Virus record (IMG/VR): IMGVR_UViG_3300030109_003613
Reading direction: 5' to 3' (one strand)
DNA length: 64,000 nucleotides
From: an uncultured virus (IMG/VR IMGVR_UViG_3300030109_003613)
Lineage: Duplodnaviria; Heunggongvirae; Uroviricota; Caudoviricetes
The notes below the pieces were generated by a model that was not told where the DNA came from, searched no databases, and saw nothing but the letters and a program-made list of their open reading frames with translations. The first letter of the stretch is position 1, and the number at the start of each line of letters is the position of its first letter. The position numbers and the translations under genes were made by a program. Positions 1 to 64,000 of this stretch are shown in pieces.

Positions 1-606
1 CATCCCCATCTCAATTTCTAATCCATTTACTTTCTTTTTATATCCAGACATTTTATGCATTTCTCTATCTCTTAGACGAGGTTGAGCCCATGCAGTATGA
101 TCGTCTATAAAAGATAAAAACTCCCAAGCTTTTGAAAGTAATCCATCCCCAATTAAGTATTCTTTTTGAGAAGCAAAAACGAAGTTTTTAGAATTGCGTA
201 CAAAGAAATAATTACGTGCCAACATTGCTCCAGCTTTATAAGAATACCCCTTACGTCTTGCTTTTAAAACAATCATATGTTTATTCTCTTTTCTTGCTCG
301 ATCTATTTCTTGGAAATATTCCCAATCTCCATCATAAAATGCTGGGAATGTTCTTTCACGTTTTGATTGTGATGAGCCATCAGGTAAGATTTCTTCTACA
401 GCTCTATCTATAGGACAATAATTTAAATAAAAATAATGAAATCCTGTTATACGTTTACCATCAACAACATGTCCATATAGACATTTTTGTTTTTCATTAT
501 CCCAATACTCATAATACTCTTTAGTACCAGGAAGTGCAGACGTATAATAACCAGACTCTAAAAATTTTAAAGCAGCTGGTCTGAATCTGTCTGTGTGTCT
601 GAACAT
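1..606 (-). CDS. terL: Terminase large subunit, N-terminal part (truncated by window edge)
   Basis: Not in ORF track; read by hand from ATG at 606: MFRHTDRFRPAALKFLESGYYTSALPGTKEYYEYW...ITGFHYFYLNYCPI...HMIVLKARRKGYSYK. KARRKGYS is the Walker A seen in crAss-like TerL; frame open to position 1. Confidence 0.9.
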   Translation of the reverse strand, partial: MFRHTDRFRPAALKFLESGYYTSALPGTKEYYEYWDNEKQKCLYGHVVDGKRITGFHYFYLNYCPIDRAVEEILPDGSSQSKRERTFPAFYDGDWEYFQEIDRARKENKHMIVLKARRKGYSYKAGAMLARNYFFVRNSKNFVFASQKEYLIGDGLLSKAWEFLSFIDDHTAWAQPRLRDREMHKMSGYKKKVNGLEIEMGM

Positions 607-860
607 AAATTTTCTTTAATTTCTAATAACTCAGCACATTTTTCATACGCTTCTAATTCTGAAAAATGTTCTATAACCATATCTATAATATCATGACTTC
701 TTCCATCATGATATATAGGGTCAAAAGGTAATGGATATTCTTCTATTTCATATAAATCCATAGCTCTGGTTAATTTTTCAATATCCTTTTTACCGGTTAT
801 AAAATCGTATGCGTTTTCCATTGCTGTGTTATATAATTCTAAATCTTCTAAAAAATCCAT
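567..860 (-). CDS. Hypothetical protein (C-terminal YEKCAELL, UVR-like helix)
   Basis: 97-aa ORF, TAATG-coupled to the upstream gene and overlapping the terL start. Confidence 0.6.
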   Translation of the reverse strand: MDFLEDLELYNTAMENAYDFITGKKDIEKLTRAMDLYEIEEYPLPFDPIYHDGRSHDIIDMVIEHFSELEAYEKCAELLEIKENLCSDTQTDSDQLL

Positions 861-1381
861 TACATACTATATTTATTTACTTCTATTCCTCCTCTATTTT
901 GATTATTTACTTGTTCTTCTTTTTTAACTATATCTTCTAATCTCGTTAATCCATCAATTACCTTTCCCATCTTCTCTAAATTATTTATTAAATCTTTTGC
1001 ATGAAATATAGGTTTACCGTGATCATCCATCATTGTTAAATCTATATTTCTAAAGTATTTCTCTAATTTAACTATTGATTCTTTAGCTGCTTTTAATAAT
1101 CTAACAGCTGAAGTTTCAATTAATTTTTCATACCTATCACAAGCTCCTAACACTTTAGGAGAAGGTTTCCATTTTTTCTTTTCTCCAAATATACTATTTT
1201 TTACTTCAATTTCTCTTTGCTCCCAGTCATAAACTGCAAAAGGTGATCTATGATCTACCATAAAATATACAAATGCTAACTCATTAGGATCTAAATTTTT
1301 AAACTCTAAAATAGTTCTAGCATATGAACTTGGACATGCTACATCATCTTTAATATAAATTAAATCACTTTGAATCGCCAT
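860..1381 (-). CDS. Conserved crAss-like protein upstream of terL (possible small terminase)
   Basis: 173-aa helical ORF in the packaging operon; function inferred from position only. Confidence 0.5.
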   Translation of the reverse strand: MAIQSDLIYIKDDVACPSSYARTILEFKNLDPNELAFVYFMVDHRSPFAVYDWEQREIEVKNSIFGEKKKWKPSPKVLGACDRYEKLIETSAVRLLKAAKESIVKLEKYFRNIDLTMMDDHGKPIFHAKDLINNLEKMGKVIDGLTRLEDIVKKEEQVNNQNRGGIEVNKYSM

Positions 1382-1586
1382 TGGATAATTCTTTTATATA
1401 TTTAATTCTTTGTTTTTTAGCTGAAAACTTTCCAAAATATGGAAGTCTTACAGCATCAAAGTTTCCTTCTTTCATTATTTTAACTATAAACTTAAATTGA
1501 TGATCTACTATACGAGTAACAACTTGTAATGGTAAATTATATTTAGTAGCTAGTTTATTAATAATAATTTTTTTATTCATTTTCAT
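1365..1586 (-). CDS. HU/IHF-like DNA-binding protein
   Basis: MNKKIIINKLA...VRLPYFGKFSAK matches the HU/IHF pattern; IHF homologues near terL are typical of crAss-like phages. Confidence 0.8.
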   Translation of the reverse strand: MKMNKKIIINKLATKYNLPLQVVTRIVDHQFKFIVKIMKEGNFDAVRLPYFGKFSAKKQRIKYIKELSNGDSK

Positions 1587-1854
1587 TTTTATCCCATCTA
1601 GAAGGTTTGTCTGGACAAGTGGCTGTTTTCATCCTTGCTTTTGCCTCTATAAAACATCCACATACTCCACATCTCATTTTTTGTTTAATTAAATGAGGGC
1701 ATTCTTTACAAGCTGTTAATCTTTCTAAATATTGTTCTGCATCTACAATTTTTGCTCCATGAGCAATCCATGTTGCAGAAGATTTAACAAAATTTCCTAA
1801 CATCTTTGCCATGCTAGGAGGTTTTTGATAATTATCATCATTATCTACGGCCAT
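1573..1854 (-). CDS. DUF6171-like Cys-rich (Zn-binding) protein
   Basis: RLTACKECPHL...CGVCGCFIEAKARMKTATCP..RW pattern. Confidence 0.7.
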   Translation of the reverse strand: MAVDNDDNYQKPPSMAKMLGNFVKSSATWIAHGAKIVDAEQYLERLTACKECPHLIKQKMRCGVCGCFIEAKARMKTATCPDKPSRWDKNENE

Positions 1855-1967
1855 ACTACTGTTATGTTATTATTCATAATACATCTAAAAATAAAAAGTT
1901 ACCATGTGGATCTTGTATAATTACAACAAGATACATGTCTTCTATATTGAATTTTGATATTACTACA

Positions 1968-2294
1968 TTATTTGTTAATATTGATTTCAATTGTAGAAGT
2001 ATTTGGATTTAATAATTTATTTAATTTATACTCACCTTTAATCTTACTTATTACTCCTTTGTCTTTAAATTTTTTAATATAATTATTTAAAGTATTAGGA
2101 TCTTTCATTCCTGCTAATCTAGCTACAACTATTTTGTTTTTCATATCACAAAAATTTTCAGTTATAGTTAAATCATCTGCATCAATAAAATAAGATAAAA
2201 TTGTTAATTCTGTGTTTGTTAAATTGAAAATACCATTCCAAAGTTGTAAATACTTGTATGTACTATCAATATTAACTTTTATCTTTTGTTTCAT
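1968..2294 (-). CDS. Winged-helix (RepL-like) protein
   Basis: LTNTELTIL...TLNNYIKKFKDKGVI...YKLN wHTH signature. Confidence 0.55.
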   Translation of the reverse strand: MKQKIKVNIDSTYKYLQLWNGIFNLTNTELTILSYFIDADDLTITENFCDMKNKIVVARLAGMKDPNTLNNYIKKFKDKGVISKIKGEYKLNKLLNPNTSTIEININK

Positions 2295-2541
2295 ACTTTG
2301 ATTCTATTATGGCTCTACCTCCTTCAATCTTAATCATTGATTCAGTAGATTGCCTGTTAAATTCATCAACAAAACCTTTAATGTCTGCTCTTGTACATAG
2401 AAAAGATAAAAAAACTTGTAATTCTCTTACCGTTTTTCTAGCTCTAGCTCTTAACTCTTCAGATTCCTGTTCTTGATCTTGCAACTTTAGGAAATCTTTA
2501 AGTCTAATACTAACAGTTCCTTCTATATTAGTTTTTGCCAT
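2272..2541 (-). CDS. Hypothetical protein
   Basis: 89-aa ORF overlapping both neighbours in the operon. Confidence 0.6.
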   Translation of the reverse strand: MAKTNIEGTVSIRLKDFLKLQDQEQESEELRARARKTVRELQVFLSFLCTRADIKGFVDEFNRQSTESMIKIEGGRAIIESKYETKDKS

Positions 2542-2806
2542 TATTCATTTTACCTAATAACTGATGCTCACCTACCATAAGATAAGTTTTTTTCTCAATC
2601 TCAGCTATTACAGCTTCTGTTCTAGGATCTACCATTACAGTATCACCTACTTTACAAAAACCGCATTGAGGACCTACAGCTAATACTTCTAATACATTCG
2701 TACTATTCTTACGAGCTGTTTCTTCATCTAATATAATTCCTGATTCTGTTTTGTTTGAAGTTGGATCCGGAAGGATTACCCAACTGCCATTTGGTTTAAA
2801 GTCCAT
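2528..2806 (-). CDS. groES: Co-chaperonin GroES (Cpn10)
   Basis: FKPNGSWVIL...KTESGIIL (mobile loop)...VLAVGP...KVGDTV...EHQLLG. Confidence 0.9.
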   Translation of the reverse strand: MDFKPNGSWVILPDPTSNKTESGIILDEETARKNSTNVLEVLAVGPQCGFCKVGDTVMVDPRTEAVIAEIEKKTYLMVGEHQLLGKMNNGKN

Positions 2807-2831
2807 ATATATATTATTTATAAATTTTATA

Positions 2832-2864
2832 CAAATATATAAATAAAATTTTTATAAATCCAAA
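2832..2864 (-). promoter_or_regulatory. Bacteroidota primary-sigma promoter for the groES/terminase operon
   Basis: Minus strand TTTG (2864-2861), 21-nt spacer, TATATTTG (2839-2832), matching the -33/-7 consensus TTTG-N19-21-TAnnTTTG. Confidence 0.7.
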
Positions 2865-2884
2865 TGATAATTAGAATATTTTAC

Positions 2885-3136
2885 AAAGGGATATAGTTCA
2901 CCCCCTTAGAAGTTTAATTTTCAAGTTTAGATTTCGTTCTAGCAGTGCTTCTTTTTACAGAGACCCAAGGATAGTAAAACTGATGTCAATTCACCACACT
3001 TACCTATGTGTAATCTATCCTAACTAGAGTTTATACTTAACTCTTTTTGCAACTACCGGAGAAAACTCTATCTCTATTTGAGACTACAATCCGATGTCTT
3101 TTCCCATTTTTGGTTACCGTGGGAGGATAATGTTGC
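2885..3136 (-). ncRNA. Candidate structured non-coding RNA (~250 nt)
   Basis: No track ORF; GC-richer than flanks; own TATCTTTG box immediately upstream; multiple helices (TCCCA/TGGGA, AGAGTT/AACTCT, AGGATAG/CTATCCT, AAGGG/CCCTT). Confidence 0.55.
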
Positions 3137-3140
3137 AATG

Positions 3141-3148
3141 CAAAGATA
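3141..3148 (-). promoter_or_regulatory. Bacteroidota -7 promoter box
   Basis: TATCTTTG on minus strand with AT-rich upstream tract; no clear -33 box. Confidence 0.55.
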
Positions 3149-3159
3149 ATAAAAATTAT

Positions 3160-3294
3160 TTATCTTCCTTGTCCTACGTATATTTTTTTATAATTCTTTG
3201 AATGTTTATGTGACGATGTCTTAGATTTTGCGTGAATTCCTTTACGCTTAATCTTTTTTGTTTCTCTAAATGTTTGTGTATTTCTAATTGCCAT
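3160..3294 (-). CDS. Small basic protein (44 aa)
   Basis: MAIRNTQTFRETKKIKRKGIHAKSKTSSHKHSKNYKKIYVGQGR; K/R-rich with a Y-x-GQG end, a type common in aquatic phages; below the ORF-track cutoff. Confidence 0.7.
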   Translation of the reverse strand: MAIRNTQTFRETKKIKRKGIHAKSKTSSHKHSKNYKKIYVGQGR

Positions 3295-3427
3295 TTTTTG
3301 GTTTTTTATTTTTATTTTCTTCTTCTAAAACTTCAATTAAAACATCAAGACCAGTCTTAGGTTTTTCTTTTTTAATACTTTCAGCTAGTTTTTCTTTTTG
3401 TTGTTTTAATATTTCTTTAAATGTCAT
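3284..3427 (-). CDS. Small charged protein (47 aa), possibly leaderless
   Basis: MTFKEILKQQKEKLAESIKKEKPKTGLDVLIEVLEEENKNKKPKNGN; ATG lies 4 nt after a TATATTTG box. Confidence 0.5.
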   Translation of the reverse strand: MTFKEILKQQKEKLAESIKKEKPKTGLDVLIEVLEEENKNKKPKNGN

Positions 3428-3431
3428 GTTA

Positions 3432-3439
3432 CAAATATA
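3432..3439 (-). promoter_or_regulatory. Bacteroidota -7 promoter box at the start of the leftward block
   Basis: TATATTTG on minus strand. Confidence 0.55.
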
Positions 3440-3579
3440 AAAAAATTTTAATACCAAAAAAATTTTTTAAGGGGGATTTGTGAACGTGTTACCCTCCTTA
3501 GAACCAAACCCCAGCGTGTTTTGGGGAATCAAGGTACCCCCTATCAAACATTTATTAACATTTAAAAACATTTGGCCTT

Positions 3580-3861
3580 ATGAGAACATTACTACTTGCT
3601 TACCTACGTAAGCTGAACGTTGTGAGTGTACAGAAATTGTACAACAAGACAACAAGCAAGACTCACATTCTTGCAACAAAGCAAGACGGCACACAATTTA
3701 GAATGCCTATTGCTGAACATTCAATTGATGAAGAGCTTAAGAGTTTATTCATTGTTACTGTTGAAGACAGGGATAATCCTGGACAAACTGTAACAATTGC
3801 TACGAAGAACGAAGGTTCTGAACATCAAGTTGTTGAAGAATTGCAGTTAGAAACTGCTTAA
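3580..3861 (+). CDS. First early gene, hypothetical protein
   Basis: 93-aa ORF at the start of the rightward block, preceded by TAACATTTAAA. Confidence 0.7.
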   Translation: MRTLLLAYLRKLNVVSVQKLYNKTTSKTHILATKQDGTQFRMPIAEHSIDEELKSLFIVTVEDRDNPGQTVTIATKNEGSEHQVVEELQLETA

Positions 3862-3867
3862 CACTAC

Positions 3868-3906
3868 AAGTGTGTGAGTGTGGCTACCAGGTCACATTCA
3901 CCACTT
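3868..3906 (+). other. Intergenic stem-loop (terminator or processing site)
   Basis: AAGTG-TGTGAGTGTGGC...GTCACATTCAC-CACTT directly after the stop codon. Confidence 0.55.
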
Positions 3907-3980
3907 TATATCACATTTTGACACTTAGTTGATTCGTGATTATTGTATTATATAACATTAACCTTTAAATTAGAGAAATT

Positions 3981-4133
3981 ATGAGTATAGATTATCGCAC
4001 TAGCTTAGATGTAAAGATAGAGCCAGTTATTGGCTTAGCAATTGCATTTAAAAAGCATAGAAAAAACAACAAAAATGCATACGGAGTTATGATAGTAATT
4101 GCTTGCATAACAATAGAAATTATCGTTGCATAA
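3981..4133 (+). CDS. Small hypothetical protein (50 aa)
   Basis: MSIDYRTSLDVKIEPVIGLAIAFKKHRKNNKNAYGVMIVIACITIEIIVA, preceded by TAACCTTTAAA. Confidence 0.6.
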   Translation: MSIDYRTSLDVKIEPVIGLAIAFKKHRKNNKNAYGVMIVIACITIEIIVA

Positions 4134-4137
4134 AACT

Positions 4138-4527
4138 AAAGCGGCCTAATTAACATATTAGCATATAGTTATTAATATAGACTTATTAATAACATAAGGG
4201 ATATATGTTGTCTACCTGAATTAGGCTGCTTTTTAAAATATAGTGGGCATTTGATGACATCTTCTTCATTAGTCACTTGTTTAGATCAAGTGCTCACCAT
4301 TTCTATAGCTTGTTGGAAACTGATTAAGTAACTACGACTAAAGGTTTCACAAGTGTGTAATTATATCCTAAATTTATAATAACATAGATCGTTGAAATAG
4401 ACTAAATCTGGATTACAAATCAATAGATAAATCTGGAGGGTTTATGTTATATTATATTTTGAATCGAAACGTGCCATATGAAAGAGACGCGGCAAAACTC
4501 TACGGACTGAGATGGATATAATTACAC
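4138..4527 (+). ncRNA. Array of four structured RNA elements in an ORF-free region
   Basis: Closing stems 4138-4151/4219-4232, 4243-4255/4285-4297, 4308-4321/4343-4354 and 4355-4368/4514-4527. Confidence 0.5.
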
Positions 4528-4574
4528 TTTAAGAAATAACACATTATTAATCATTAACATTTAAAATTAACATT

Positions 4575-4685
4575 ATGAATAAAACAAAACCAACATATAT
4601 TGTAAACCAAAATTACACAATAGTGTGTAATAAAATGGGATACTATTATAAAAAATATACTAACAAATTAATAATCTTAAAATAA
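4575..4685 (+). CDS. Small hypothetical protein (36 aa)
   Basis: MNKTKPTYIVNQNYTIVCNKMGYYYKKYTNKLIILK, preceded by TAACATTTAAA. Confidence 0.4.
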   Translation: MNKTKPTYIVNQNYTIVCNKMGYYYKKYTNKLIILK

Positions 4686-4689
4686 AATT

Positions 4690-4800
4690 ATGAAAAAAGA
4701 TAAATTTCACTCAATAGGATGGTTAGATATAATTTATTTTACAATTGTTGTATTAGTTATTATATTATCATCATCCTGCTGTACACCTAAATGTATATAA
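4690..4800 (+). CDS. Small membrane peptide / putative micro-lipoprotein (36 aa)
   Basis: MKKDKFHSIGWLDIIYFTIVVLVIILSSSCCTPKCI: basic N-terminus, hydrophobic core, SSS-C. Confidence 0.5.
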   Translation: MKKDKFHSIGWLDIIYFTIVVLVIILSSSCCTPKCI

Positions 4801-5033
4801 TTATGTGGTGGTGTAATAATAAAAAAGACAATCGTGAATTAGCATCGTTAGATGTTTCAATTCATGATATGTCTAATGATGAATTAGTTAAATACTTAAA
4901 CGATTTAGATGAAAGCTGTTTGATATGTGTTAAGAATGGACAATATAATGCATTAAGTGTTTATTCAGATATTAAACTAAAAGTAAGAACATTACTAGAA
5001 GATAAGATAAAAACTCAATTTAATAACCTTTAA
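4791..5033 (+). CDS. Early hypothetical protein
   Basis: 80-aa ORF; true start may be the second Met. Confidence 0.6.
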   Translation: MYIIMWWCNNKKDNRELASLDVSIHDMSNDELVKYLNDLDESCLICVKNGQYNALSVYSDIKLKVRTLLEDKIKTQFNNL

Positions 5034-5044
5034 ACTCGTAGCAC

Positions 5045-5320
5045 ATGGAAAACAACCAACAAGCAAACCAAATTGTAATTCATTATGAATGTGATATTGA
5101 TGGCGATCACACTTGCAATTTTAATGACATTAGTCATACAGCTATTAAAATATTTAGTGATAAAATGGATGCTATTCATTTTATAGCTGAATGCACATCT
5201 TGTCAAGACAATTTAAGAGATGTAGCACCAGAGTTATTTTATTGGGAAAATGATAGTAAAGAAACTACACTTTCCAATAAGCAACTTGAAGAATTTATAA
5301 ATTTTAACAATAACCTTTAA
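5045..5320 (+). CDS. Early hypothetical protein
   Basis: 91-aa acidic ORF preceded by TAACCTTTAAA. Confidence 0.65.
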   Translation: MENNQQANQIVIHYECDIDGDHTCNFNDISHTAIKIFSDKMDAIHFIAECTSCQDNLRDVAPELFYWENDSKETTLSNKQLEEFINFNNNL

Positions 5321-5332
5321 AAACATTTTAAA

Positions 5333-5965
5333 ATGGAAAACACAAACAAATTAAACAGTGGTTCAGTAGAAACACTTAAACCAGGAGATTGCTTATTAGT
5401 AGGAGCAAGAAAATTAGAAACCAAAATAGAATTAGAATTTGCTGAGAAAATACAAACTAGTTCTAACAGACCATTAAGTGCAATACAATTATTAAATGCA
5501 AGCGATCCAAGATTTAGCAGCGGAGCAAGAAGATGCTGGCAATCAGTTGAAATAGACAATGCAAGTGAGATATTTGGAGTAAACTTTGGTGATGATGGAG
5601 ATTGGTATGCAAGTGAAAGAGGAGAAATGATGGATTTAAACATATTAAATCCTAATCATAAAAATGAGCTTTTCTTTAGATTGTGGATCAATGAAACAAC
5701 TGAACCAACTGAATGGCAAGCTGAAAATCAAGAAAGAGCAGCTAAAAGAGCTGGTAAAAATGGAGATTTTATCACTCATAATGGTTCATATATTTATTCT
5801 AATACAAGTTTAGTAATGATTACAGAAGATGAAAAACCACCTAAACATATATATTTAGCAGCTGATACTCAAACTATCGGTGTTCAAGCAAATAAAGGTG
5901 CAAAGGCTGATGAAGTAGTTATGGAAACAATTAATTTAGAAGACGATAATAATCTAGAGTATTAA
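5333..5965 (+). CDS. Early hypothetical protein
   Basis: 210-aa ORF with phage-like codon usage, preceded by TAACCTTTAAA. Confidence 0.75.
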   Translation: MENTNKLNSGSVETLKPGDCLLVGARKLETKIELEFAEKIQTSSNRPLSAIQLLNASDPRFSSGARRCWQSVEIDNASEIFGVNFGDDGDWYASERGEMMDLNILNPNHKNELFFRLWINETTEPTEWQAENQERAAKRAGKNGDFITHNGSYIYSNTSLVMITEDEKPPKHIYLAADTQTIGVQANKGAKADEVVMETINLEDDNNLEY

Positions 5966-5973
5966 ATATAAAT

Positions 5974-6010
5974 AAAAAGAATATATTATTTGCATAGTAT
6001 ATTCTTTTTT
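5974..6010 (+). terminator. Stem-loop/terminator overlapping a promoter
   Basis: AAAAAGAATATATTA-tttgca-TAGTATATTCTTTTT. Confidence 0.5.
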
Positions 6011-6020
6011 TGTATGTTTG
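5989..6020 (+). promoter_or_regulatory. Bacteroidota primary-sigma promoter
   Basis: TTTG (5989-5992), 20-nt spacer, TATGTTTG (6013-6020). Confidence 0.7.
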
Positions 6021-6155
6021 TTTATAAATTATATACAAAGTATAAAGAAAACGTTTATAGTTTGTTCTAATTTGCTGACAATCAGCTCTCTATGATTAAA
6101 AGCCAATAGTTTCGCAATTTTCTCTAAAATTGTAATGTTAATGAATGATTCAGAG

Positions 6156-6185
6156 ATAAAGGGACTTTTTAGTCCCTTTATTTTT
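6156..6185 (+). terminator. Intrinsic terminator
   Basis: ATAAAGGGACT-TTTT-AGTCCCTTTAT followed by a T-run. Confidence 0.8.
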
Positions 6186-6223
6186 GTCTCTTAATTAAAT
6201 TATTATTAACCAAAACAAGTATT

Positions 6224-6475
6224 ATGGGACATATGAAATGGATCTTTACTATGGTAGAAGATGGAACATATGAAGATTTTAAAAAAGAATACATACAATG
6301 TGTTCTTAAAAGACAAGACTCTTTCAATTGGGAGAGCAAAATAATAGCTAAAAGCTATGCAAAAGCAGTTGTCATGTACGTTGACAAGTATGCTCAAAAA
6401 GAATATAACGATTATATAGACAATTTAGCTGAAGCTCATTATGAGATGAAGTCTGAAATTGCGAGAGGAAAGTAA
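6224..6475 (+). CDS. Hypothetical protein
   Basis: 83-aa ORF with an A-rich leader. Confidence 0.65.
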   Translation: MGHMKWIFTMVEDGTYEDFKKEYIQCVLKRQDSFNWESKIIAKSYAKAVVMYVDKYAQKEYNDYIDNLAEAHYEMKSEIARGK

Positions 6476-6485
6476 TTTGTAAAAT

Positions 6486-6576
6486 AGAAAAGCATGTGTG
6501 TTAAGTTAAATAATAAATGGATTAACCAATGGTCATCTAACATTTATTAGCTTTGTGTTCGCACACATGTTTTTCT
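6486..6576 (+). other. Long-stem structured leader upstream of polA
   Basis: AGAAAAGCATGTGTG (6486-6500) pairs with CACACATGTTTTTCT (6562-6576); inner TAATAAATG/CATTTATTA. Confidence 0.55.
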
Positions 6577-6596
6577 TAATTTAAAATAATAACATT

Positions 6597-8492
6597 ATGA
6601 TATATTTAATAAGTAGCAATAAAACTATGATTACTTCTTTGCAATATAAACTAGCCACAATTGACAATGTAGTTAAATATTGTCAAACTAAATCTGTTTT
6701 AGGTGTAGATACTGAAACAGAAGGTATGGATTTTACTTGCAAGAAAGTAGTTATGTTACAAATTGGTGATGAAGAGAATCAATTTGTAATAGATACTAGA
6801 GATACAGATATAGAACCATTGAGACAAATATTAGAAGATAAAAATATTATTAAAATATTTCATAATGCAAAATTTGACTATAAATTCATTAGAAAAAGTT
6901 TTAATATTAAATGTGATGGTATTTATGATACATTTTTAGTAGAAAGAATTATATCATGTGGTAAAAAATTAGGATATGGATTAAAAGATTTATGTAAAAG
7001 ATATTTAAATGTTGAATTAAATAAAGATGTAAGAAATCAATTTATTAACCTAGAAGGTAGACCATATGATGATAATCAAATTATATACGGAGCAAAAGAT
7101 GTAGAGTATTTAATACAAATAAGAGACTTTCAAATCCCTCTAACTGAGAGACATAAGCTAGAAAATGTAGTTAATATAGAAAACAAAGTTGTACTAGCTT
7201 TAGCAGATATAGAATATAATGGTATAGATTTAAATAGAGATAAATGGAATGAGTTAGAGCATATTAATAAAGCAAATGCTATTGCTCTTGAACAAGAGTT
7301 AGATAATATGATTATAGAAGATGCTAGATTACAAGAGTTTATAGCTAAACAAGTTCAAGGAGATTTATTTAAATCAATTGATGAGATTAGAAAGATTACT
7401 GTTAAATGGACAAGTCCAATACAAGTATTAAAAGTATTTAAGAAGTTATTACCTGATCTTGAGAATGTTAATGGTAAAGAAATGTTTAAACATAGATTTA
7501 AGTTTCCTATTATAGATAAGTATATTAAATATAAAGAAGCTACAAAACTATGTACATCTTATGGTGATTCTTTCTTTAGGAATTTAGCATCTGATGGTAA
7601 AATACACACTAACTTTCATCAAATACTTGATACAGGCCGTGTAAGCTCTTCTAAACCTAATATGCAGCAAATACCTGCAGATAATCAGTTTAGAAATTGT
7701 TTTACAGCTCCAGAAGGATGGAAGTTTGTAAGTAGTGATTATTCTAGTCAAGAGTTAAATGTTATTGCATTTGGATCTAAAGATCCTGTATGGATAAAAG
7801 CTTTAGAAAACAATGAAGATTTACATTCAACATGTGCTGAATTAGTATATGGTGATGAATGGATAAATAACGCAGAAGATAATTGTGTTTATATGAAGCG
7901 TAAAGCTAAATGTAATTGTCCTATGCATAAAAAACTTAGAACAAATGTTAAAACTATTAATTTTGGCCTGGCTTATGGTATGGGTCCTAATAAACTTGCT
8001 GGCACTCTTAATATATCTATGGAACAAGCTAAACAATTAATTGAAAAGTATTTTACTGCTTTTCCTTCAATCAAAGGCTTTTTAGATAGATTAGGAAATT
8101 TTGGTAAAAAGTTTGGATATATTAAAACATTTCCACCTTTTAATAGAAAAAGATGGTTTGTTAATTGGTATCCAAAGATTTGGAACAACAAATCATCTAT
8201 GATAGAATTAGGAAGTATTGAAAGAGCTAGTAAAAACACGCCTATTCAAGGCGCTTCTGCAGATATGACTAAGTTAGCGTTAGTTTTAATTAGAAATTAT
8301 ATAAATATGACAAAAGCACCTGTTAAAATGGTTATGACTGTTCATGATCAAATTGACACAATATGTAGATATGATTATATAGATGAATGGACAATTAAAA
8401 TGAAAGAACTTATGGAATTAGCTGCAAATACTATAGTAACAAACGGATTATTAACCGCTGAGGTCACTATTAGTGATTGTTGGCAAAAATAA
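6597..8492 (+). CDS. polA: DNA polymerase, family A (3'-5' exonuclease + polymerase)
   Basis: ExoI DTET, HNAKFD, TGRVSSSKPNMQQIP, motif A SDYSSQEL, motif B KTINFGLAYG, NTPIQG, motif C VHDQI. Confidence 0.96.
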   Translation: MIYLISSNKTMITSLQYKLATIDNVVKYCQTKSVLGVDTETEGMDFTCKKVVMLQIGDEENQFVIDTRDTDIEPLRQILEDKNIIKIFHNAKFDYKFIRKSFNIKCDGIYDTFLVERIISCGKKLGYGLKDLCKRYLNVELNKDVRNQFINLEGRPYDDNQIIYGAKDVEYLIQIRDFQIPLTERHKLENVVNIENKVVLALADIEYNGIDLNRDKWNELEHINKANAIALEQELDNMIIEDARLQEFIAKQVQGDLFKSIDEIRKITVKWTSPIQVLKVFKKLLPDLENVNGKEMFKHRFKFPIIDKYIKYKEATKLCTSYGDSFFRNLASDGKIHTNFHQILDTGRVSSSKPNMQQIPADNQFRNCFTAPEGWKFVSSDYSSQELNVIAFGSKDPVWIKALENNEDLHSTCAELVYGDEWINNAEDNCVYMKRKAKCNCPMHKKLRTNVKTINFGLAYGMGPNKLAGTLNISMEQAKQLIEKYFTAFPSIKGFLDRLGNFGKKFGYIKTFPPFNRKRWFVNWYPKIWNNKSSMIELGSIERASKNTPIQGASADMTKLALVLIRNYINMTKAPVKMVMTVHDQIDTICRYDYIDEWTIKMKELMELAANTIVTNGLLTAEVTISDCWQK

Positions 8493-8498
8493 TATATT

Positions 8499-8759
8499 AT
8501 GAAAACTTTAATTAAAATACCAGTTTATCATTATGAAAACGATAAAGGACATATTATTATAGATAATGAATCTATAAGAGCTGAGCTCGAATATGAGTTA
8601 AAACGTTTATATCTTGAGACTAAACCAGGTAGAAAAGAAAATATGAATAATCTTTTAAAAAATGAGAAAAATGAGAAAAATCAAACAAACACAAGTAGAT
8701 TCTTACAACGAATTAAAAGAATCTGGCACTATGTCACAAAGACAAAACCAAGTTTATAA
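8499..8759 (+). CDS. Hypothetical protein
   Basis: 86-aa ORF, A-rich start; 3' part overlaps the next gene. Confidence 0.5.
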   Translation: MKTLIKIPVYHYENDKGHIIIDNESIRAELEYELKRLYLETKPGRKENMNNLLKNEKNEKNQTNTSRFLQRIKRIWHYVTKTKPSL

Positions 8760-8940
8760 GGCTTTAGATGCCCAAGGTATGGCTACTAATAGAATGATAG
8801 CTAAACATTTAGGTTGGGATATAAACCGTGTAACAGGTAGAGTAACTGAACTTGTTAATTTAGGTAAGATTACTGCTAATGGGACATATTTAGATAAAGA
8901 AACAAACAGAACTGTAACATTATGGAAATGCTCAAAATGA
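8662..8940 (+). CDS. Winged-helix DNA-binding protein (MarR-like)
   Basis: RQNQVYKAL...TNRMIAKHLGWDINRVTGRVTELVNLG. Confidence 0.75.
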   Translation: MRKMRKIKQTQVDSYNELKESGTMSQRQNQVYKALDAQGMATNRMIAKHLGWDINRVTGRVTELVNLGKITANGTYLDKETNRTVTLWKCSK

Positions 8941-10100
8941 TTAATTTAAATAAAACGAAAGATGCGGAACAAAGAAAAGCTCTCAATCTCTGGGCTCTTA
9001 ATAGTTACAATGGAAGTATCATTGCTGGTACTGGGTTTGGTAAGTCTAGGTGTGGTGTTACTGCTTGTAATCATACCTTATCTAATAATCCTAATGCTAA
9101 AGCTATTATTTTGGTACCTACTACGCAATTGCAAAAACAATTTCAAGAGGAATTTCTAAAATGGGGATATGAAGATTGCCTAGACAGGGTTGATATTATT
9201 TGTTATCAATCTGCTTATAAATTACAAGATCAACACTATGATATTGTTGTATGTGATGAAATACATTTAGGTTTATCTTTAGAATATCGTAAATTTTTTG
9301 AAAATAATAGTTTTAATAAGATATTATGTATGACTGCTACGCCTCCAGAAGAGCCGGAGTATCAATCATTATTACAGGAATTAGCGCCTACAGTTTATAC
9401 AATAACATTAGATGAATGTGTAAATTTAGGCCTAGTTTCTCCTTATGAAATTTATTGTATGCCAGTAGATTTAACAGTAGAAGAAAGAGAAGCTTATAAA
9501 AACATAAATAACAAATTTGTATATTATAAATACCAATTGGGACAATTTGATGCTTTTAATGAAGCTAAAAGATTAATGAGTGATAAAAATGCGGATAGTC
9601 ATAGTAAAGGAATGGCTGCACAATTTTACAGATGTATTAGATCACGAAAAGCAATTGTTGATTTTGCTGAAAATAAAATAACAGAATTTAAAAAGTTAGT
9701 TTATCAACACCTTGATAAAAAAATACTTGCCTTTGGAGGCGCTAATGAATTTACAGATCGCTTATGTGATTCTATAGACCCATTAGGTATGGCTTATCAC
9801 AGTAAGAAAACTAAAAAACAAAGAGAAAATTCGTTAAAATATTTTAAAAATGATACAATTAATGTTTTGTGCTCAACTAAAGCGCTTAATCAAGGATTAG
9901 ATGTACCTAATGCTAATATGGGAATAATATGTGGAATTACTAGTAAATCATTATCAATGATTCAAAGGGTAGGTAGACTTATTAGACTCAAAGAAGGTAA
10001 AGTTGGTAAAATATACATTTTATATATTAAAGATAGCCAAGAAGAAAAATGGTTAAAAAATGCTGTTAAAAAGCTTGATAATATTAACTGGTTACCATAA
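8922..10100 (+). CDS. SF2 DExH helicase (UvsW/Rad25-like)
   Basis: GTGFGKS, DEIH, TAT, LNQGLDVP, QRVGRLIR. Confidence 0.92.
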   Translation: MEMLKMINLNKTKDAEQRKALNLWALNSYNGSIIAGTGFGKSRCGVTACNHTLSNNPNAKAIILVPTTQLQKQFQEEFLKWGYEDCLDRVDIICYQSAYKLQDQHYDIVVCDEIHLGLSLEYRKFFENNSFNKILCMTATPPEEPEYQSLLQELAPTVYTITLDECVNLGLVSPYEIYCMPVDLTVEEREAYKNINNKFVYYKYQLGQFDAFNEAKRLMSDKNADSHSKGMAAQFYRCIRSRKAIVDFAENKITEFKKLVYQHLDKKILAFGGANEFTDRLCDSIDPLGMAYHSKKTKKQRENSLKYFKNDTINVLCSTKALNQGLDVPNANMGIICGITSKSLSMIQRVGRLIRLKEGKVGKIYILYIKDSQEEKWLKNAVKKLDNINWLP

Positions 10101-10119
10101 TAAATACATACATTTTTTG

Positions 10120-10127
10120 TATATTTG
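10120..10127 (+). promoter_or_regulatory. Bacteroidota -7 promoter box
   Basis: TATATTTG 21 nt before the ATG at 10149. Confidence 0.5.
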
Positions 10128-10148
10128 TAACCTCCAAAAACTTTTAAT

Positions 10149-10700
10149 ATGACGATAGAATTAGACTTAAACTTATTAAAAGATACAGGGTTAAGCGCGG
10201 ATGAATATACTGCGCTTTATCTTTTGTATCGTAAAGGATATGGATATTTTGATAAACTAAATTTAAACTTTGACTGGATTATACTACAAACAAAAGGATA
10301 TGTTGAATTAGATAATGAAAATATTTTAAATTATTCTGTTACAGATAAGTTTACAGATCTATTTTCTACTAGTTTTGACAGTATGTTTTCAGAACTTATT
10401 TCTTCATATCCAATGAAAGTGGAAACTAAAACAGGTGTAAGAATATTACACGCTGCTAATCCAGATGCCAAATCAAATTTAAAAGCCAAAAATCGGTATC
10501 GTAAAATTGTAGGTAAGAAAGCACATATTCATAAAAGAATAATATTGCTTTTAAATAAGCAACTGTTAATAGACAGAGAAAATCTTGCTTACCTGCAGAA
10601 TTTAGAAACTTGGATTAATAACCATACTTGGGAAAAGTATGAAGATATAGACTACAATGATAACAAACAAAAACCACAAAGAATTACAAGATCACTCTGA
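10149..10700 (+). CDS. Putative replication initiator/helicase-associated protein
   Basis: N-terminal wHTH-like region, C-terminal YLQNLETWINNHTWE; immediately precedes dnaB. Confidence 0.5.
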   Translation: MTIELDLNLLKDTGLSADEYTALYLLYRKGYGYFDKLNLNFDWIILQTKGYVELDNENILNYSVTDKFTDLFSTSFDSMFSELISSYPMKVETKTGVRILHAANPDAKSNLKAKNRYRKIVGKKAHIHKRIILLLNKQLLIDRENLAYLQNLETWINNHTWEKYEDIDYNDNKQKPQRITRSL

Positions 10701-11616
10701 TGTATTTAAAAACCGTGGATTCCAAAAAATAGACAAAGCTGTTAATCAATCTATTGTAATTGTTAAAGATGCAATGAATGGATTAAGGAATGTACTTCCT
10801 ACTAAATGGCCTCGTTTAAATAAGAATCTTCTTGGTGGACTACAACCGGGTAAATTGTATGTAATAGCTGGTAGACCTGGTGTAGGTAAATCAGCTTTTA
10901 GTAATCAACTAGTATTTGATGTACTAGACCAAAACACAGATAAACAAATAATTGTACTTTATTGGACCTTTGAAATGCCGGGTTACCAGCAAGTAATGCG
11001 TAGCGCTTCAAAAGATGTAAGAAAACAATTGGGTGAACTTTTATCTGTAGAAAAACCTTTAGGTCATATGGATTTTAAATCATATGCATCTAAAGTTAAA
11101 AAGTATTCTCATTATAATATTTATTTTAATAATGTTCCAAGAACAATGGAATTTATAATTAAAACTAATGAAGAATTATTTACTGAGAATCCTGACACAT
11201 TGATAATAAATTTATTTGATCACTCTAGACTTATTAGAGGTAATGAGGAAACAGAATTACAGAAATTAAATACTATTTCTAAAGGATGCATGTTTCTTCA
11301 ATCTAGAATGGGAACAATAAATATATTATTATCTCAATTGAATCGTAACATAGAGCAAGAGCATCGTGCAAAAAATCAATATCAACCATTACTAACAGAT
11401 TTGTTTGGTGGTGATAGTATTGGGCAAGATGCGCATGTTGTTATGATTTTAAATAGACCTTATGATTTATATGGTATAACAGAAAGATATTGCGATGAAG
11501 ATCCAGTAGGCTTACTAGCATGCCATGTAGAAAAAAATCGTGATGGTTTATTAGGAATGATAGGGTATGAAGCAGAGCTTTCAACCTTTAATATTAACGA
11601 AAGAAAAACAAGATGA
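10657..11616 (+). CDS. dnaB: DnaB-like replicative helicase (C-terminal ATPase domain)
   Basis: IAGRPGVGKS, FEM, LLSQLNR, SIGQDAHVV, EKNRDG. Confidence 0.93.
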   Translation: MITNKNHKELQDHSDVFKNRGFQKIDKAVNQSIVIVKDAMNGLRNVLPTKWPRLNKNLLGGLQPGKLYVIAGRPGVGKSAFSNQLVFDVLDQNTDKQIIVLYWTFEMPGYQQVMRSASKDVRKQLGELLSVEKPLGHMDFKSYASKVKKYSHYNIYFNNVPRTMEFIIKTNEELFTENPDTLIINLFDHSRLIRGNEETELQKLNTISKGCMFLQSRMGTINILLSQLNRNIEQEHRAKNQYQPLLTDLFGGDSIGQDAHVVMILNRPYDLYGITERYCDEDPVGLLACHVEKNRDGLLGMIGYEAELSTFNINERKTR

Positions 11617-12083
11617 AAACAAAAATAGCAAAATCTCTAGCCAAATATCAGAAATTAGATATTTTATTGAAACTAGTTTCAGATATATGCGATATTAAAA
11701 TTTCAACCTTAAAAAGTAAAGTTAGACATAGAAATGTAGTAGATGCTAGAAGAATATATTCAGTAATAGCTAGAAAATATTTTGCATTTACATTAGGTGA
11801 AATAGCAGCTGTAATAAGAAGAGATCATGCAAGTGTATTGCATCATTTAAAAACACATGAAGCTTTACTTAATTTTGATGATATATATACTCATTTTTTC
11901 AATCTTTGTGAACACACAGTTTCTGAAACAGAGATCATACAAAACAATGATAAAGTTAATTTTATTGATGCTTTAGTTGCAGAAAACAGAATGTTAAGAA
12001 ATGAAGTTGATACTTTATCAGAATTACTTAGTAACATTAAAATTAAATTAAATGAAGTTAACGAAGAAGCAAATACGCAATAG
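11613..12083 (+). CDS. Protein with a DnaA C-terminal (domain IV) HTH
   Basis: LKSKVRHRNVVDARRI...TLGEIAAVIRRDHASVLH resembles the DnaA RDHTTV helix. Confidence 0.8.
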   Translation: MKTKIAKSLAKYQKLDILLKLVSDICDIKISTLKSKVRHRNVVDARRIYSVIARKYFAFTLGEIAAVIRRDHASVLHHLKTHEALLNFDDIYTHFFNLCEHTVSETEIIQNNDKVNFIDALVAENRMLRNEVDTLSELLSNIKIKLNEVNEEANTQ

Positions 12084-12084
12084 A

Positions 12085-12171
12085 ATGATTAGTGCCTTTT
12101 TTTGTTACGTTGGTATAATGGGTATAATTTTAACCATTGTATTAATGTGGATAACTAATGGCTTAAGATAA
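12085..12171 (+). CDS. Small hydrophobic peptide (28 aa)
   Basis: MISAFFCYVGIMGIILTIVLMWITNGLR fills the gap; single TM-like segment. Confidence 0.4.
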   Translation: MISAFFCYVGIMGIILTIVLMWITNGLR

Positions 12172-12192
12172 TAAAAATAAAATCAATTTAAT

Positions 12193-12891
12193 ATGGAATT
12201 ACCAACTAAAAAGGTTAAGGCGAGCCGAAAATCACCTAAAAACATGATAATATATGGTCCCCCTAAAATAGGTAAGACTACTGTATTATCACAACTTGAT
12301 AATTGTTTGATTATAGATTTAGAAGACGGTTCAGATATGGTTGATGCTTTAAAAATTAAAGTAAATAACTTAAAAGAATTGGCTGAAGTTGGAAGAGAAA
12401 TAATTAAACAAGGAAAACCATATAAATATATTGCTATTGACACTATCTCTAAATTAGAGGAATGGTGTGAAATTGAAGGCAAGCAAATTTATATGAAGAC
12501 TCCTATGGGTAAAAACTTTGAGACTAAAAGTCCGGGTATGTCAATACTATCATTACCAAATGGCGCAGGTTATTTATATTTAAGAATGGCCTATAAAAAA
12601 TGGATAGATAGGATGAATATGTTAGCGGATCATATTATCTTAGTTGGACACTTAAAGGATAAAATGCTTGAAAAGAAAGGAAAAGAGGTTGCTGTAAAGG
12701 ACCTTGATTTGACTGGTAAGATCAAGCAGATTACATGTGCTAATGCTGATGCTGTTGGTTATATATACAGAGAAAATGATGAAACTATGATTTCATTTGA
12801 TTCTTTAGAAGATATAACTGCAGGCAGTAGATGCAATCACTTAAAAGGTCAGGCCATGCCTTTAGAATGGTCAAAGATTTTTATAGACTAA
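12193..12891 (+). CDS. AAA_24 / Sak4-like P-loop ATPase
   Basis: IIYGPPKIGKTT, IIDLEDGS, IAIDTI, ILVGH, ADAVGY. Confidence 0.85.
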   Translation: MELPTKKVKASRKSPKNMIIYGPPKIGKTTVLSQLDNCLIIDLEDGSDMVDALKIKVNNLKELAEVGREIIKQGKPYKYIAIDTISKLEEWCEIEGKQIYMKTPMGKNFETKSPGMSILSLPNGAGYLYLRMAYKKWIDRMNMLADHIILVGHLKDKMLEKKGKEVAVKDLDLTGKIKQITCANADAVGYIYRENDETMISFDSLEDITAGSRCNHLKGQAMPLEWSKIFID

Positions 12892-12914
12892 TTAATTAAT
12901 TAAAAACCAAAAAA

Positions 12915-13289
12915 ATGATTAACGCAAGAACAAATGGTGTTGATGCTGCACCTACTGGTACAAAACCAGAAACAATTACAGTATCAATGATTCTTGAAGA
13001 CTTGGAAAACGGTATAGATCGTACAGGTATTCAAACTAAATACAACTTAGAAAAGTGGGAAGTGACTCAAATGTTTCAACATCCTACTTTAAAAGGAAAG
13101 AAAGCTAAAAAAGTTAAGAAACTTTCTTTCAATTTCGTAGATGATACTACACCAGATCCTAATCAGACTAGCATTCCTGTAGAAACATTAGAACATAAAG
13201 GTGTGCTGGAAGATGTAGAATCTACAATGAATTCTTTTGACGAATCAATGAATGATGACTCAGATGATACAGATCAATTACAATTTTAA
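12915..13289 (+). CDS. Hypothetical protein with acidic tail
   Basis: 124-aa ORF ending DDSDDTDQLQF. Confidence 0.7.
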   Translation: MINARTNGVDAAPTGTKPETITVSMILEDLENGIDRTGIQTKYNLEKWEVTQMFQHPTLKGKKAKKVKKLSFNFVDDTTPDPNQTSIPVETLEHKGVLEDVESTMNSFDESMNDDSDDTDQLQF

Positions 13290-13307
13290 CAATTAAATTT
13301 ATTTATT

Positions 13308-14081
13308 ATGGCAATTAAAATGAATGCTAGCAACCAAGAAGTTGTTGGCGGATTAAAACTATTTTCAGGTTTAACAAATGTATCAGTTATTGCAGTGAAT
13401 CCAACTATGGCTGAATTGCATGCTTTAGATATTAAAGTTAAAGCTGAACCGACTTATGATGTAACTATTGGAGAGGAAGAATACAGTAAAGTAATATTCT
13501 GGTTAAAAAACAATGATGCAACTTTTAGATTAGAAGTGTTGCTTCAAGACAAAGCTAGAATGTCACAGACAGGTAAATATCAATGGATTAATTCTATTGG
13601 TCAATCTACTTGGTCTACAGCTGAACCTACTTATGAGTGGTGGAAAGCAGAAGGACAACGTAAAGGTTATGTTGGCGAAGAAACATTAATTAACTTTGTA
13701 AGAGCTTGGGCAAACGTTGCTAACGGGGACGAAGCATACTTTGAAACTATGAGTGCAATTGCTAAAGGCGATGTAAAAGAAGTTAAAGCATTAGTTTCTG
13801 TTTTGAAAGAAAATCAAGTCAGAGTACTAGTTGGTGTAAAAGATGATAAATACCAAACTGTTTATACAAAATATTTTGGTAGAATCAAACCACAAAGAGA
13901 TGATTTATTCATAAAAGCTTTAAATGACGATTATGGTTCATTTAATGCTGATTTTAATACAGATTTACAATGGGGAACACACGTTCCTACGATCTCTGCA
14001 GTAACTCCTGATTCAGATGTGTCTGAAAATGAAGATTGGGGAACAAATAAAGATACTGCTGAAGAAGATCTACCGTTCTAG
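13308..14081 (+). CDS. Putative single-stranded DNA-binding protein
   Basis: Acidic C-terminus EEDLPF (SSB-type tip); lies between the Sak4-like ATPase and primase. Confidence 0.6.
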   Translation: MAIKMNASNQEVVGGLKLFSGLTNVSVIAVNPTMAELHALDIKVKAEPTYDVTIGEEEYSKVIFWLKNNDATFRLEVLLQDKARMSQTGKYQWINSIGQSTWSTAEPTYEWWKAEGQRKGYVGEETLINFVRAWANVANGDEAYFETMSAIAKGDVKEVKALVSVLKENQVRVLVGVKDDKYQTVYTKYFGRIKPQRDDLFIKALNDDYGSFNADFNTDLQWGTHVPTISAVTPDSDVSENEDWGTNKDTAEEDLPF

Positions 14082-14155
14082 TGGACGCGTTAGTAATTAT
14101 TGTATTATTCATGGGTTTAGTATTTGTATGCACATCACATTTACGAGGCCTTTAA
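14081..14155 (+). CDS. Small hydrophobic peptide (24 aa, GTG start)
   Basis: MDALVIIVLFMGLVFVCTSHLRGL, TAGTG-coupled to the upstream stop and ending just before a terminator. Confidence 0.35.
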   Translation: MDALVIIVLFMGLVFVCTSHLRGL

Positions 14156-14160
14156 AATAA

Positions 14161-14190
14161 AAAGGGGAGTCTTAATTGACTCTCCTTTTA
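14161..14190 (+). terminator. Intrinsic terminator
   Basis: AAAGGGGAGTC-TTAATT-GACTCTCCTTTT. Confidence 0.75.
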
Positions 14191-14213
14191 TATTTTTATT
14201 AAATTTGAAAACT

Positions 14214-15197
14214 ATGTTTAAAAAAAGAAAAAGTGATGATCACTTACATACAGATGTAATACTTTCTAAAATTTCTGATTTTGATATTTTTTCATATTAT
14301 TGCCCTTCTTTTAAAGAAATAGGCAAAAAGTTTTGTAGTGAATTACGAGAAGACAATAATCCGACAGCTTCTATTATACCATGGAATAGAAAATTATTAT
14401 ATAAAGATTTTGGGTATTCTGAACACACATTAGATTGCTTTAATTATGTTAGAGTAAAATTTGGATGTTCATTTTATAGTGCTTTAAGAATAATTGATTG
14501 TGATTTCAATTTAGGATTAAGTTCTAAAAAAGCAGAGCTTAATTTTACTATGGGATATTTAGGCTATGTACGAAAAAGGCCGACTTATAATAAACCTTTA
14601 GTAATTATTAAGAAAAAAAGAAGATCATGGAATAAAGAAGATGCGACTTTTTGGAGTAAATACTTGATTAATAGAAAAATATTAACTAAATTTGGCGTTG
14701 AACCGATAAGTCACTACTGGGTGAACGAATATAGATTCACATGTAAATCTGCTAGTTATGCGTTTAGACTTAATAAACGTTTTAAAATTTATTGTCCATA
14801 TGAAAAAAATAACAAATGGACAAGTAATACTAAAAAGGCTGACATCCAAGGGTGGAATCAATTACCACAAAAAGGAAACCTTATCATTTTAACCTCATCT
14901 TTAAAAGACGTAATGTGTTTAAATGCAGCGGGCTATGACGCTATTGCTCTTCAGAGCGAAATGCAAATACCTGAAGCAAAAATTATAGATGAATTAAAAG
15001 AAAGATTTAATGAAATTATTGTTTTTTACGACAATGATTTTGATAAGGAAAGTAATCCAGGTCAAATAACAGCTAATAAAATTTGTGATTTATATGGTTT
15101 AACTAATGTGTGTATACCTACAGAATGGAAATGTAAAGATCCTTCTGATTTAGTTAAAACACACGGCAGTTTTAACAAACTTAAATCATTATTATGA
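14214..15197 (+). CDS. dnaG: DNA primase (crAss-type, TOPRIM)
   Basis: FCSELREDNNPTA, YKDFG, TSSLKDVMCL, YDNDFD, KDPSD; start moved to ATG 14214, downstream of the terminator. Confidence 0.85.
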   Translation: MFKKRKSDDHLHTDVILSKISDFDIFSYYCPSFKEIGKKFCSELREDNNPTASIIPWNRKLLYKDFGYSEHTLDCFNYVRVKFGCSFYSALRIIDCDFNLGLSSKKAELNFTMGYLGYVRKRPTYNKPLVIIKKKRRSWNKEDATFWSKYLINRKILTKFGVEPISHYWVNEYRFTCKSASYAFRLNKRFKIYCPYEKNNKWTSNTKKADIQGWNQLPQKGNLIILTSSLKDVMCLNAAGYDAIALQSEMQIPEAKIIDELKERFNEIIVFYDNDFDKESNPGQITANKICDLYGLTNVCIPTEWKCKDPSDLVKTHGSFNKLKSLL

Positions 15198-16360
15198 AAC
15201 GAGATGAAATTATAGAAAAATTTAGAACACGAAAAGGATTTTTAAAAAAAGGAGCACAATGGTTAGCAGATAAATGGGATGTAGATATAGCTATTATTAG
15301 AGATTGTAAAAAATTAGTAACCTCTGAAGAATGGGTACAAGAAAGAATGAATAACGACAATGGACATGAGTTAAGCGAAAGTCAAGCATTTTCAAAACAT
15401 TTATTAGATAACGGGTTAACAATGGCAGATGTAAAATCTGTTAAATTTTGGCAAAATTTTAATGGAGAACAAAGATATAGTATAGTAACTCATAACCAAT
15501 GGCATGAACAGCCTCAAGTTAAAGATGAATTGCTAAATTATATAAAAAGTAGATCTATTAAAGTCCCAAAACTTAAATATAAAAAGCCTAAAGATCCTAT
15601 TTGTTATGAAATATCTTTACCAGATATACATTATGGTAAAATAACTGATGAAGCTCCAGAAGCATTAGAAAAACATTATTTACAAGCTATTCAAGATTTA
15701 CATAGAAAAGCTGATGGTTTAGAAATTGAAAGATTTTTATTACCAGTAGGTAATGATGGTCTTAATTCTGAAGGTATGAGCAGGGCTACAACTAAAGGTA
15801 CACCTCAACAAGATAGCATGCGATGGCGTCAATCTTTTAGAGGTTATTGGCATTTAGTTACAAAAGCTATAGATTATTTATCACAATTTGCTCCAGTGGA
15901 TGTTGTAGTAATACAAGGTAACCATGACTTTGAACGTATGTTTTATGTGGGAGAAGTATTAGATGCTTTATATAATAATAATAAAAATGTGAGTGTAGAC
16001 AATAGTTTAGAATCACGTAAATATTATGAGTATGGAGTAAATATGATTATGTTTACACATGGAGATAAAGAAAAAGCTCAAGAACTTCCTTTATTAATAG
16101 CAACAGAACAACCTGATATGTGGAGTAGATGTAAAGTTAGAGAAATACATTGTGGGCATAAACATAAAGAAATGCTCAATGAGTATATGGGAACTAAAGT
16201 TAGATTTATTCCTAGTATTTGCGCTAATGATACTTGGCATAAAACTCAAGGATATGTTGGGACGCTTAGATGTGGTCAAGCTTTTATTTGGAATAAAAAG
16301 AGAGGATTAGAAGGATTTTTACAAACTAATGTTATGAATTATGAAGAGGAGAAAGTATAG
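15194..16360 (+). CDS. Calcineurin-like metallophosphoesterase
   Basis: DIHYG, GND, GNHD, HGD, GHKH motifs. Confidence 0.85.
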   Translation: MKRDEIIEKFRTRKGFLKKGAQWLADKWDVDIAIIRDCKKLVTSEEWVQERMNNDNGHELSESQAFSKHLLDNGLTMADVKSVKFWQNFNGEQRYSIVTHNQWHEQPQVKDELLNYIKSRSIKVPKLKYKKPKDPICYEISLPDIHYGKITDEAPEALEKHYLQAIQDLHRKADGLEIERFLLPVGNDGLNSEGMSRATTKGTPQQDSMRWRQSFRGYWHLVTKAIDYLSQFAPVDVVVIQGNHDFERMFYVGEVLDALYNNNKNVSVDNSLESRKYYEYGVNMIMFTHGDKEKAQELPLLIATEQPDMWSRCKVREIHCGHKHKEMLNEYMGTKVRFIPSICANDTWHKTQGYVGTLRCGQAFIWNKKRGLEGFLQTNVMNYEEEKV

Positions 16361-16781
16361 AAGAAAAGGAACAAAAGTAGTTAATGCAGTAAAATCAGAA
16401 TATAAAGGAATTAAGTTTCAATCATATTTAGAGCTGTTTGCCTACAAAAGTTTAGAAGAAGCTAAAATACCAGTGGAATATGAAAAACATACATTTACAG
16501 TATTTGATGCTATGGTATATCCTCAAGCATGCTACGAAGGAACCAAAAGAAAGTTATATAATAAAGGTAGCAAGATAAGAGCTATTACGTATACTCCTGA
16601 CTTTGTAGATCCTAATGGTAAATGGATTATGGAAACAAAAGGTCATGCTAATGAATCTTTTCCTTTAAGATGGAAACTATTTAAAAAACATCTTAAAGAT
16701 AATAATCTACAGTATGTAATTTTTATGCCTAGAAATAAAGGACAAGTTACAGAAGCTATTGAATTGATCAAACAATTATAA
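16341..16781 (+). CDS. PD-(D/E)XK endonuclease (T7 endonuclease I/DUF1064-like)
   Basis: FQSYLE, YTPDF, METKG. Confidence 0.8.
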   Translation: MKRRKYRRKGTKVVNAVKSEYKGIKFQSYLELFAYKSLEEAKIPVEYEKHTFTVFDAMVYPQACYEGTKRKLYNKGSKIRAITYTPDFVDPNGKWIMETKGHANESFPLRWKLFKKHLKDNNLQYVIFMPRNKGQVTEAIELIKQL

Positions 16782-16782
16782 C

Positions 16783-16808
16783 AAGGGCCCTTTTAAGGGC
16801 TCTTTTTT
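16783..16808 (+). terminator. Intrinsic terminator
   Basis: AAGGGCCCTT-TT-AAGGGCTCTT followed by a T-run. Confidence 0.7.
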
Positions 16809-16828
16809 ATTAACTAAAATTAAAATTT

Positions 16829-17056
16829 ATGGGTTATTATGACAGTCCGGATTTTCCGGAAGATGTAAGTCCATGCTGTGGATCTGATAATTGGGAAGAA
16901 ACACAGGATGAAGAAGGGTATACAATTTATAAATGTTTTAAATGCAATGAAACTTTTGATGAACCAGAAAGTGAATATGAATATGATGAACGCATGAAAG
17001 AAATGTGGGCAGAAATGAGAGCTGATGAAGAACGTTTAGAAAGAGGTAACTCTTAA
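16829..17056 (+). CDS. Small acidic zinc-ribbon protein
   Basis: SPCCGS...YKCFKCNETF. Confidence 0.7.
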   Translation: MGYYDSPDFPEDVSPCCGSDNWEETQDEEGYTIYKCFKCNETFDEPESEYEYDERMKEMWAEMRADEERLERGNS

Positions 17057-17084
17057 AAATTATAAATAATTAAAAATTGATATT

Positions 17085-19889
17085 ATGAGTATTAAAACAA
17101 TTGACAAGCCGATCCAAGGATCTGCTGGTGTTGCCAAGCGTATTAATAAAGGCGCTGAAAAGATGGTTTTTGACATTTTGCAATCCACACAATATTCTAT
17201 GCCAATTCAATCTACGATTAGAGAACTTGTAACAAATGCATGTGACTCTCAACGTGAGAAAGAAGTAGCAATAGAAATATTAAGTGGCAAAAAGAAAGTT
17301 GAAGATTATTATATTGAGAGACATGGCCCTCAATATAAAGATAGTAATTTTGATAAAAATTATTACAATACTGGATATTTAAACACTGAAACTAATCAAA
17401 TAGATTTAGTATATGAAAAAAATGAAGGTTTAGGTTATTGTGATGTATTTAAAGTTACTGATTATGGTGTAGGTATTGGAAAAAGACGTTTAGAAGGTAT
17501 ATTAGAACTGGGTTATTCTACGAAAAGAAATACCAGTGAAAATTTTGGAGCCTTTGGTCTTGGTGCTAAAGCTGCGCTATCAACAGGAGTAGATTTTTAT
17601 ACAATTGAAACTGTATATAATGGTATGAGGTTTAAATGTAATTGTTATAATTACAAAACTGATTTCATTATACCTGCTTTTAATGTAGAAGAAGGCAAAC
17701 CTAATCCATTTATTACTTTCAGTGATGGCACTAAAGTATATTATGAAAACTATGGTGGAGATGATATAGATGGCGGTAAAAATAGAACTACTGTATCATT
17801 TGGTGTTAAACGCCACAATCGTAATAAATTTGAAGAAGCTGTAGAAGAACAATTATTATACTTTAGTAATGTTAACTTTAAAATAATAAATAATGAAGAT
17901 AACGGTCATGAAAGAGAAGTTAATTTTAAGGCTGAAGTATTACATAATTCTAAAAATCTTATAGTTTCTGATTCATATTATTTTAATAAACCACATATTG
18001 TACTTGTTAAAGATGAAAATGCTACAACAGGTATTAATTATGGGTATATTGATTTCCGTGAATTAGAAATGGAGCAAATGTATGGATGTATAGCATTTAA
18101 ATGTCCTACTCGCCAAGTTGTTACTAATGAAGATGGAACAGAAACTGTGTTACAAGAAGGTGTAGATGTTACTCCATCACGTGAGAAAGTTATATGGAAT
18201 GAGGCTACTAAAAAATACATTAAAGGTGTTATTCTAGCAGCTGCACAAGAAGCTAGTGATATGGTAGAAGAGCAGTTAAAAGAAACTGATTTCTTAAAAT
18301 GGGTAGATGCTTGTAGATCTATTATTACTGGTAATAGCAGTGAAAATAAAGTTTTAAATAAATTATCACGTATTATCAATACTGATGATATTAAACCTAA
18401 ATATGGGCCTGATCCTAGAATTAAATATGGATCAGCTAATAAATTATTTGAAGGTTTAAATATTATGAAACCTTATACTGCATATGAAAACAGTAAAAAA
18501 GTAATAAAAAGAGATACAGTTAAAGATTGGCAAGGATTTGATGCCAAACATTTTTATGCTAAAGAAGGACCTTTTAATAAATATAAAGATACATATTTAT
18601 TAAATAAAGATTGTGAGGATTCATATGATAAAAACCATGTTACTACATATAATTTGCAAGATTTAGATGATAAATTTAAAGAATTACTTGAAAAAGCATT
18701 AGGTAATACTGATGCTGTTCAAAAAGTAATGAAAGAAAAGAATAGAGTAAAAGCTAAACGTGCTGCCATTCTTAAGTTTATTGAATCATCTGAATGGTAC
18801 AAATCTTATGATGATATTGAGGTTCCTGAAGAATGGATAGAAGAGTGTAAAGAAATAGAAGCACAAGATGAAGAAAAAGCTAAATTTTCTAATTTGTCTC
18901 CTGCAGAACGTAGAGAAATAGAAAAGAGAATGGTTGCTTATACTCTTAGATTAGACCATACTAAAGACGATAAGTTTACTTTAGATAAGATTGAACCAAA
19001 AGTTAAAGATCTTATGAATAGTACAAATCGTATTTATTATTGTACTAAAGAAGATGAAGGTAAAATGAGAACAGCTGCTAGATTACTTAGTAATGTGGCT
19101 CCTTCATTTAAAGATGTATATCCTAAAGCTAGTATGTATGAAAACTGCACACCAGGATGGAAGAATAATGATGAAGGTAGTCGTGAATTTCCAGTTTTTT
19201 GGTATGAACACCCACCAGTTAGATTTTTAGATTGGCTTAACAAAGGTAATTACAAAGAGTGGGCTATTCCTAAACAAGGATGGGACACTCCTCAACTAAT
19301 TAGAGTAAGTCAAAATAAAGTTAAACACATTACAAAAAATGCTAATGTTAAACATATTGATGACTTGTTCTTAATTTTAACAACTAATAATGGATATACT
19401 ATGGATAATTCTTTAATAAAATACTACACGGCTAGTAGGCTAGACAAAATAAGTGATTTTAAATTTATGCAAGGATTAGGATGTATACACGATGAGTTAC
19501 AAAAAGATTATTGTGAGCTCTTAGATTTAAGAGAAAACAGTTATGAAGAAGAAAATTATACATATGTAAAAAAGATGGCACCATCTATATTAGAACATAT
19601 GGATAAACTTTATGAATTTCAAAAATTTTGTAATGAATGTGATGATGCAGAAATGATCCAAAATAAATCTAGAGAATTATTTGTTTTATCTGATGTATCC
19701 GAAGCTTGTGCTGCAGATTTAGACATATTAGCTAAATATGATAATATGGTTGAATTTGCACAAGAAATTAAACCACTTTTAGATGAAATTGAATGCCTTG
19801 AAGACAGAAAGTGCACTATGTCACCGGAACTTGAAAAGGAGCTTAGAGTTTATTTAAAAGCTAAAGATAGAGAAATATGGGACTCATAA
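17085..19889 (+). CDS. rIIA: rIIA-like protein (N-terminal GHKL/HATPase domain)
   Basis: IRELVTNACDS, DYGVGI, YSTKR...GAFGLGAK, DVTPSRE as in T4 rIIA; rIIB-like partner nearby. Confidence 0.85.
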   Translation: MSIKTIDKPIQGSAGVAKRINKGAEKMVFDILQSTQYSMPIQSTIRELVTNACDSQREKEVAIEILSGKKKVEDYYIERHGPQYKDSNFDKNYYNTGYLNTETNQIDLVYEKNEGLGYCDVFKVTDYGVGIGKRRLEGILELGYSTKRNTSENFGAFGLGAKAALSTGVDFYTIETVYNGMRFKCNCYNYKTDFIIPAFNVEEGKPNPFITFSDGTKVYYENYGGDDIDGGKNRTTVSFGVKRHNRNKFEEAVEEQLLYFSNVNFKIINNEDNGHEREVNFKAEVLHNSKNLIVSDSYYFNKPHIVLVKDENATTGINYGYIDFRELEMEQMYGCIAFKCPTRQVVTNEDGTETVLQEGVDVTPSREKVIWNEATKKYIKGVILAAAQEASDMVEEQLKETDFLKWVDACRSIITGNSSENKVLNKLSRIINTDDIKPKYGPDPRIKYGSANKLFEGLNIMKPYTAYENSKKVIKRDTVKDWQGFDAKHFYAKEGPFNKYKDTYLLNKDCEDSYDKNHVTTYNLQDLDDKFKELLEKALGNTDAVQKVMKEKNRVKAKRAAILKFIESSEWYKSYDDIEVPEEWIEECKEIEAQDEEKAKFSNLSPAERREIEKRMVAYTLRLDHTKDDKFTLDKIEPKVKDLMNSTNRIYYCTKEDEGKMRTAARLLSNVAPSFKDVYPKASMYENCTPGWKNNDEGSREFPVFWYEHPPVRFLDWLNKGNYKEWAIPKQGWDTPQLIRVSQNKVKHITKNANVKHIDDLFLILTTNNGYTMDNSLIKYYTASRLDKISDFKFMQGLGCIHDELQKDYCELLDLRENSYEEENYTYVKKMAPSILEHMDKLYEFQKFCNECDDAEMIQNKSRELFVLSDVSEACAADLDILAKYDNMVEFAQEIKPLLDEIECLEDRKCTMSPELEKELRVYLKAKDREIWDS

Positions 19890-20737
19890 GTAAAGATACC
19901 AGGAAGACGTTTAAAATACGTTTTTCTGGTAGATCTACTGATTTTATAAGTCCTAGTTTTGGTTATGGGTGTTTATACAACTGCTCATATTGTTATATGA
20001 AACGTCATAAAGCAGAAGGATTATCTATTGCTGTAAATACTGGTGATATATTAACTGAGATTAATAATCATGCATACTTTACACCGGTAGATAAACCTAA
20101 CCAAACACATTCTCAATTTACAACTTATGATATTAGCTGTAATGAAGATTTTGCATTACATGCTAAATATCATAATTGGAGAAGGATATTTGAATTCTTT
20201 AGAGATCATCCGATAGCTATGGCTAGTTTTGCAACTAAGTATGTAAATCCTGATTTAACCGGGTTTGATCCTCAAGGAAAGGTTCGTATTAGATTTAGTC
20301 TTATGCCTCAGTGTAAGTCAGATCTACATGAGCCTAACACATCTAAAATTATTGACAGAATAAAAGCTATCAATGCATTTATAGATGCAGGTTATGATGT
20401 ACATGTTAACTATAGTCCTATTATTGTATATGATGGATGGTTAGAAGACTACGCAGAAGTATTTGATATGATGGATACTTATGTAGAGTATAAGGACCAG
20501 GTGTTAGCAGAATGTATATTTTTAACTCATAACTTAAAAAAACATACTGTAAATTTACAAAAGCATCCTAAAACAGAAGTAGATCTGTGGGTGCTTAGTA
20601 AGCAAGAAGTTAAAACTTCACAGTATGGAGGAGAAAATGTGCGTTATAAACTAGGAATGAAATCAGAGTTTATACGTGAATTTACAGAATTACACAATTC
20701 CAAAATACCTTGGAATAAAATAAGGTATATTTTTTAA
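19877..20737 (+). CDS. splB: Spore photoproduct lyase-family radical SAM enzyme
   Basis: GCLYNCSYCY (CxxxCxxC), YDISCNED (position of the SplB H-donor Cys), ATK, RIRFSL. Confidence 0.85.
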   Translation: MGLISKDTRKTFKIRFSGRSTDFISPSFGYGCLYNCSYCYMKRHKAEGLSIAVNTGDILTEINNHAYFTPVDKPNQTHSQFTTYDISCNEDFALHAKYHNWRRIFEFFRDHPIAMASFATKYVNPDLTGFDPQGKVRIRFSLMPQCKSDLHEPNTSKIIDRIKAINAFIDAGYDVHVNYSPIIVYDGWLEDYAEVFDMMDTYVEYKDQVLAECIFLTHNLKKHTVNLQKHPKTEVDLWVLSKQEVKTSQYGGENVRYKLGMKSEFIREFTELHNSKIPWNKIRYIF

Positions 20738-20756
20738 CTAATTAAAATACTAAAAA

Positions 20757-21923
20757 ATGATTACAATTAATGTTATTGACAACAAAATCTGCGGATCGTA
20801 TGGAGATACGCCATTTGCAGTAGATTACACTAAAGATTTGTATAACGAAATGTTATCTATTCAAGTGTTATTTCAAAATGTAAAAACTATAGAAGATTAT
20901 AATAAACTTCTTGAAGATTTTGCAAAACTTACTGTAGTAGACTATAAAAAAACTATTCAGACAAAATGTGAACATATTTATGTTAATTCTGCAGGTGAGT
21001 TTTTTCTTAAACACGGAGAAACAATTTCTAAAATACCAATGCCTGAAGCGCTTGTAGAAAGAATCTATGAGTCTATGGATAAAGATTTAGATTTTAGTCC
21101 TTTAATTAAAATGTGGACACGTTTTCTTCGTAATCCGGTTCTTAAAACTAAGATGAAAAAAGGTTGGGGTAAAGAATTTTGTGAAAGGTTTTTCAATTTT
21201 GTTAATATGAAATATGTTCATCCTAAACTTAAATCAGAGTTAATGGAAGATCATGGATTAACAGAAGAAGCAGCTGAAAAAAGAGCAACAATGTATCAAA
21301 TGAAAATTACTCAAGAAGGGTTATTAAACGGATATAAAGTTTCTAAAGAAATACTTCATAAGTATAATAAAGAAACCGGCGAAGAAGAGCCTAGATATAC
21401 TAGAACTTTTAATCCTGATACAGGTGAGATTGAAAGCAATGGATTACCTGAATTTGTAGAAGATAGGTTATTTCAACCATCTGTTATGGGTAATGGTGGA
21501 GATGCTTTCTTCTGTGAAGGTCCTAATGGCTATGCAACTCCTCAACATTTTATTAAAGTAGGATGTACTCATAGATTAGAGTCTTGGGATCAAGTTAATA
21601 CAAATGATAGACGTTCATGTGTTAAAGGTTTACATATTGGTGGATTAAAGTATATCTCTTGGTATACTGGTGAAATCCATAATATATTTGTAGATCCGAT
21701 GCATATTGGCGCTGTTCCTGATGATGAAGATGGAGCTATCAGATGTAAACAATATTTTGTACATTCTTCATTAGCAGGTGTAAATGGATCTATTTATCAT
21801 AGTTCTAGCTATGCTGCAATGACAGATACAGAATGGAATGAAATGAGAAAAAAGGCTGTAGAAACTTATTCAAAAGATATATTAGATATACAATCTAATG
21901 TTGAAGCTTTAAGAAGTCTATAG
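20757..21923 (+). CDS. rIIB: rIIB-like protein
   Basis: WTRFLRNP, ITQEGLLNGYK, CVKGLHIG, VDPMHIGAVP...IRCKQY resemble T4 rIIB. Confidence 0.75.
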   Translation: MITINVIDNKICGSYGDTPFAVDYTKDLYNEMLSIQVLFQNVKTIEDYNKLLEDFAKLTVVDYKKTIQTKCEHIYVNSAGEFFLKHGETISKIPMPEALVERIYESMDKDLDFSPLIKMWTRFLRNPVLKTKMKKGWGKEFCERFFNFVNMKYVHPKLKSELMEDHGLTEEAAEKRATMYQMKITQEGLLNGYKVSKEILHKYNKETGEEEPRYTRTFNPDTGEIESNGLPEFVEDRLFQPSVMGNGGDAFFCEGPNGYATPQHFIKVGCTHRLESWDQVNTNDRRSCVKGLHIGGLKYISWYTGEIHNIFVDPMHIGAVPDDEDGAIRCKQYFVHSSLAGVNGSIYHSSSYAAMTDTEWNEMRKKAVETYSKDILDIQSNVEALRSL

Positions 21924-21938
21924 TAAGTGTTAAATTAT

Positions 21939-22039
21939 TATAATATATAGGTGTTGAATGGAGTAAATCCTGACGAGGTCGGATTAACTTAATAAAGGAA
22001 AAACTATTTGCAGTTCCAATCCTTTACCTTTATATTATA
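21939..22039 (+). other. Multibranch structured intergenic RNA
   Basis: Closing stem TATAATATA-t-AGGT / ACCT-t-TATATTATA; inner hairpins AATCC..GGATT and GGAA..ACT/AGTTCC. Confidence 0.5.
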
Positions 22040-22055
22040 TTTTAAAATTATTATT

Positions 22056-22778
22056 ATGGAAACAACAATTTTAATAGATGCTGATAGCTTATTATACTTT
22101 GAGATGAATAAAGATACTCTAGAAGAAGCTATCGAAAGTTTAGACGGAAGAATATACGAAATGATGAGCAAATGTGAAACAGAGAATTATGCAGGATTTT
22201 TAACTATAGGAAAATGTTTTAGATATAAAGAAGCAAAAACGAGAAAATACAAAGGTAATAGAAAACACGGAAGTAAACCAATTATATTTTATGCATTAAA
22301 AGAACATTTAAAACAAGTTTGGGGATTTGAGTATATATCAGAATTAGAAGCAGATGATTTAGTAGCAGTATATTCAAATGAAAATACGGTTATATGTAGT
22401 CCTGATAAAGATGTATTATATCAAGTAAAAGGTACGCATTATAATTATAGAACAGCTGAATTTATAACTACTTCACAAGATGAAGCAGACACATTTCTTT
22501 GGAAACAAATGCTTATGGGAGATCCAACTGACGGGATACCTGGTATACCTAAAGTAGGTGAAAAAACAGCTGCTAACTGGCTTAATGACGTATCTGTTGC
22601 AGATATGCCTAGGTTTGTATTAGAAAAATACATAGAAAAGTTTGGAATGGCTGAAGGAATTTGTAAATTTGCAGAAACATTTAAACTTATATACATACTA
22701 AAAACTGAAGAGGACGTTTTAAGAGAAACAGGTATTGAATTACCAGAACTGAATATTAACCAAATTAAATTAGTGTGA
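22056..22778 (+). CDS. 5'-3' exonuclease (T7 gp6/FEN1-like)
   Basis: LIDADSL, YKGNR, LEADD, SPDKD, GDPTDGIPGIPKVG; ATG 22056 preferred over TTG 22008. Confidence 0.9.
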   Translation: METTILIDADSLLYFEMNKDTLEEAIESLDGRIYEMMSKCETENYAGFLTIGKCFRYKEAKTRKYKGNRKHGSKPIIFYALKEHLKQVWGFEYISELEADDLVAVYSNENTVICSPDKDVLYQVKGTHYNYRTAEFITTSQDEADTFLWKQMLMGDPTDGIPGIPKVGEKTAANWLNDVSVADMPRFVLEKYIEKFGMAEGICKFAETFKLIYILKTEEDVLRETGIELPELNINQIKLV

Positions 22779-22779
22779 T

Positions 22780-23532
22780 ATGTCAATAAAATGTACAGAG
22801 GTTATTGTAACACCTATTACTTCTTTATATTGTAGAGTTTCTGGAGGAACAAAATCAATAATTCCACATAAAATTAAAGATAAACTTGTTTCTTTAGAAC
22901 TGCCTAGTAATAAAATTATTTCTTTAAAAGATATTATCAAAGTAAAAGGTAATCCTTATAAAGTAAATATTATTGAAAAAAACTTTGACTCTAAAATTTT
23001 ATATTACGATTTAAAAATTGCAGAAAGAACTAAATCTTCTCTTTTTGTTATGCCAATGATGGGCGGAAATAGAAGATTATTTTTATATGATAAACAATTT
23101 TTAAATTGTTTTATAGGATTTAATGATTATGATGATTGTATAGTTTTATTATATAGATGGTCATCAGATCCATTATTTGAAAAATTTCATGCTGCTTTAC
23201 AAACATTTAAAGATTTTCTTATTACATATAGTCCTGATCCGTATCATGTATTATATGTATTTAGTATTCCTGAAGAACATATAGAAAATTTTAGATGTTT
23301 TAAAGATAGTAAATATTCAAAAATGGATGATATGTATAAACTAAAAGTATTAGATTATCATGATATGGATATTGAAGGAGTTTTAGCTCAAATATTATTT
23401 AAATCAGAAATAAGAAGACAAGCTTTACAAGAAAAATTAGATGCAGAAATAAGTAAAGATTCAGAGCTATTAAGTCTTATAAAACCAGAACAAGAAATAC
23501 TAAATTTAAAAACTTATATAAATGGAAAATAA
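22780..23532 (+). CDS. Conserved hypothetical protein
   Basis: 250-aa ORF coupled to its neighbours. Confidence 0.7.
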   Translation: MSIKCTEVIVTPITSLYCRVSGGTKSIIPHKIKDKLVSLELPSNKIISLKDIIKVKGNPYKVNIIEKNFDSKILYYDLKIAERTKSSLFVMPMMGGNRRLFLYDKQFLNCFIGFNDYDDCIVLLYRWSSDPLFEKFHAALQTFKDFLITYSPDPYHVLYVFSIPEEHIENFRCFKDSKYSKMDDMYKLKVLDYHDMDIEGVLAQILFKSEIRRQALQEKLDAEISKDSELLSLIKPEQEILNLKTYINGK

Positions 23533-24040
23533 AAAAGATTGCGGATGCAAAAATAAACAAAAAAATTCAAATAAAACAATTTTTGAGAACGATATTAAAA
23601 TGTCAGTTCCAGAAGGAAAAGAATTTAATAAATGGTATAGTACAACCTCTGCGGATACTAGTATTGAAGAAATAAATGAACATTTAGTTGATCAATATAA
23701 TAGAAACAGGCCGGTTAAAGACCATATTAATAAAGCAAAAGATATATCAAACGAAAATAATAAAATTCCTAAAGATTTTGGGTGGCATTTAAATGTAGTT
23801 GTTAGTAGAATAACAAAATTATTAAAAGAAAAAAATGCTGCTTACGGGAATAGCGCTTTAACTCCTCTAAATGTGTTTAGTAAGTTAGATGCTGTGGAAT
23901 CTTTGTGCGCAAGGCTTGACGATAAGTTAGCCCGCATAAGAAACCGCGGTATTAATGACGCAACAGAAGATACAGTTGATGATTTAATAGGATATTTATT
24001 ATTATTAAAAATGGCTCAAGAAAGAAAGAGAGATGAATAA
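23522..24040 (+). CDS. DUF1599 (nucleotide-modification-associated domain 1) protein
   Basis: LLKEKNAAYGNS...RLDDKLARI...EDTVDDLIGYLLL. Confidence 0.75.
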   Translation: MENKKDCGCKNKQKNSNKTIFENDIKMSVPEGKEFNKWYSTTSADTSIEEINEHLVDQYNRNRPVKDHINKAKDISNENNKIPKDFGWHLNVVVSRITKLLKEKNAAYGNSALTPLNVFSKLDAVESLCARLDDKLARIRNRGINDATEDTVDDLIGYLLLLKMAQERKRDE

Positions 24041-24057
24041 TCTCTTTTTTCTTTTTT
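24019..24057. terminator. Probable bidirectional terminator at the convergence of the two transcription blocks
   Basis: A-rich run-AGAGAT-gaata-ATCTCT-T-run between convergent genes. Confidence 0.6.
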
Positions 24058-24094
24058 GTACCCTTTTAAGTATATTTTTTTTCTCGGGATTCTG

Positions 24095-27000
24095 TTAAAA
24101 TCTTGAATATTTATACGAATCAGATAATTCTAGCATTCTTGCAAAAGCATTAAGTCCAGGAAGCATTTTAAATGTATAATGGAATCTATTAGTTTTATCT
24201 CTATTACTATTTTCACCAAATATATCATCTCTTGTTTCATCTAATGTATTACCAGCTATATCAAATAATTGTTCTCCTAATGATAGTATTGGAATACCTC
24301 CCACACGCCCAGCTTCAAGTACTTCTAAACTTGTAAATACAGCTACCTCTCTATATGTTCTATTGATAACATTATATAATTTTCTACCTGCATAAGATTC
24401 TCTCATATCTATTTTACCATCATCATCTGAATCTCCTCCCATCAGTGCTAGTAACATTAAGAATAATAAAGTTAAACGAGCTTCCATTAAAAATGCTTTA
24501 ATATTACCTTGTTGCATTTTAACAAAGTCTTGGAACATTTCTTCTTTTTGCGCAGGGTCTTTTAATCTATCTGCAAACTCTGGATTTTCAGAATTTTTAA
24601 GAGCCCATCTTTCAAATTGAATTCTAGCAGCGTCTTCTCTTACTTTAAAAGCATTTGCATATCCAAATGTAGCTATATCTACTCCAGCTTTTGCAATATC
24701 AGCTCCTAAGTTTTGTATAAACTGCATTAAATGTACTTCAGTATCTAAAGCCTGTCCAGGAGTCATACCTGTTAACCCTAAATTACTAAACATAGTTTTC
24801 CAAGTACCTTGGTCAAATGTTTTTAGTATATGATCATATCTTGTAGCGCCAAATCTTTCCATAGCAATACCTGGCAGCCAAGATTTATAGTGCATCATAA
24901 ACCTCATAAGAAAGTTATTATTATATAATGCAACATCTTCATCATTCATAGTACCTTTTACTTTATCACTGATACGTCTTGAAATATTACGAATTGATCT
25001 TTCTTGTTTTCTATCTAAGTTAAAATTAACAGTATAACGATCAACAGCTGCGTCAGAAATATTTGTAACTCCAAGCCCTTTCCAGTTAGAATTTTCTTTA
25101 TATTCCATTAAATCCATTACAGATTTTGATCCTTCGGGTAAATTCTTTAATAGTTTTATTTCTCCTGTTTCTTGATCTAGTCCCCAATCTAAAGCCATAG
25201 CATATAAAACTACAGCGTCTATTCCCTGATCCGCAGTAGATAAAAAAGCAAACCATTTATCATTAGTCATATGTCTTACTCTTTTATCTGCAGATAGTTT
25301 ATCTGCTCTATTTCTTGTATCACTTCTATTGTAAATTTCAAAATGTTCGGCTAAAGCTCTCATTTTAGGGTCTGCTTTCATTAAAGCAGCTTGCGCCTGT
25401 CTTAGGTTCTTTCTACTTATAAAACTACTTTTTGAAGCCTGCTGTTCTAAAGAAAACATACCGGCCATAAATGCTCCAGCCGCTACAGGAACCTTTAGAC
25501 CTAACGCCATCATAGAGTGATATTGTTTAGCAGCTAAGGTAGTCTTAACCATACTTAGCTTTTTATTCATTACTTTAATACTTCTATCTTTAACATCTAA
25601 AGCATTACCATAAAAATACTGATCTACAAAACCGGTAAATATTTTAGAATTACCTTGACTTGTAAATGTCTTTTTTAATGTTCCAGATAACGTTTTAGTT
25701 ACTTCTCCCATTCCATCTGTATCAATTTGATGGATTTCATTTTGTTGTAATAAAGTCTCCATTGCTAATACTTCAGGCAATACTTCCATTTTCATTTGAT
25801 AATCTATAGCTGCATCATATAATAATAATAAACCTTTACCTAAATCTTTACTTTTTAATCTAGGATCTCTATTACCATTTTGATCTGTAATAGGTCTAAT
25901 ATAAAGTCTTGGTATTTCTCTTATTAATTCTTGAGTATTTATATCTCTCATACCGTTTGTTTGCAGATCGTGCTCTCTAATTTGAAGGTTATCTAAAACC
26001 ATATCCCAGGCTTGACCGCTGCCTCCATCAATTTGAGCTTCCATAACTGATTTTTGTATTTCTGCAATAAAACCAGGCCCTAAATTTTTTCCAAATTTAT
26101 CTTCAATTTCTCTAACCTTTTGTGTATAATACTCATAAAAGTTTCTTAAAGGTTCTATATTTTGTATTTCTTTAAATTCTTGTGAGATACGATCTTCATT
26201 AAATCTCAAGAAATATTTACCACCCTGTAATAAAGAAGCGGTTGAATAATAATTTTTTACATCGTACATTTTATCCCAAGCTAGAATTTCTCTTTGTATA
26301 GCATTTGTATTAGTACCATGTTGTTTTCTTAGAAATTTTAATTTACCGTCTCTATACTTTTTAAAGTTTTTATTATAACTTTCTTCATCTAAGTATGTAT
26401 TCTTTTTAAACCACTTCGAGTCTGAATTTTTTCTAGCTTGATCTAATTCTGCATAAAAATCAGCATCATATTTAGGTATAAAATTACCAGTTTCTGTATT
26501 TATTAATTTATCAAAAGCGTTTATACTATTACTACCATACCATCTCATAACAGCATTTTGTAGTTCTTGTATTTCTGCTGCAACAGCTTTACTTTCTTTA
26601 CGTCTTTTATATTCTAAATCATCTACAATTTCCCATAAATTACGTAACATTGGATTATTTTGTTTAGATAAATTAACAAAGTTACCAGTCATATAATCTA
26701 AATCTGTATTAAAAGATTCTGTTCCTTTAACACCACGTTCAAGAGCATTATCTCTTACTCTTATTTTCATTTTATCTGCTAAGGTATTTTTAACAATAGA
26801 TATAATACCTGCAACTTCTTTAATTAGTGCTATTGTTTCTTTATGTTTTTCTGGATCATATTGAGGGCTTTTTGGATCTAACAAATCTTTTAAATACTCA
26901 TTTTGACCTAACATACTTTGATAGAATAATAAATCAGTATTTAAATCGATCATTTCATCTAAAGACATCCATAAAGGATTAACTTCTCCTTCTTTTATAA

Positions 27001-29245
27001 ACTGTTGATCCGCCTCTATTCTTTCTTCAACTCCTTCTAAATCTTTTTGTAAAGATTTTATTACATATCCTAAATCTTGATCTAATTGTAATTTTCTTAT
27101 TTGTCTTCCAATACTTTTTCTTTTTGCAAGCGCTTGTTCAAAAGTTTCTCCGGCTTGATATTTTTTATCTCTTATCCTTTTATCTATTTCTTGGTATCTA
27201 CCTGTAAGTTTTTCAATACTTTCATTAATTCTTGCATAGTCAGTCATTTCTTCTGCTACAGGTAATTGTCTTAAGTATTCACTGTGAGTTTTACCATTTC
27301 TATTAAGGCCCATTTGTAAACTAACTATTTGTCTACGTATAACTCTGTCAAATTCATCTACTTTTTCTGTTTTATGTCTTGCATAAATAGGGACAATTCT
27401 AGATTTATTAACTTTATTAACACCATAATCATTTAATAATGTTTGTTTATAATATCCTATTTGCATGTTATATGAGTCCATTTTAGCATCAAACAGATCA
27501 TCCACTATAGTATATCCGCCACGTCTATATTGAACAGTTCCTTGAGGAACTCCTGATATAAATTTAAAATCATAAATATCTGCAGAGTTATCACTATATA
27601 AAGCCATAACATCCATAGTTCCGGCTATATCTTTTTCTTTATTATGCACAATCTGCTCAGTAAGAATTGTTACTTTGCCTTTAGGATCTATATTTTTTTG
27701 ATAGTCTTTTATCTGTTTAACTAAAGATTTTATATTAACATCTAGAATTTCAAATTGAGCAGAAGTAAATAAATTAGCTGCTCTTTTTTTAATTTCATTT
27801 TTAACACCAACACCATTAGCATAATGTTGTACAAGCTCTTCCATAATAGCATGCCCTTCTTGTCCCATACTTTGACGCATTTTATTATTTGCGTCTTTTC
27901 TTGCCTGTGCTCCTTTAGTTATAGGAAGTTTACCTTGTTTATATTTTTTATAGAACATTTTTCTAACTAAATCAGAAGGACGGCCTTTTATAACTACTCC
28001 CGCATATTGAGTTCCAGGTTTTCCTATATACCTATCATATTTACTACTTCCAGGTTCTACAAGCCAAGGTTCTGTATCAGCCCTTTCTCCTAATTCCTGT
28101 TGTTCTATTACAAAGGATTCTTGAGTTTCTTTTAATTTTTCTAATGTTGTTTGAGCTGGTTCTACTGCTTTCTTTTCACTTTCTTCTTGATAAAAGGTCC
28201 CTGTTAGTTCATCTAAGTTTTCTACTTTTGCAAAATCACTAACTTTTTCATTTAACATTATATATGCAGCACGGCTATAAGGATCAGCTACAACTCTGCT
28301 AAATATCTTTTTAATAAAATTCATTATTTTATCAAACCAGCTATCTACACGTTTTATTTTTTGCGGAGTTTCTGTCCCTACTAATTGATTTAAAATATGT
28401 TTAGCAATTAATTTACCAACAGCCTCTTTTCTCAACATATTTTCATCTCCTTGGTATTGTTCTTGATAGAATTCACTGTTTAGAACATCTTGATAAACTT
28501 GATAGTTTTCAACGTTTCTCATTAAAGAATCAAATAAAGGACTATTTGAAGATTGTAATAATTCTACAAAAAAATGGGCTGCTTCTTCAGGTAATGTATC
28601 AATACCGGTTTTATTTAAAACTACATCAACTACTTTATTTAGCATATCTGCTTTAGCCGTGGCATCTAATAGTTTTCCTTCTTTATTTTTTATATTGTCA
28701 ACAACTCTTATATCAACACCTATTGATTGGAAAAACGTTTCCATCGCTGCATTTACTTCATCAAGTGATTGTCCAACTTCTTCTGCATTTTCTTGGAAAT
28801 TTTGTTGCCAAGGATTATACATCCTACCATTTTTTGTAAAAAACCATTTTCCACTTTTTGCTTGCCTAACACCTAATCCAAATCTGCTAGCATCTTTTTT
28901 CATTAGATGATCTGGAACTTGTCTGCTTTCAGTAAATCCTGAAGTATTAACATTCCATTTTTTAGCTAAGTTTTTTATATCATCTGATTGGTAATAAGTT
29001 TCTTCTGGTTGAGTTTCAAATTCAAATAAAGTACCTATTAGAGGTTCATTGTTTTCATCTACAGCCTGAGAATCTGCAAAAAATCTTTTGAATGTTGGAG
29101 TATATACAGTAGACCATCTTCTTAATGCAGCTTCTGGATCTAATCCTATACTTACTAAATCTTGATATAGTATAGAGTCTTTACCGTTTTCTGCTAAAAC
29201 AGTTTCAATTTCTCCTTTAATATTTCTTTTTACTGAAAAAGCCAT
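24095..29245 (-). CDS. Large virion cargo/ejection protein with degenerate zincin and PD-(D/E)XK nuclease domains
   Basis: 1716 aa next to the vRNAP; EEAAHFFV...KEAVG (zincin-like, first His replaced); GTMDV...IYDFK...QIGYY (RecB-type nuclease). Confidence 0.7.
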   Translation of the reverse strand: MAFSVKRNIKGEIETVLAENGKDSILYQDLVSIGLDPEAALRRWSTVYTPTFKRFFADSQAVDENNEPLIGTLFEFETQPEETYYQSDDIKNLAKKWNVNTSGFTESRQVPDHLMKKDASRFGLGVRQAKSGKWFFTKNGRMYNPWQQNFQENAEEVGQSLDEVNAAMETFFQSIGVDIRVVDNIKNKEGKLLDATAKADMLNKVVDVVLNKTGIDTLPEEAAHFFVELLQSSNSPLFDSLMRNVENYQVYQDVLNSEFYQEQYQGDENMLRKEAVGKLIAKHILNQLVGTETPQKIKRVDSWFDKIMNFIKKIFSRVVADPYSRAAYIMLNEKVSDFAKVENLDELTGTFYQEESEKKAVEPAQTTLEKLKETQESFVIEQQELGERADTEPWLVEPGSSKYDRYIGKPGTQYAGVVIKGRPSDLVRKMFYKKYKQGKLPITKGAQARKDANNKMRQSMGQEGHAIMEELVQHYANGVGVKNEIKKRAANLFTSAQFEILDVNIKSLVKQIKDYQKNIDPKGKVTILTEQIVHNKEKDIAGTMDVMALYSDNSADIYDFKFISGVPQGTVQYRRGGYTIVDDLFDAKMDSYNMQIGYYKQTLLNDYGVNKVNKSRIVPIYARHKTEKVDEFDRVIRRQIVSLQMGLNRNGKTHSEYLRQLPVAEEMTDYARINESIEKLTGRYQEIDKRIRDKKYQAGETFEQALAKRKSIGRQIRKLQLDQDLGYVIKSLQKDLEGVEERIEADQQFIKEGEVNPLWMSLDEMIDLNTDLLFYQSMLGQNEYLKDLLDPKSPQYDPEKHKETIALIKEVAGIISIVKNTLADKMKIRVRDNALERGVKGTESFNTDLDYMTGNFVNLSKQNNPMLRNLWEIVDDLEYKRRKESKAVAAEIQELQNAVMRWYGSNSINAFDKLINTETGNFIPKYDADFYAELDQARKNSDSKWFKKNTYLDEESYNKNFKKYRDGKLKFLRKQHGTNTNAIQREILAWDKMYDVKNYYSTASLLQGGKYFLRFNEDRISQEFKEIQNIEPLRNFYEYYTQKVREIEDKFGKNLGPGFIAEIQKSVMEAQIDGGSGQAWDMVLDNLQIREHDLQTNGMRDINTQELIREIPRLYIRPITDQNGNRDPRLKSKDLGKGLLLLYDAAIDYQMKMEVLPEVLAMETLLQQNEIHQIDTDGMGEVTKTLSGTLKKTFTSQGNSKIFTGFVDQYFYGNALDVKDRSIKVMNKKLSMVKTTLAAKQYHSMMALGLKVPVAAGAFMAGMFSLEQQASKSSFISRKNLRQAQAALMKADPKMRALAEHFEIYNRSDTRNRADKLSADKRVRHMTNDKWFAFLSTADQGIDAVVLYAMALDWGLDQETGEIKLLKNLPEGSKSVMDLMEYKENSNWKGLGVTNISDAAVDRYTVNFNLDRKQERSIRNISRRISDKVKGTMNDEDVALYNNNFLMRFMMHYKSWLPGIAMERFGATRYDHILKTFDQGTWKTMFSNLGLTGMTPGQALDTEVHLMQFIQNLGADIAKAGVDIATFGYANAFKVREDAARIQFERWALKNSENPEFADRLKDPAQKEEMFQDFVKMQQGNIKAFLMEARLTLLFLMLLALMGGDSDDDGKIDMRESYAGRKLYNVINRTYREVAVFTSLEVLEAGRVGGIPILSLGEQLFDIAGNTLDETRDDIFGENSNRDKTNRFHYTFKMLPGLNAFARMLELSDSYKYSRF

Positions 29246-32200
29246 TATTTTTTTCCTGGTTTACAATTATCTTTATCCTCTAATATTCTATTTTTTTCAC
29301 TTTCTATATTATTTTTATATACATTTTCAACTGCCTGATTACCTTGATCGGATTGTAAAGATACTGATTTTTTATCTATTTTTGAAATATTAGAAGCAAG
29401 GATAGAAGGCGTATTTATTTCTTGTAAATACATACCATTTCCTTTTTTAGGTATTTGTATATACAACGAAGAACCTTGAGAGTTTAAAAGATCTTCAGAC
29501 TTCATAAATAATTTTGTATCATAAATATTTTTTGTAATATTTCCTATAGTTTCTGTTCCTGTTATTTCAGATACAGCAATATAATCAGTGCCCGCTCTAT
29601 TAGTTGTTAATTCTTTATTAGCTCCTTTATAGCTTAATCTTGGAACAATTTTAGAATCATTCCATGAGTTTTGATGGAATTCATGCCAAGCATTGTTCAT
29701 ATTTAAATTTGTAATAGGATTAGCATCAAAATAAGGTCCAATAATATTTAATACCTCTGTACTTGGTAGTACTTGGAAAAACGCTATAGGTGAATAATTA
29801 AATCCTGATTGTAATAAACTAAACTCTACAAGATCTTTAGCTAATTTAGGATTTATTTCTTTTAACTCATAGTATGCATCAGATAATAAATCAATATCAT
29901 AAGATTGTAATTTTTTATTAAATAGTTTTAAACTATCTATAGTAAAATTAGGATCTTTAGCGTCCTTTGTAGTTTGTAGTATAGGATACAATTCTTTAAT
30001 TAAAAGATTATCTGATAAATTTAAACTTCTTTGAGCTCTAGCAACTTGATTAGGTAAACTATTATCTCCTTGGAATAATGCAGATATTTTTTCATTTAAT
30101 TTTACATCATTTATTGGAGTAGTTTGAGCTATTACAGATGATAAAAAACTATCAAACTTTTCCATTATATAAATAGCTTGTTCTTGCGGTATAAATAATT
30201 TAGGATTAGTAAGTTCATACATTTTTTGATCCATAAATCTACGAATATGGTCATATTTATGTTTTATATCTATATCGCTAAACATTTTAGGCGCCTCATC
30301 AAAAGCCATTTTTAAAGCTTTCATCATTTGAAACTTTTGATTATTGTCATATATTAAATTATCAATATTTTCAATCATATCATTTTCATAAACTCGTTTT
30401 AAAGAAGCTTGAGTATGTTTTACAGACATTGAATTTCTTAATCTAGAAGTATCAAATTTAGTTCCTTCTTGTAATAATAATAATTCTTTTGAATAACCTT
30501 CATATCTAATAAAATCATCTAATATTCTAGACTGAATACCTCTTTCCATTGGATTTAAATCTTCTAAGTTTTTACCTATCATATTTCTTAAAAGATCTTC
30601 TGAAAATTCTGTATCACTAGGTTTTCCATACATTCTTTTTAAATCATTTATAATTGCTGTTTGAGATTTATACGCTTTAGTTTTAGAATATTGTAATGAA
30701 AATCCTGAAGTAGTTTCTTTAAGTTTTACATAGTCATCAATTATAGGTTGAGACATAAAATATAAAACAGACTCTAAAGGAACTCCAGATCTTATTAATA
30801 ACATATGTATAGGAGCATAATCAAATCCAGCATTTATATCAAATACAAAGTCTTCTTTAGTTACATCTACATATCCTGTTACATATTGACCTATTACAGA
30901 ACTTATTGATCTTCTATTAGCTATATCATTAACATTAGATAAAGATAAAAATTGTGAATTTTGAAAATTAATATCTACTTTATCTGGATTCCAAGCTATT
31001 CCTGCTCTTTGCGCTTTAGAATGTTGTGTAGCACTAGTTGCTACAACACCAACACCTCCTAACCCGGACCACATCCTATAAGATTGATTAACTAAATTTC
31101 CAAGAGATAAAATGTCATTAAATTCTTTTGATTTAGTTTTTATTTTACCCCTTTGATTTCTTAGTTGTGAAATTTCATTTGCTATTCCAGATAAATCATA
31201 AGCACCAACAGGCGTAATCAATTGATCAAAGTTTAATGGATGTTTTAATACATTTCTCATTATATCTTGATAACGATTTTGTAAAGCTTTTTTAGTATTT
31301 TGTTCTTCAATAGAAAGTTTACTAAACTCTGAAAGACTCATATCTTCATATGTGCTCGGTTCTTGTTCTTTCATTATTGATAATCTTTCTTCAGCTGTAG
31401 AATTTTCTTCAGTTAAATATGGTACTTTATTTAATGCCTGTGTGTCATCATTAAATACATAATTAGGATAGTACATTATTAATTTATCAATATCATAATC
31501 GGATCCAGCTTTTCCAACAATTTCTGATGGAACTATCACTACAGAGCCCATTGAAGGAGGCAGATACCCTGCAATTTCTATAAAATCTATAGAGTTTAAT
31601 CCTTCAGTAGGTATACGGAATCCTATTAATTCTAATAATTTTTTATCTAATAAAGGATCATTTACATTTATATTTTCCCCTTGTATCTCTTTAAACCTGT
31701 GAGGTACATAAACTTGCATTGCTAGAGTACCATCTTTATTTGGTCTATAAAACTTTAAAGGTTTTAAATTTGTACCTTGTAGATCAATTCCTAATTCCTT
31801 AGCTTTAGCAAAATCATTTTGTTTTAAAGCTTTCATAGTCTCCATTCCTGTATTAGCTTGAAGAGTCATCATATCTCCAGGCATTTTTCTTTTTATTACA
31901 GAATTAGTAACTAATGCATATAAAATAGTTTCTATTTTATTCTTTTCAAATAATTTATTAATAAACTTACTATCTTGTTTAAATAATAATTCAATTCCAC
32001 GTTTAGTGTGTAATGGTAAATCACGTTTATTTAATTCGTTTAAAACAACTTCAGAAAAAGCTTTTGCAGAATTGTTTTTAAGTTTATATCCTTCTGCTGT
32101 TTTTTCTAATCCTAATTCCTTAGCAAGATTTGTAAGATCTCTTTCGATCATTACACTGTTTAATTTTTGGAATTCATTAATCTCACTTTCTAATGGAGTA

Positions 32201-35200
32201 TCTTTATATTTATCATTTAATTGTCCATTATCAAATATATTTAAAGAGATTAAAACATTAGATTGTGTACCAATTGGTACTTCGTATTTAGCTTTAGGCG
32301 CTATATCTAATTGTATACCAACAGAAGAAAAGTCTAATTCTTGCAAAGCTAATGGCTCATTGTTTTCATCTAAAGACATAGGCTTATAATCATTAAAGTC
32401 TCCTCTTTTTTCATAGAAAGGATCAAATCCTTGTGAGTTTTCCATAACAGCCCCAACTTTAACAGCTGAATCAAATACCATATAATCTACATTATTTGTA
32501 GTCATATCATCATGTATTTTTTGATATGTATCACCTGGCATTATTTGTGGTATTAATGGAAATAATGCATATTTATGGAATGTTTTTAATTCTATATTAT
32601 CTACTGTAAAGTTAGAAAATGCTTGTGGTTTTAGTGGAGGGAATGCAGCAAAGTCTTCCGCTGAAAGCTCTTCATTATTAAGTACTTTTAAATATGCTTT
32701 TTCTTGTTTATCAGCCCATTGGCCTGTTCTAAACAATAAACTTCTATATGTATCTAAATGTATAAAACCTCCACCATCAAACTCTTCCATGTTTGTATAT
32801 ACATTTTGGATAAGTGGTACTAAACTAGGATTTAAAATAGATAGTACATCTACATAATCATCTAAATATTGAGCATCAACATTAATACCTTTTCTAGTAA
32901 CAGTTCTTATTTTATCAGAGTGCTCTTTAGTTAACATTAAATTAGGCATATTTTCATTCATCCAACTTAATATATTTCTATTATTAGTTGGATACTTTTT
33001 AGTACCTACAATACCAGAAGATCTTTTAAATATATCATCCTTATAAAGAGCAAGGTCTCCAAATAAAACTTTAGATTGTTCTATTATACCTGTTGTATGC
33101 TCAATTGCTAATTGCTCTGCTAGCTTATTAAATGTTTTTATAGACATAGTTCCTTCACTAGAAACATCTTGTCCTTTCTTTAGTTTAGATAGAACTCCTA
33201 AATCAATTCCTACATTTATAAAATTATTTTTACCTTGTCTAACTACATTTAAATTTATAAGATCTGATTTAATACCTTCTATAATAGAACTTAGCATTTC
33301 TCTTAATTCATTTTGAACTTCTTTAGATTGAATAATTTCTAAAATCTCATTATCTTCTAAAGGTCTTCTAAGCTTTTGTTCAGGTATAGATTTAAAATTT
33401 TTAAAATATCTTAATCTTCCACCTTGATCTTTATAGTTTTTAATTCTATGTAGTTTACTACTTTTTGTAGTATTAAAAAGATTAGCAGTTTTTATTTCAT
33501 CAAATAAGTATCCTTGCATTCTAAGAATCATTCCATCAAAAGGAATATTTAAAGAAGGTTCTTCTATTTTAATTCCATATGGAGTCTTTTTATCTGAAGT
33601 TGCAATAATAGGTACAATACCTTCTTTTAAAATAGAGTTAATATGCATAACCGCAATATCTGAAGGTAACCCTCTTGATAATAATTTAGATTTACCATCT
33701 TTTTGACTAACACCTTCTAATATATGAACTTCTAATTTATTTCGTTGTCCAGATAGTTTTTGTAACCAAGTAGAATTAGCTAAATTATATCTTGATAAAA
33801 GCTCAATAACTCTATTAGGATTAGAATTTAAATCTGTAACTAATACATCTATAGCTGTTTTTAAATTAACACCGTGTACAGTTTTTCCTTCTGCATTTCT
33901 ATGTTGTAAATCAATAGCAAAATTAGTTATATTCTTTTCTAAGTTTAAAAGAGTTTTTAAATTAGCTTGAATATCTCCTTTATATAAATCATCAATAGGA
34001 GTTCTACTTACTTCTTTTATTATCCAAGAACTTGCATTTCTTACACTAGAATCATTTTTATATTCAGACATAAAATACACATTATCAGAAAATCTAATAC
34101 CTAGTTTAGATAATATTTCTAATGTTGCTATAGCTGTTTTAGGAGTATTGCCCCATTCTTTAATAGTTCTAGTTCTACCGTCTGCTTTTATTTTTTTATT
34201 TGGATCTACAACTAATTTTCCATTTTCAATTTTACCTAATTTATCGATGTTTATATTATCTCTAAAATTAGATTTCCATGCATCTGTTATTAATCTTTCT
34301 ACTCTATTTGAGTTACTATCAACTAAATACCTACCGCTTTCTCTGTCTATCATTTGAGTCCAAAATGTATTAGCAGATTGATCAAATTGTATTAACAATT
34401 TTATCACCATATTCATTTGTGGAACTGTTAATCCAGAAAAGTCTTTATTTGTAATCCCTAATCTTTTTCTAAGTATAGATAATTCAGGACGCTCTGTGCT
34501 TAAATATTCTAATTTTGCTAATAAATTATTAGGATGTGTATTTGATAAGTTTTTATATAAATAAGACATTGTATTTCCAAAGTCTACTAGTTTTGCAAAT
34601 CCACTTTTATTATATGTAAACTTTTGTTTTCTATCTGTTCTAGATAATTCACTTTTTGGAAGAGTTGAAATTAATAATCTTAATGGGTTAGATAGATATT
34701 TATTAGGATCAATTTCATATTCAGGAGTATTATAAGCCTCATCTTGATCTAAATCTACTTCTTCTATTTGAATTTTAAATTTTTGCTTTAAATATTTATG
34801 GTGCTCAGTTTGCAATTCCTCCCAACTATCAAGAATTGTTTGTCTGTTCTTTTTAATTTTTGCTATTTCATTTTCATAGAAATTAATATTTGATTCAGAT
34901 ACAGCTTGTGCTTTCTTACTTTCAAGTTGTTTAATGTGAGTGTTAGTATTAGATACTAATGATCTGATAATACTTCCAGGTTCTAATGCTGTAGTACCAT
35001 ATAAATTTAAAATTTTGTTTGTAATAGAACCATCAGTTAAATTAAAAAAGTCTTCAAGTTCAAAGTTGCCTTTTTCTGCAGCTTTGTTAAATAGATTAGC
35101 TGTCATACCTTCCATAGCATCATTAATAAAAGAAGCTTTTAATGTTCTTTCTTCCATATATGCCTCATCCTCAGTTCTATAAACTGTTATATTATTAACA

Positions 35201-38200
35201 GGATCAGAGAAATAACCAGTATTTATATTTTCAAATAGTCTTTGTGCTTGACTTTCATTATTAACAAAATAATTTAATATGTTATTTATAAAATCAAAGA
35301 TTCTATCAATAAATGATTTTTTAATATCTTTACCTACAGTATAATTTCCATTTGCTAAAACATAAGATCTAAACTCTTCCGCTAACCATTCATCTGCTTC
35401 TTTATCGGTAAGCTCAGACATTTTTTTAACCTCTCCTTTATAAGTTCTAATCTTACCTTTCATTGAACGAGCTTCATCGTATAATTTAAATCTATCTTCT
35501 TGTGATAATACTGATCTAGTTATACCATGGAAAGCTTCGTGATATACAACTCCTGAAGTTGTAAGAACATCTGATATTAATATTTTACCTTCACCTAAAA
35601 ACTTACCAAGTCCTTTATTGTCTATAAGACCTTTAATAAAAGAAATAGTAAATAAAGGATTTCCATTTTCATCTTTAGGCATATTATTATTAAACCACTC
35701 TAATTCAGAGTCTATATCCACATCACTAGTTGGAGTTATAGAATCTGCTAAAAAGAATATATCTTCCTCGTCATTTATATCATCTAGATTAGTTTCTACC
35801 TCAGTGAACCCAAGCTTTTTAACACGATCCTCTTTTTCTATATCTTTCTTATCTGTAAGATCTATTTTTTCAAGTTCAATTTCTTCTCCTGTTGCAGTTT
35901 TAGGATCAGACGCATTATCAATTTCATTGTCTTGCGCATCTTGTTGATTTTCTTCTCCTCGTATAACTGAAGCTGCAGGAGTTAGTACTCCTTCGTGTGT
36001 AATATAAATATTATTATATTGAGGAACTTCAGATTGTTGTACGTTTTCAGATTTTGAGTAATCTAAATTCATATTAACTTTAGCCGGTATATCTGCCAAG
36101 TCTCTTTTAGTTCCGTTTGGAGAATTCTGATCAACTAAAAACTGCGTGTAATTATCCCATGTTATTGTTTCAACCTGTAAGTCGTCAGAAACTCTTACCT
36201 CTACGTGTGGAGTATATTCTATTAAATCATTTATATTTATATTAAGAGCTGCTTGTAATTTTTCTTTATTACCTTCTTTTTTAGCTTCCTTAATTAATCT
36301 ATTTTTTTCTGCTCTTGCTTTATTTCTAGCATCTGTATCAGCTTGTAAATGTCTAGAATGAACATTATAACTTAAAGTTTGTAAAAAAGCTTTAAACTCT
36401 TCGTTTATATCTGTATTTTCATTAGGATTATTTAACTGATCTATAGTAATATTTTTACCTTGATTACCAAAATAAAAAGCATCGTTTTGTATGTATAAAG
36501 AAAACCCTTGCAGCTTTCTATTTTTAGCCATTTTACCAAAATAAACTATATCTTTTAAAATACCAGTCATAGACTTACCGCCTATATCTGTTTGCCCTTG
36601 GCTAAATAATCTTATAACATTATAAATATTATTAGCTTGGCCTGCACTTAATTGATCTAATTTAATAGGAACCATATTTCCTTTATGTGATACATAAGTA
36701 TGTCCTGGAATAGCAGAATATTCATTACCTGACAATTGAACTATATTGCTTAATGCAACTTTTATATCGATATTCTTTAAGTCTTCTGAATCTAAAACAA
36801 GCCTGCCTAAAATTGTTCCTCTAGAATCTGGATTATTATTTTCCCATATAGGATAGCCTTTTCCTTTACCTGATATATAATAATACGCAGGCTTAGCTAA
36901 TTTTAAAACTTCTTGTCTATTCTTTATATGATTATCTATAACATTTTCTACTTCAGGTTTTAAAGTACCTTCATCTGTAAAATCTGGATGTACTCCATCT
37001 TTATAACTTCCAAATCTATATTGATTATTAGCATCATAAACTTGAGAAGATGGCATATTTGTATAAGCAATATTACCATCTATAAGTATTGGATTAAGAT
37101 TTTTATCTACAAGAACTAATTTTATATCTTCTTTTTCTTCGTTTCTATCTTTATTTTCTGTTAAATCTTTTTCGTATCTATATTGATTTTTCTTTGCATT
37201 TAAATCAAAGAATATTATTTTATCTTTTAATTCTTCTGGTATATTATATCTAGTAACAACCATTAATTTAGCACCAGTACTCTTGTCCCAATTATCTAAA
37301 TTTTCAGATGCTTTGAAAAATCTAAGCTGCGCCATAACATGTTCATATTGCATTTCCTCGGCCTTAGATAATTTCTTTTCAAGTCTTCTTTGATCAAGTT
37401 CTCTTTTTACACGAAGAGCTTCAGCATGACTTCCAGCTGTTTTAAGAAATGGAACCTCTGTTAAAGATGGAGATCTTTTTTGATCTTCTTCATATAATTC
37501 AGATACAACAGTAGTACTTGTTGAAGTCTCAACATCTTTACCATCTTCTTGAACTTCTTCTTTTGGGTCAGAAGTTATTTCAGATAACCATTGTTCATAA
37601 GCTGATAATGAATCTTCTATTTGTCGTTGCAGTTCATAAGACCTATTAAATTCTACTAAATCTTCTTCAACACTTTTAGCAGTATCCTTTAATGCTTGTG
37701 CTGTTTCTTTTGATAAAGTATCGACAACTGAAGAAATATTTTTTATTCTAAGATTAATATTTTCTAAATCCTCTACAGCTTTATTATAATCATTCTTATA
37801 AATGTCTTCAGATATTCCAGCTCTTATTCCATCTAACCACTTAATACTATCCTCAGTAATCTTTTTAAGTTCTTTTAGTTTATTTAATTGTGTTTTAAAT
37901 TCTGCTAAATCATTATTAATTAAATCTAAATATTCTGTAACATCATTACCTCGTCTAACTTTATTTATTAACTCTTGAAGAATATCTGCATCTATAATAG
38001 TTTTTCCTGAGTCATCCTTTTTTGTAACTAATTCTTTTAAATCATATTTATTAAAATACCCTTTATTAGCTAAGTCTTCATATAAAGATATTTCATTATC
38101 TAGTCCTAAAAATTGATATATTAATTCTCTTGCATTGTTTATTGATCCGGGTGTATTAGTAATATCCTCTAAAATTTTAGGATCTGACATTAATGCATGA

Positions 38201-41200
38201 ATAACTTGCATTTTTAAAGAATTGTCTTCTAATGTTTTATAGTCTCTTTCATATGATTGTAACTCTGTTTGAAGCCTAGCCTCTTCTTTTTGTAGGTCTT
38301 TATGCTTTTGTAAAGCAGACGCTAGCGAAGCATTTACCTGTCCTCCTATTTTACTTAAGTTAACAACTAAATTTCCTTGTTTTGATTGTTGATTTTGTAT
38401 TGCTTTTGTAACCTCTAATAATTGTTCAGAGATTTCCATAAGTTTAAAACCAAGCTCATAAGAATCATCTAAACTTTGTTTAAGTTTTTGAGCATAGTTT
38501 TCATTTAAGACATCAATAACTGATTTAATTTTTTCTAATTGTAAATCTTCGTTAGAAAGATTTGTAATATTGTCTGCATTTTCTAACCAGTCAGGACTTT
38601 TAGTAGTGTATTCTGTAACTTTATTTGCTAGTTCTTTTTCAATTGCTTCTTTTCTTTCTCTATCTTTTAAAGTTTTAGGATCTCCTATAAGCTCTAATTC
38701 CTTTATTAATTTAAAGGTTTCTGGATCAGGCATTAATACTATACCTTTATTTGAATTTTCTTTATAGAAAGCCCTAGTTTTTCTTTTCTTACCTTTTTCA
38801 TCTGTATATTCAACTTCAATCATTTTGCCTCTATGCTTTCTGGCATTACTTTTTTGAAGCTCACTCATATTTTCTAATTCAGCTGTTCTAGCTTTATCAG
38901 AAATTACTTTTTCTATTCTTTGAAAAAGATCTTTCTCTGCATTTTTATCTACAAGTTGTTGAACTAAATTAAGAGCTTGATGTCTAGCAGCTCTTATACG
39001 TCTTAAGTCTTGTAGTTTTTGTATTAAACCTTCTTTATTTTGTTCATACCCTGAAGGATCTTTTTTTCTATAGTCATCTAATAATTGACGCTCTTCTGAA
39101 GAAAGGTCTGGTTCTATACCTTTTTTAAATCCTTTTTGTAATGCTACTATTTCTTTATTTAAAGATTCTAATTGCTCTACAATATCATTAAACTCAGATT
39201 CCATATTATTAGCTGCATAATATTCTCCAAGTTTTTCTAACTCTTCTTTTTTTGTTAGCATTTCTGCATACACTGATAAAACATCTCCAGGCTTATTAAA
39301 TTCTTTAATACCTAATTTTCTTTTAAGAGTTTGAGCTGGTTTAGAATTCTCTACTACATCTGCAGCTTCACGTCCCATTTTCTTTTTAATCCAAGACAAT
39401 GTTTTTGTTGCAAAGTTTTGTGCTCCTTTTTTTACCTCTTCATTAGATTTAGAATCATTATATCCTCTATCATCTACTTCTGTCATAGAGGCCCCAGTAA
39501 TTTCTTCTACTGCTCTTATTAATAAATCTTCTCTTGCATCTTTATCTTTTGCGCTAGAATATGCATGTACTAGCATTTTTCTAGCATTATCAGATATATC
39601 TAAATTTGATGTATTATCATATAAGTTTTTAATATCATTAGCTCTTTTTGCATGACTATCTGCTACTTTATCTTTTCTTTCATTTAAGAATGCATCTTTT
39701 TCAGATTCAGTCATATCTTTAATTTGGTTGTCATATCCAAACATATGAGCAAAACTTTCATTATCCATGCTTCTAATATCTTCTATACTTTGAAGAGCAT
39801 CTGCATAATAACCTCCTTGTAATCTGTGAAAAATATAACTAAAGAATGCATCATGATCTGCATTTTTATAAGAAAAATCGTTATCTGTAGCAATAGCAAA
39901 ATCTCTTTTATTAGCAGCATTTTTTTGATCAACTAGCATGTCAAAGTTACCTTTGATTGCTGAGATTGCATCAGGATTTTCGTTCATATACCCAGCAAGT
40001 AAATCAAGATTTTTTCTTTTTTGTTTAAATGATATTACCTGATCTTTAATACCACCGGTCCATCCAAGTCCCCATTCACGTTTACCTGTTTTCTTATTAG
40101 TTCTTATACCTGTTGGCAGACCCATTGACCCTAAAAGAAATCCCATAAATATTTCTTTTTGACCTTCAACGCTTCCATAAGCATTAGCCATATTATCCCA
40201 ACTGTTATTTAATACACCTCCTACACCTTCTAAAGAAGTTGGATTTTTACCATCTAAATAATAATCTTCTGCTGCATCTATTCCTGCATGCCTTAAAACA
40301 TTTTGCCCTCCTTCTTCTACAAACCCTTCATACAAACCTGTTTTACCCAATGTCCATGCCCACGCTCCAAAATTTCTAAGGTTACTAAAATCTTTATATT
40401 TAGGTATAAATTTACCTGCATCTTTTTTAATATTTTTCCAAAACCCTTTAGCAAAATTTTGTTTAGCATTTCTCATACCTACTCCGTAGATATTTTTAAA
40501 TACTAACATATTACTATATCCTACTAATGCTGTATTCATAGCAAATACACCATTTGATGTAGCTGTTGCTATTTCTTCTATTTCTTTGAGATCATCTTGA
40601 TTAGGAGCTTCGCCTGTAATTTCTGTATGTTTTCTAATTAAACTATCTATAGTTTCATCAAAGTTATGACGAGCTTCTACACCGGCTTCATAAAATGCAC
40701 CTGTTAACATTCTTCTTGCTCCAGTTGCGCCCTTAGCAAGTAAGTTAAATCTATCTAATTGTTTAAGTTTTTGAGCTCCAGAAACAGCTGTTTGTGTATA
40801 TTGAGCATTTCTAAGAGCAGCTATATTTTTTATTTTATTAGTAGCTGTTGCTGCTAATCTAGTTCCCATTAAATATTTACCAGTACCTGCTGTTATAAAC
40901 TCAGTTAATACTGCACCAGCCATAAAACTAAGTCCTTGCTGCAGTTGATCAGTCCAGAAATTTGCTGATCTTAATTGTTTACCCAAAGGTGCACTATTTT
41001 CTGCTTGGGTATAATAATGAGGAAATTTTTCACCCATAGCCTCATTTATACCATCTAAACTTCTTTGAAAATCATTATTAAAAAACTTATGAGCTGCACT
41101 TCCATCAAATCCATTATCTACCCCTTCCTGAATCATTTTTGATAAACCGTAAGGTATTCCAATTATAGCTCCTGTTATATTAGTAAAAAGACCAGCACCA

Positions 41201-41565
41201 AACTTAGGAATAGCATGTCTTATTTTTTCTCCTACAGGCTGATTCATAGCCCTTCTGTCATCTACAGTTTCATCTAAAACAGAAAAAGGCTCATCAATGT
41301 ATTTAGAATATTGATGATAATCAATAGGTACTTCTCTAGCTCCTGTTGGACCTCTTAATATATCAGCGGCATTAGAGCCTGTAGCAGACCCGCTTGGAGC
41401 ATCATATATTTGTCCTCCAAATCCAGTCATTTCAGGAATTGTAGATGGTTCAGGAATAGTAGATACTAGATTATTAGAATCTACTTCTTGAGCATCTCCT
41501 GGTAATATTAGATCTTGTTCATCTACTATACCACCATTAGATTTTTTTATTCGTTTTTTGTCCAT
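29245..41565 (-). CDS. Giant virion RNA polymerase polyprotein (crAss-type two-barrel RNAP) with zincin domain
   Basis: 4106 aa; GFRIPTEG...GSDYDIDKL catalytic DxDxD at 31486-31500; FDGGG, KYA, SAVKVG motifs; HEAFH zincin at 35527-35541 with downstream EWLAEEF. Confidence 0.9.
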   Translation of the reverse strand: MDKKRIKKSNGGIVDEQDLILPGDAQEVDSNNLVSTIPEPSTIPEMTGFGGQIYDAPSGSATGSNAADILRGPTGAREVPIDYHQYSKYIDEPFSVLDETVDDRRAMNQPVGEKIRHAIPKFGAGLFTNITGAIIGIPYGLSKMIQEGVDNGFDGSAAHKFFNNDFQRSLDGINEAMGEKFPHYYTQAENSAPLGKQLRSANFWTDQLQQGLSFMAGAVLTEFITAGTGKYLMGTRLAATATNKIKNIAALRNAQYTQTAVSGAQKLKQLDRFNLLAKGATGARRMLTGAFYEAGVEARHNFDETIDSLIRKHTEITGEAPNQDDLKEIEEIATATSNGVFAMNTALVGYSNMLVFKNIYGVGMRNAKQNFAKGFWKNIKKDAGKFIPKYKDFSNLRNFGAWAWTLGKTGLYEGFVEEGGQNVLRHAGIDAAEDYYLDGKNPTSLEGVGGVLNNSWDNMANAYGSVEGQKEIFMGFLLGSMGLPTGIRTNKKTGKREWGLGWTGGIKDQVISFKQKRKNLDLLAGYMNENPDAISAIKGNFDMLVDQKNAANKRDFAIATDNDFSYKNADHDAFFSYIFHRLQGGYYADALQSIEDIRSMDNESFAHMFGYDNQIKDMTESEKDAFLNERKDKVADSHAKRANDIKNLYDNTSNLDISDNARKMLVHAYSSAKDKDAREDLLIRAVEEITGASMTEVDDRGYNDSKSNEEVKKGAQNFATKTLSWIKKKMGREAADVVENSKPAQTLKRKLGIKEFNKPGDVLSVYAEMLTKKEELEKLGEYYAANNMESEFNDIVEQLESLNKEIVALQKGFKKGIEPDLSSEERQLLDDYRKKDPSGYEQNKEGLIQKLQDLRRIRAARHQALNLVQQLVDKNAEKDLFQRIEKVISDKARTAELENMSELQKSNARKHRGKMIEVEYTDEKGKKRKTRAFYKENSNKGIVLMPDPETFKLIKELELIGDPKTLKDRERKEAIEKELANKVTEYTTKSPDWLENADNITNLSNEDLQLEKIKSVIDVLNENYAQKLKQSLDDSYELGFKLMEISEQLLEVTKAIQNQQSKQGNLVVNLSKIGGQVNASLASALQKHKDLQKEEARLQTELQSYERDYKTLEDNSLKMQVIHALMSDPKILEDITNTPGSINNARELIYQFLGLDNEISLYEDLANKGYFNKYDLKELVTKKDDSGKTIIDADILQELINKVRRGNDVTEYLDLINNDLAEFKTQLNKLKELKKITEDSIKWLDGIRAGISEDIYKNDYNKAVEDLENINLRIKNISSVVDTLSKETAQALKDTAKSVEEDLVEFNRSYELQRQIEDSLSAYEQWLSEITSDPKEEVQEDGKDVETSTSTTVVSELYEEDQKRSPSLTEVPFLKTAGSHAEALRVKRELDQRRLEKKLSKAEEMQYEHVMAQLRFFKASENLDNWDKSTGAKLMVVTRYNIPEELKDKIIFFDLNAKKNQYRYEKDLTENKDRNEEKEDIKLVLVDKNLNPILIDGNIAYTNMPSSQVYDANNQYRFGSYKDGVHPDFTDEGTLKPEVENVIDNHIKNRQEVLKLAKPAYYYISGKGKGYPIWENNNPDSRGTILGRLVLDSEDLKNIDIKVALSNIVQLSGNEYSAIPGHTYVSHKGNMVPIKLDQLSAGQANNIYNVIRLFSQGQTDIGGKSMTGILKDIVYFGKMAKNRKLQGFSLYIQNDAFYFGNQGKNITIDQLNNPNENTDINEEFKAFLQTLSYNVHSRHLQADTDARNKARAEKNRLIKEAKKEGNKEKLQAALNININDLIEYTPHVEVRVSDDLQVETITWDNYTQFLVDQNSPNGTKRDLADIPAKVNMNLDYSKSENVQQSEVPQYNNIYITHEGVLTPAASVIRGEENQQDAQDNEIDNASDPKTATGEEIELEKIDLTDKKDIEKEDRVKKLGFTEVETNLDDINDEEDIFFLADSITPTSDVDIDSELEWFNNNMPKDENGNPLFTISFIKGLIDNKGLGKFLGEGKILISDVLTTSGVVYHEAFHGITRSVLSQEDRFKLYDEARSMKGKIRTYKGEVKKMSELTDKEADEWLAEEFRSYVLANGNYTVGKDIKKSFIDRIFDFINNILNYFVNNESQAQRLFENINTGYFSDPVNNITVYRTEDEAYMEERTLKASFINDAMEGMTANLFNKAAEKGNFELEDFFNLTDGSITNKILNLYGTTALEPGSIIRSLVSNTNTHIKQLESKKAQAVSESNINFYENEIAKIKKNRQTILDSWEELQTEHHKYLKQKFKIQIEEVDLDQDEAYNTPEYEIDPNKYLSNPLRLLISTLPKSELSRTDRKQKFTYNKSGFAKLVDFGNTMSYLYKNLSNTHPNNLLAKLEYLSTERPELSILRKRLGITNKDFSGLTVPQMNMVIKLLIQFDQSANTFWTQMIDRESGRYLVDSNSNRVERLITDAWKSNFRDNINIDKLGKIENGKLVVDPNKKIKADGRTRTIKEWGNTPKTAIATLEILSKLGIRFSDNVYFMSEYKNDSSVRNASSWIIKEVSRTPIDDLYKGDIQANLKTLLNLEKNITNFAIDLQHRNAEGKTVHGVNLKTAIDVLVTDLNSNPNRVIELLSRYNLANSTWLQKLSGQRNKLEVHILEGVSQKDGKSKLLSRGLPSDIAVMHINSILKEGIVPIIATSDKKTPYGIKIEEPSLNIPFDGMILRMQGYLFDEIKTANLFNTTKSSKLHRIKNYKDQGGRLRYFKNFKSIPEQKLRRPLEDNEILEIIQSKEVQNELREMLSSIIEGIKSDLINLNVVRQGKNNFINVGIDLGVLSKLKKGQDVSSEGTMSIKTFNKLAEQLAIEHTTGIIEQSKVLFGDLALYKDDIFKRSSGIVGTKKYPTNNRNILSWMNENMPNLMLTKEHSDKIRTVTRKGINVDAQYLDDYVDVLSILNPSLVPLIQNVYTNMEEFDGGGFIHLDTYRSLLFRTGQWADKQEKAYLKVLNNEELSAEDFAAFPPLKPQAFSNFTVDNIELKTFHKYALFPLIPQIMPGDTYQKIHDDMTTNNVDYMVFDSAVKVGAVMENSQGFDPFYEKRGDFNDYKPMSLDENNEPLALQELDFSSVGIQLDIAPKAKYEVPIGTQSNVLISLNIFDNGQLNDKYKDTPLESEINEFQKLNSVMIERDLTNLAKELGLEKTAEGYKLKNNSAKAFSEVVLNELNKRDLPLHTKRGIELLFKQDSKFINKLFEKNKIETILYALVTNSVIKRKMPGDMMTLQANTGMETMKALKQNDFAKAKELGIDLQGTNLKPLKFYRPNKDGTLAMQVYVPHRFKEIQGENINVNDPLLDKKLLELIGFRIPTEGLNSIDFIEIAGYLPPSMGSVVIVPSEIVGKAGSDYDIDKLIMYYPNYVFNDDTQALNKVPYLTEENSTAEERLSIMKEQEPSTYEDMSLSEFSKLSIEEQNTKKALQNRYQDIMRNVLKHPLNFDQLITPVGAYDLSGIANEISQLRNQRGKIKTKSKEFNDILSLGNLVNQSYRMWSGLGGVGVVATSATQHSKAQRAGIAWNPDKVDINFQNSQFLSLSNVNDIANRRSISSVIGQYVTGYVDVTKEDFVFDINAGFDYAPIHMLLIRSGVPLESVLYFMSQPIIDDYVKLKETTSGFSLQYSKTKAYKSQTAIINDLKRMYGKPSDTEFSEDLLRNMIGKNLEDLNPMERGIQSRILDDFIRYEGYSKELLLLQEGTKFDTSRLRNSMSVKHTQASLKRVYENDMIENIDNLIYDNNQKFQMMKALKMAFDEAPKMFSDIDIKHKYDHIRRFMDQKMYELTNPKLFIPQEQAIYIMEKFDSFLSSVIAQTTPINDVKLNEKISALFQGDNSLPNQVARAQRSLNLSDNLLIKELYPILQTTKDAKDPNFTIDSLKLFNKKLQSYDIDLLSDAYYELKEINPKLAKDLVEFSLLQSGFNYSPIAFFQVLPSTEVLNIIGPYFDANPITNLNMNNAWHEFHQNSWNDSKIVPRLSYKGANKELTTNRAGTDYIAVSEITGTETIGNITKNIYDTKLFMKSEDLLNSQGSSLYIQIPKKGNGMYLQEINTPSILASNISKIDKKSVSLQSDQGNQAVENVYKNNIESEKNRILEDKDNCKPGKK

Positions 41566-41575
41566 AAACAGGTTT

Positions 41576-44116
41576 TTAATTGCTAAATATTCCTCCAGTT
41601 AATGTGGAAAGTTCAGCTGCTCTTATTGATTTTAACATTGCTTCAGCTTGGTCTGGGTAAGCACTCATAAATGCTTGTATTCCCGTTTCATTAATCTGAC
41701 CATCTATTACCATTGGAACAAATTTACCAGGTTCATATTGAAAATAAGGCTCATTTGTTTGAGGATGCATTGTAAATAATCCTGCATATCTAGGATCAAT
41801 ACTCATTCCCTGACTCATAGGATCACTAAAAAGTAATTTATCAGCAAATAAAGCTTTTTCTAATTGGTCTACTTTTTGTTTAACTAAATCACTATTTCTA
41901 GGATCTCCTCCCATATAAGCAATCTCCATCACTGCTTTTCTTGTTAGGTAATCATTTACCGTAGGTTCTCTATTTTCTAATATTCTAATGTTCTGTATAT
42001 CTCTTCTTAAAACTTCTTCTCCTTTCATTTTAGGGCCTAAAGTTTGAGTTATATTGTCTAACCATGCTGGTGTACCATCGATATTTCCTCTTACTAATCT
42101 ATCTCCGTTAGCGCCTTCAGGAAGCATAACTAGCTTGCTATCATCTCCAATTCTAACCTCCATCATAAAAGGAGTATTAGTTAATGGATCTGCAGGATAT
42201 GTAGCAACTACAGTTGCATCTTCATACCATGCTCTATCATTACCTTTTATAATTTCTCCTTTAGAATCTTTTTTAGCTATCCACTCTTTAAATGATTTAC
42301 TACTTGTAGGATGCCCGTATACAACTATATCTTTTTGAGGATCTAATTTTTGAAGAGCAAAATCTAATTGTTTTTGATTTTCTCTTCCTGTCTTATCCCC
42401 ACTTGTTGTAACTCCTTCTCTATCTAAACTCATTCCTTTTTCACCTATTTCTTTATAAACTTGATCTCCTATTACATTTCGTTTATTTCCATTTGCATCA
42501 TTAGGATTTACCATCCAGTTATATATAGAATGTGCACCTTTATTTAATCTTTCATAATCATCTTGCGTATAATTTGTTCCAAGAGTTTTATTTAAGTGTG
42601 CTAGTTTTTTCTCACTAAATCCATCATCTCCTCCAAACAACTCATCATTAAGTTGTTCTGATTCAGTATCTACTATAGAATTGTATATCTTTTCCCAATT
42701 ACCAGCATTAAATCCATCATATCTATTTTTTCTAACATTGTCATAATCATTTATATCTTCAAGTAAATCTTCTGCTCCTCCATAGAATGCTGCCGTAAGT
42801 CCACCTCCTATTGCTCCAAGAAGTCCCATACCTATACCTCCTGCTACTGTTCCTACTCCAGGCATAACTACTGTACCTCCTTTCATACCCCACAAACCGC
42901 CTACAGTACCTCCAGTTATCATGCCCTGCCACATTCTAGCAACAAGACCTCGTTTTATATATTTTTCTCCTTCTTCTTCTCTACCTACATCTTGTAATTC
43001 TTGAGTATGTGCAAATTTAGCGTCTGGACTTACTAATAAGTTTACTAATTCAGCAAACTTTTCATCTCCTGGTTGATTTAAAACATTTTGTATAGCTTCC
43101 CACTCTTGATATAATGCAGGATCATTATTTTCTTTAGCTGCCTTTTTAATAGTATTTTCTATTAGTTGTTGATGCAATTGTATTTGTTGTTGAATTGCTG
43201 GATCATCTTGATTTTCAGTAGACTTAAGTAACATTAAATTATTAAGTGAAGTCATTACAGGTTCAGTAGTTTCTGAAGCAAGTGCATTACTTTGAGTTCC
43301 ACTGCTTGTTGTTCCAGGTACAACACCCGGTACTCCCGTACCTCCTGTTCCAGTTACTTTACTATATTCATATTGACGTGTTAAACTTCTAATACGATTT
43401 AATATATCTTTTTTAGCTAGTTGCATTCTTTCACCCTCTTCAACATTTTGAGGAAGTTCTAATTGCATAAGACGTTTCATATCTTGAATTCCTGCATTAG
43501 TTGTTATATATTGATTATATAATAACGAGGCAATTCTATCTGTTTTAGCTCTACTAATACCTTCTGCTCCACCGTATTGATCAGGTTTTATAGTAACTAG
43601 TAAATCACGCATTTCTTTATCATAATCAAGCATTAATTCACTCATAGGCTCATAAACATCAGCAACAAAAGATTCTTTATCCGTATCATAATAATACGAT
43701 GAATGACTTTTTGCAGCATCTTGACCAAAATCTAATACCTGATTTCCTTGCATACGTTGCTCTTTTATAAAGTTCAACTCTAATTGTCTATTAGCCATTG
43801 ATTGTTTTGCAGAATATAAACCTTTATGACCATCAACCCATGAAGCAGCGTCTTGTACAATAAGACCAGAGTCTTCATAGTTACCTTGCTCTACTACAGA
43901 GCCAAGCATACCTCTAACATTCTTTTTTACATCTTCTAAAATAACCTGGTCTCCAGGCATAACTTCCATAGTATTTAAAGTTCTATCTATTAAGTCTTTA
44001 CCTGCTTTGTTTTTTTCAAATCTTTGTCTAAGTATTTGATTTACTTGTACCGATTGTGGATCTACATAATCACTTACAAAAGGTGTTATTTGATATTTAC
44101 TATATTTATTTGCCAT
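41576..44116 (-). CDS. Virion cargo/ejection protein with Gly-zipper hydrophobic segment
   Basis: 846 aa; GGTVGGLWG...GTVAGGIGMGLLGAIGGGLTAAFYGG; position upstream of vRNAP as in crAss-like cargo genes. Confidence 0.65.
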   Translation of the reverse strand: MANKYSKYQITPFVSDYVDPQSVQVNQILRQRFEKNKAGKDLIDRTLNTMEVMPGDQVILEDVKKNVRGMLGSVVEQGNYEDSGLIVQDAASWVDGHKGLYSAKQSMANRQLELNFIKEQRMQGNQVLDFGQDAAKSHSSYYYDTDKESFVADVYEPMSELMLDYDKEMRDLLVTIKPDQYGGAEGISRAKTDRIASLLYNQYITTNAGIQDMKRLMQLELPQNVEEGERMQLAKKDILNRIRSLTRQYEYSKVTGTGGTGVPGVVPGTTSSGTQSNALASETTEPVMTSLNNLMLLKSTENQDDPAIQQQIQLHQQLIENTIKKAAKENNDPALYQEWEAIQNVLNQPGDEKFAELVNLLVSPDAKFAHTQELQDVGREEEGEKYIKRGLVARMWQGMITGGTVGGLWGMKGGTVVMPGVGTVAGGIGMGLLGAIGGGLTAAFYGGAEDLLEDINDYDNVRKNRYDGFNAGNWEKIYNSIVDTESEQLNDELFGGDDGFSEKKLAHLNKTLGTNYTQDDYERLNKGAHSIYNWMVNPNDANGNKRNVIGDQVYKEIGEKGMSLDREGVTTSGDKTGRENQKQLDFALQKLDPQKDIVVYGHPTSSKSFKEWIAKKDSKGEIIKGNDRAWYEDATVVATYPADPLTNTPFMMEVRIGDDSKLVMLPEGANGDRLVRGNIDGTPAWLDNITQTLGPKMKGEEVLRRDIQNIRILENREPTVNDYLTRKAVMEIAYMGGDPRNSDLVKQKVDQLEKALFADKLLFSDPMSQGMSIDPRYAGLFTMHPQTNEPYFQYEPGKFVPMVIDGQINETGIQAFMSAYPDQAEAMLKSIRAAELSTLTGGIFSN

Positions 44117-46124
44117 ATCTCATCATTTTACTATAATACCCTCCTGTTTTTGATTCTTTAGGATTTTCTTCTCCTGGTTGACCAGCCCCATAAGTATAAT
44201 TTAAATTAATATTTGCATTAGGAGGTGTATTATATGCAGGAGTTTCTGGCATTTTAATTCTATAGTGTTTATTAAAGTTTTCCATTTCAGATAAGTATTC
44301 TGGAGAGTTTAATTCATAGCCTTGATCTAATAAATTTTGAGAATACACATCTGCTTCATATGCACCTGTTCTACCAGAAATAGTCCTAGCTAATCTTTCT
44401 CCTGACGCATACATTTTATCATCATTTCTCATTTGCATATAACCTTTAACAGCAGTATCCACAGCCATTAAACGTCTATCTTTAGTTGCTGCATCAGCCG
44501 CTGCATTAAATTCATTTACATACATCTTATTTCTAACATTAGCTGTATCTGATCTTTCAATAGAAGAGGCATTATATAAAGATGCTTTTAACGCATTAGC
44601 TGCATTTGTTGATCTTCTATTTGCCTCTAAAGAAGCTTCTTGATTTGCTATAGCTGTATTTGCTCTAGTTTCATTGGCTTTAATTTGTGAATCAGCTGAT
44701 TTCTTTTTAGCAAACATTGCCATCTTATTAATAATATTAGCAGGTCCTCCTCCAGACGTTTCAACAAATTTATTAAAAGCCTGCGCATCGGCTGTATTTC
44801 TAGCTAACTGATCATTATAATCAACTCTATCTAAATTTACTTTAGCTACTCTTTCTGGAACAACAACTCCAGGTTTAATTAAATCTGGTGTGCTCATATA
44901 ATCAGGCTTTTCTGTAAAAGCCATAATTGGAGGTATAAATTGTAATAATGGTCCTAAGTCTCTTTTCTTTTTTGACGGAATTAATGGTCGCATATCATCT
45001 CCTTCTCCTTCTCCTTCCCCACTTGTAGTAGCACCAGGCATAACAGATCCTCTACTCCACGTATACTCTCCATATTTTGCATCTAAACCTCTTGGTCCTT
45101 CTCCAGAAAATCCTTGAGTTGCAATATACTTATCTAAATCATATCCTTGTTCCGTCATTGCATTTCTAAAATTTTCATCTTCATTCCATCTTTTCTTAAG
45201 ACTTTCATTATATTTATTTTGAAATTCTCCAGTATGTTCTGCCGGATCAAAATCTTCCCAGCTTTCAATACCCATTTCATTTAATACATTTTTATTTCTA
45301 TTATAAAAATCTTCTCTGTCTGCATCACTAACCTCTCCATAATATCCTTGACCTTTACCTTTTTGAGTTTGAGCAATACCTTCTTCTCCTAAATCATCAG
45401 CTCTATACGATGCTTGTGATCCTTCAACTGTAGGGTCGTATTGAAGATCTACAAGACCTTGATCTTTATAAATACTTTCAATAGCATCATAATCTTCAGG
45501 ATAAGCTTGGAATGTACCCCCATTATCATACATTTTATATCCACCATGTCTTTTATTATTTACATGATCTATTAAATCAGCTATTCGTACAGACTGGCTT
45601 TTATGCATTTTTGATGCTTTTACAAGCTCTTTAGATATATCATTTAATTCTGTTGTAGGTTTCATTCCACCTTCCTTAACTTGTATTGTATTTGGATTTC
45701 TACCTGCAGCTATTTCTTGCATTTTAGCTAAATAATCAATTTTATTTTGCTCACCGCCATTAGCTAATATTTGTCTGTGGGCATCAGCAAAAGTACCTCC
45801 ACCTTTAAATTTTAAATGATCTGAAAAGAAATAATCTTTTTTAACACCACCCTTTTTATATGCAGCACTTACTTGATCCATAGTTTCTCCTCCTTCAACT
45901 TCAGTATTTTTATCTAATAATATTCCTCCCTGCTCGTGAGATTGTCCTACAAATTCTACAGCGTCACTTCCTGGTATTGGAACCATTGATCCTCCTGGTA
46001 ATTTTTTACCTCCCATATTATATTGCATCATTTTGTCCATATAACCTCCATCTCCCATTGTTATAGTGCTATCCTTTTTAGTTTGTAGTCTGTTAATTAA
46101 TTTGTTTAAAAGTTTGTTTGCCAT
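44106..46124 (-). CDS. Internal virion/cargo protein
   Basis: 672 aa; GQSHEQGGI...EVEGGE...FSD motif seen in crAss-like structural proteins; A/N/Q-rich coiled C-terminal half; many xxGG motifs. Confidence 0.65.
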   Translation of the reverse strand: MANKLLNKLINRLQTKKDSTITMGDGGYMDKMMQYNMGGKKLPGGSMVPIPGSDAVEFVGQSHEQGGILLDKNTEVEGGETMDQVSAAYKKGGVKKDYFFSDHLKFKGGGTFADAHRQILANGGEQNKIDYLAKMQEIAAGRNPNTIQVKEGGMKPTTELNDISKELVKASKMHKSQSVRIADLIDHVNNKRHGGYKMYDNGGTFQAYPEDYDAIESIYKDQGLVDLQYDPTVEGSQASYRADDLGEEGIAQTQKGKGQGYYGEVSDADREDFYNRNKNVLNEMGIESWEDFDPAEHTGEFQNKYNESLKKRWNEDENFRNAMTEQGYDLDKYIATQGFSGEGPRGLDAKYGEYTWSRGSVMPGATTSGEGEGEGDDMRPLIPSKKKRDLGPLLQFIPPIMAFTEKPDYMSTPDLIKPGVVVPERVAKVNLDRVDYNDQLARNTADAQAFNKFVETSGGGPANIINKMAMFAKKKSADSQIKANETRANTAIANQEASLEANRRSTNAANALKASLYNASSIERSDTANVRNKMYVNEFNAAADAATKDRRLMAVDTAVKGYMQMRNDDKMYASGERLARTISGRTGAYEADVYSQNLLDQGYELNSPEYLSEMENFNKHYRIKMPETPAYNTPPNANINLNYTYGAGQPGEENPKESKTGGYYSKMMRYGK

Positions 46125-46135
46125 AATTTTATATT

Positions 46136-47476
46136 TTAATAGTATGACGGCATTTTATACCCTCCTTTTCGAGCAGTTATATTTCTACCTAAATCATATC
46201 CTGAATATGTTTTTTGTTTAAGTTCTCCAGCTTTAGCTCTTGCAATATTACTAAGAACGTTTTCTGTCATCTCTTCATTAAATTCTGTAACTTTTTTATT
46301 TCTTTCTTCTTGTTGCTGTCTTTCTTGCTTTCTTGCTTTTCCTCTTTGGAATAAGCCTTTACCTAATCCATAAAGACCTCCAATTATTCCTCCTGCTATA
46401 TTACCTATACCAGGAATAACACTACCTAAAGCCATACCTGTTCCAGCACCAGATAGCATACCACCTGCTGTTTCACCTACATTCATTGTTGTAGCATCAT
46501 CATCATCTGACAATCTTGATATACCTGATCCTAAAAGACTAGCACCTAAGCCAATACCAGCACCAGATGTAGCAAAAGATTTTAATCCTGCTCCTACTGC
46601 ACTACCAGTCTGACCGGCTACAGTACCTCCTGCTTTAGTTACCTTTGCTCCTACCTTAGCAGCCTTTGCTGCTGCTTTAGCTGCTTTAGCTGTTTTACCT
46701 AACTCTGCAAATTTTTGTGATTTAGCTGCTAAATTAGCTGCTCTTACTGCTCTACCTGCAGTTATTGCTTGTTTTAATGCTCCTGCTTCTTTTATATCTG
46801 GGCCTGCTGGAGTAGGTGACGTTGGAGTTATTCCTACATTACTAGCTTCGTATAGTGGAGGTTGAGTAACAGCAAACTGAGAAGCTTGATCTGCACCTGC
46901 TCCAAAAGATTGAGTCCAATCCATGCCTCCTGCAGGAAGATCTATAACTTGACCTTGAGGAAGTAAACTTTCAGTAACAGACTCAGCTGCTTGTGTTCCG
47001 GCTGCCCCTACTGCAACATCTGTTCTACTTATATCTCCTAATTTATCTTTAAGTTTTCCAGCTTTCTTTTCTAATCTATCAGCTCGTCTAGTTTTCATTC
47101 TATCAAAAAAGCCTGTTTCTCCTGCCAGTTCTGCTGCTGTTTGAGCCATACTTTCTCCTGCCGCAAATTCAGATTGTATGTCTGCTTGACTTTGTAAAAG
47201 ATCTTGCTCTTGTTTATTTTTAAGATTCTCCATTTCAGTAGACATATCTTCACCTTTTTGTGAAGCTGTTTCTAATTGAGCTTCAAGAGCCTGTTCTCTC
47301 TGCGCTTGAATTTCTGGATTGGCTTCATCATAAACAATATTAGCTGTTTGGCCCATACCCTGTCCTGCAGCTGCTACTGTATTAGGTGCGTACATTCCAG
47401 CTGTTTCATATTTTTTTATTCTTCCTCCTAAATTATATTTACTTTTTATATACTTTTTCTTTTTTGATTTTTTCAT
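46136..47476 (-). CDS. Ala/Gly-rich cargo/ejection protein (Gly-zipper membrane segments)
   Basis: 446 aa; GAGTGMALGSVIPGIGNIAGGIIGGLYG followed by a coiled coil. Confidence 0.65.
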   Translation of the reverse strand: MKKSKKKKYIKSKYNLGGRIKKYETAGMYAPNTVAAAGQGMGQTANIVYDEANPEIQAQREQALEAQLETASQKGEDMSTEMENLKNKQEQDLLQSQADIQSEFAAGESMAQTAAELAGETGFFDRMKTRRADRLEKKAGKLKDKLGDISRTDVAVGAAGTQAAESVTESLLPQGQVIDLPAGGMDWTQSFGAGADQASQFAVTQPPLYEASNVGITPTSPTPAGPDIKEAGALKQAITAGRAVRAANLAAKSQKFAELGKTAKAAKAAAKAAKVGAKVTKAGGTVAGQTGSAVGAGLKSFATSGAGIGLGASLLGSGISRLSDDDDATTMNVGETAGGMLSGAGTGMALGSVIPGIGNIAGGIIGGLYGLGKGLFQRGKARKQERQQQEERNKKVTEFNEEMTENVLSNIARAKAGELKQKTYSGYDLGRNITARKGGYKMPSYY

Positions 47477-50400
47477 TATCTGTAAAATTTACGCGTAGCT
47501 ACAGATGTAGCATACAAATTTAATAAATTATTTGATTCGTTGTTACAAATTAACCTAATTCCTATCCATTTATCTATAAATTTCTTACGTAAATCCCATC
47601 TTTTTGCTGAATCTACGTAATTATTATTCAAAGTTTCATACATCCCTGATACTAAGAATGGTATATTTGCATTTGCAGAACTGGTTTCTAAAGTTCCTAC
47701 GTTAGTTGGAAATGTAAATATAGGCGCCTGTCCTATAATATTATTTTGTGTAAAACCCCAATGGTCCCAACCAGCCACTGAAGCTTCTGCTGCTAATGAT
47801 GTTGGAGTATATCCAGGAACTCCGCCATGAGAACCAGCCTGTCCAAAGAAATATCCTGGAGATGTATCGTTTGTTGATAATGCAGCCATATCTCTAAACC
47901 TATTAAATTTCCATTCGTTATTAATACGTCTAGTATTTATTAAATATGTTAAATCATCATAAAACATTTGTAATGTATTATACATATAAATAGTATTCCA
48001 TCCATGTTCTATAATACTTGATCCTCCAGCATCACTATCATCCCAAGCTCTTCCTGTAAATGTATCTGAATAAAAAGAAAAACTTGAAAATAATTGATCT
48101 ATTTTAGTAGAATTATGTACAAATTCAAACTCAGTTGGATAATGAATTAGATTTGCTGGACTACCATTGACATCAAATGGTGTAAAAACATCCTGATATA
48201 AAATTCCTCTATAATCTCCATTATGTTTCCAAACACCTCCATTACCAAATAATGTTTGTGGGTTATCTCCTGGTGCTACATTAGGTCCTAAAACTCCAGT
48301 TTCATATAAATCTCCGTTTATATAATTATCCCAACTATCTGTAAAAGAATAAAAATCTATAGAAGTATCAAAATAGTGATATGGAATATAATCATGAAAA
48401 CTAATCCATACCATTAAATCTGGATAAAAAGAAATAGTCCATCCTGTTTTTGTAAAGTATGTTGAATCATTCCAATCTAAAGGTTTTTCAACAAGTGCAA
48501 CTATTTGACCAGCGTCACCACTTAAAGTAACAGTTGTAGCTATAACATAAACTCCCAGTTTTTCATCAAACCAAATATCTCCTGAAACTGGCGTATTAGG
48601 TTTTTTATTTTTAAAGTCAGATATAAATTTAGAACTTGGTTTTAAGTCTCTTTTTGTTAAAATAATACGTTTATGTTTTGGATCCCACGTAGAATGTAAT
48701 CCTATACCTCTAATAGGATTATCTAATAAATATCCTTTTAAACCATAATCTTCTAAAACAAATTTTAAATTATCTCTAAACCATTTTTTCATTCCTATAG
48801 CACTAATCTCTTGTAATGCATCTGCCATTAGGAAAACTTTTCTACTTAAAGCATCAACAAAGAAATACCCATTTCTAGTAGTTAAGGCTGCCCATTGAGA
48901 TTGAGTTCCCCCATAACCTCCTTCAGACTGTAACACTTCATCAGGTTCTTGTGCAAATATATCACCACTTCCAACAAAAGCTTCACTACCATCTTTCATT
49001 TCCATTTGTTGTTTACCTTTAGCAGCATATAAACTTTCCTCCATATGGAAATATAATAGATTATTAAAGGTTGATAATTTCCAAAGCTCTCCTCTATTTT
49101 TTGGTAAGTCTTTAAATTGATTTGCTAAAAATACTCTGTAGTTATCTATTAAACTTGTAGCATCATTTTTAGCACTTCTATGTGTACGAGTACTAAATTC
49201 AGTTTGATTAGTTAATCTTAAAGGTAAAGGAAAAGCCGGTCTTAAATCATTGTTTTCAGAATAGTTTGTATTATATTTTATATTATCTACGTGTGTAAAA
49301 TCATTACCAATTGTTTCATCTACTATTGGAGTTCCTGCATTTTTAAGTATTTCAAAAGCTGAAGCTCCAGGAAAATATAAACTTTTATCTGATTCAATAT
49401 GTCTTAAACTTATATTGTCTGTACTTTCAACTATAGCGCTATGAATAGCTTTTCTAGGATTAGAAAGTTCACCTGTATTACTAGGTTTTAAAGAAGCTGC
49501 GTGTGCATATCTACAGATAAATGTATCCCCTCCAAATATTCCTCGCTCATTAAGATCCATATCAAATATTTGTCCTTGCAACGTATCTAAACTAAAATCA
49601 GCAGATTGGTTATAACCTCCATGTATAACCGTCATAGGAGCACCTAGTCCTAAACCATTACCTGGTATATCATTAAAAATAAAATTATCCATATCATTTC
49701 CTAAAACCTCAAATCCAGTCCATACTAATTCATTACTATCAATAGATTTATATACATCACTTTTAAATGCATGTAAATTAATTAGATAAAATCCCATAGG
49801 ATCTGTATCATTTGTACTATCTGGTTTACCAGACCAATTATCAGCATCATCAAAATTTGTTCCAGGAAAATTCCAAGGATTTGTTAAAACTGCGTATGCT
49901 GCTGTATGAGGAAATCCATAAGAATCTGGATTACCTCCAAGATTAAAATTAGCTCCTTGTCCAAAGTTTCCAAACTCTGCTCCTGCAGTTATTGCGTCCT
50001 CATTAACTCTGTCATCTGACCATAAAGCGCGTAATTCATGACCATCTTTTAATCCAAGAGCCATACAACTTTCGCCAAACTCATTAAATAATTTCCCACC
50101 AAAGCCTAATGATTTACCTTTAAATACACTATCACCTAATAAATAAGTTTTTGCTTTTTGTCCTAATACTCTAGGATACTCATAAAAATCTGTTTTATAT
50201 TGGTAATTAAAATACCAACCTCCCATAGTTATTACAGATCTAATTCTTTCAGGATAGCAATTACGTTCAGCATCCCATCCCCATACTTCTCTTACATCTA
50301 TTGGTTCTGGATTATCGGCATCTTCCCAATCATCTGAATTAAAATTATCTAGTTTAATATTCATTTTCTTATCTTGTTGTAATGACATTCCATTCCAAAC

Positions 50401-53400
50401 AAAAGGGAAAATTTTATATTCGGTTTTAATATGAGTAGCTCCCGCTAAACTATTTTTAGATCTTAAAAGATAAAAATCATGGAAAGAAAAGTTTTTCCAA
50501 GCGTGAAAATTAGTAGGATTATCTGAAGTTGAATTCCAAATATCTAATAAAGGATAATCAAATGTATCTCTAATATATGGATCTACATTATAAAACTGCT
50601 CTTTAGTACTAGTTAAAGTAGCTAGTATTTGTGATGCCATAGCAGTATCTGTTCCATCATCAGCTTCTTTACAAATACCTAATAAATCAAATTTATAAAG
50701 CATAGGATGAAATAATCCCTGCCCTAAAATTCTTCTATGCTCATGATCTCTTTTAGCATAATAGATTCTAAATCCTTGTACCTTATCTGCAATGCTTTTT
50801 GGTATTTTAATATCATCTAAAGTAAATCCTAATCTTTGTACATCATGACATACCTTAGCATCGTGATAGTCACCCTCTTTAAAATCTGGATCACCGGTTG
50901 ATTCATCTCCAGTAGAAATTTGAATTTCTATCCATGATCTAGTTAGATGAGTAGTTCTCCATTGGCGTCCAATACTTCCTGGAGTATTATCTAAATAATT
51001 AGGCATTAAATTTGTATGACCCGGATTATCATAATCTCCTAAATCAGAATTAGGTGGCCAATAAGCAGAATTATTTCCCTTTACAAAAAACTCATCATTC
51101 TGTAACCAAGACTGAGTTTGTTGACCACACCCATCACAATAATCACACCAAACAGGTAAAGAAGTACAACCCCCTCCCTCTTGTCTAAGTTTTTCATCAG
51201 ATTTTGTTACATCAGGATCATCTGATTTACTCTCTACCCAAATTTGATCTCCTATATTTACAGAATGCCAATTTGTCCAATTACCTTTTAAAGTGTGTGT
51301 TGTGTCAGTTCCTCCAGGAGCATTCCAACACATTTTATCATTAAATCCGTTTACTGAATTACCATTAAATCCACAAACATCATCAGCCTCAGACCCATCA
51401 GGCATTGCCATAGTTTGGGTGCCTCCTGCAGCTGTTTCAATTCTGTACCTAGTCATTACGCTTCCACAACAATTATTACCTCCACCAACACCACATTCTT
51501 TTCTTATCCATGTACATCCTCTAACTCTTATATTATATGTACCATCAGCTGTAAATTTTTCACCATCAAATAAACCTAAAGCTTCTTGTTCAGTTATATC
51601 AAGTGAACCAGCCCACCCGGCTTGACCATCTGGGTTTTTAAATAGCATTTTTGTCCAACTTTCACCATGTACTACACGTCTAGTAGAATTATTATGTCCA
51701 AATAACATTCTTCCATTTCTTTGGATCGATGCTCCTACACTACCCTCTTCCTGAGTAATTTCCCATTTTCCCATACAGTGGCCTGATATAGTTTTATACT
51801 CATCGTTTGAATTAGATGGAAAATGATGGTGTCTAACATTTAATCCTTGTATACTAGGGGTTAGTGGGTTTACCGGTGAGCCATCATCATTTGTATTAAC
51901 ATAACCGTCAAACACCCAATAATCATTTGTTTCTGGATAAAACTCTGTGGCGTTTTGCCAGTAGTTCATATTTCTAGCATTAGCATTAGTACTAGTGTCA
52001 AAAAAATGAAACTTTCTTGCATAAGCTGTACTTAAATCTGCTAAGTCTTCTAATATATAATTTGATGCATTACCTGTATTTGATATACTGGCATTATTAA
52101 CATAAGATAATTCTTCTCCTAAAGCCTCTCTTCCTGGTATGTGATAAGCATAAGACATACTTCCATCATTCATTACAAACGCTATATAAAAAGCATAAAC
52201 CTCATCTCTTGTATATCCTTTATATTTAAATATATTTGGAGCATATCTATATGATCTACTAGCATCAACATCATTTCCAGAATCTACAGGTTGATTTCCA
52301 AAACCTGTTTGAAAGTTATCAACTGTTGCATAAAATACATCAAAGTCAGGAATTGTTTTTACAACAGGACTAAGTTTAATATTATTAGCATATGGTTGGT
52401 ATCCTAAATCTGTAGTCTTTGTTAAATTTCCTAAATATAATACACCATCTAATTGATTTATAGTTTTAACTGTATCGTATGAAATAGTATCTATAATAAC
52501 CTCTTCTACAGATGCTGAAGCAAATCCTTCTATACCACTAAAAACAACCCCATTATCTCCTGCTACTTTTAAATCAATATCACTAAGTTTAAAAGCGTCT
52601 GTTGCTTCTCCCATCTTTCGAATAACAACAGGTCTTAGAAATTTATAATCTGTATTAATATTTGTAATTTTCCATTTAATTGCTTTAGATGTTTGACTTC
52701 CTTCTTTGGCTCCATCTTTTCTTGTTGTAGGTCTAGTATGATCGTATTCATCAACAATAGATACAGGATTAGAAACTGTAAGATAATTTGTAGAAACAAA
52801 GTCTTCATCTATATATGCTAAAGCTAAATAATACACTCCAGTTCTTAAACCTCCTCCTTCTACAACAGATCTTTGATGACTCATCATAGGAATAATAGAA
52901 TACACATCATCAAGATCTATATGTGGAACTGGTCCCGAATTAGGAAATAAGTTTAATAAATCTATATGATCTATATGTGTAGTATTAGTAGATGTATTTA
53001 CAAAAGTTGAATACGCACCTATATTACCAGCTAATGCTGGAGGTAAATTATAAAGACTAAAAAAATTACCACCAGTATCAAAACTAGCTAATTGCCTTGT
53101 TACATTAAAAGTTCTAGGAGAATTAAAATCATCTGTCCAATAAATAATAACATTTTCTCTACTATCAATTTTAAAAGTACCTTCAATCGGATGATCAATA
53201 CTAAAATTTAAATTATTAGATCCTTTAAATTTATTTTCAATAATTGGTAATACTGGTTGAGGCCTATATAGAATTGTATATTTAAGTCCAATATCTTTTG
53301 AAGGATCAAAAAGACCTATTTCAGAAGTATATAAAGTAGTATCAGTATCAGCTCTTCTATCTCTAAAAAAGAAAATAATTTTATCATCGTTAATAGGAAT

Positions 53401-53628
53401 AGATCCTATACATTTATAATTTTCAGTTGAAGTTACAAATCCTCCTAGATAATCAACTTTTCCAGGAGCTTGTATATTTTGAACTGGAGTATTACCACCT
53501 TCATTACTAATTGAACCGTCTTTTTCAGACATAATGATATTCCTCGCATATCTCCAACTTCCTTCAGGTTGATCGATATGAGCGGTATCTTTAAATAAAC
53601 CTTTTACAAATCTTTTTTCGTTTGCCAT
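47476..53628 (-). CDS. Tail stabilization / muzzle protein
   Basis: 2050 aa; KGLFKD...WRYARN...SISNEGGN, IYWTDDFNSPR, GYTRDEVYAF, VRHHHFP, FGGDTFI, WTISF...WISFHDYIP. Confidence 0.8.
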   Translation of the reverse strand: MANEKRFVKGLFKDTAHIDQPEGSWRYARNIIMSEKDGSISNEGGNTPVQNIQAPGKVDYLGGFVTSTENYKCIGSIPINDDKIIFFFRDRRADTDTTLYTSEIGLFDPSKDIGLKYTILYRPQPVLPIIENKFKGSNNLNFSIDHPIEGTFKIDSRENVIIYWTDDFNSPRTFNVTRQLASFDTGGNFFSLYNLPPALAGNIGAYSTFVNTSTNTTHIDHIDLLNLFPNSGPVPHIDLDDVYSIIPMMSHQRSVVEGGGLRTGVYYLALAYIDEDFVSTNYLTVSNPVSIVDEYDHTRPTTRKDGAKEGSQTSKAIKWKITNINTDYKFLRPVVIRKMGEATDAFKLSDIDLKVAGDNGVVFSGIEGFASASVEEVIIDTISYDTVKTINQLDGVLYLGNLTKTTDLGYQPYANNIKLSPVVKTIPDFDVFYATVDNFQTGFGNQPVDSGNDVDASRSYRYAPNIFKYKGYTRDEVYAFYIAFVMNDGSMSYAYHIPGREALGEELSYVNNASISNTGNASNYILEDLADLSTAYARKFHFFDTSTNANARNMNYWQNATEFYPETNDYWVFDGYVNTNDDGSPVNPLTPSIQGLNVRHHHFPSNSNDEYKTISGHCMGKWEITQEEGSVGASIQRNGRMLFGHNNSTRRVVHGESWTKMLFKNPDGQAGWAGSLDITEQEALGLFDGEKFTADGTYNIRVRGCTWIRKECGVGGGNNCCGSVMTRYRIETAAGGTQTMAMPDGSEADDVCGFNGNSVNGFNDKMCWNAPGGTDTTHTLKGNWTNWHSVNIGDQIWVESKSDDPDVTKSDEKLRQEGGGCTSLPVWCDYCDGCGQQTQSWLQNDEFFVKGNNSAYWPPNSDLGDYDNPGHTNLMPNYLDNTPGSIGRQWRTTHLTRSWIEIQISTGDESTGDPDFKEGDYHDAKVCHDVQRLGFTLDDIKIPKSIADKVQGFRIYYAKRDHEHRRILGQGLFHPMLYKFDLLGICKEADDGTDTAMASQILATLTSTKEQFYNVDPYIRDTFDYPLLDIWNSTSDNPTNFHAWKNFSFHDFYLLRSKNSLAGATHIKTEYKIFPFVWNGMSLQQDKKMNIKLDNFNSDDWEDADNPEPIDVREVWGWDAERNCYPERIRSVITMGGWYFNYQYKTDFYEYPRVLGQKAKTYLLGDSVFKGKSLGFGGKLFNEFGESCMALGLKDGHELRALWSDDRVNEDAITAGAEFGNFGQGANFNLGGNPDSYGFPHTAAYAVLTNPWNFPGTNFDDADNWSGKPDSTNDTDPMGFYLINLHAFKSDVYKSIDSNELVWTGFEVLGNDMDNFIFNDIPGNGLGLGAPMTVIHGGYNQSADFSLDTLQGQIFDMDLNERGIFGGDTFICRYAHAASLKPSNTGELSNPRKAIHSAIVESTDNISLRHIESDKSLYFPGASAFEILKNAGTPIVDETIGNDFTHVDNIKYNTNYSENNDLRPAFPLPLRLTNQTEFSTRTHRSAKNDATSLIDNYRVFLANQFKDLPKNRGELWKLSTFNNLLYFHMEESLYAAKGKQQMEMKDGSEAFVGSGDIFAQEPDEVLQSEGGYGGTQSQWAALTTRNGYFFVDALSRKVFLMADALQEISAIGMKKWFRDNLKFVLEDYGLKGYLLDNPIRGIGLHSTWDPKHKRIILTKRDLKPSSKFISDFKNKKPNTPVSGDIWFDEKLGVYVIATTVTLSGDAGQIVALVEKPLDWNDSTYFTKTGWTISFYPDLMVWISFHDYIPYHYFDTSIDFYSFTDSWDNYINGDLYETGVLGPNVAPGDNPQTLFGNGGVWKHNGDYRGILYQDVFTPFDVNGSPANLIHYPTEFEFVHNSTKIDQLFSSFSFYSDTFTGRAWDDSDAGGSSIIEHGWNTIYMYNTLQMFYDDLTYLINTRRINNEWKFNRFRDMAALSTNDTSPGYFFGQAGSHGGVPGYTPTSLAAEASVAGWDHWGFTQNNIIGQAPIFTFPTNVGTLETSSANANIPFLVSGMYETLNNNYVDSAKRWDLRKKFIDKWIGIRLICNNESNNLLNLYATSVATRKFYR

Positions 53629-54581
53629 TATTCTCTATATAAGTCTTCTCTCATGTTTAGTTGTTCAAACATTAAATCATGTCTCGATAAATTTGGGATT
53701 AGTCTAACCCACTGATTCATAAACGATTCATATCTATCAATGTCTGGATAATTTGCAGCATTTCTTGCTTGCGTACAATAATATTTCCATTGCTGCTCCG
53801 CAAACCCATAATCAATTCCGTTACGTTTTGTCTCTGGAGGACTTACAAATGATAATAAAAGTTTTTTGTATATATACCAAAATAATGCTTCTTTGAAGCT
53901 TATATCGTCTGGTACTAATGGAAAACAGTCTTCGTCAATAGGAAAAGCTTTATAACTTAAACATAATTTCCCACTTACAAAAGATGTTTTAATATACCCA
54001 TCATCTATAATATATGTATCCTCATACACAGTATTTTCATTTACACATCCTTCACAATGCATACTTCTATGAAATGTAGATGCACCATATTGTAATGGTT
54101 GCATAGTATTAGTGTTATTAAAAAACACACCTTCTAAAACTACAATTCTACTGTTAATTTTATTTAATTCTAAAATATTAGATTTATATTGTGTATCATA
54201 AGTTGTTAAATCTGCATTTGTTATACTAGACGCTTGACCTACAACTTCTTCTTCTAAAGTTTTATTATATTCTTTAATTTCTGTTTTTAACTCTCTTACT
54301 TGTGTGAGTAATGTATCAAGTTCATTTGATGATACTGGAGATACACTATTATTAATAGCTACTTGATTTATATAGTATAAATCTGAAGGCATTAATACTT
54401 TATGATCTTTTACATCTAATACGCATTGTTTATCAACTAGCTGAGACGCAGATCCTATATGCTCTAAAGCTTCACCAATCCATTCTACAGCATCATCAAT
54501 CCATGTATCATGTTGAGGTTTTAAATCTCTAAATATTTTTCTAATTACTGCCTTACTTGATATTGTTTTATATATACTCAT
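53628..54581 (-). CDS. Tail ring/tubular protein
   Basis: DAVEWIGEAL...YIKTSFVSGKLCLSYKAFPIDEDCFPLVPD..SFKEALFWYI...WKYYCTQA; start moved to MSIYKT (54581). Confidence 0.75.
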   Translation of the reverse strand: MSIYKTISSKAVIRKIFRDLKPQHDTWIDDAVEWIGEALEHIGSASQLVDKQCVLDVKDHKVLMPSDLYYINQVAINNSVSPVSSNELDTLLTQVRELKTEIKEYNKTLEEEVVGQASSITNADLTTYDTQYKSNILELNKINSRIVVLEGVFFNNTNTMQPLQYGASTFHRSMHCEGCVNENTVYEDTYIIDDGYIKTSFVSGKLCLSYKAFPIDEDCFPLVPDDISFKEALFWYIYKKLLLSFVSPPETKRNGIDYGFAEQQWKYYCTQARNAANYPDIDRYESFMNQWVRLIPNLSRHDLMFEQLNMREDLYRE

Positions 54582-54583
54582 TA

Positions 54584-55060
54584 TTAAAATATGTTTTCTA
54601 TTGGTGGTTCTAAAAATCCTCCATCTTGATAAAATCCGCCACATTCCCTACATCCCCATTTACGTAAAGCTTTATTTATTCTAGAGTTTGGATCATTTCT
54701 TTTCTTGCTACCCGTTAGTTTATTTTTCATGCCCGTCATTCTTTTACAAAAAGAATTTTTTCTTTTCTTTCTTTTTCCTGATGGTTTATCTTCAGTTACA
54801 GGAGCTTTTATATTCTGCCCTTGAGCCCTAAGAGATGCACGACCTTTTTCGTTTAATCCACCGCTAGGGCTTTTGCCTTCCTTTCTAGTCCAAGCTCCTC
54901 CAGTTTTTTTGGCTGTTTTTGCAGACTCCTCTAAAGCTTTATCAGTTACTGTGCCTTTACCAGGTTTAGATGTACCACGCTTTTTAGCACGATTCATGTA
55001 ATAATACAAACCTTTTTTAGCTCGTCTTCCGTCTTTTGTTATATGATATTTACTTGCCAT
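54584..55060 (-). CDS. DUF6321-like basic protein
   Basis: AWTRKEGKSPSGGLN..GRAS...KAPV...SFCKRM...DPNSRINKALRKW. Confidence 0.7.
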   Translation of the reverse strand: MASKYHITKDGRRAKKGLYYYMNRAKKRGTSKPGKGTVTDKALEESAKTAKKTGGAWTRKEGKSPSGGLNEKGRASLRAQGQNIKAPVTEDKPSGKRKKRKNSFCKRMTGMKNKLTGSKKRNDPNSRINKALRKWGCRECGGFYQDGGFLEPPIENIF

Positions 55061-55536
55061 TAGTTCTTTTTAAAATTTAAATAAGCTAATTCATCTGTTT
55101 TCAATAAATTAACTAACTTTTCTTTGTTGCCTTTTACTCCTCTTGTTGCATCAAAGCGATATACTGATTTATTTGGAATTAAACACTTACCTTTTCTCCA
55201 ATAGAATTTACAATAAAATTCATCAGTATGATATATATGCCATTTAGTTCCTTCTCCAGTTTTTGAATCGTATAACTTTTCACCTTTAAAAAGTAATTCT
55301 TTTTTATACTTATTACTCTCTCCCCAATTAAGTCTAGGGGATCTTGGATCTCTATCTTTTCTAACTATAGATAAAGTAGAAAGATTTTGTCCCATATTAA
55401 AAACTTTGCCTTCAAGAATATAATCAATAATTAAAAGATTAAATTCCTGACATATATTCTTAAAGACCTGTTTTTCAATATTATCATTATACTCTTCTTT
55501 ATAGTTGGTATATATATCTGTTATATTATACTCCAT
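55060..55536 (-). CDS. IHF-like protein of the crAss structural block
   Basis: FKNICQEFNLLIIDYILEGKVFNMGQNLSTLSI...KFYW; second IHF-like gene near tail genes is typical of the group. Confidence 0.6.
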   Translation of the reverse strand: MEYNITDIYTNYKEEYNDNIEKQVFKNICQEFNLLIIDYILEGKVFNMGQNLSTLSIVRKDRDPRSPRLNWGESNKYKKELLFKGEKLYDSKTGEGTKWHIYHTDEFYCKFYWRKGKCLIPNKSVYRFDATRGVKGNKEKLVNLLKTDELAYLNFKKN

Positions 55537-55539
55537 CTA

Positions 55540-56472
55540 TTATTTTCTACCACCTTTTTTATACATCTTCTTCATTCCACCGCCCATTTTTTTATTTTTG
55601 TTTCCTAACATTTTAAAATCAGCTCCAGATAGTTTACCATCTTTATTCATATCAAGTTTTGATTGACCACCTTTCATGTACATTTTTTTCATTCCGCCTC
55701 CCATCATTTTTTTCATTCCTCCTTTTTTTCTTGGCATGCCAGGATTAGTCGTCATATAAGGATCACGATTAGGATTTTGAATAAATAACTTTGGATTAGG
55801 TTTTACAATAGTTTTATCCTTTTTTGCCGGTGGTAAACCGTCAGGCCTAAAATTACCTATAATCTTATAATCAACATTTTTAGTTCCCTCTTTTCCTAAA
55901 TTCTTTTTTTCCTCTTTCTTCGGCTCCTCTTTTTTCTTTACCTCATATCTTTTAGAAACACCATAAGCTTCGTTTATTTTATTTTGATTTCTTTTCCACT
56001 CATCTGATCCTTTTTCTAAGGTTTTTCTTTTAGCTACATAACTAGCTAAGTTAGGATCTTTTTTAGCAGCTTCTGCATAAGGATCTTTTTTAACCTTTGT
56101 TATTTTCTTTTTTGGTTCAACTTTTTTTGTTTCAACTTTTGGAGTTGGTTTAGGTTTAACATCAACCTTTGTTTCTGGAGTTTTACCTCTAAGTTCCTCA
56201 GCTTTAGAAGTTAATCTGTTTATTCTTCTTTTTAAACGATTTGATTTTCTAACATTTCTTACGTTTTTTCTAGCTTCTTTTAAATCTTCTTTAGCTTTTT
56301 TTACAGGAGCTTTAGTTGCAGCTTTAGCAGCTTTTTTAGCAGCTTTTTTTGTTGTTCTTAACTGTTTTCTTTCTTCTCTTTGTTTTTTCTTAAGATCTCT
56401 CATTCCTCCATTTTCAAACAACATTGGAGTTGGAGCTTCTAGAAAAGAATTGTTATTTTTTTTATTTGCCAT
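55540..56472 (-). CDS. Very basic Lys-rich protein with xxGG repeats and an EF-hand-like motif
   Basis: TTKKAAKKAAKAATKA; MKKMMGGG/MKKMYMKGG/MKKMYKKGG; LDMNKDGKLSGADF. Confidence 0.65.
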   Translation of the reverse strand: MANKKNNNSFLEAPTPMLFENGGMRDLKKKQREERKQLRTTKKAAKKAAKAATKAPVKKAKEDLKEARKNVRNVRKSNRLKRRINRLTSKAEELRGKTPETKVDVKPKPTPKVETKKVEPKKKITKVKKDPYAEAAKKDPNLASYVAKRKTLEKGSDEWKRNQNKINEAYGVSKRYEVKKKEEPKKEEKKNLGKEGTKNVDYKIIGNFRPDGLPPAKKDKTIVKPNPKLFIQNPNRDPYMTTNPGMPRKKGGMKKMMGGGMKKMYMKGGQSKLDMNKDGKLSGADFKMLGNKNKKMGGGMKKMYKKGGRK

Positions 56473-56495
56473 TGTTTTAATTTTTAAAATTATTA

Positions 56496-57209
56496 TTATG
56501 ATTTAGATTGTGCTCTCGCAATTGTTTGTGGATCTTGCATTCTATCATTCATAGTATCACTAATTGTACCTGACAATAGTTGCAATTCACCTCCTAAAAT
56601 GCCTTGATTAATACGTTGTATCATATCCATAGGAATTGGAAAATCGTGATCATCATCACTGTAACAAGAGTTACAATCATCAGTTCCATTTCCACAACAA
56701 TCAAATTTAGCAACGTCTTGAGGATTTTCAAAAACACCTCTAACGTTAATATACTGTAATCCTTCAGCATTATATATATATACATAGTCATCTAAAAGAT
56801 AAGCTTTCATTTTTTTATTAGTATACTTATCATAAGGTAACCATTTTACTGTTTGAGGACTTACTATAGGAATAGTTCCTAATCCTGTAATATCTCCTAC
56901 ATGACTAATTGCATCTTGAAAATTATATCTAACTGTTTTTGGTATTTTAGATACAGTTCTATAAACTGCACAATCTACAGGAAGATCACAACATTTACTA
57001 GCATCTACTTTAGTTATAGGTAAACATCCTAAATCTTGTTCAATGTGTCTACTAGTAAAACCATTTTTTTGATAGTCTCTTCTAATAAACACAGCTCTAT
57101 AGTGTTTAATATTAAATTTTATTTGATCTAAAGAAATATGTTCATCATGATTAGAACGTCCTCCTCTGACTAAATTTAATAAGTTATATGCAATTTCATT
57201 TAATGTCAT
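56496..57209 (-). CDS. Conserved crAss-like structural (neck/ring) protein
   Basis: MTLNEIAYNLL...ISLDQIKF...QDLGCL...IPK...INVRGVFENP...FPIP. Confidence 0.65.
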   Translation of the reverse strand: MTLNEIAYNLLNLVRGGRSNHDEHISLDQIKFNIKHYRAVFIRRDYQKNGFTSRHIEQDLGCLPITKVDASKCCDLPVDCAVYRTVSKIPKTVRYNFQDAISHVGDITGLGTIPIVSPQTVKWLPYDKYTNKKMKAYLLDDYVYIYNAEGLQYINVRGVFENPQDVAKFDCCGNGTDDCNSCYSDDDHDFPIPMDMIQRINQGILGGELQLLSGTISDTMNDRMQDPQTIARAQSKS

Positions 57210-57212
57210 GTT

Positions 57213-57605
57213 TTATTTTTTTACTTTTTCAAACGATCTTCCTCCGAAGTAGGCTCCAATTACAGTTATCAGCGTAAGCTGTAAGAGGTCAGTCCATTTT
57301 TCTTCAACCGTAAAACTTAATGCTCCTGCGTCTATAAAAATTAAAAGCATAGTACATACTATTAAAAATATAAGTACTAAAGGTCTTACGTTTTTTGATA
57401 ACCAAGAATCTGATTTTAAATCTGCTTCCCAACGAGATGTAATGTTTTTTTCCATTTCAACCTCATAGTTGGCAATTAATTCTTTCATTTTTTGTTTAGC
57501 TTCAAGCTTTTCTGCTTTAGAAGTATGCAAATTGTCTATTACCCCTCCTACACTTTCTACTAATTTTCCTGCTCCTCCGCTAAATATTTTACTTAATATA
57601 CTCAT
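57213..57605 (-). CDS. Holin (3TM/GTA-type holin family)
   Basis: RWEADLKSDSWLSKNVRP, two TM segments, YFGGRSFEK. Confidence 0.8.
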   Translation of the reverse strand: MSILSKIFSGGAGKLVESVGGVIDNLHTSKAEKLEAKQKMKELIANYEVEMEKNITSRWEADLKSDSWLSKNVRPLVLIFLIVCTMLLIFIDAGALSFTVEEKWTDLLQLTLITVIGAYFGGRSFEKVKK

Positions 57606-57620
57606 AATTTTTATCTTTTA

Positions 57621-58064
57621 CTAATTATTTTTTCTTCCAGTTACATGCACACTAACATCAACATCCGTAGATTCACTTTTAATTACATATAATGAATAAT
57701 AAGAACTATCAAAATTCATTTCTTCTTTATCTAATTTAAGACTTACTCCTGGAGGAATAGATACATTTTTTATTATATAAAAAGTATATGTTGTTTCAGT
57801 ATCAGTATTAAAATTTCTAGTTAATTTTCTAGTTGATGTATCATCATTTGGTACTGATTCATAAGATAATATTCTTTCTAAATACACAGATACTGTAACA
57901 GAAGATGACGCATTTAAATTAGCAATGATTAAGCCATCTACTACACCACCTTGTAAATCTCCTCTATTTATAATTTTTTGAGCAGTTGTTTTGTCTGCTA
58001 AATTATAATATAAATTTAAATATTTACTTCTTACACTATATGTTCTATTTGCATCTCCTGACAT
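57621..58064 (-). CDS. Hypothetical beta-rich protein (possible virion component)
   Basis: 147 aa; IIANL...YIIKNVSIPPGVSL. Confidence 0.6.
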   Translation of the reverse strand: MSGDANRTYSVRSKYLNLYYNLADKTTAQKIINRGDLQGGVVDGLIIANLNASSSVTVSVYLERILSYESVPNDDTSTRKLTRNFNTDTETTYTFYIIKNVSIPPGVSLKLDKEEMNFDSSYYSLYVIKSESTDVDVSVHVTGRKNN

Positions 58065-58066
58065 AA

Positions 58067-58528
58067 TTATACTATATCTGCTATTGTTACTGTACCACCA
58101 TATACTATTTGCGTTGTAGCGGTAGCAACTACTTTAATTGTTAAATAGTTAGTTGCACTATGACTAACATCTGTTATATCTATATCTGAGTTAGTTTGTC
58201 CTGTTCCTTTAGAAGTTAATCCAGAAGCATTTATATTTGATTCTGCAACTGAAATATTTAAAGTAGAATCAGAATTTATTCTAACATGAGTAGCTTTTTT
58301 ACCAAACGGTATTGGTACAAACGCATAAAGTTCTGTGTTAGCGCTACTTACCGCAATACCTAAAGTTCCTGTATCATCAAAAACAACAGGACCAATAGTT
58401 GCATCTTCATTACCTAAAAAATCTCTAGGTAATATTTTAATTCTATCAGCATCACCGTGCCAACCTATAGCAACATCATTTCTGAATCTTGCTATAAAAT
58501 TAAATATATGTTCGCCTATCCACTTCAT
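58067..58528 (-). CDS. Hypothetical beta-rich protein (possible virion component)
   Basis: 153 aa, T/S/G-rich, in the late operon. Confidence 0.6.
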   Translation of the reverse strand: MKWIGEHIFNFIARFRNDVAIGWHGDADRIKILPRDFLGNEDATIGPVVFDDTGTLGIAVSSANTELYAFVPIPFGKKATHVRINSDSTLNISVAESNINASGLTSKGTGQTNSDIDITDVSHSATNYLTIKVVATATTQIVYGGTVTIADIV

Positions 58529-58530
58529 AT

Positions 58531-58989
58531 TTATATAACCATATATTTGGTTTTACCATTCTTTTTATATGCTTTTAAACATCTATTTCTATTTTCTTTA
58601 AGTGACACATAACTAATATGTACCCAATTAGGATTATCCTCATCTCCAAACTCCCAAATCATTTGATCAAATTCTAAATTATCTTTTATCCAGTGATACA
58701 TTTCAGCATTTGTTTTATAACCAAATGTATCGTCAATATCTATTGCTTGTCCAAGACAATGCTGAGATTTAGAACTTCCACCTATAGCAGTATTGAGTTT
58801 AGGCGATCTAAAAAAGCTATTTACTTTTATAGGTTTACCAACCCATTCTCTAACAGGTTCAAAAACTTTTTCAGCTAATAATTTCATATTAGCTAATTGC
58901 TTTTCGTTGGGTATATTATCTATACCTCTCCTAATAGCAGTATTACTATGTACTGCTTCTTTGTAACTTATGTGGTTACTTATTTTCAT
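58531..58989 (-). CDS. Peptidase M15 family endolysin
   Basis: SFFRSPKLNTAIGGSSKSQHCLGQAIDI...WVHIS (SxHxxxxAxD and H zinc ligands). Confidence 0.9.
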   Translation of the reverse strand: MKISNHISYKEAVHSNTAIRRGIDNIPNEKQLANMKLLAEKVFEPVREWVGKPIKVNSFFRSPKLNTAIGGSSKSQHCLGQAIDIDDTFGYKTNAEMYHWIKDNLEFDQMIWEFGDEDNPNWVHISYVSLKENRNRCLKAYKKNGKTKYMVI

Positions 58990-58996
58990 ATTTTAA

Positions 58997-59359
58997 CTAT
59001 GCTTTAGTCCAATACGCGTATTCAAGAATACATGCAGCATTGTTAGCCTGTACTTTTAATCCTTCATTGTCTATTACAGCAAAGAAGGCAAATTCACCCG
59101 GCCATAAAATACCAAAACCATCGTCAGTATCATTAAAATACTTTATATGATTTGTACCATCTGTATTTTTTAAATATACATATGTTGTTGTTGCGTTGTC
59201 AGTTAAAAGTGCTGTAGCAGATGCATCTCCAACTAGAGATATTCTAGCTACATTTACCGCTGGTTCTTTTACTGATAACACATCTGACACACTAAGATTC
59301 AAAGAATCACTAGTAGCATTAGAACTTGTTAATGTTAATTTTGCTGTTAATGTTGCCAT
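58997..59359 (-). CDS. Hypothetical protein (possible virion component)
   Basis: 120 aa; YVYLKNTD...LWPGEFAFF...LEYAYW. Confidence 0.6.
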   Translation of the reverse strand: MATLTAKLTLTSSNATSDSLNLSVSDVLSVKEPAVNVARISLVGDASATALLTDNATTTYVYLKNTDGTNHIKYFNDTDDGFGILWPGEFAFFAVIDNEGLKVQANNAACILEYAYWTKA

Positions 59360-59364
59360 AATTT

Positions 59365-61866
59365 TTAATTTTTTATTATTTTATTATTAATTTGTTTTTC
59401 TTTGTATATAATTTGTAAATTATATATTCCTTTAGGATAAGAACTTAAATCTATTCTTTTTACATTTTTTAAATCTAATAATTTCTTTCCTGTCATATTA
59501 TAAACTATTACATCTACAATTGAATGTGCTGTAATATTTATTACATCTTTTGTAGGATTAGGATAAATTAATAGTTCATTTTCTCTTAATTCTTCTATAT
59601 TAACAGGCCCAGTCCACCCATCAATACAATATTGATATAATCCATCACAAGAAGAATCCCAATCTATATCACAACAATAACTATCTATATCTATCACCCA
59701 AGCAAAACATTCATTTGGTAAATAATAAACATCTCCTACTGCGCATCCTGCTGTATAATAACAAGAACTATCTGACACATTAGCTAGTATGTTATAATTT
59801 ATAGCTGATATATCAGTACATCCTTCAATTATTTCTATACAACTGTTATCATCATAACATGCATTAGAATTATAATTTAATGCTGTACTATCTGTGCATC
59901 CTGATATATAACAACAAGTATTATTTAATGTATTAGCTAAAGGATCAAAATTAAGAGCTGCCGCATCTGTGCATCCATACACAAAAGGTTCGCAAGTTCC
60001 ATTGTCTGTATTAGCTGTAGCATTATAATTATACATTGTTGAATCAGTACATCCATAAATATACGGAATACAACTTCCATTATTTGTATTAGCATTTGCA
60101 TCGTAATTCCACATTGAAGCATCTGTACATCCAAATACAACAGGAATACAAGAATTATCATCTGTATTTGCTAATACATTATAATTAAAGGCTACAGGGT
60201 CAGTGCAGCCCCAGACTACTGGCGTGCACGTGCCATCATCTGTATTCGCTAAAGGGTTAAAGTTAAATGCTGTAGGGTCTATACATCCTTCTATAATAGG
60301 TATACAATTACCATCATCTACATTTGCATTTACATTATAATTAAACATTGTACTATCAGTACATCCCTCTATAACATCTATACAAGATCCAGCTATTTCT
60401 ATATTAGCCGCTGGATTATAATTTAAAGCTGTTGAATCCATACATCCATAAACAGCAAGTGTTAAACAAGATCCATCATCATAGTCATATAAAGCATCAT
60501 ATTCTAAATACAATGGATTCATACATCCTGGATTATAATAACAACTTCCATCGTTTGTATTTTTTGTAGGATCATAATTTACTGCTAAAGAATCTATACA
60601 TCCATATGTTCTAGGAATACATTCATTACCACAATCTGTTACAGCTGTAATCCACATAAATGGAGGTATTTGTTGTTGAAATTGAAAACCTCCTGGATAA
60701 TATAAAGTTGTATCTCCTGAAGCACTAACTAAACTAAATCCACATTGATTAGCAGTTCCATCAGATTGAGTTGTAGTTACAAATTGAACTCTAACAGCTT
60801 CTGGAGCTCCTAAATTAAATACAAAACTTGTATCAGACATACCCATTGGTAAAAAGAATATACCTATAAGATCGTATCCTTGTTCTACAACTAGTGTTGA
60901 TCCTGCCCATCCATTACCTCCTAAATCAGTAAGATTTAATGTATAATCACAATCATTTATATACACATCAGTATTAGCTGAATCTACATAATTAAATGCA
61001 GTACTATCTGTACACCCCCAAACAACAGGAGTTAAACAACTACCGTCATCTATTACAGCTAATGGATTATATTCTAAATAATTCCAATCCATACATCCAA
61101 TAACTGGAGGTGGTGGAGCACAAGTATCAGATTGAAAAAAATGTGTTGTATCGTTTTCAAATGCTGGATCTGTTCCAAATATTAATGTATCAGTACATTG
61201 TACTACATAATATGAACCATCATTTCCTCCCCAAAGAGACCCTTGTAACCCATCTCCATATGCATCATTAATAGTAAATTCTAACGGAATAACTGGTAAA
61301 CATAAATCTACAGACTGCGGTTGATACGCAGGTGCAGCATACGGACCTCCTTGAAATAATACATTTCCTAAAGTATCTGCTATTTCCCAAGTAGTTTCAC
61401 CTGGATATTGATCAACATTTATAATAATTGTTGCATTTTCACATAAAGGTGGAGGTGGAGGTGGTGCATTTGGATTACACGGCCCTATATTAAATGTTTG
61501 TGTATAAACACCAAAAGCAAAATCTGCTGGTATATTTAATATTTGTCCTTCACAATGGTTTAAAAGATTTATATACCCAACTATACCACTGTCTACCCAT
61601 CCATCACCCCACGCATCAAACATAACAAGGTTATAAGAACCTGCATCTAAAAGAATCGTATCAATTAATAGTTCATTTACTTGAGTTGGTTGAAAATAAT
61701 ATAATGTATCTGAATTAGAATCTGATATATAAAAATATGATTCTTGTGGACCATATGAATCAAACTGAGCTTCAACAGCTAAATATGAAGACTGCCCAAA
61801 TAAAGTAGCAGTTGTAAAAACTACTATTATTAATACCGCATACAAAAATTTTGTAAAGTTGTTCAT
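59365..61866 (-). CDS. Secreted Cys/Asp-repeat protein with type A T9SS C-terminal sorting domain
   Basis: Signal peptide ending TLFG-Q; D.WGDGW/D.YGDG/GGNGW.G beta domains; 13 GC.D..A.NY...AN.DDGSC repeats; C-terminal IYPNPTKD.INI...YNMTG...GIY.LQI...KIIKN. Confidence 0.9.
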   Translation of the reverse strand: MNNFTKFLYAVLIIVVFTTATLFGQSSYLAVEAQFDSYGPQESYFYISDSNSDTLYYFQPTQVNELLIDTILLDAGSYNLVMFDAWGDGWVDSGIVGYINLLNHCEGQILNIPADFAFGVYTQTFNIGPCNPNAPPPPPPLCENATIIINVDQYPGETTWEIADTLGNVLFQGGPYAAPAYQPQSVDLCLPVIPLEFTINDAYGDGLQGSLWGGNDGSYYVVQCTDTLIFGTDPAFENDTTHFFQSDTCAPPPPVIGCMDWNYLEYNPLAVIDDGSCLTPVVWGCTDSTAFNYVDSANTDVYINDCDYTLNLTDLGGNGWAGSTLVVEQGYDLIGIFFLPMGMSDTSFVFNLGAPEAVRVQFVTTTQSDGTANQCGFSLVSASGDTTLYYPGGFQFQQQIPPFMWITAVTDCGNECIPRTYGCIDSLAVNYDPTKNTNDGSCYYNPGCMNPLYLEYDALYDYDDGSCLTLAVYGCMDSTALNYNPAANIEIAGSCIDVIEGCTDSTMFNYNVNANVDDGNCIPIIEGCIDPTAFNFNPLANTDDGTCTPVVWGCTDPVAFNYNVLANTDDNSCIPVVFGCTDASMWNYDANANTNNGSCIPYIYGCTDSTMYNYNATANTDNGTCEPFVYGCTDAAALNFDPLANTLNNTCCYISGCTDSTALNYNSNACYDDNSCIEIIEGCTDISAINYNILANVSDSSCYYTAGCAVGDVYYLPNECFAWVIDIDSYCCDIDWDSSCDGLYQYCIDGWTGPVNIEELRENELLIYPNPTKDVINITAHSIVDVIVYNMTGKKLLDLKNVKRIDLSSYPKGIYNLQIIYKEKQINNKIIKN
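59749..60603 (-). repeat. 11 tandem ~26-aa Cys-bracketed repeats within the T9SS cargo gene
   Basis: For example GCTDSTMFNYNVNANVDDGNCIPIIE and GCIDPTAFNFNPLANTDDGTCTPVVW; 855 nt over 11 units; two more copies upstream. Confidence 0.9.
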
Positions 61867-61870
61867 ATTT

Positions 61871-62065
61871 TTATTTATTTTCTATTTTATTTAATATTTT
61901 TGTTAAACTGTCTTGTTTTAAACTATCAGTCATATTTTGTTCTATTAAGTACTCATACTCAATTAAAGCTTTATCGTATCTATCTTGCAAATGATTTAAC
62001 TTCATACCATTATACGCCCAAATAAAAAACATACCACAAATAATAAAATATATAATATTTAACAT
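61871..62065 (-). CDS. Small membrane-anchored coiled-coil protein
   Basis: N-terminal TM followed by a heptad-like region. Confidence 0.55.
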   Translation of the reverse strand: MLNIIYFIICGMFFIWAYNGMKLNHLQDRYDKALIEYEYLIEQNMTDSLKQDSLTKILNKIENK

Positions 62066-62433
62066 TAAAATTTACTCATTATAATTTCATTAATAACTTC
62101 TTGTACTTCTTTTCTTGTAGCAGCAAGTTTAAAACTTAAATCTGCTTGAAACCTATCAATTTCTTCTCCATCATCAAATATTACAATTGTTGGTACAATT
62201 GCTATTTTATACTTAGCTTGTATATTATCTACACTTATATCTAAATTAGATGTCTTACAATCTTTAAGTTCAGGTAAATAATTAATTCCATTTTGTGTAT
62301 TCCAATCAGCATTAAATTGAACTACCTGTATACCATCACTACTAACTTGAGCACTACAAGCACTTGAAAATAGTAATATTAATCCTATTATTAATATGTA
62401 TATACTAAATATCCTACTAAGTTCTTTTTTCAT
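62065..62433 (-). CDS. Exported thioredoxin-fold protein lacking CxxC
   Basis: Signal peptide ...SSACSA-Q; VVQFNADWN in place of F.A.WC..C; KYKIAIVPTIVIFDDGEEIDRF. Confidence 0.75.
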   Translation of the reverse strand: MKKELSRIFSIYILIIGLILLFSSACSAQVSSDGIQVVQFNADWNTQNGINYLPELKDCKTSNLDISVDNIQAKYKIAIVPTIVIFDDGEEIDRFQADLSFKLAATRKEVQEVINEIIMSKF

Positions 62434-62435
62434 AT

Positions 62436-62651
62436 TTATTTTTTTGCAAATTTTTCTACTCCACTAATTCCAAAAGTTCCTAATACAACCCATACAAATG
62501 AATCATATACAAACTCGTTTATAACTAGATCTTTACCTGTATAACCAGATATAACATCAGCTAACATAACTATCACCATAATAGCAAAAGCAATAAAACC
62601 TACAATAGATTTTTCATTCCAATCATTATTATTTTTAAATATTTCAAACAT
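62436..62651 (-). CDS. Small two-TM membrane protein (holin-like)
   Basis: 71 aa; two hydrophobic helices, ends GVEKFAKK. Confidence 0.6.
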   Translation of the reverse strand: MFEIFKNNNDWNEKSIVGFIAFAIMVIVMLADVISGYTGKDLVINEFVYDSFVWVVLGTFGISGVEKFAKK

Positions 62652-62652
62652 A

Positions 62653-62937
62653 TTATTTTAATTTATCAATTTTATCCTCAATACGTCTCATATCTTCTTT
62701 TATTTCTTTTACATCATCTTGAGTATTTAGAATAGTAGATCTAATATTTTCATCTTTCATTTGAAACTCCATTCTAGTTACTTCTGGTGGAGGCGCTACA
62801 GGTAATTCTTTAGCTTCTTCTATATCAGCTTGTAGCATAAACCACATACTGATTATAGTTACCATAGCAAAACCAATAGCTACAAGAGTTTTTACACTTA
62901 ATTTAAAGGACGTATCTTCGTTTAATTCTTTTGCCAT
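62653..62937 (-). CDS. Membrane-anchored coiled-coil protein
   Basis: One TM followed by a coiled-coil C-terminus. Confidence 0.6.
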   Translation of the reverse strand: MAKELNEDTSFKLSVKTLVAIGFAMVTIISMWFMLQADIEEAKELPVAPPPEVTRMEFQMKDENIRSTILNTQDDVKEIKEDMRRIEDKIDKLK

Positions 62938-62938
62938 A

Positions 62939-63148
62939 TTAATTCCAAAATGTTATTTTACCTATTATACCTAAAATTGCAATCCATATAGACCACAATA
63001 CTTTTGTTGTTGACTTTCTAAAATCTGTATTTTTATTAACTCTTGCTATAGTTCCATCATCTGGGTCTAGTAGCTTCTTTTTAATAAACCTTACATCTTC
63101 TTTAAGGTCTTTTAGTTCATCGTGTATTTGCTTATTTGTTATAGGCAT
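62939..63148 (-). CDS. Coiled-coil protein with C-terminal TM
   Basis: 69 aa; ...VLWSIWIAILGIIGKITFWN. Confidence 0.6.
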   Translation of the reverse strand: MPITNKQIHDELKDLKEDVRFIKKKLLDPDDGTIARVNKNTDFRKSTTKVLWSIWIAILGIIGKITFWN

Positions 63149-63321
63149 TACACTTCAAACCCTAAATTTAATATCATAAATCTAAATCTTTTTGCTGTGC
63201 AATTTTCATCACAAAACAAGCAAGCTTTAAATTCTAAAACTGTAAATGTTCCTAATCTAAGATTAAGTTCAAACTTTTGCTTTTTATTTCCGGCTTTAAA
63301 ACCGTTTATCCAATTTACCAT
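63148..63321 (-). CDS. Small hypothetical protein (57 aa)
   Basis: MVNWINGFKAGNKKQKFELNLRLGTFTVLEFKACLFCDENCTAKRFRFMILNLGFEV; TAATG-coupled to the next gene; not in track. Confidence 0.65.
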   Translation of the reverse strand: MVNWINGFKAGNKKQKFELNLRLGTFTVLEFKACLFCDENCTAKRFRFMILNLGFEV

Positions 63322-63332
63322 AATTATAATTT

Positions 63333-63701
63333 TTAACGTTTTCCGCCATGATATTCTACAGCATGGCCTTCTTTAATTAATTGTTTATTAACATTGATTT
63401 GTGTAATCTGATCGGTTCCGTCAAGTTTATCGACATATAACTCTCCTAATACACGACCATATTTACCCAATTCTTTAGACTCTAGAGTAAAGCTAGGATT
63501 TTCAGCGAAAATAGCTTTCACCCTATCTTTGGCTGCTAACCCTCTAGCTTTCTCTTCTAAATCTCTAGTTCTGCTTTCTGGTGCATTTATACCAGCAAAC
63601 CTAACTCTTTTTTTAATAGACACATCAAATCCTAAATCTATATTGACATCTATTGTATCTCCGTCAACTACTTTTTCTAATTTAGCTTTATATGTATACA
63701 T
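63333..63701 (-). CDS. Thermonuclease (SNase) family nuclease
   Basis: VVDGDTI, RFAGINAPE, GKYGRVLG, LIKEGHA. Confidence 0.88.
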   Translation of the reverse strand: MYTYKAKLEKVVDGDTIDVNIDLGFDVSIKKRVRFAGINAPESRTRDLEEKARGLAAKDRVKAIFAENPSFTLESKELGKYGRVLGELYVDKLDGTDQITQINVNKQLIKEGHAVEYHGGKR

Positions 63702-63702
63702 A

Positions 63703-63999
63703 TTAAAATATTTTATAATTTATTCCAAATTTAAAATCATACCATTTTCGATTCCAGTATTTGTTATACTTTCCTTCTACAAAACATCCTACATTTCTAT
63801 TTAAATTATATCCAAAAATTACACCCCCTGAATAATCAGACCATTGTTTTCCATCATTAAAATTATGATAAGAAAATTCTCCTCCATTATTATAGTGCAG
63901 AGGCATTACATTGCCCCATGAGTGTAACCAAAAATCTTTTTTATAATGATAAAAATCAAATCCTAAAACTAATGAGTGAACCCATTGATTAGGCAATTC
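63703..63999 (-). CDS. C-terminal part of a probable outer-membrane beta-barrel protein (truncated by window edge)
   Basis: Aromatic-rich alternating strands (LGFDFYHY, GVIFGYNL, GCFVEGKY) ending FGINYKIF with a terminal Phe; frame open to the window end. Confidence 0.6.
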   Translation of the reverse strand, partial: ELPNQWVHSLVLGFDFYHYKKDFWLHSWGNVMPLHYNNGGEFSYHNFNDGKQWSDYSGGVIFGYNLNRNVGCFVEGKYNKYWNRKWYDFKFGINYKIF

Positions 64000-64000
64000 A

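What the first reader, a model, noticed from the sequence alone, without database searches (positions are those of the whole stretch)
59365..61866. Lytic phage encodes a full type IX secretion system cargo protein
Seen: Sec signal with Gln at +1, beta-sandwich-like domains, 13 Cys-bracketed Asp/Asn-rich repeats and a canonical type A T9SS CTD, embedded in the late operon near the endolysin and holin. Established: CTD-bearing proteins are exported by the Bacteroidota T9SS to the surface or medium. Inference: the phage uses the host T9SS to display or release a large adhesin-like protein, for example for superinfection exclusion, receptor masking, aggregation with new hosts, grazer avoidance or jamming T9SS/gliding. 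To my knowledge this is not a characterised phage function.
Basis: partly seen in the sequence, partly recalled or inferred. Interest (0 to 1): 0.78.

Follow-up and report, generated by a model that had tools for sequence, protein, structure and literature searches.

The report
Phage-encoded type IX secretion cargo
A marine crAss-like phage carries an intact, conserved gene for a cysteine-rich, very acidic protein bearing both export labels of its Bacteroidota host, so the infected cell probably puts it on or outside its surface; such genes have been noted before but never tested.

Summary
ORF 59365-61866 (-) encodes 833 aa with these parts:
- a signal peptide followed by Gln;
- three beta-sandwich domains;
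- exactly 13 Cys-bracketed repeats;
- a small Cys module;
- a type A T9SS sorting domain above the curated cut-offs, whose model superposes on solved CTDs bound to the translocon.

The window is a crAss-like phage (muzzle and tail-ring proteins, holin, M15 endolysin). The gene is not a chimera. Public contigs bridge both of its ends, and intact relatives sit in the same synteny in 14 of 14, and in 62 of 64, viral loci.

New points:
- The gene is an add-on to a phage-only envelope trio (inner-membrane helix protein, CxxC-less thioredoxin, outer-membrane barrel). In another lineage that trio stands alone beside the holin.
- Its repeats, last sandwich domain and CTD recur in giant surface proteins of marine Flavobacteriales.
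- 12 of 54 complete relatives carry a conserved ~38-residue short tail in place of the CTD. Tail type switched at least 4-5 times.

Phage T9SS cargo was reported in 2019 and 2020, and this scan has found this family in other genomes. Export is inferred and the function is unknown. Verdict: a new member of a known, untested kind.

The parts
59365..61866 (-). Cargo gene, 833 aa (P0001): signal peptide, three beta-sandwiches, 13 Cys repeats, Cys module, type A CTD
61795..61866 (-). Sec signal peptide (residues 1-24), with Gln25 as the predicted new N-terminus (Bacteroidetes Q-rule)
   Evidence: sequence; helix 3-23 in the model; Gln follows the hydrophobic stretch in 15 of 15 family members by inspection
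61486..61791 (-). Beta-sandwich D1 (residues 26-127); almost absent from the cellular relatives
   Evidence: covered in only 3 of 89 matching cellular ORFs
61132..61443 (-). Beta-sandwich D2 (residues 142-245), with D-x-Y-P-x-E-T-x-W and D-x-[FY]-G-D-G motifs
   Evidence: only a weak C2/PLAT-like fold match (1olp, Z 6.5)
60949..61098 (-). Cys-bracketed repeats 1-2 (residues 257-306)
60640..60954 (-). Beta-sandwich D3 (residues 305-409), shared with cellular relatives
   Evidence: weak CBM-like fold match (2xhh, Z 6.5)
59761..60603 (-). Cys-bracketed repeats 3-13 (residues 422-702), period about 26 aa, Asp/Asn-rich
   Evidence: all bracketing Cys invariant in alignment A1
59578..59745 (-). Small Cys-rich helical module (residues 708-763) before the CTD, conserved in both tail classes
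59368..59568 (-). T9SS type A C-terminal sorting domain (residues 767-833), a basic seven-strand sandwich
61871..62065 (-). 64-aa hydrophobic small ORF between the thioredoxin-like gene and the cargo gene; no relative found in the 14 loci
62065..62433 (-). Exported thioredoxin-fold protein without CxxC (F-N-A-x-W-N in its place); lies upstream of the cargo gene in relatives
62653..62937 (-). 94-aa protein with one N-terminal membrane helix and a charged helical tail (first gene of the trio)
63703..64000 (-). Last 98 codons of the ~345-aa phage outer-membrane beta-barrel protein (cut by the window end)
58531..58989 (-). Endolysin (Peptidase M15), context
57213..57605 (-). Holin (phrog_3427), context

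Best explanation
The gene encodes a phage protein made for export by the host's own machinery.

How it would work:
1. Its signal peptide takes it through Sec into the periplasm. Signal peptidase I then leaves an N-terminal Gln (inferred). There its 43 Cys can pair.
2. Its type A CTD hands it to the T9SS of the flavobacterial host.
3. The T9SS moves it across the outer membrane and either anchors it on the surface or releases it (inferred from what is established for type A cargo).

The mature part is extremely acidic. It is built as three N-terminal beta-sandwich (binding-type) domains on a stalk of 13 disulfide-bracketed, Asp/Asn-rich repeats.

The stalk repeats, the third sandwich, the Cys module and the CTD are the same parts that marine Flavobacteriales use in their own giant T9SS surface proteins. 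The phage protein is therefore a compact look-alike of host surface fibres.

It is co-transcribed with a phage-only envelope trio and the lysis genes, into which it was inserted as an add-on (co-transcription is inferred from gene packing).

Most likely role (guess): it re-dresses the surface of the infected cell late in infection. It could occupy or mask T9SS-displayed receptors so that further phages, and its own progeny, do not adsorb to doomed cells and debris. Alternatively it could act as an adhesin.
For: Export signals:
- Both are present.
- The CTD fold matches CTDs solved in complex with the translocon.
- PF18962 is found in 29 of 29 CTD-class tails of relatives.
- 94 Asp+Glu against 4 Lys+Arg in residues 25-762, with a basic CTD.

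The phage is real and its host phylum fits:
- crAss muzzle, ring-1 and ring-2 proteins.
- The DNA polymerase is nearest to crAss-like phages.

The gene is selected and not chimeric:
- It is intact in 14 of 14 loci at 41-53% identity.
- It is present within 1.7 kb downstream of the thioredoxin gene in 62 of 64 loci.
- Contigs from three public runs (one study; one run may be the window's source sample) bridge both gene ends without a difference, or with one.
- The protein cluster was seen on 8 contigs, the longest 86,560 bp.

Host-like parts:
- 489 of 627 candidate stretches in prokaryote genomes encode relatives.
- 56 of the 68 kept loci are labelled Flavobacteriales.
- ORFs there carry up to 84 repeats and a CTD.

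Add-on status: a distant clade has the trio alone in 66 of 80 loci and no CTD or repeat ORF in 80 of 80.

Variability typical of host-interaction genes: against the closest relative L014 the flanks are 75-91% identical in DNA, while the cargo gene matches only in its repeats, at about 66%.

Published context: T9SS and gliding mutations give phage resistance in Flavobacterium (titles and abstract starts only).
Against: - No experiment and no expression data exist; no RNA run holds the stretch.
- The host is unknown, so no T9SS has been shown for it.
- 12 of 54 complete relatives lack a recognisable CTD (0 of 16 short tails hit PF18962 at E <= 1). The family's function therefore does not strictly need the canonical signal.
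- CTDs can be species-specific (PMC11285876, abstract), so recognition by the host is not guaranteed.
- The same repeats occur in phage proteins without a signal peptide in relatives, and in proteins annotated as virion structural proteins in cyanophage S-CAM3. The repeats alone do not argue for secretion.
- The sandwich domains have only weak fold matches, so no ligand can be named.
Confidence: 0.6

Rival explanations
1. It is a virion part (fibre or decoration protein). The C-terminal sandwich would then be just an Ig-like domain of the kind common on phage particles.
For: - It lies in the late block next to tail-ring, muzzle and lysis genes.
- Relatives encode 1200-1590-aa proteins with 2-7 copies of the same repeats, no signal peptide and no CTD.
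- The repeats match ORFs annotated 'virion structural protein' in cyanophage S-CAM3.
- The model matches a 'Crassvirus muzzle protein C-terminal domain' protein of Virus NIOZ-UU157 in BFVD (E 1.5e-17, 18% identity).
Against: - A cleavable-looking signal peptide with Gln after it is kept in 15 of 15 family members.
- The tail matches T9SS CTD models by sequence above curated cut-offs, not only by fold.
- Its gene neighbours are exported envelope proteins.
- Virions assemble in the cytoplasm.
Confidence: 0.1
2. It is a working part of the lysis device. Together with the inner-membrane helix protein, the inactive thioredoxin and the outer-membrane barrel, it would help break or loosen the outer membrane, for example by clogging the T9SS translocon.
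For: - It is inserted inside or right beside the trio operon in 62 of 64 loci.
- The trio is followed by the phrog_3427 holin in 2 of 3 cargo-less loci examined.
- In the window the holin and endolysin lie within 2.2 kb.
Against: - The trio exists without any CTD or repeat ORF in 80 of 80 loci of another clade, so the trio does not need it.
- The cargo is far more variable than the trio and the lysis genes, which suits a host-interaction role better than a mechanical one.
Confidence: 0.12
3. It is a recently captured host gene carried as a passenger, with no role for the phage.
For: Its repeats, D3 domain, Cys module and CTD are shared with cellular Flavobacteriales proteins.
Against: - It is intact in all relatives despite divergence to 41-53% identity.
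- The collinear architecture with D1 is nearly confined to viral sequences.
- Its position in the operon is fixed.
- No other window ORF matches the 68 cellular loci.
Confidence: 0.05

Closest known systems
T9SS type A cargo genes of 'Cryophage' (Bellas et al. 2020, Nat Commun, PMC7468147; passages read)
   Same: These are phage-borne genes with type A sorting domains. They are highly variable between phage variants, are proposed to hijack the host T9SS, and are untested.
   Different: Those are an endoglucanase, a GH39 and a PA14 protein of a glacier phage. Here the protein is a non-enzymatic Cys-repeat stalk protein of a marine crAss-like phage, inserted in an envelope-protein operon next to the lysis genes.
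T9SS sorting-domain ORFs and a crAss-BACON ORF with a sorting domain in gut crAss-like contigs (de Jonge et al. 2019, Viruses, PMC6949934; passages read)
   Same: crAss-like phages of Bacteroidota; repeat-domain proteins with a T9SS sorting domain near structural genes.
   Different: BACON repeats in gut phages; no relation to the Cys repeats or the trio seen here.
Type A CTD cargo of Flavobacterium johnsoniae (NucA, FspA, RemA) with CTDs solved on the SprA-PorV translocon (PDB 8GLK, 8GLJ, 8GL6; entry titles)
   Same: A seven-strand CTD sandwich: 33% identity, Z 9.5 and rmsd 1.9 A to the NucA CTD. A Sec signal peptide at the other end.
   Different: Those are cellular genes with secretion shown by experiment. 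The passenger domains are unrelated.
Giant Cys-repeat T9SS proteins of uncultured marine Flavobacteriales (loci L015-L082, unnamed family)
   Same: The same G-C-x-D...C repeat, the D3 sandwich, the Cys module and a type A CTD.
   Different: They are cellular, run to 3660 aa or more with up to 84 repeats, lack D1, and have no trio genes nearby.
Phage proteins that alter the host surface, such as T5 Llp, lambda Lom/Bor and P22 SieA (recalled, not looked up here)
   Same: They are a working analogy: phage-encoded envelope proteins exported by host pathways that change adsorption or surface properties.
   Different: They are lipoproteins or small membrane proteins of enterobacterial phages. None uses the T9SS and there is no sequence relation.

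Membership tests
T9SS type A CTD cargo (TIGR04183 / PF18962) | The domain at the extreme C-terminus scores above the curated cut-off of the family models | tested here: met
   TIGR04183 40.6 bits (cut-off 23), residues 767-833; PF18962 40.1 bits (cut-off 27)
T9SS type A CTD cargo (TIGR04183 / PF18962) | N-terminal Sec signal peptide for the first membrane crossing | tested here: met
   By inspection only (no SignalP): Lys6, hydrophobic 7-23, Gln25. The same layout is seen in 15 of 15 family members; helix 3-23 in the model
T9SS type A CTD cargo (TIGR04183 / PF18962) | Seven-strand Ig-like sandwich like the solved CTDs | tested here: met
   Seven strands at 766-832; 8glk_D Z 9.5, rmsd 1.9 A, 70 aligned; also 8glj_D, 8gl6_D, mirolase, RgpB, PorZ and HBP35; Foldseek TM 0.77
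T9SS type A CTD cargo (TIGR04183 / PF18962) | The producing cell has a T9SS | not testable with these tools
   The host is unknown. Indirect evidence: crAss-like phage, and cellular relatives in 65 of 68 loci labelled Bacteroidota
T9SS type A CTD cargo (TIGR04183 / PF18962) | T9SS-dependent secretion and removal of the CTD | not testable with these tools
   Needs an experiment
T9SS type B CTD cargo with PorP/SprF partner (TIGR04131) | Type B C-terminal domain | tested here: not met
   No type B model among the NCBIfam hits at E <= 1
T9SS type B CTD cargo with PorP/SprF partner (TIGR04131) | The neighbouring outer-membrane barrel belongs to PorP/SprF | tested here: inconclusive
   The phage barrel has no Pfam or NCBIfam hit at E <= 0.1 in 5 full-length relatives. 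Fold search gives generic 12-14-strand barrels; PorV (6h3i_F) scores only Z 8.0 at rank 28
Crassvirales-like phage (genomic setting) | crAss muzzle and tail-ring proteins | tested here: met
   PF25731 E 7.7e-45; PF24228 E 1.8e-56; PF25702 E 4.8e-42
Two-component spanin (considered for the neighbouring trio only) | Inner-membrane protein with a periplasmic coiled coil, plus an outer-membrane lipoprotein | tested here: not met
   The 94-aa protein has the first topology by inspection. The outer-membrane partner is a ~345-aa beta-barrel, not a small lipoprotein. No PHROG spanin hit

The most novel reading that the evidence does not exclude
The family carries two interchangeable C-terminal address tags. 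One is the canonical T9SS CTD. The other is a conserved ~38-residue short tail containing an L-G-R-P motif.

What supports this:
- The short tail aligns as a CTD that has lost its first strand and its middle.
- Tail type switched at least 4-5 times on the tree of the N-terminal body, so both tags are kept by selection.
- The short tail tends to sit directly upstream of the phage's own outer-membrane barrel gene, often overlapping it: 15 of 18 rows against 12 of 42 for the CTD.

The bold reading is that the phage barrel is a private exporter or anchor for short-tailed cargo, analogous to PorP/SprF with type B CTDs or to two-partner secretion. Such phages would then display a host-like fibre without needing the host T9SS. 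The whole cassette (membrane helix protein, dead thioredoxin as a holder for the 43-Cys protein, barrel, cargo) would be one phage-built surface-display system.
Probability: 0.12. Interest if true: 0.8.

Novelty: new member of a known kind. Interest (0 to 1): 0.45.

Why it matters
If the protein is exported as its signals say, an abundant group of ocean phages makes its flavobacterial host display or shed a phage-designed copy of the host's own surface fibres.

This would be a route of surface remodelling specific to Bacteroidota. T9SS-displayed proteins drive gliding, polymer degradation and (in Flavobacterium) phage adsorption, so it could affect superinfection, particle attachment and carbon turnover.

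The family is large and conserved, and it offers a natural experiment (canonical CTD against short tail) for asking what a T9SS signal minimally needs. No member has been tested.

Tried and rejected
- **DNA match to known phages.** Megablast of 40-64 kb against 50,697 phage records gave none.
- **Own assembly.** It is not held. The nearest record, G001, is a 26-kb fragment with no match, which shows nothing.
- **PHROGs.** No family for the cargo.
- **Promoters and terminators.** Sigma-70-type promoter and terminator scans were not above shuffles. A Bacteroidetes-type promoter pattern (recalled consensus) gave 5 matches against 4.05 expected, none near the gene.
- **Expression.** No RNA holder is listed for the stretch.
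- **Phage-versus-cell tree.** It was abandoned because 0 cellular ORFs align over 230 aa or more of residues 140-420.
- **Ligand of the sandwich domains.** Only weak or low-TM matches were found: ferlin C2 arrays E 1e-6 with TM <= 0.12; a CBM and a PLAT/C2 domain at Z 6.5.
- **Barrel as PorV or PorP/SprF.** No family hit and only generic barrel folds. No match in 50,697 phage records.
- **Distant barrel relatives.** P0371 and P0294 gave no viral loci.
- **Short tail linked to a barrel gene directly downstream.** The raw table is suggestive. Only 4 independent pairs exist (sign test median p 0.25), so this is not shown.
- **Earlier notes of this scan by place.** None.
- **PMC10013915.** It held 'Por secretion system' only in its reference list.
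Full report
**1. What is there**

The ORF is exactly as reported: 59365..61866 on the minus strand, ATG start, 833 codons. Its parts, from the N-terminus:

- **Signal peptide.** Lys6, a hydrophobic stretch 7-23 and then Gln25; the model shows a helix at 3-23. No signal-peptide predictor was available, so the cleavage site is read by eye. Exposing Gln after the signal peptide is the Bacteroidetes 'Q-rule' (PMC5837995 and PMC10653852, seen as search listing and abstract starts).
- **Three beta-sandwich domains** at 26-127, 142-245 and 305-409 (model mean pLDDT 76, pTM 0.36).
- **Exactly 13 repeats** of the form G-C-x-[DN]...C. Two lie between the second and third sandwich and eleven lie in a row at 422-702. 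The protein has 43 Cys.
- **A small helical Cys module** at 708-763.
- **A type A T9SS sorting domain** at 767-833.
  - TIGR04183 scores 40.6 bits against a cut-off of 23. PF18962 scores 40.1 bits against 27. No type B model appears at E <= 1.
  - A profile of the family hits CTDs solved on the Flavobacterium translocon: 8glk_D E 7e-6, 8glj_D E 1.5e-5.
  - The modelled domain superposes on 8glk_D with Z 9.5, rmsd 1.9 A over 70 residues and 33% identity. FspA, RemA, RemZ, mirolase, RgpB, PorZ and HBP35 CTDs follow in the list. Foldseek gives TM 0.77.

Residues 25-762 hold 94 Asp+Glu against 4 Lys+Arg, while the CTD is basic. This is the only CTD-bearing ORF of the window.

**2. The setting is a crAss-like phage and the contig is sound**

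- Pfam finds the Crassvirus muzzle protein (47476-53628, E 7.7e-45), tail ring protein 1 (53628-54644, E 1.8e-56) and ring protein 2 (56496-57209, E 4.8e-42).
- It also finds a Peptidase M15 endolysin and, at exactly its cut-off, a 3-TM holin.
- PHROGs add terminase, DNA polymerase, helicases, primase and rIIA/rIIB-like genes.
- The polymerase's best named relatives are crAss-like phages at about 30% identity.
- None of the 43 ORFs scanned with PHROGs matched an integrase or repressor. The window is only part of a genome of at least 86.5 kb, so 'lytic' is likely but not shown.

Against a chimera:
- The protein cluster was seen on 8 contigs.
- Contigs assembled independently from three public marine runs tile the region with 0 or 1 differences. 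They bridge both ends of the gene: X1 records 4 and 5, X2 records 13 and 14. They break only inside the repeats at 60209-60414. The three runs belong to one study and one of them may be the source sample.
- The same gene order recurs in many unrelated samples (next section).

**3. Relatives and synteny**

A scan of IMG/VR found 14 loci. All 14 hold an intact full-length relative (636-1130 aa, 41-53% identity) with a signal peptide followed by Gln. Neighbours in those loci:
- The CxxC-less thioredoxin-fold gene (window 62065-62433) lies upstream of the cargo gene in 13 of 14; the fourteenth locus is cut there.
- The 94-aa membrane-helix gene (62653-62937) is present in 12 of 14.
- The ~345-aa gene whose last 98 codons end the window (63703-64000) is present in 14 of 14.

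That last protein has these properties:
- It has a signal peptide and ends in an aromatic-rich strand.
- It has no Pfam, NCBIfam or named-phage match.
- It has 3545 relatives at about 70% identity, all on contigs of 86 kb or less among the 120 listed.
- It folds as a 12-14-strand outer-membrane barrel: pLDDT 75.6; CymA Z 11.6, OmpG 10.8, TamA 10.7. PorV scores only Z 8.0 at rank 28.

Starting from this barrel, 577 of 601 candidate viral stretches encode it. In the best 80 loci, 62 of the 64 that hold the thioredoxin gene have the cargo gene within 1.7 kb downstream. Of the other two, one locus ends 0.6 kb after the thioredoxin gene, and one has the cargo gene 1.76 kb away.

**4. The cargo is an add-on to a self-standing trio**

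I tested this.
- A profile search of 1.84 billion representatives gave 388 barrel relatives.
- One distant relative (P0281, E 6.5e-35) is encoded in 130 viral stretches.
- In the 80 loci kept, the order helix protein, thioredoxin, barrel is contiguous in 66. Thirteen others are cut at that side, and one lacks a helix-protein hit.
- None of the 80 holds an ORF matching my CTD or repeat profiles.
- In 2 of the 3 such loci that I annotated, the phrog_3427 holin follows the barrel within about 0.3 kb, and a tail-fibre gene precedes the trio.

So the trio is an independent, lysis-linked module of unknown function. It is spanin-like in topology but has a barrel in place of a lipoprotein. In the window's lineage the cargo gene was inserted into it or beside it.

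**5. Relation to cellular proteins**

The 120 best are mostly 1100-1450 aa and carry PF18962. They share every module of the query.
- Many of these are probably viral. The ESM Atlas neighbours of residues 25-420 are viral clusters, one of them with PF18962 in 95% of members (a lead only). IMG/VR holds barrel-plus-cargo contigs of up to 245 kb.
- Certain cellular relatives come from the prokaryote genome scan. There, 489 of 627 stretches encode relatives and 68 loci were kept. Of these, 56 are labelled Flavobacteriales (including Cryomorphaceae and Crocinitomicaceae), 9 other Bacteroidota, and 3 other phyla (two Comamonadaceae MAGs and one Saccharibacteria MAG, possibly binning errors). Contigs reach 3.48 Mb.
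- Their ORFs carry the same repeats (up to 84 in one 3660-aa ORF), the D3 domain, the Cys module and often the CTD. D1 is covered in only 3 of 89 matching ORFs.
- No other window gene matches those loci.

The phage protein is thus a compact mosaic that shares its stalk and address tag with host surface giants, not a recent copy of one host gene.

**6. Two tail classes**

- Of 54 complete cargo genes in the barrel-based sample, 42 end in a CTD and 12 end in a conserved short tail of about 38 residues with an L-G-R-P motif.
- Pfam finds PF18962 in 29 of 29 distinct CTD-class tails and in 0 of 16 short tails at E <= 1. Of the 11 distinct relatives from the first scan, 3 had the CTD, two of them above the cut-off.
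- Profile comparison aligns the short tail with the CTD minus its first (Y-P-N-P) strand and its middle. The score is carried largely by the shared Cys module.
- On a tree of the D2-D3 region (64 rows, quick search), tail type needs at least 5 changes, 4 of them forced by well-supported branches. The tails have therefore been exchanged between bodies and both are maintained.
- Short tails more often have the barrel gene directly downstream: 15 of 18 against 12 of 42. With only 4 independent pairs this is not significant.
- A complex prediction of tail with barrel could not be run.

**7. Variability**

Against the closest relative with this region (L014), the flanking genes are 75-91% identical in DNA. 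The cargo gene matches only in its repeats, at about 66%. At protein level the cargo is 41-44% identical, where neighbours reach 92-97%. In the three metagenomes the conserved neighbours (endolysin, holin, nuclease) pile up depth from many co-occurring phages, while most of the cargo gene does not.

**8. Mechanism and rivals**

- **Best reading (0.6).** Sec export, disulfide formation in the periplasm, then T9SS export to the surface or medium, late in infection. The product is a host-like acidic fibre with three binding-type heads. The role is a guess. Receptor masking or superinfection exclusion is attractive because T9SS and gliding mutations give phage resistance in Flavobacterium (titles and abstract starts of 10.1101/2020.10.02.323337 and PMC9804748).
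- **Virion part (0.10).** This is favoured by repeat-bearing proteins without signal peptides in relatives and by 'virion structural' annotations in cyanophage S-CAM3. It is opposed by the conserved signal peptide and the sequence-level CTD.
- **Component of the lysis device (0.12).** This is opposed by the cargo-less trio.
- **Passenger gene (0.05).** This is opposed by conservation.

**9. Novelty**

- Phage-encoded T9SS cargo is in print (PMC7468147 and PMC6949934, passages read).
- Signal peptides obeying the Q-rule in phage proteins are in print for Porphyromonas phages (PMC10367356, passages read).
- Databases already label a viral relative as a sorting-domain protein.
- This scan has reported this family and its trio in at least ten other phage genomes. 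I treat those notes as leads only.
- Five literature searches found no experimental test. The library covers open PMC and bioRxiv only.

This window adds a clean, full-CTD member. From my own tests it also adds the add-on relation to the trio, the mosaic relation to host giants, and the repeated swapping of two tail types.

Noticed in passing
window 62065-62433, 62653-62937, 63703-64000 (-): A phage-only envelope trio: a 94-aa membrane-helix protein, an exported thioredoxin fold without CxxC, and a ~345-aa outer-membrane barrel. In a distant clade it stands alone (66 of 80 loci, no cargo in 80 of 80). There the holin follows it in 2 of 3 loci examined. It may be an undescribed outer-membrane lysis device; this is untested.
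   Followed up: partly
loci L127, L132, L134-L137, L141, L145, L149, L150, L152, L156, L161; L002-L005, L007-L009, L011-L014: Relatives of the cargo end in a conserved ~38-residue short tail with an L-G-R-P motif in place of the CTD. Pfam does not recognise it (0 of 16). Tail type changed at least 5 times on the tree of the N-terminal body.
   Followed up: partly
loci L087, L090, L091, L095, L099, L112, L113, L121, L122, L125, L152 (ORFs of 1201-1588 aa): Related phages also encode large proteins with 2-7 copies of the same Cys repeat, but no signal peptide and no CTD. These lie upstream of the barrel and are probably virion fibres. The window has no such ORF.
   Followed up: partly
window 29245-41565 and 24095-29245 (-): ORFs of 4106 and 1716 aa. 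The 1716-aa ORF has no Pfam or PHROG match; the 4106-aa ORF has no Pfam match and was not scanned against PHROGs. By position in a crAss-like genome they may be ejected virion proteins; this was not examined.
   Followed up: no
window 62937-63332: Contigs in three metagenome runs join 62937 to 63332, skipping 394 bases (the 69-aa and 57-aa ORFs), at higher depth than the window's own form. Co-occurring relatives therefore lack these two small genes.
   Followed up: no
window 58997-59359 (-): A 120-aa protein directly after the cargo gene, with no family match. Relatives carry one to three paralogues of it near the cargo or barrel. It is 92% identical in L014, although the neighbouring cargo is only 41-44% identical.
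   Followed up: no
window 17085-19889 and 20757-21923 (+): rIIA-like (with an HATPase_c_3 domain) and rIIB-like genes in a crAss-like marine phage.
   Followed up: no
window 63333-63701 (-): A small nuclease (phrog_452, no signal peptide seen) sits between the barrel gene and the small membrane-protein genes. In relatives it moves around within the same cassette.
   Followed up: no
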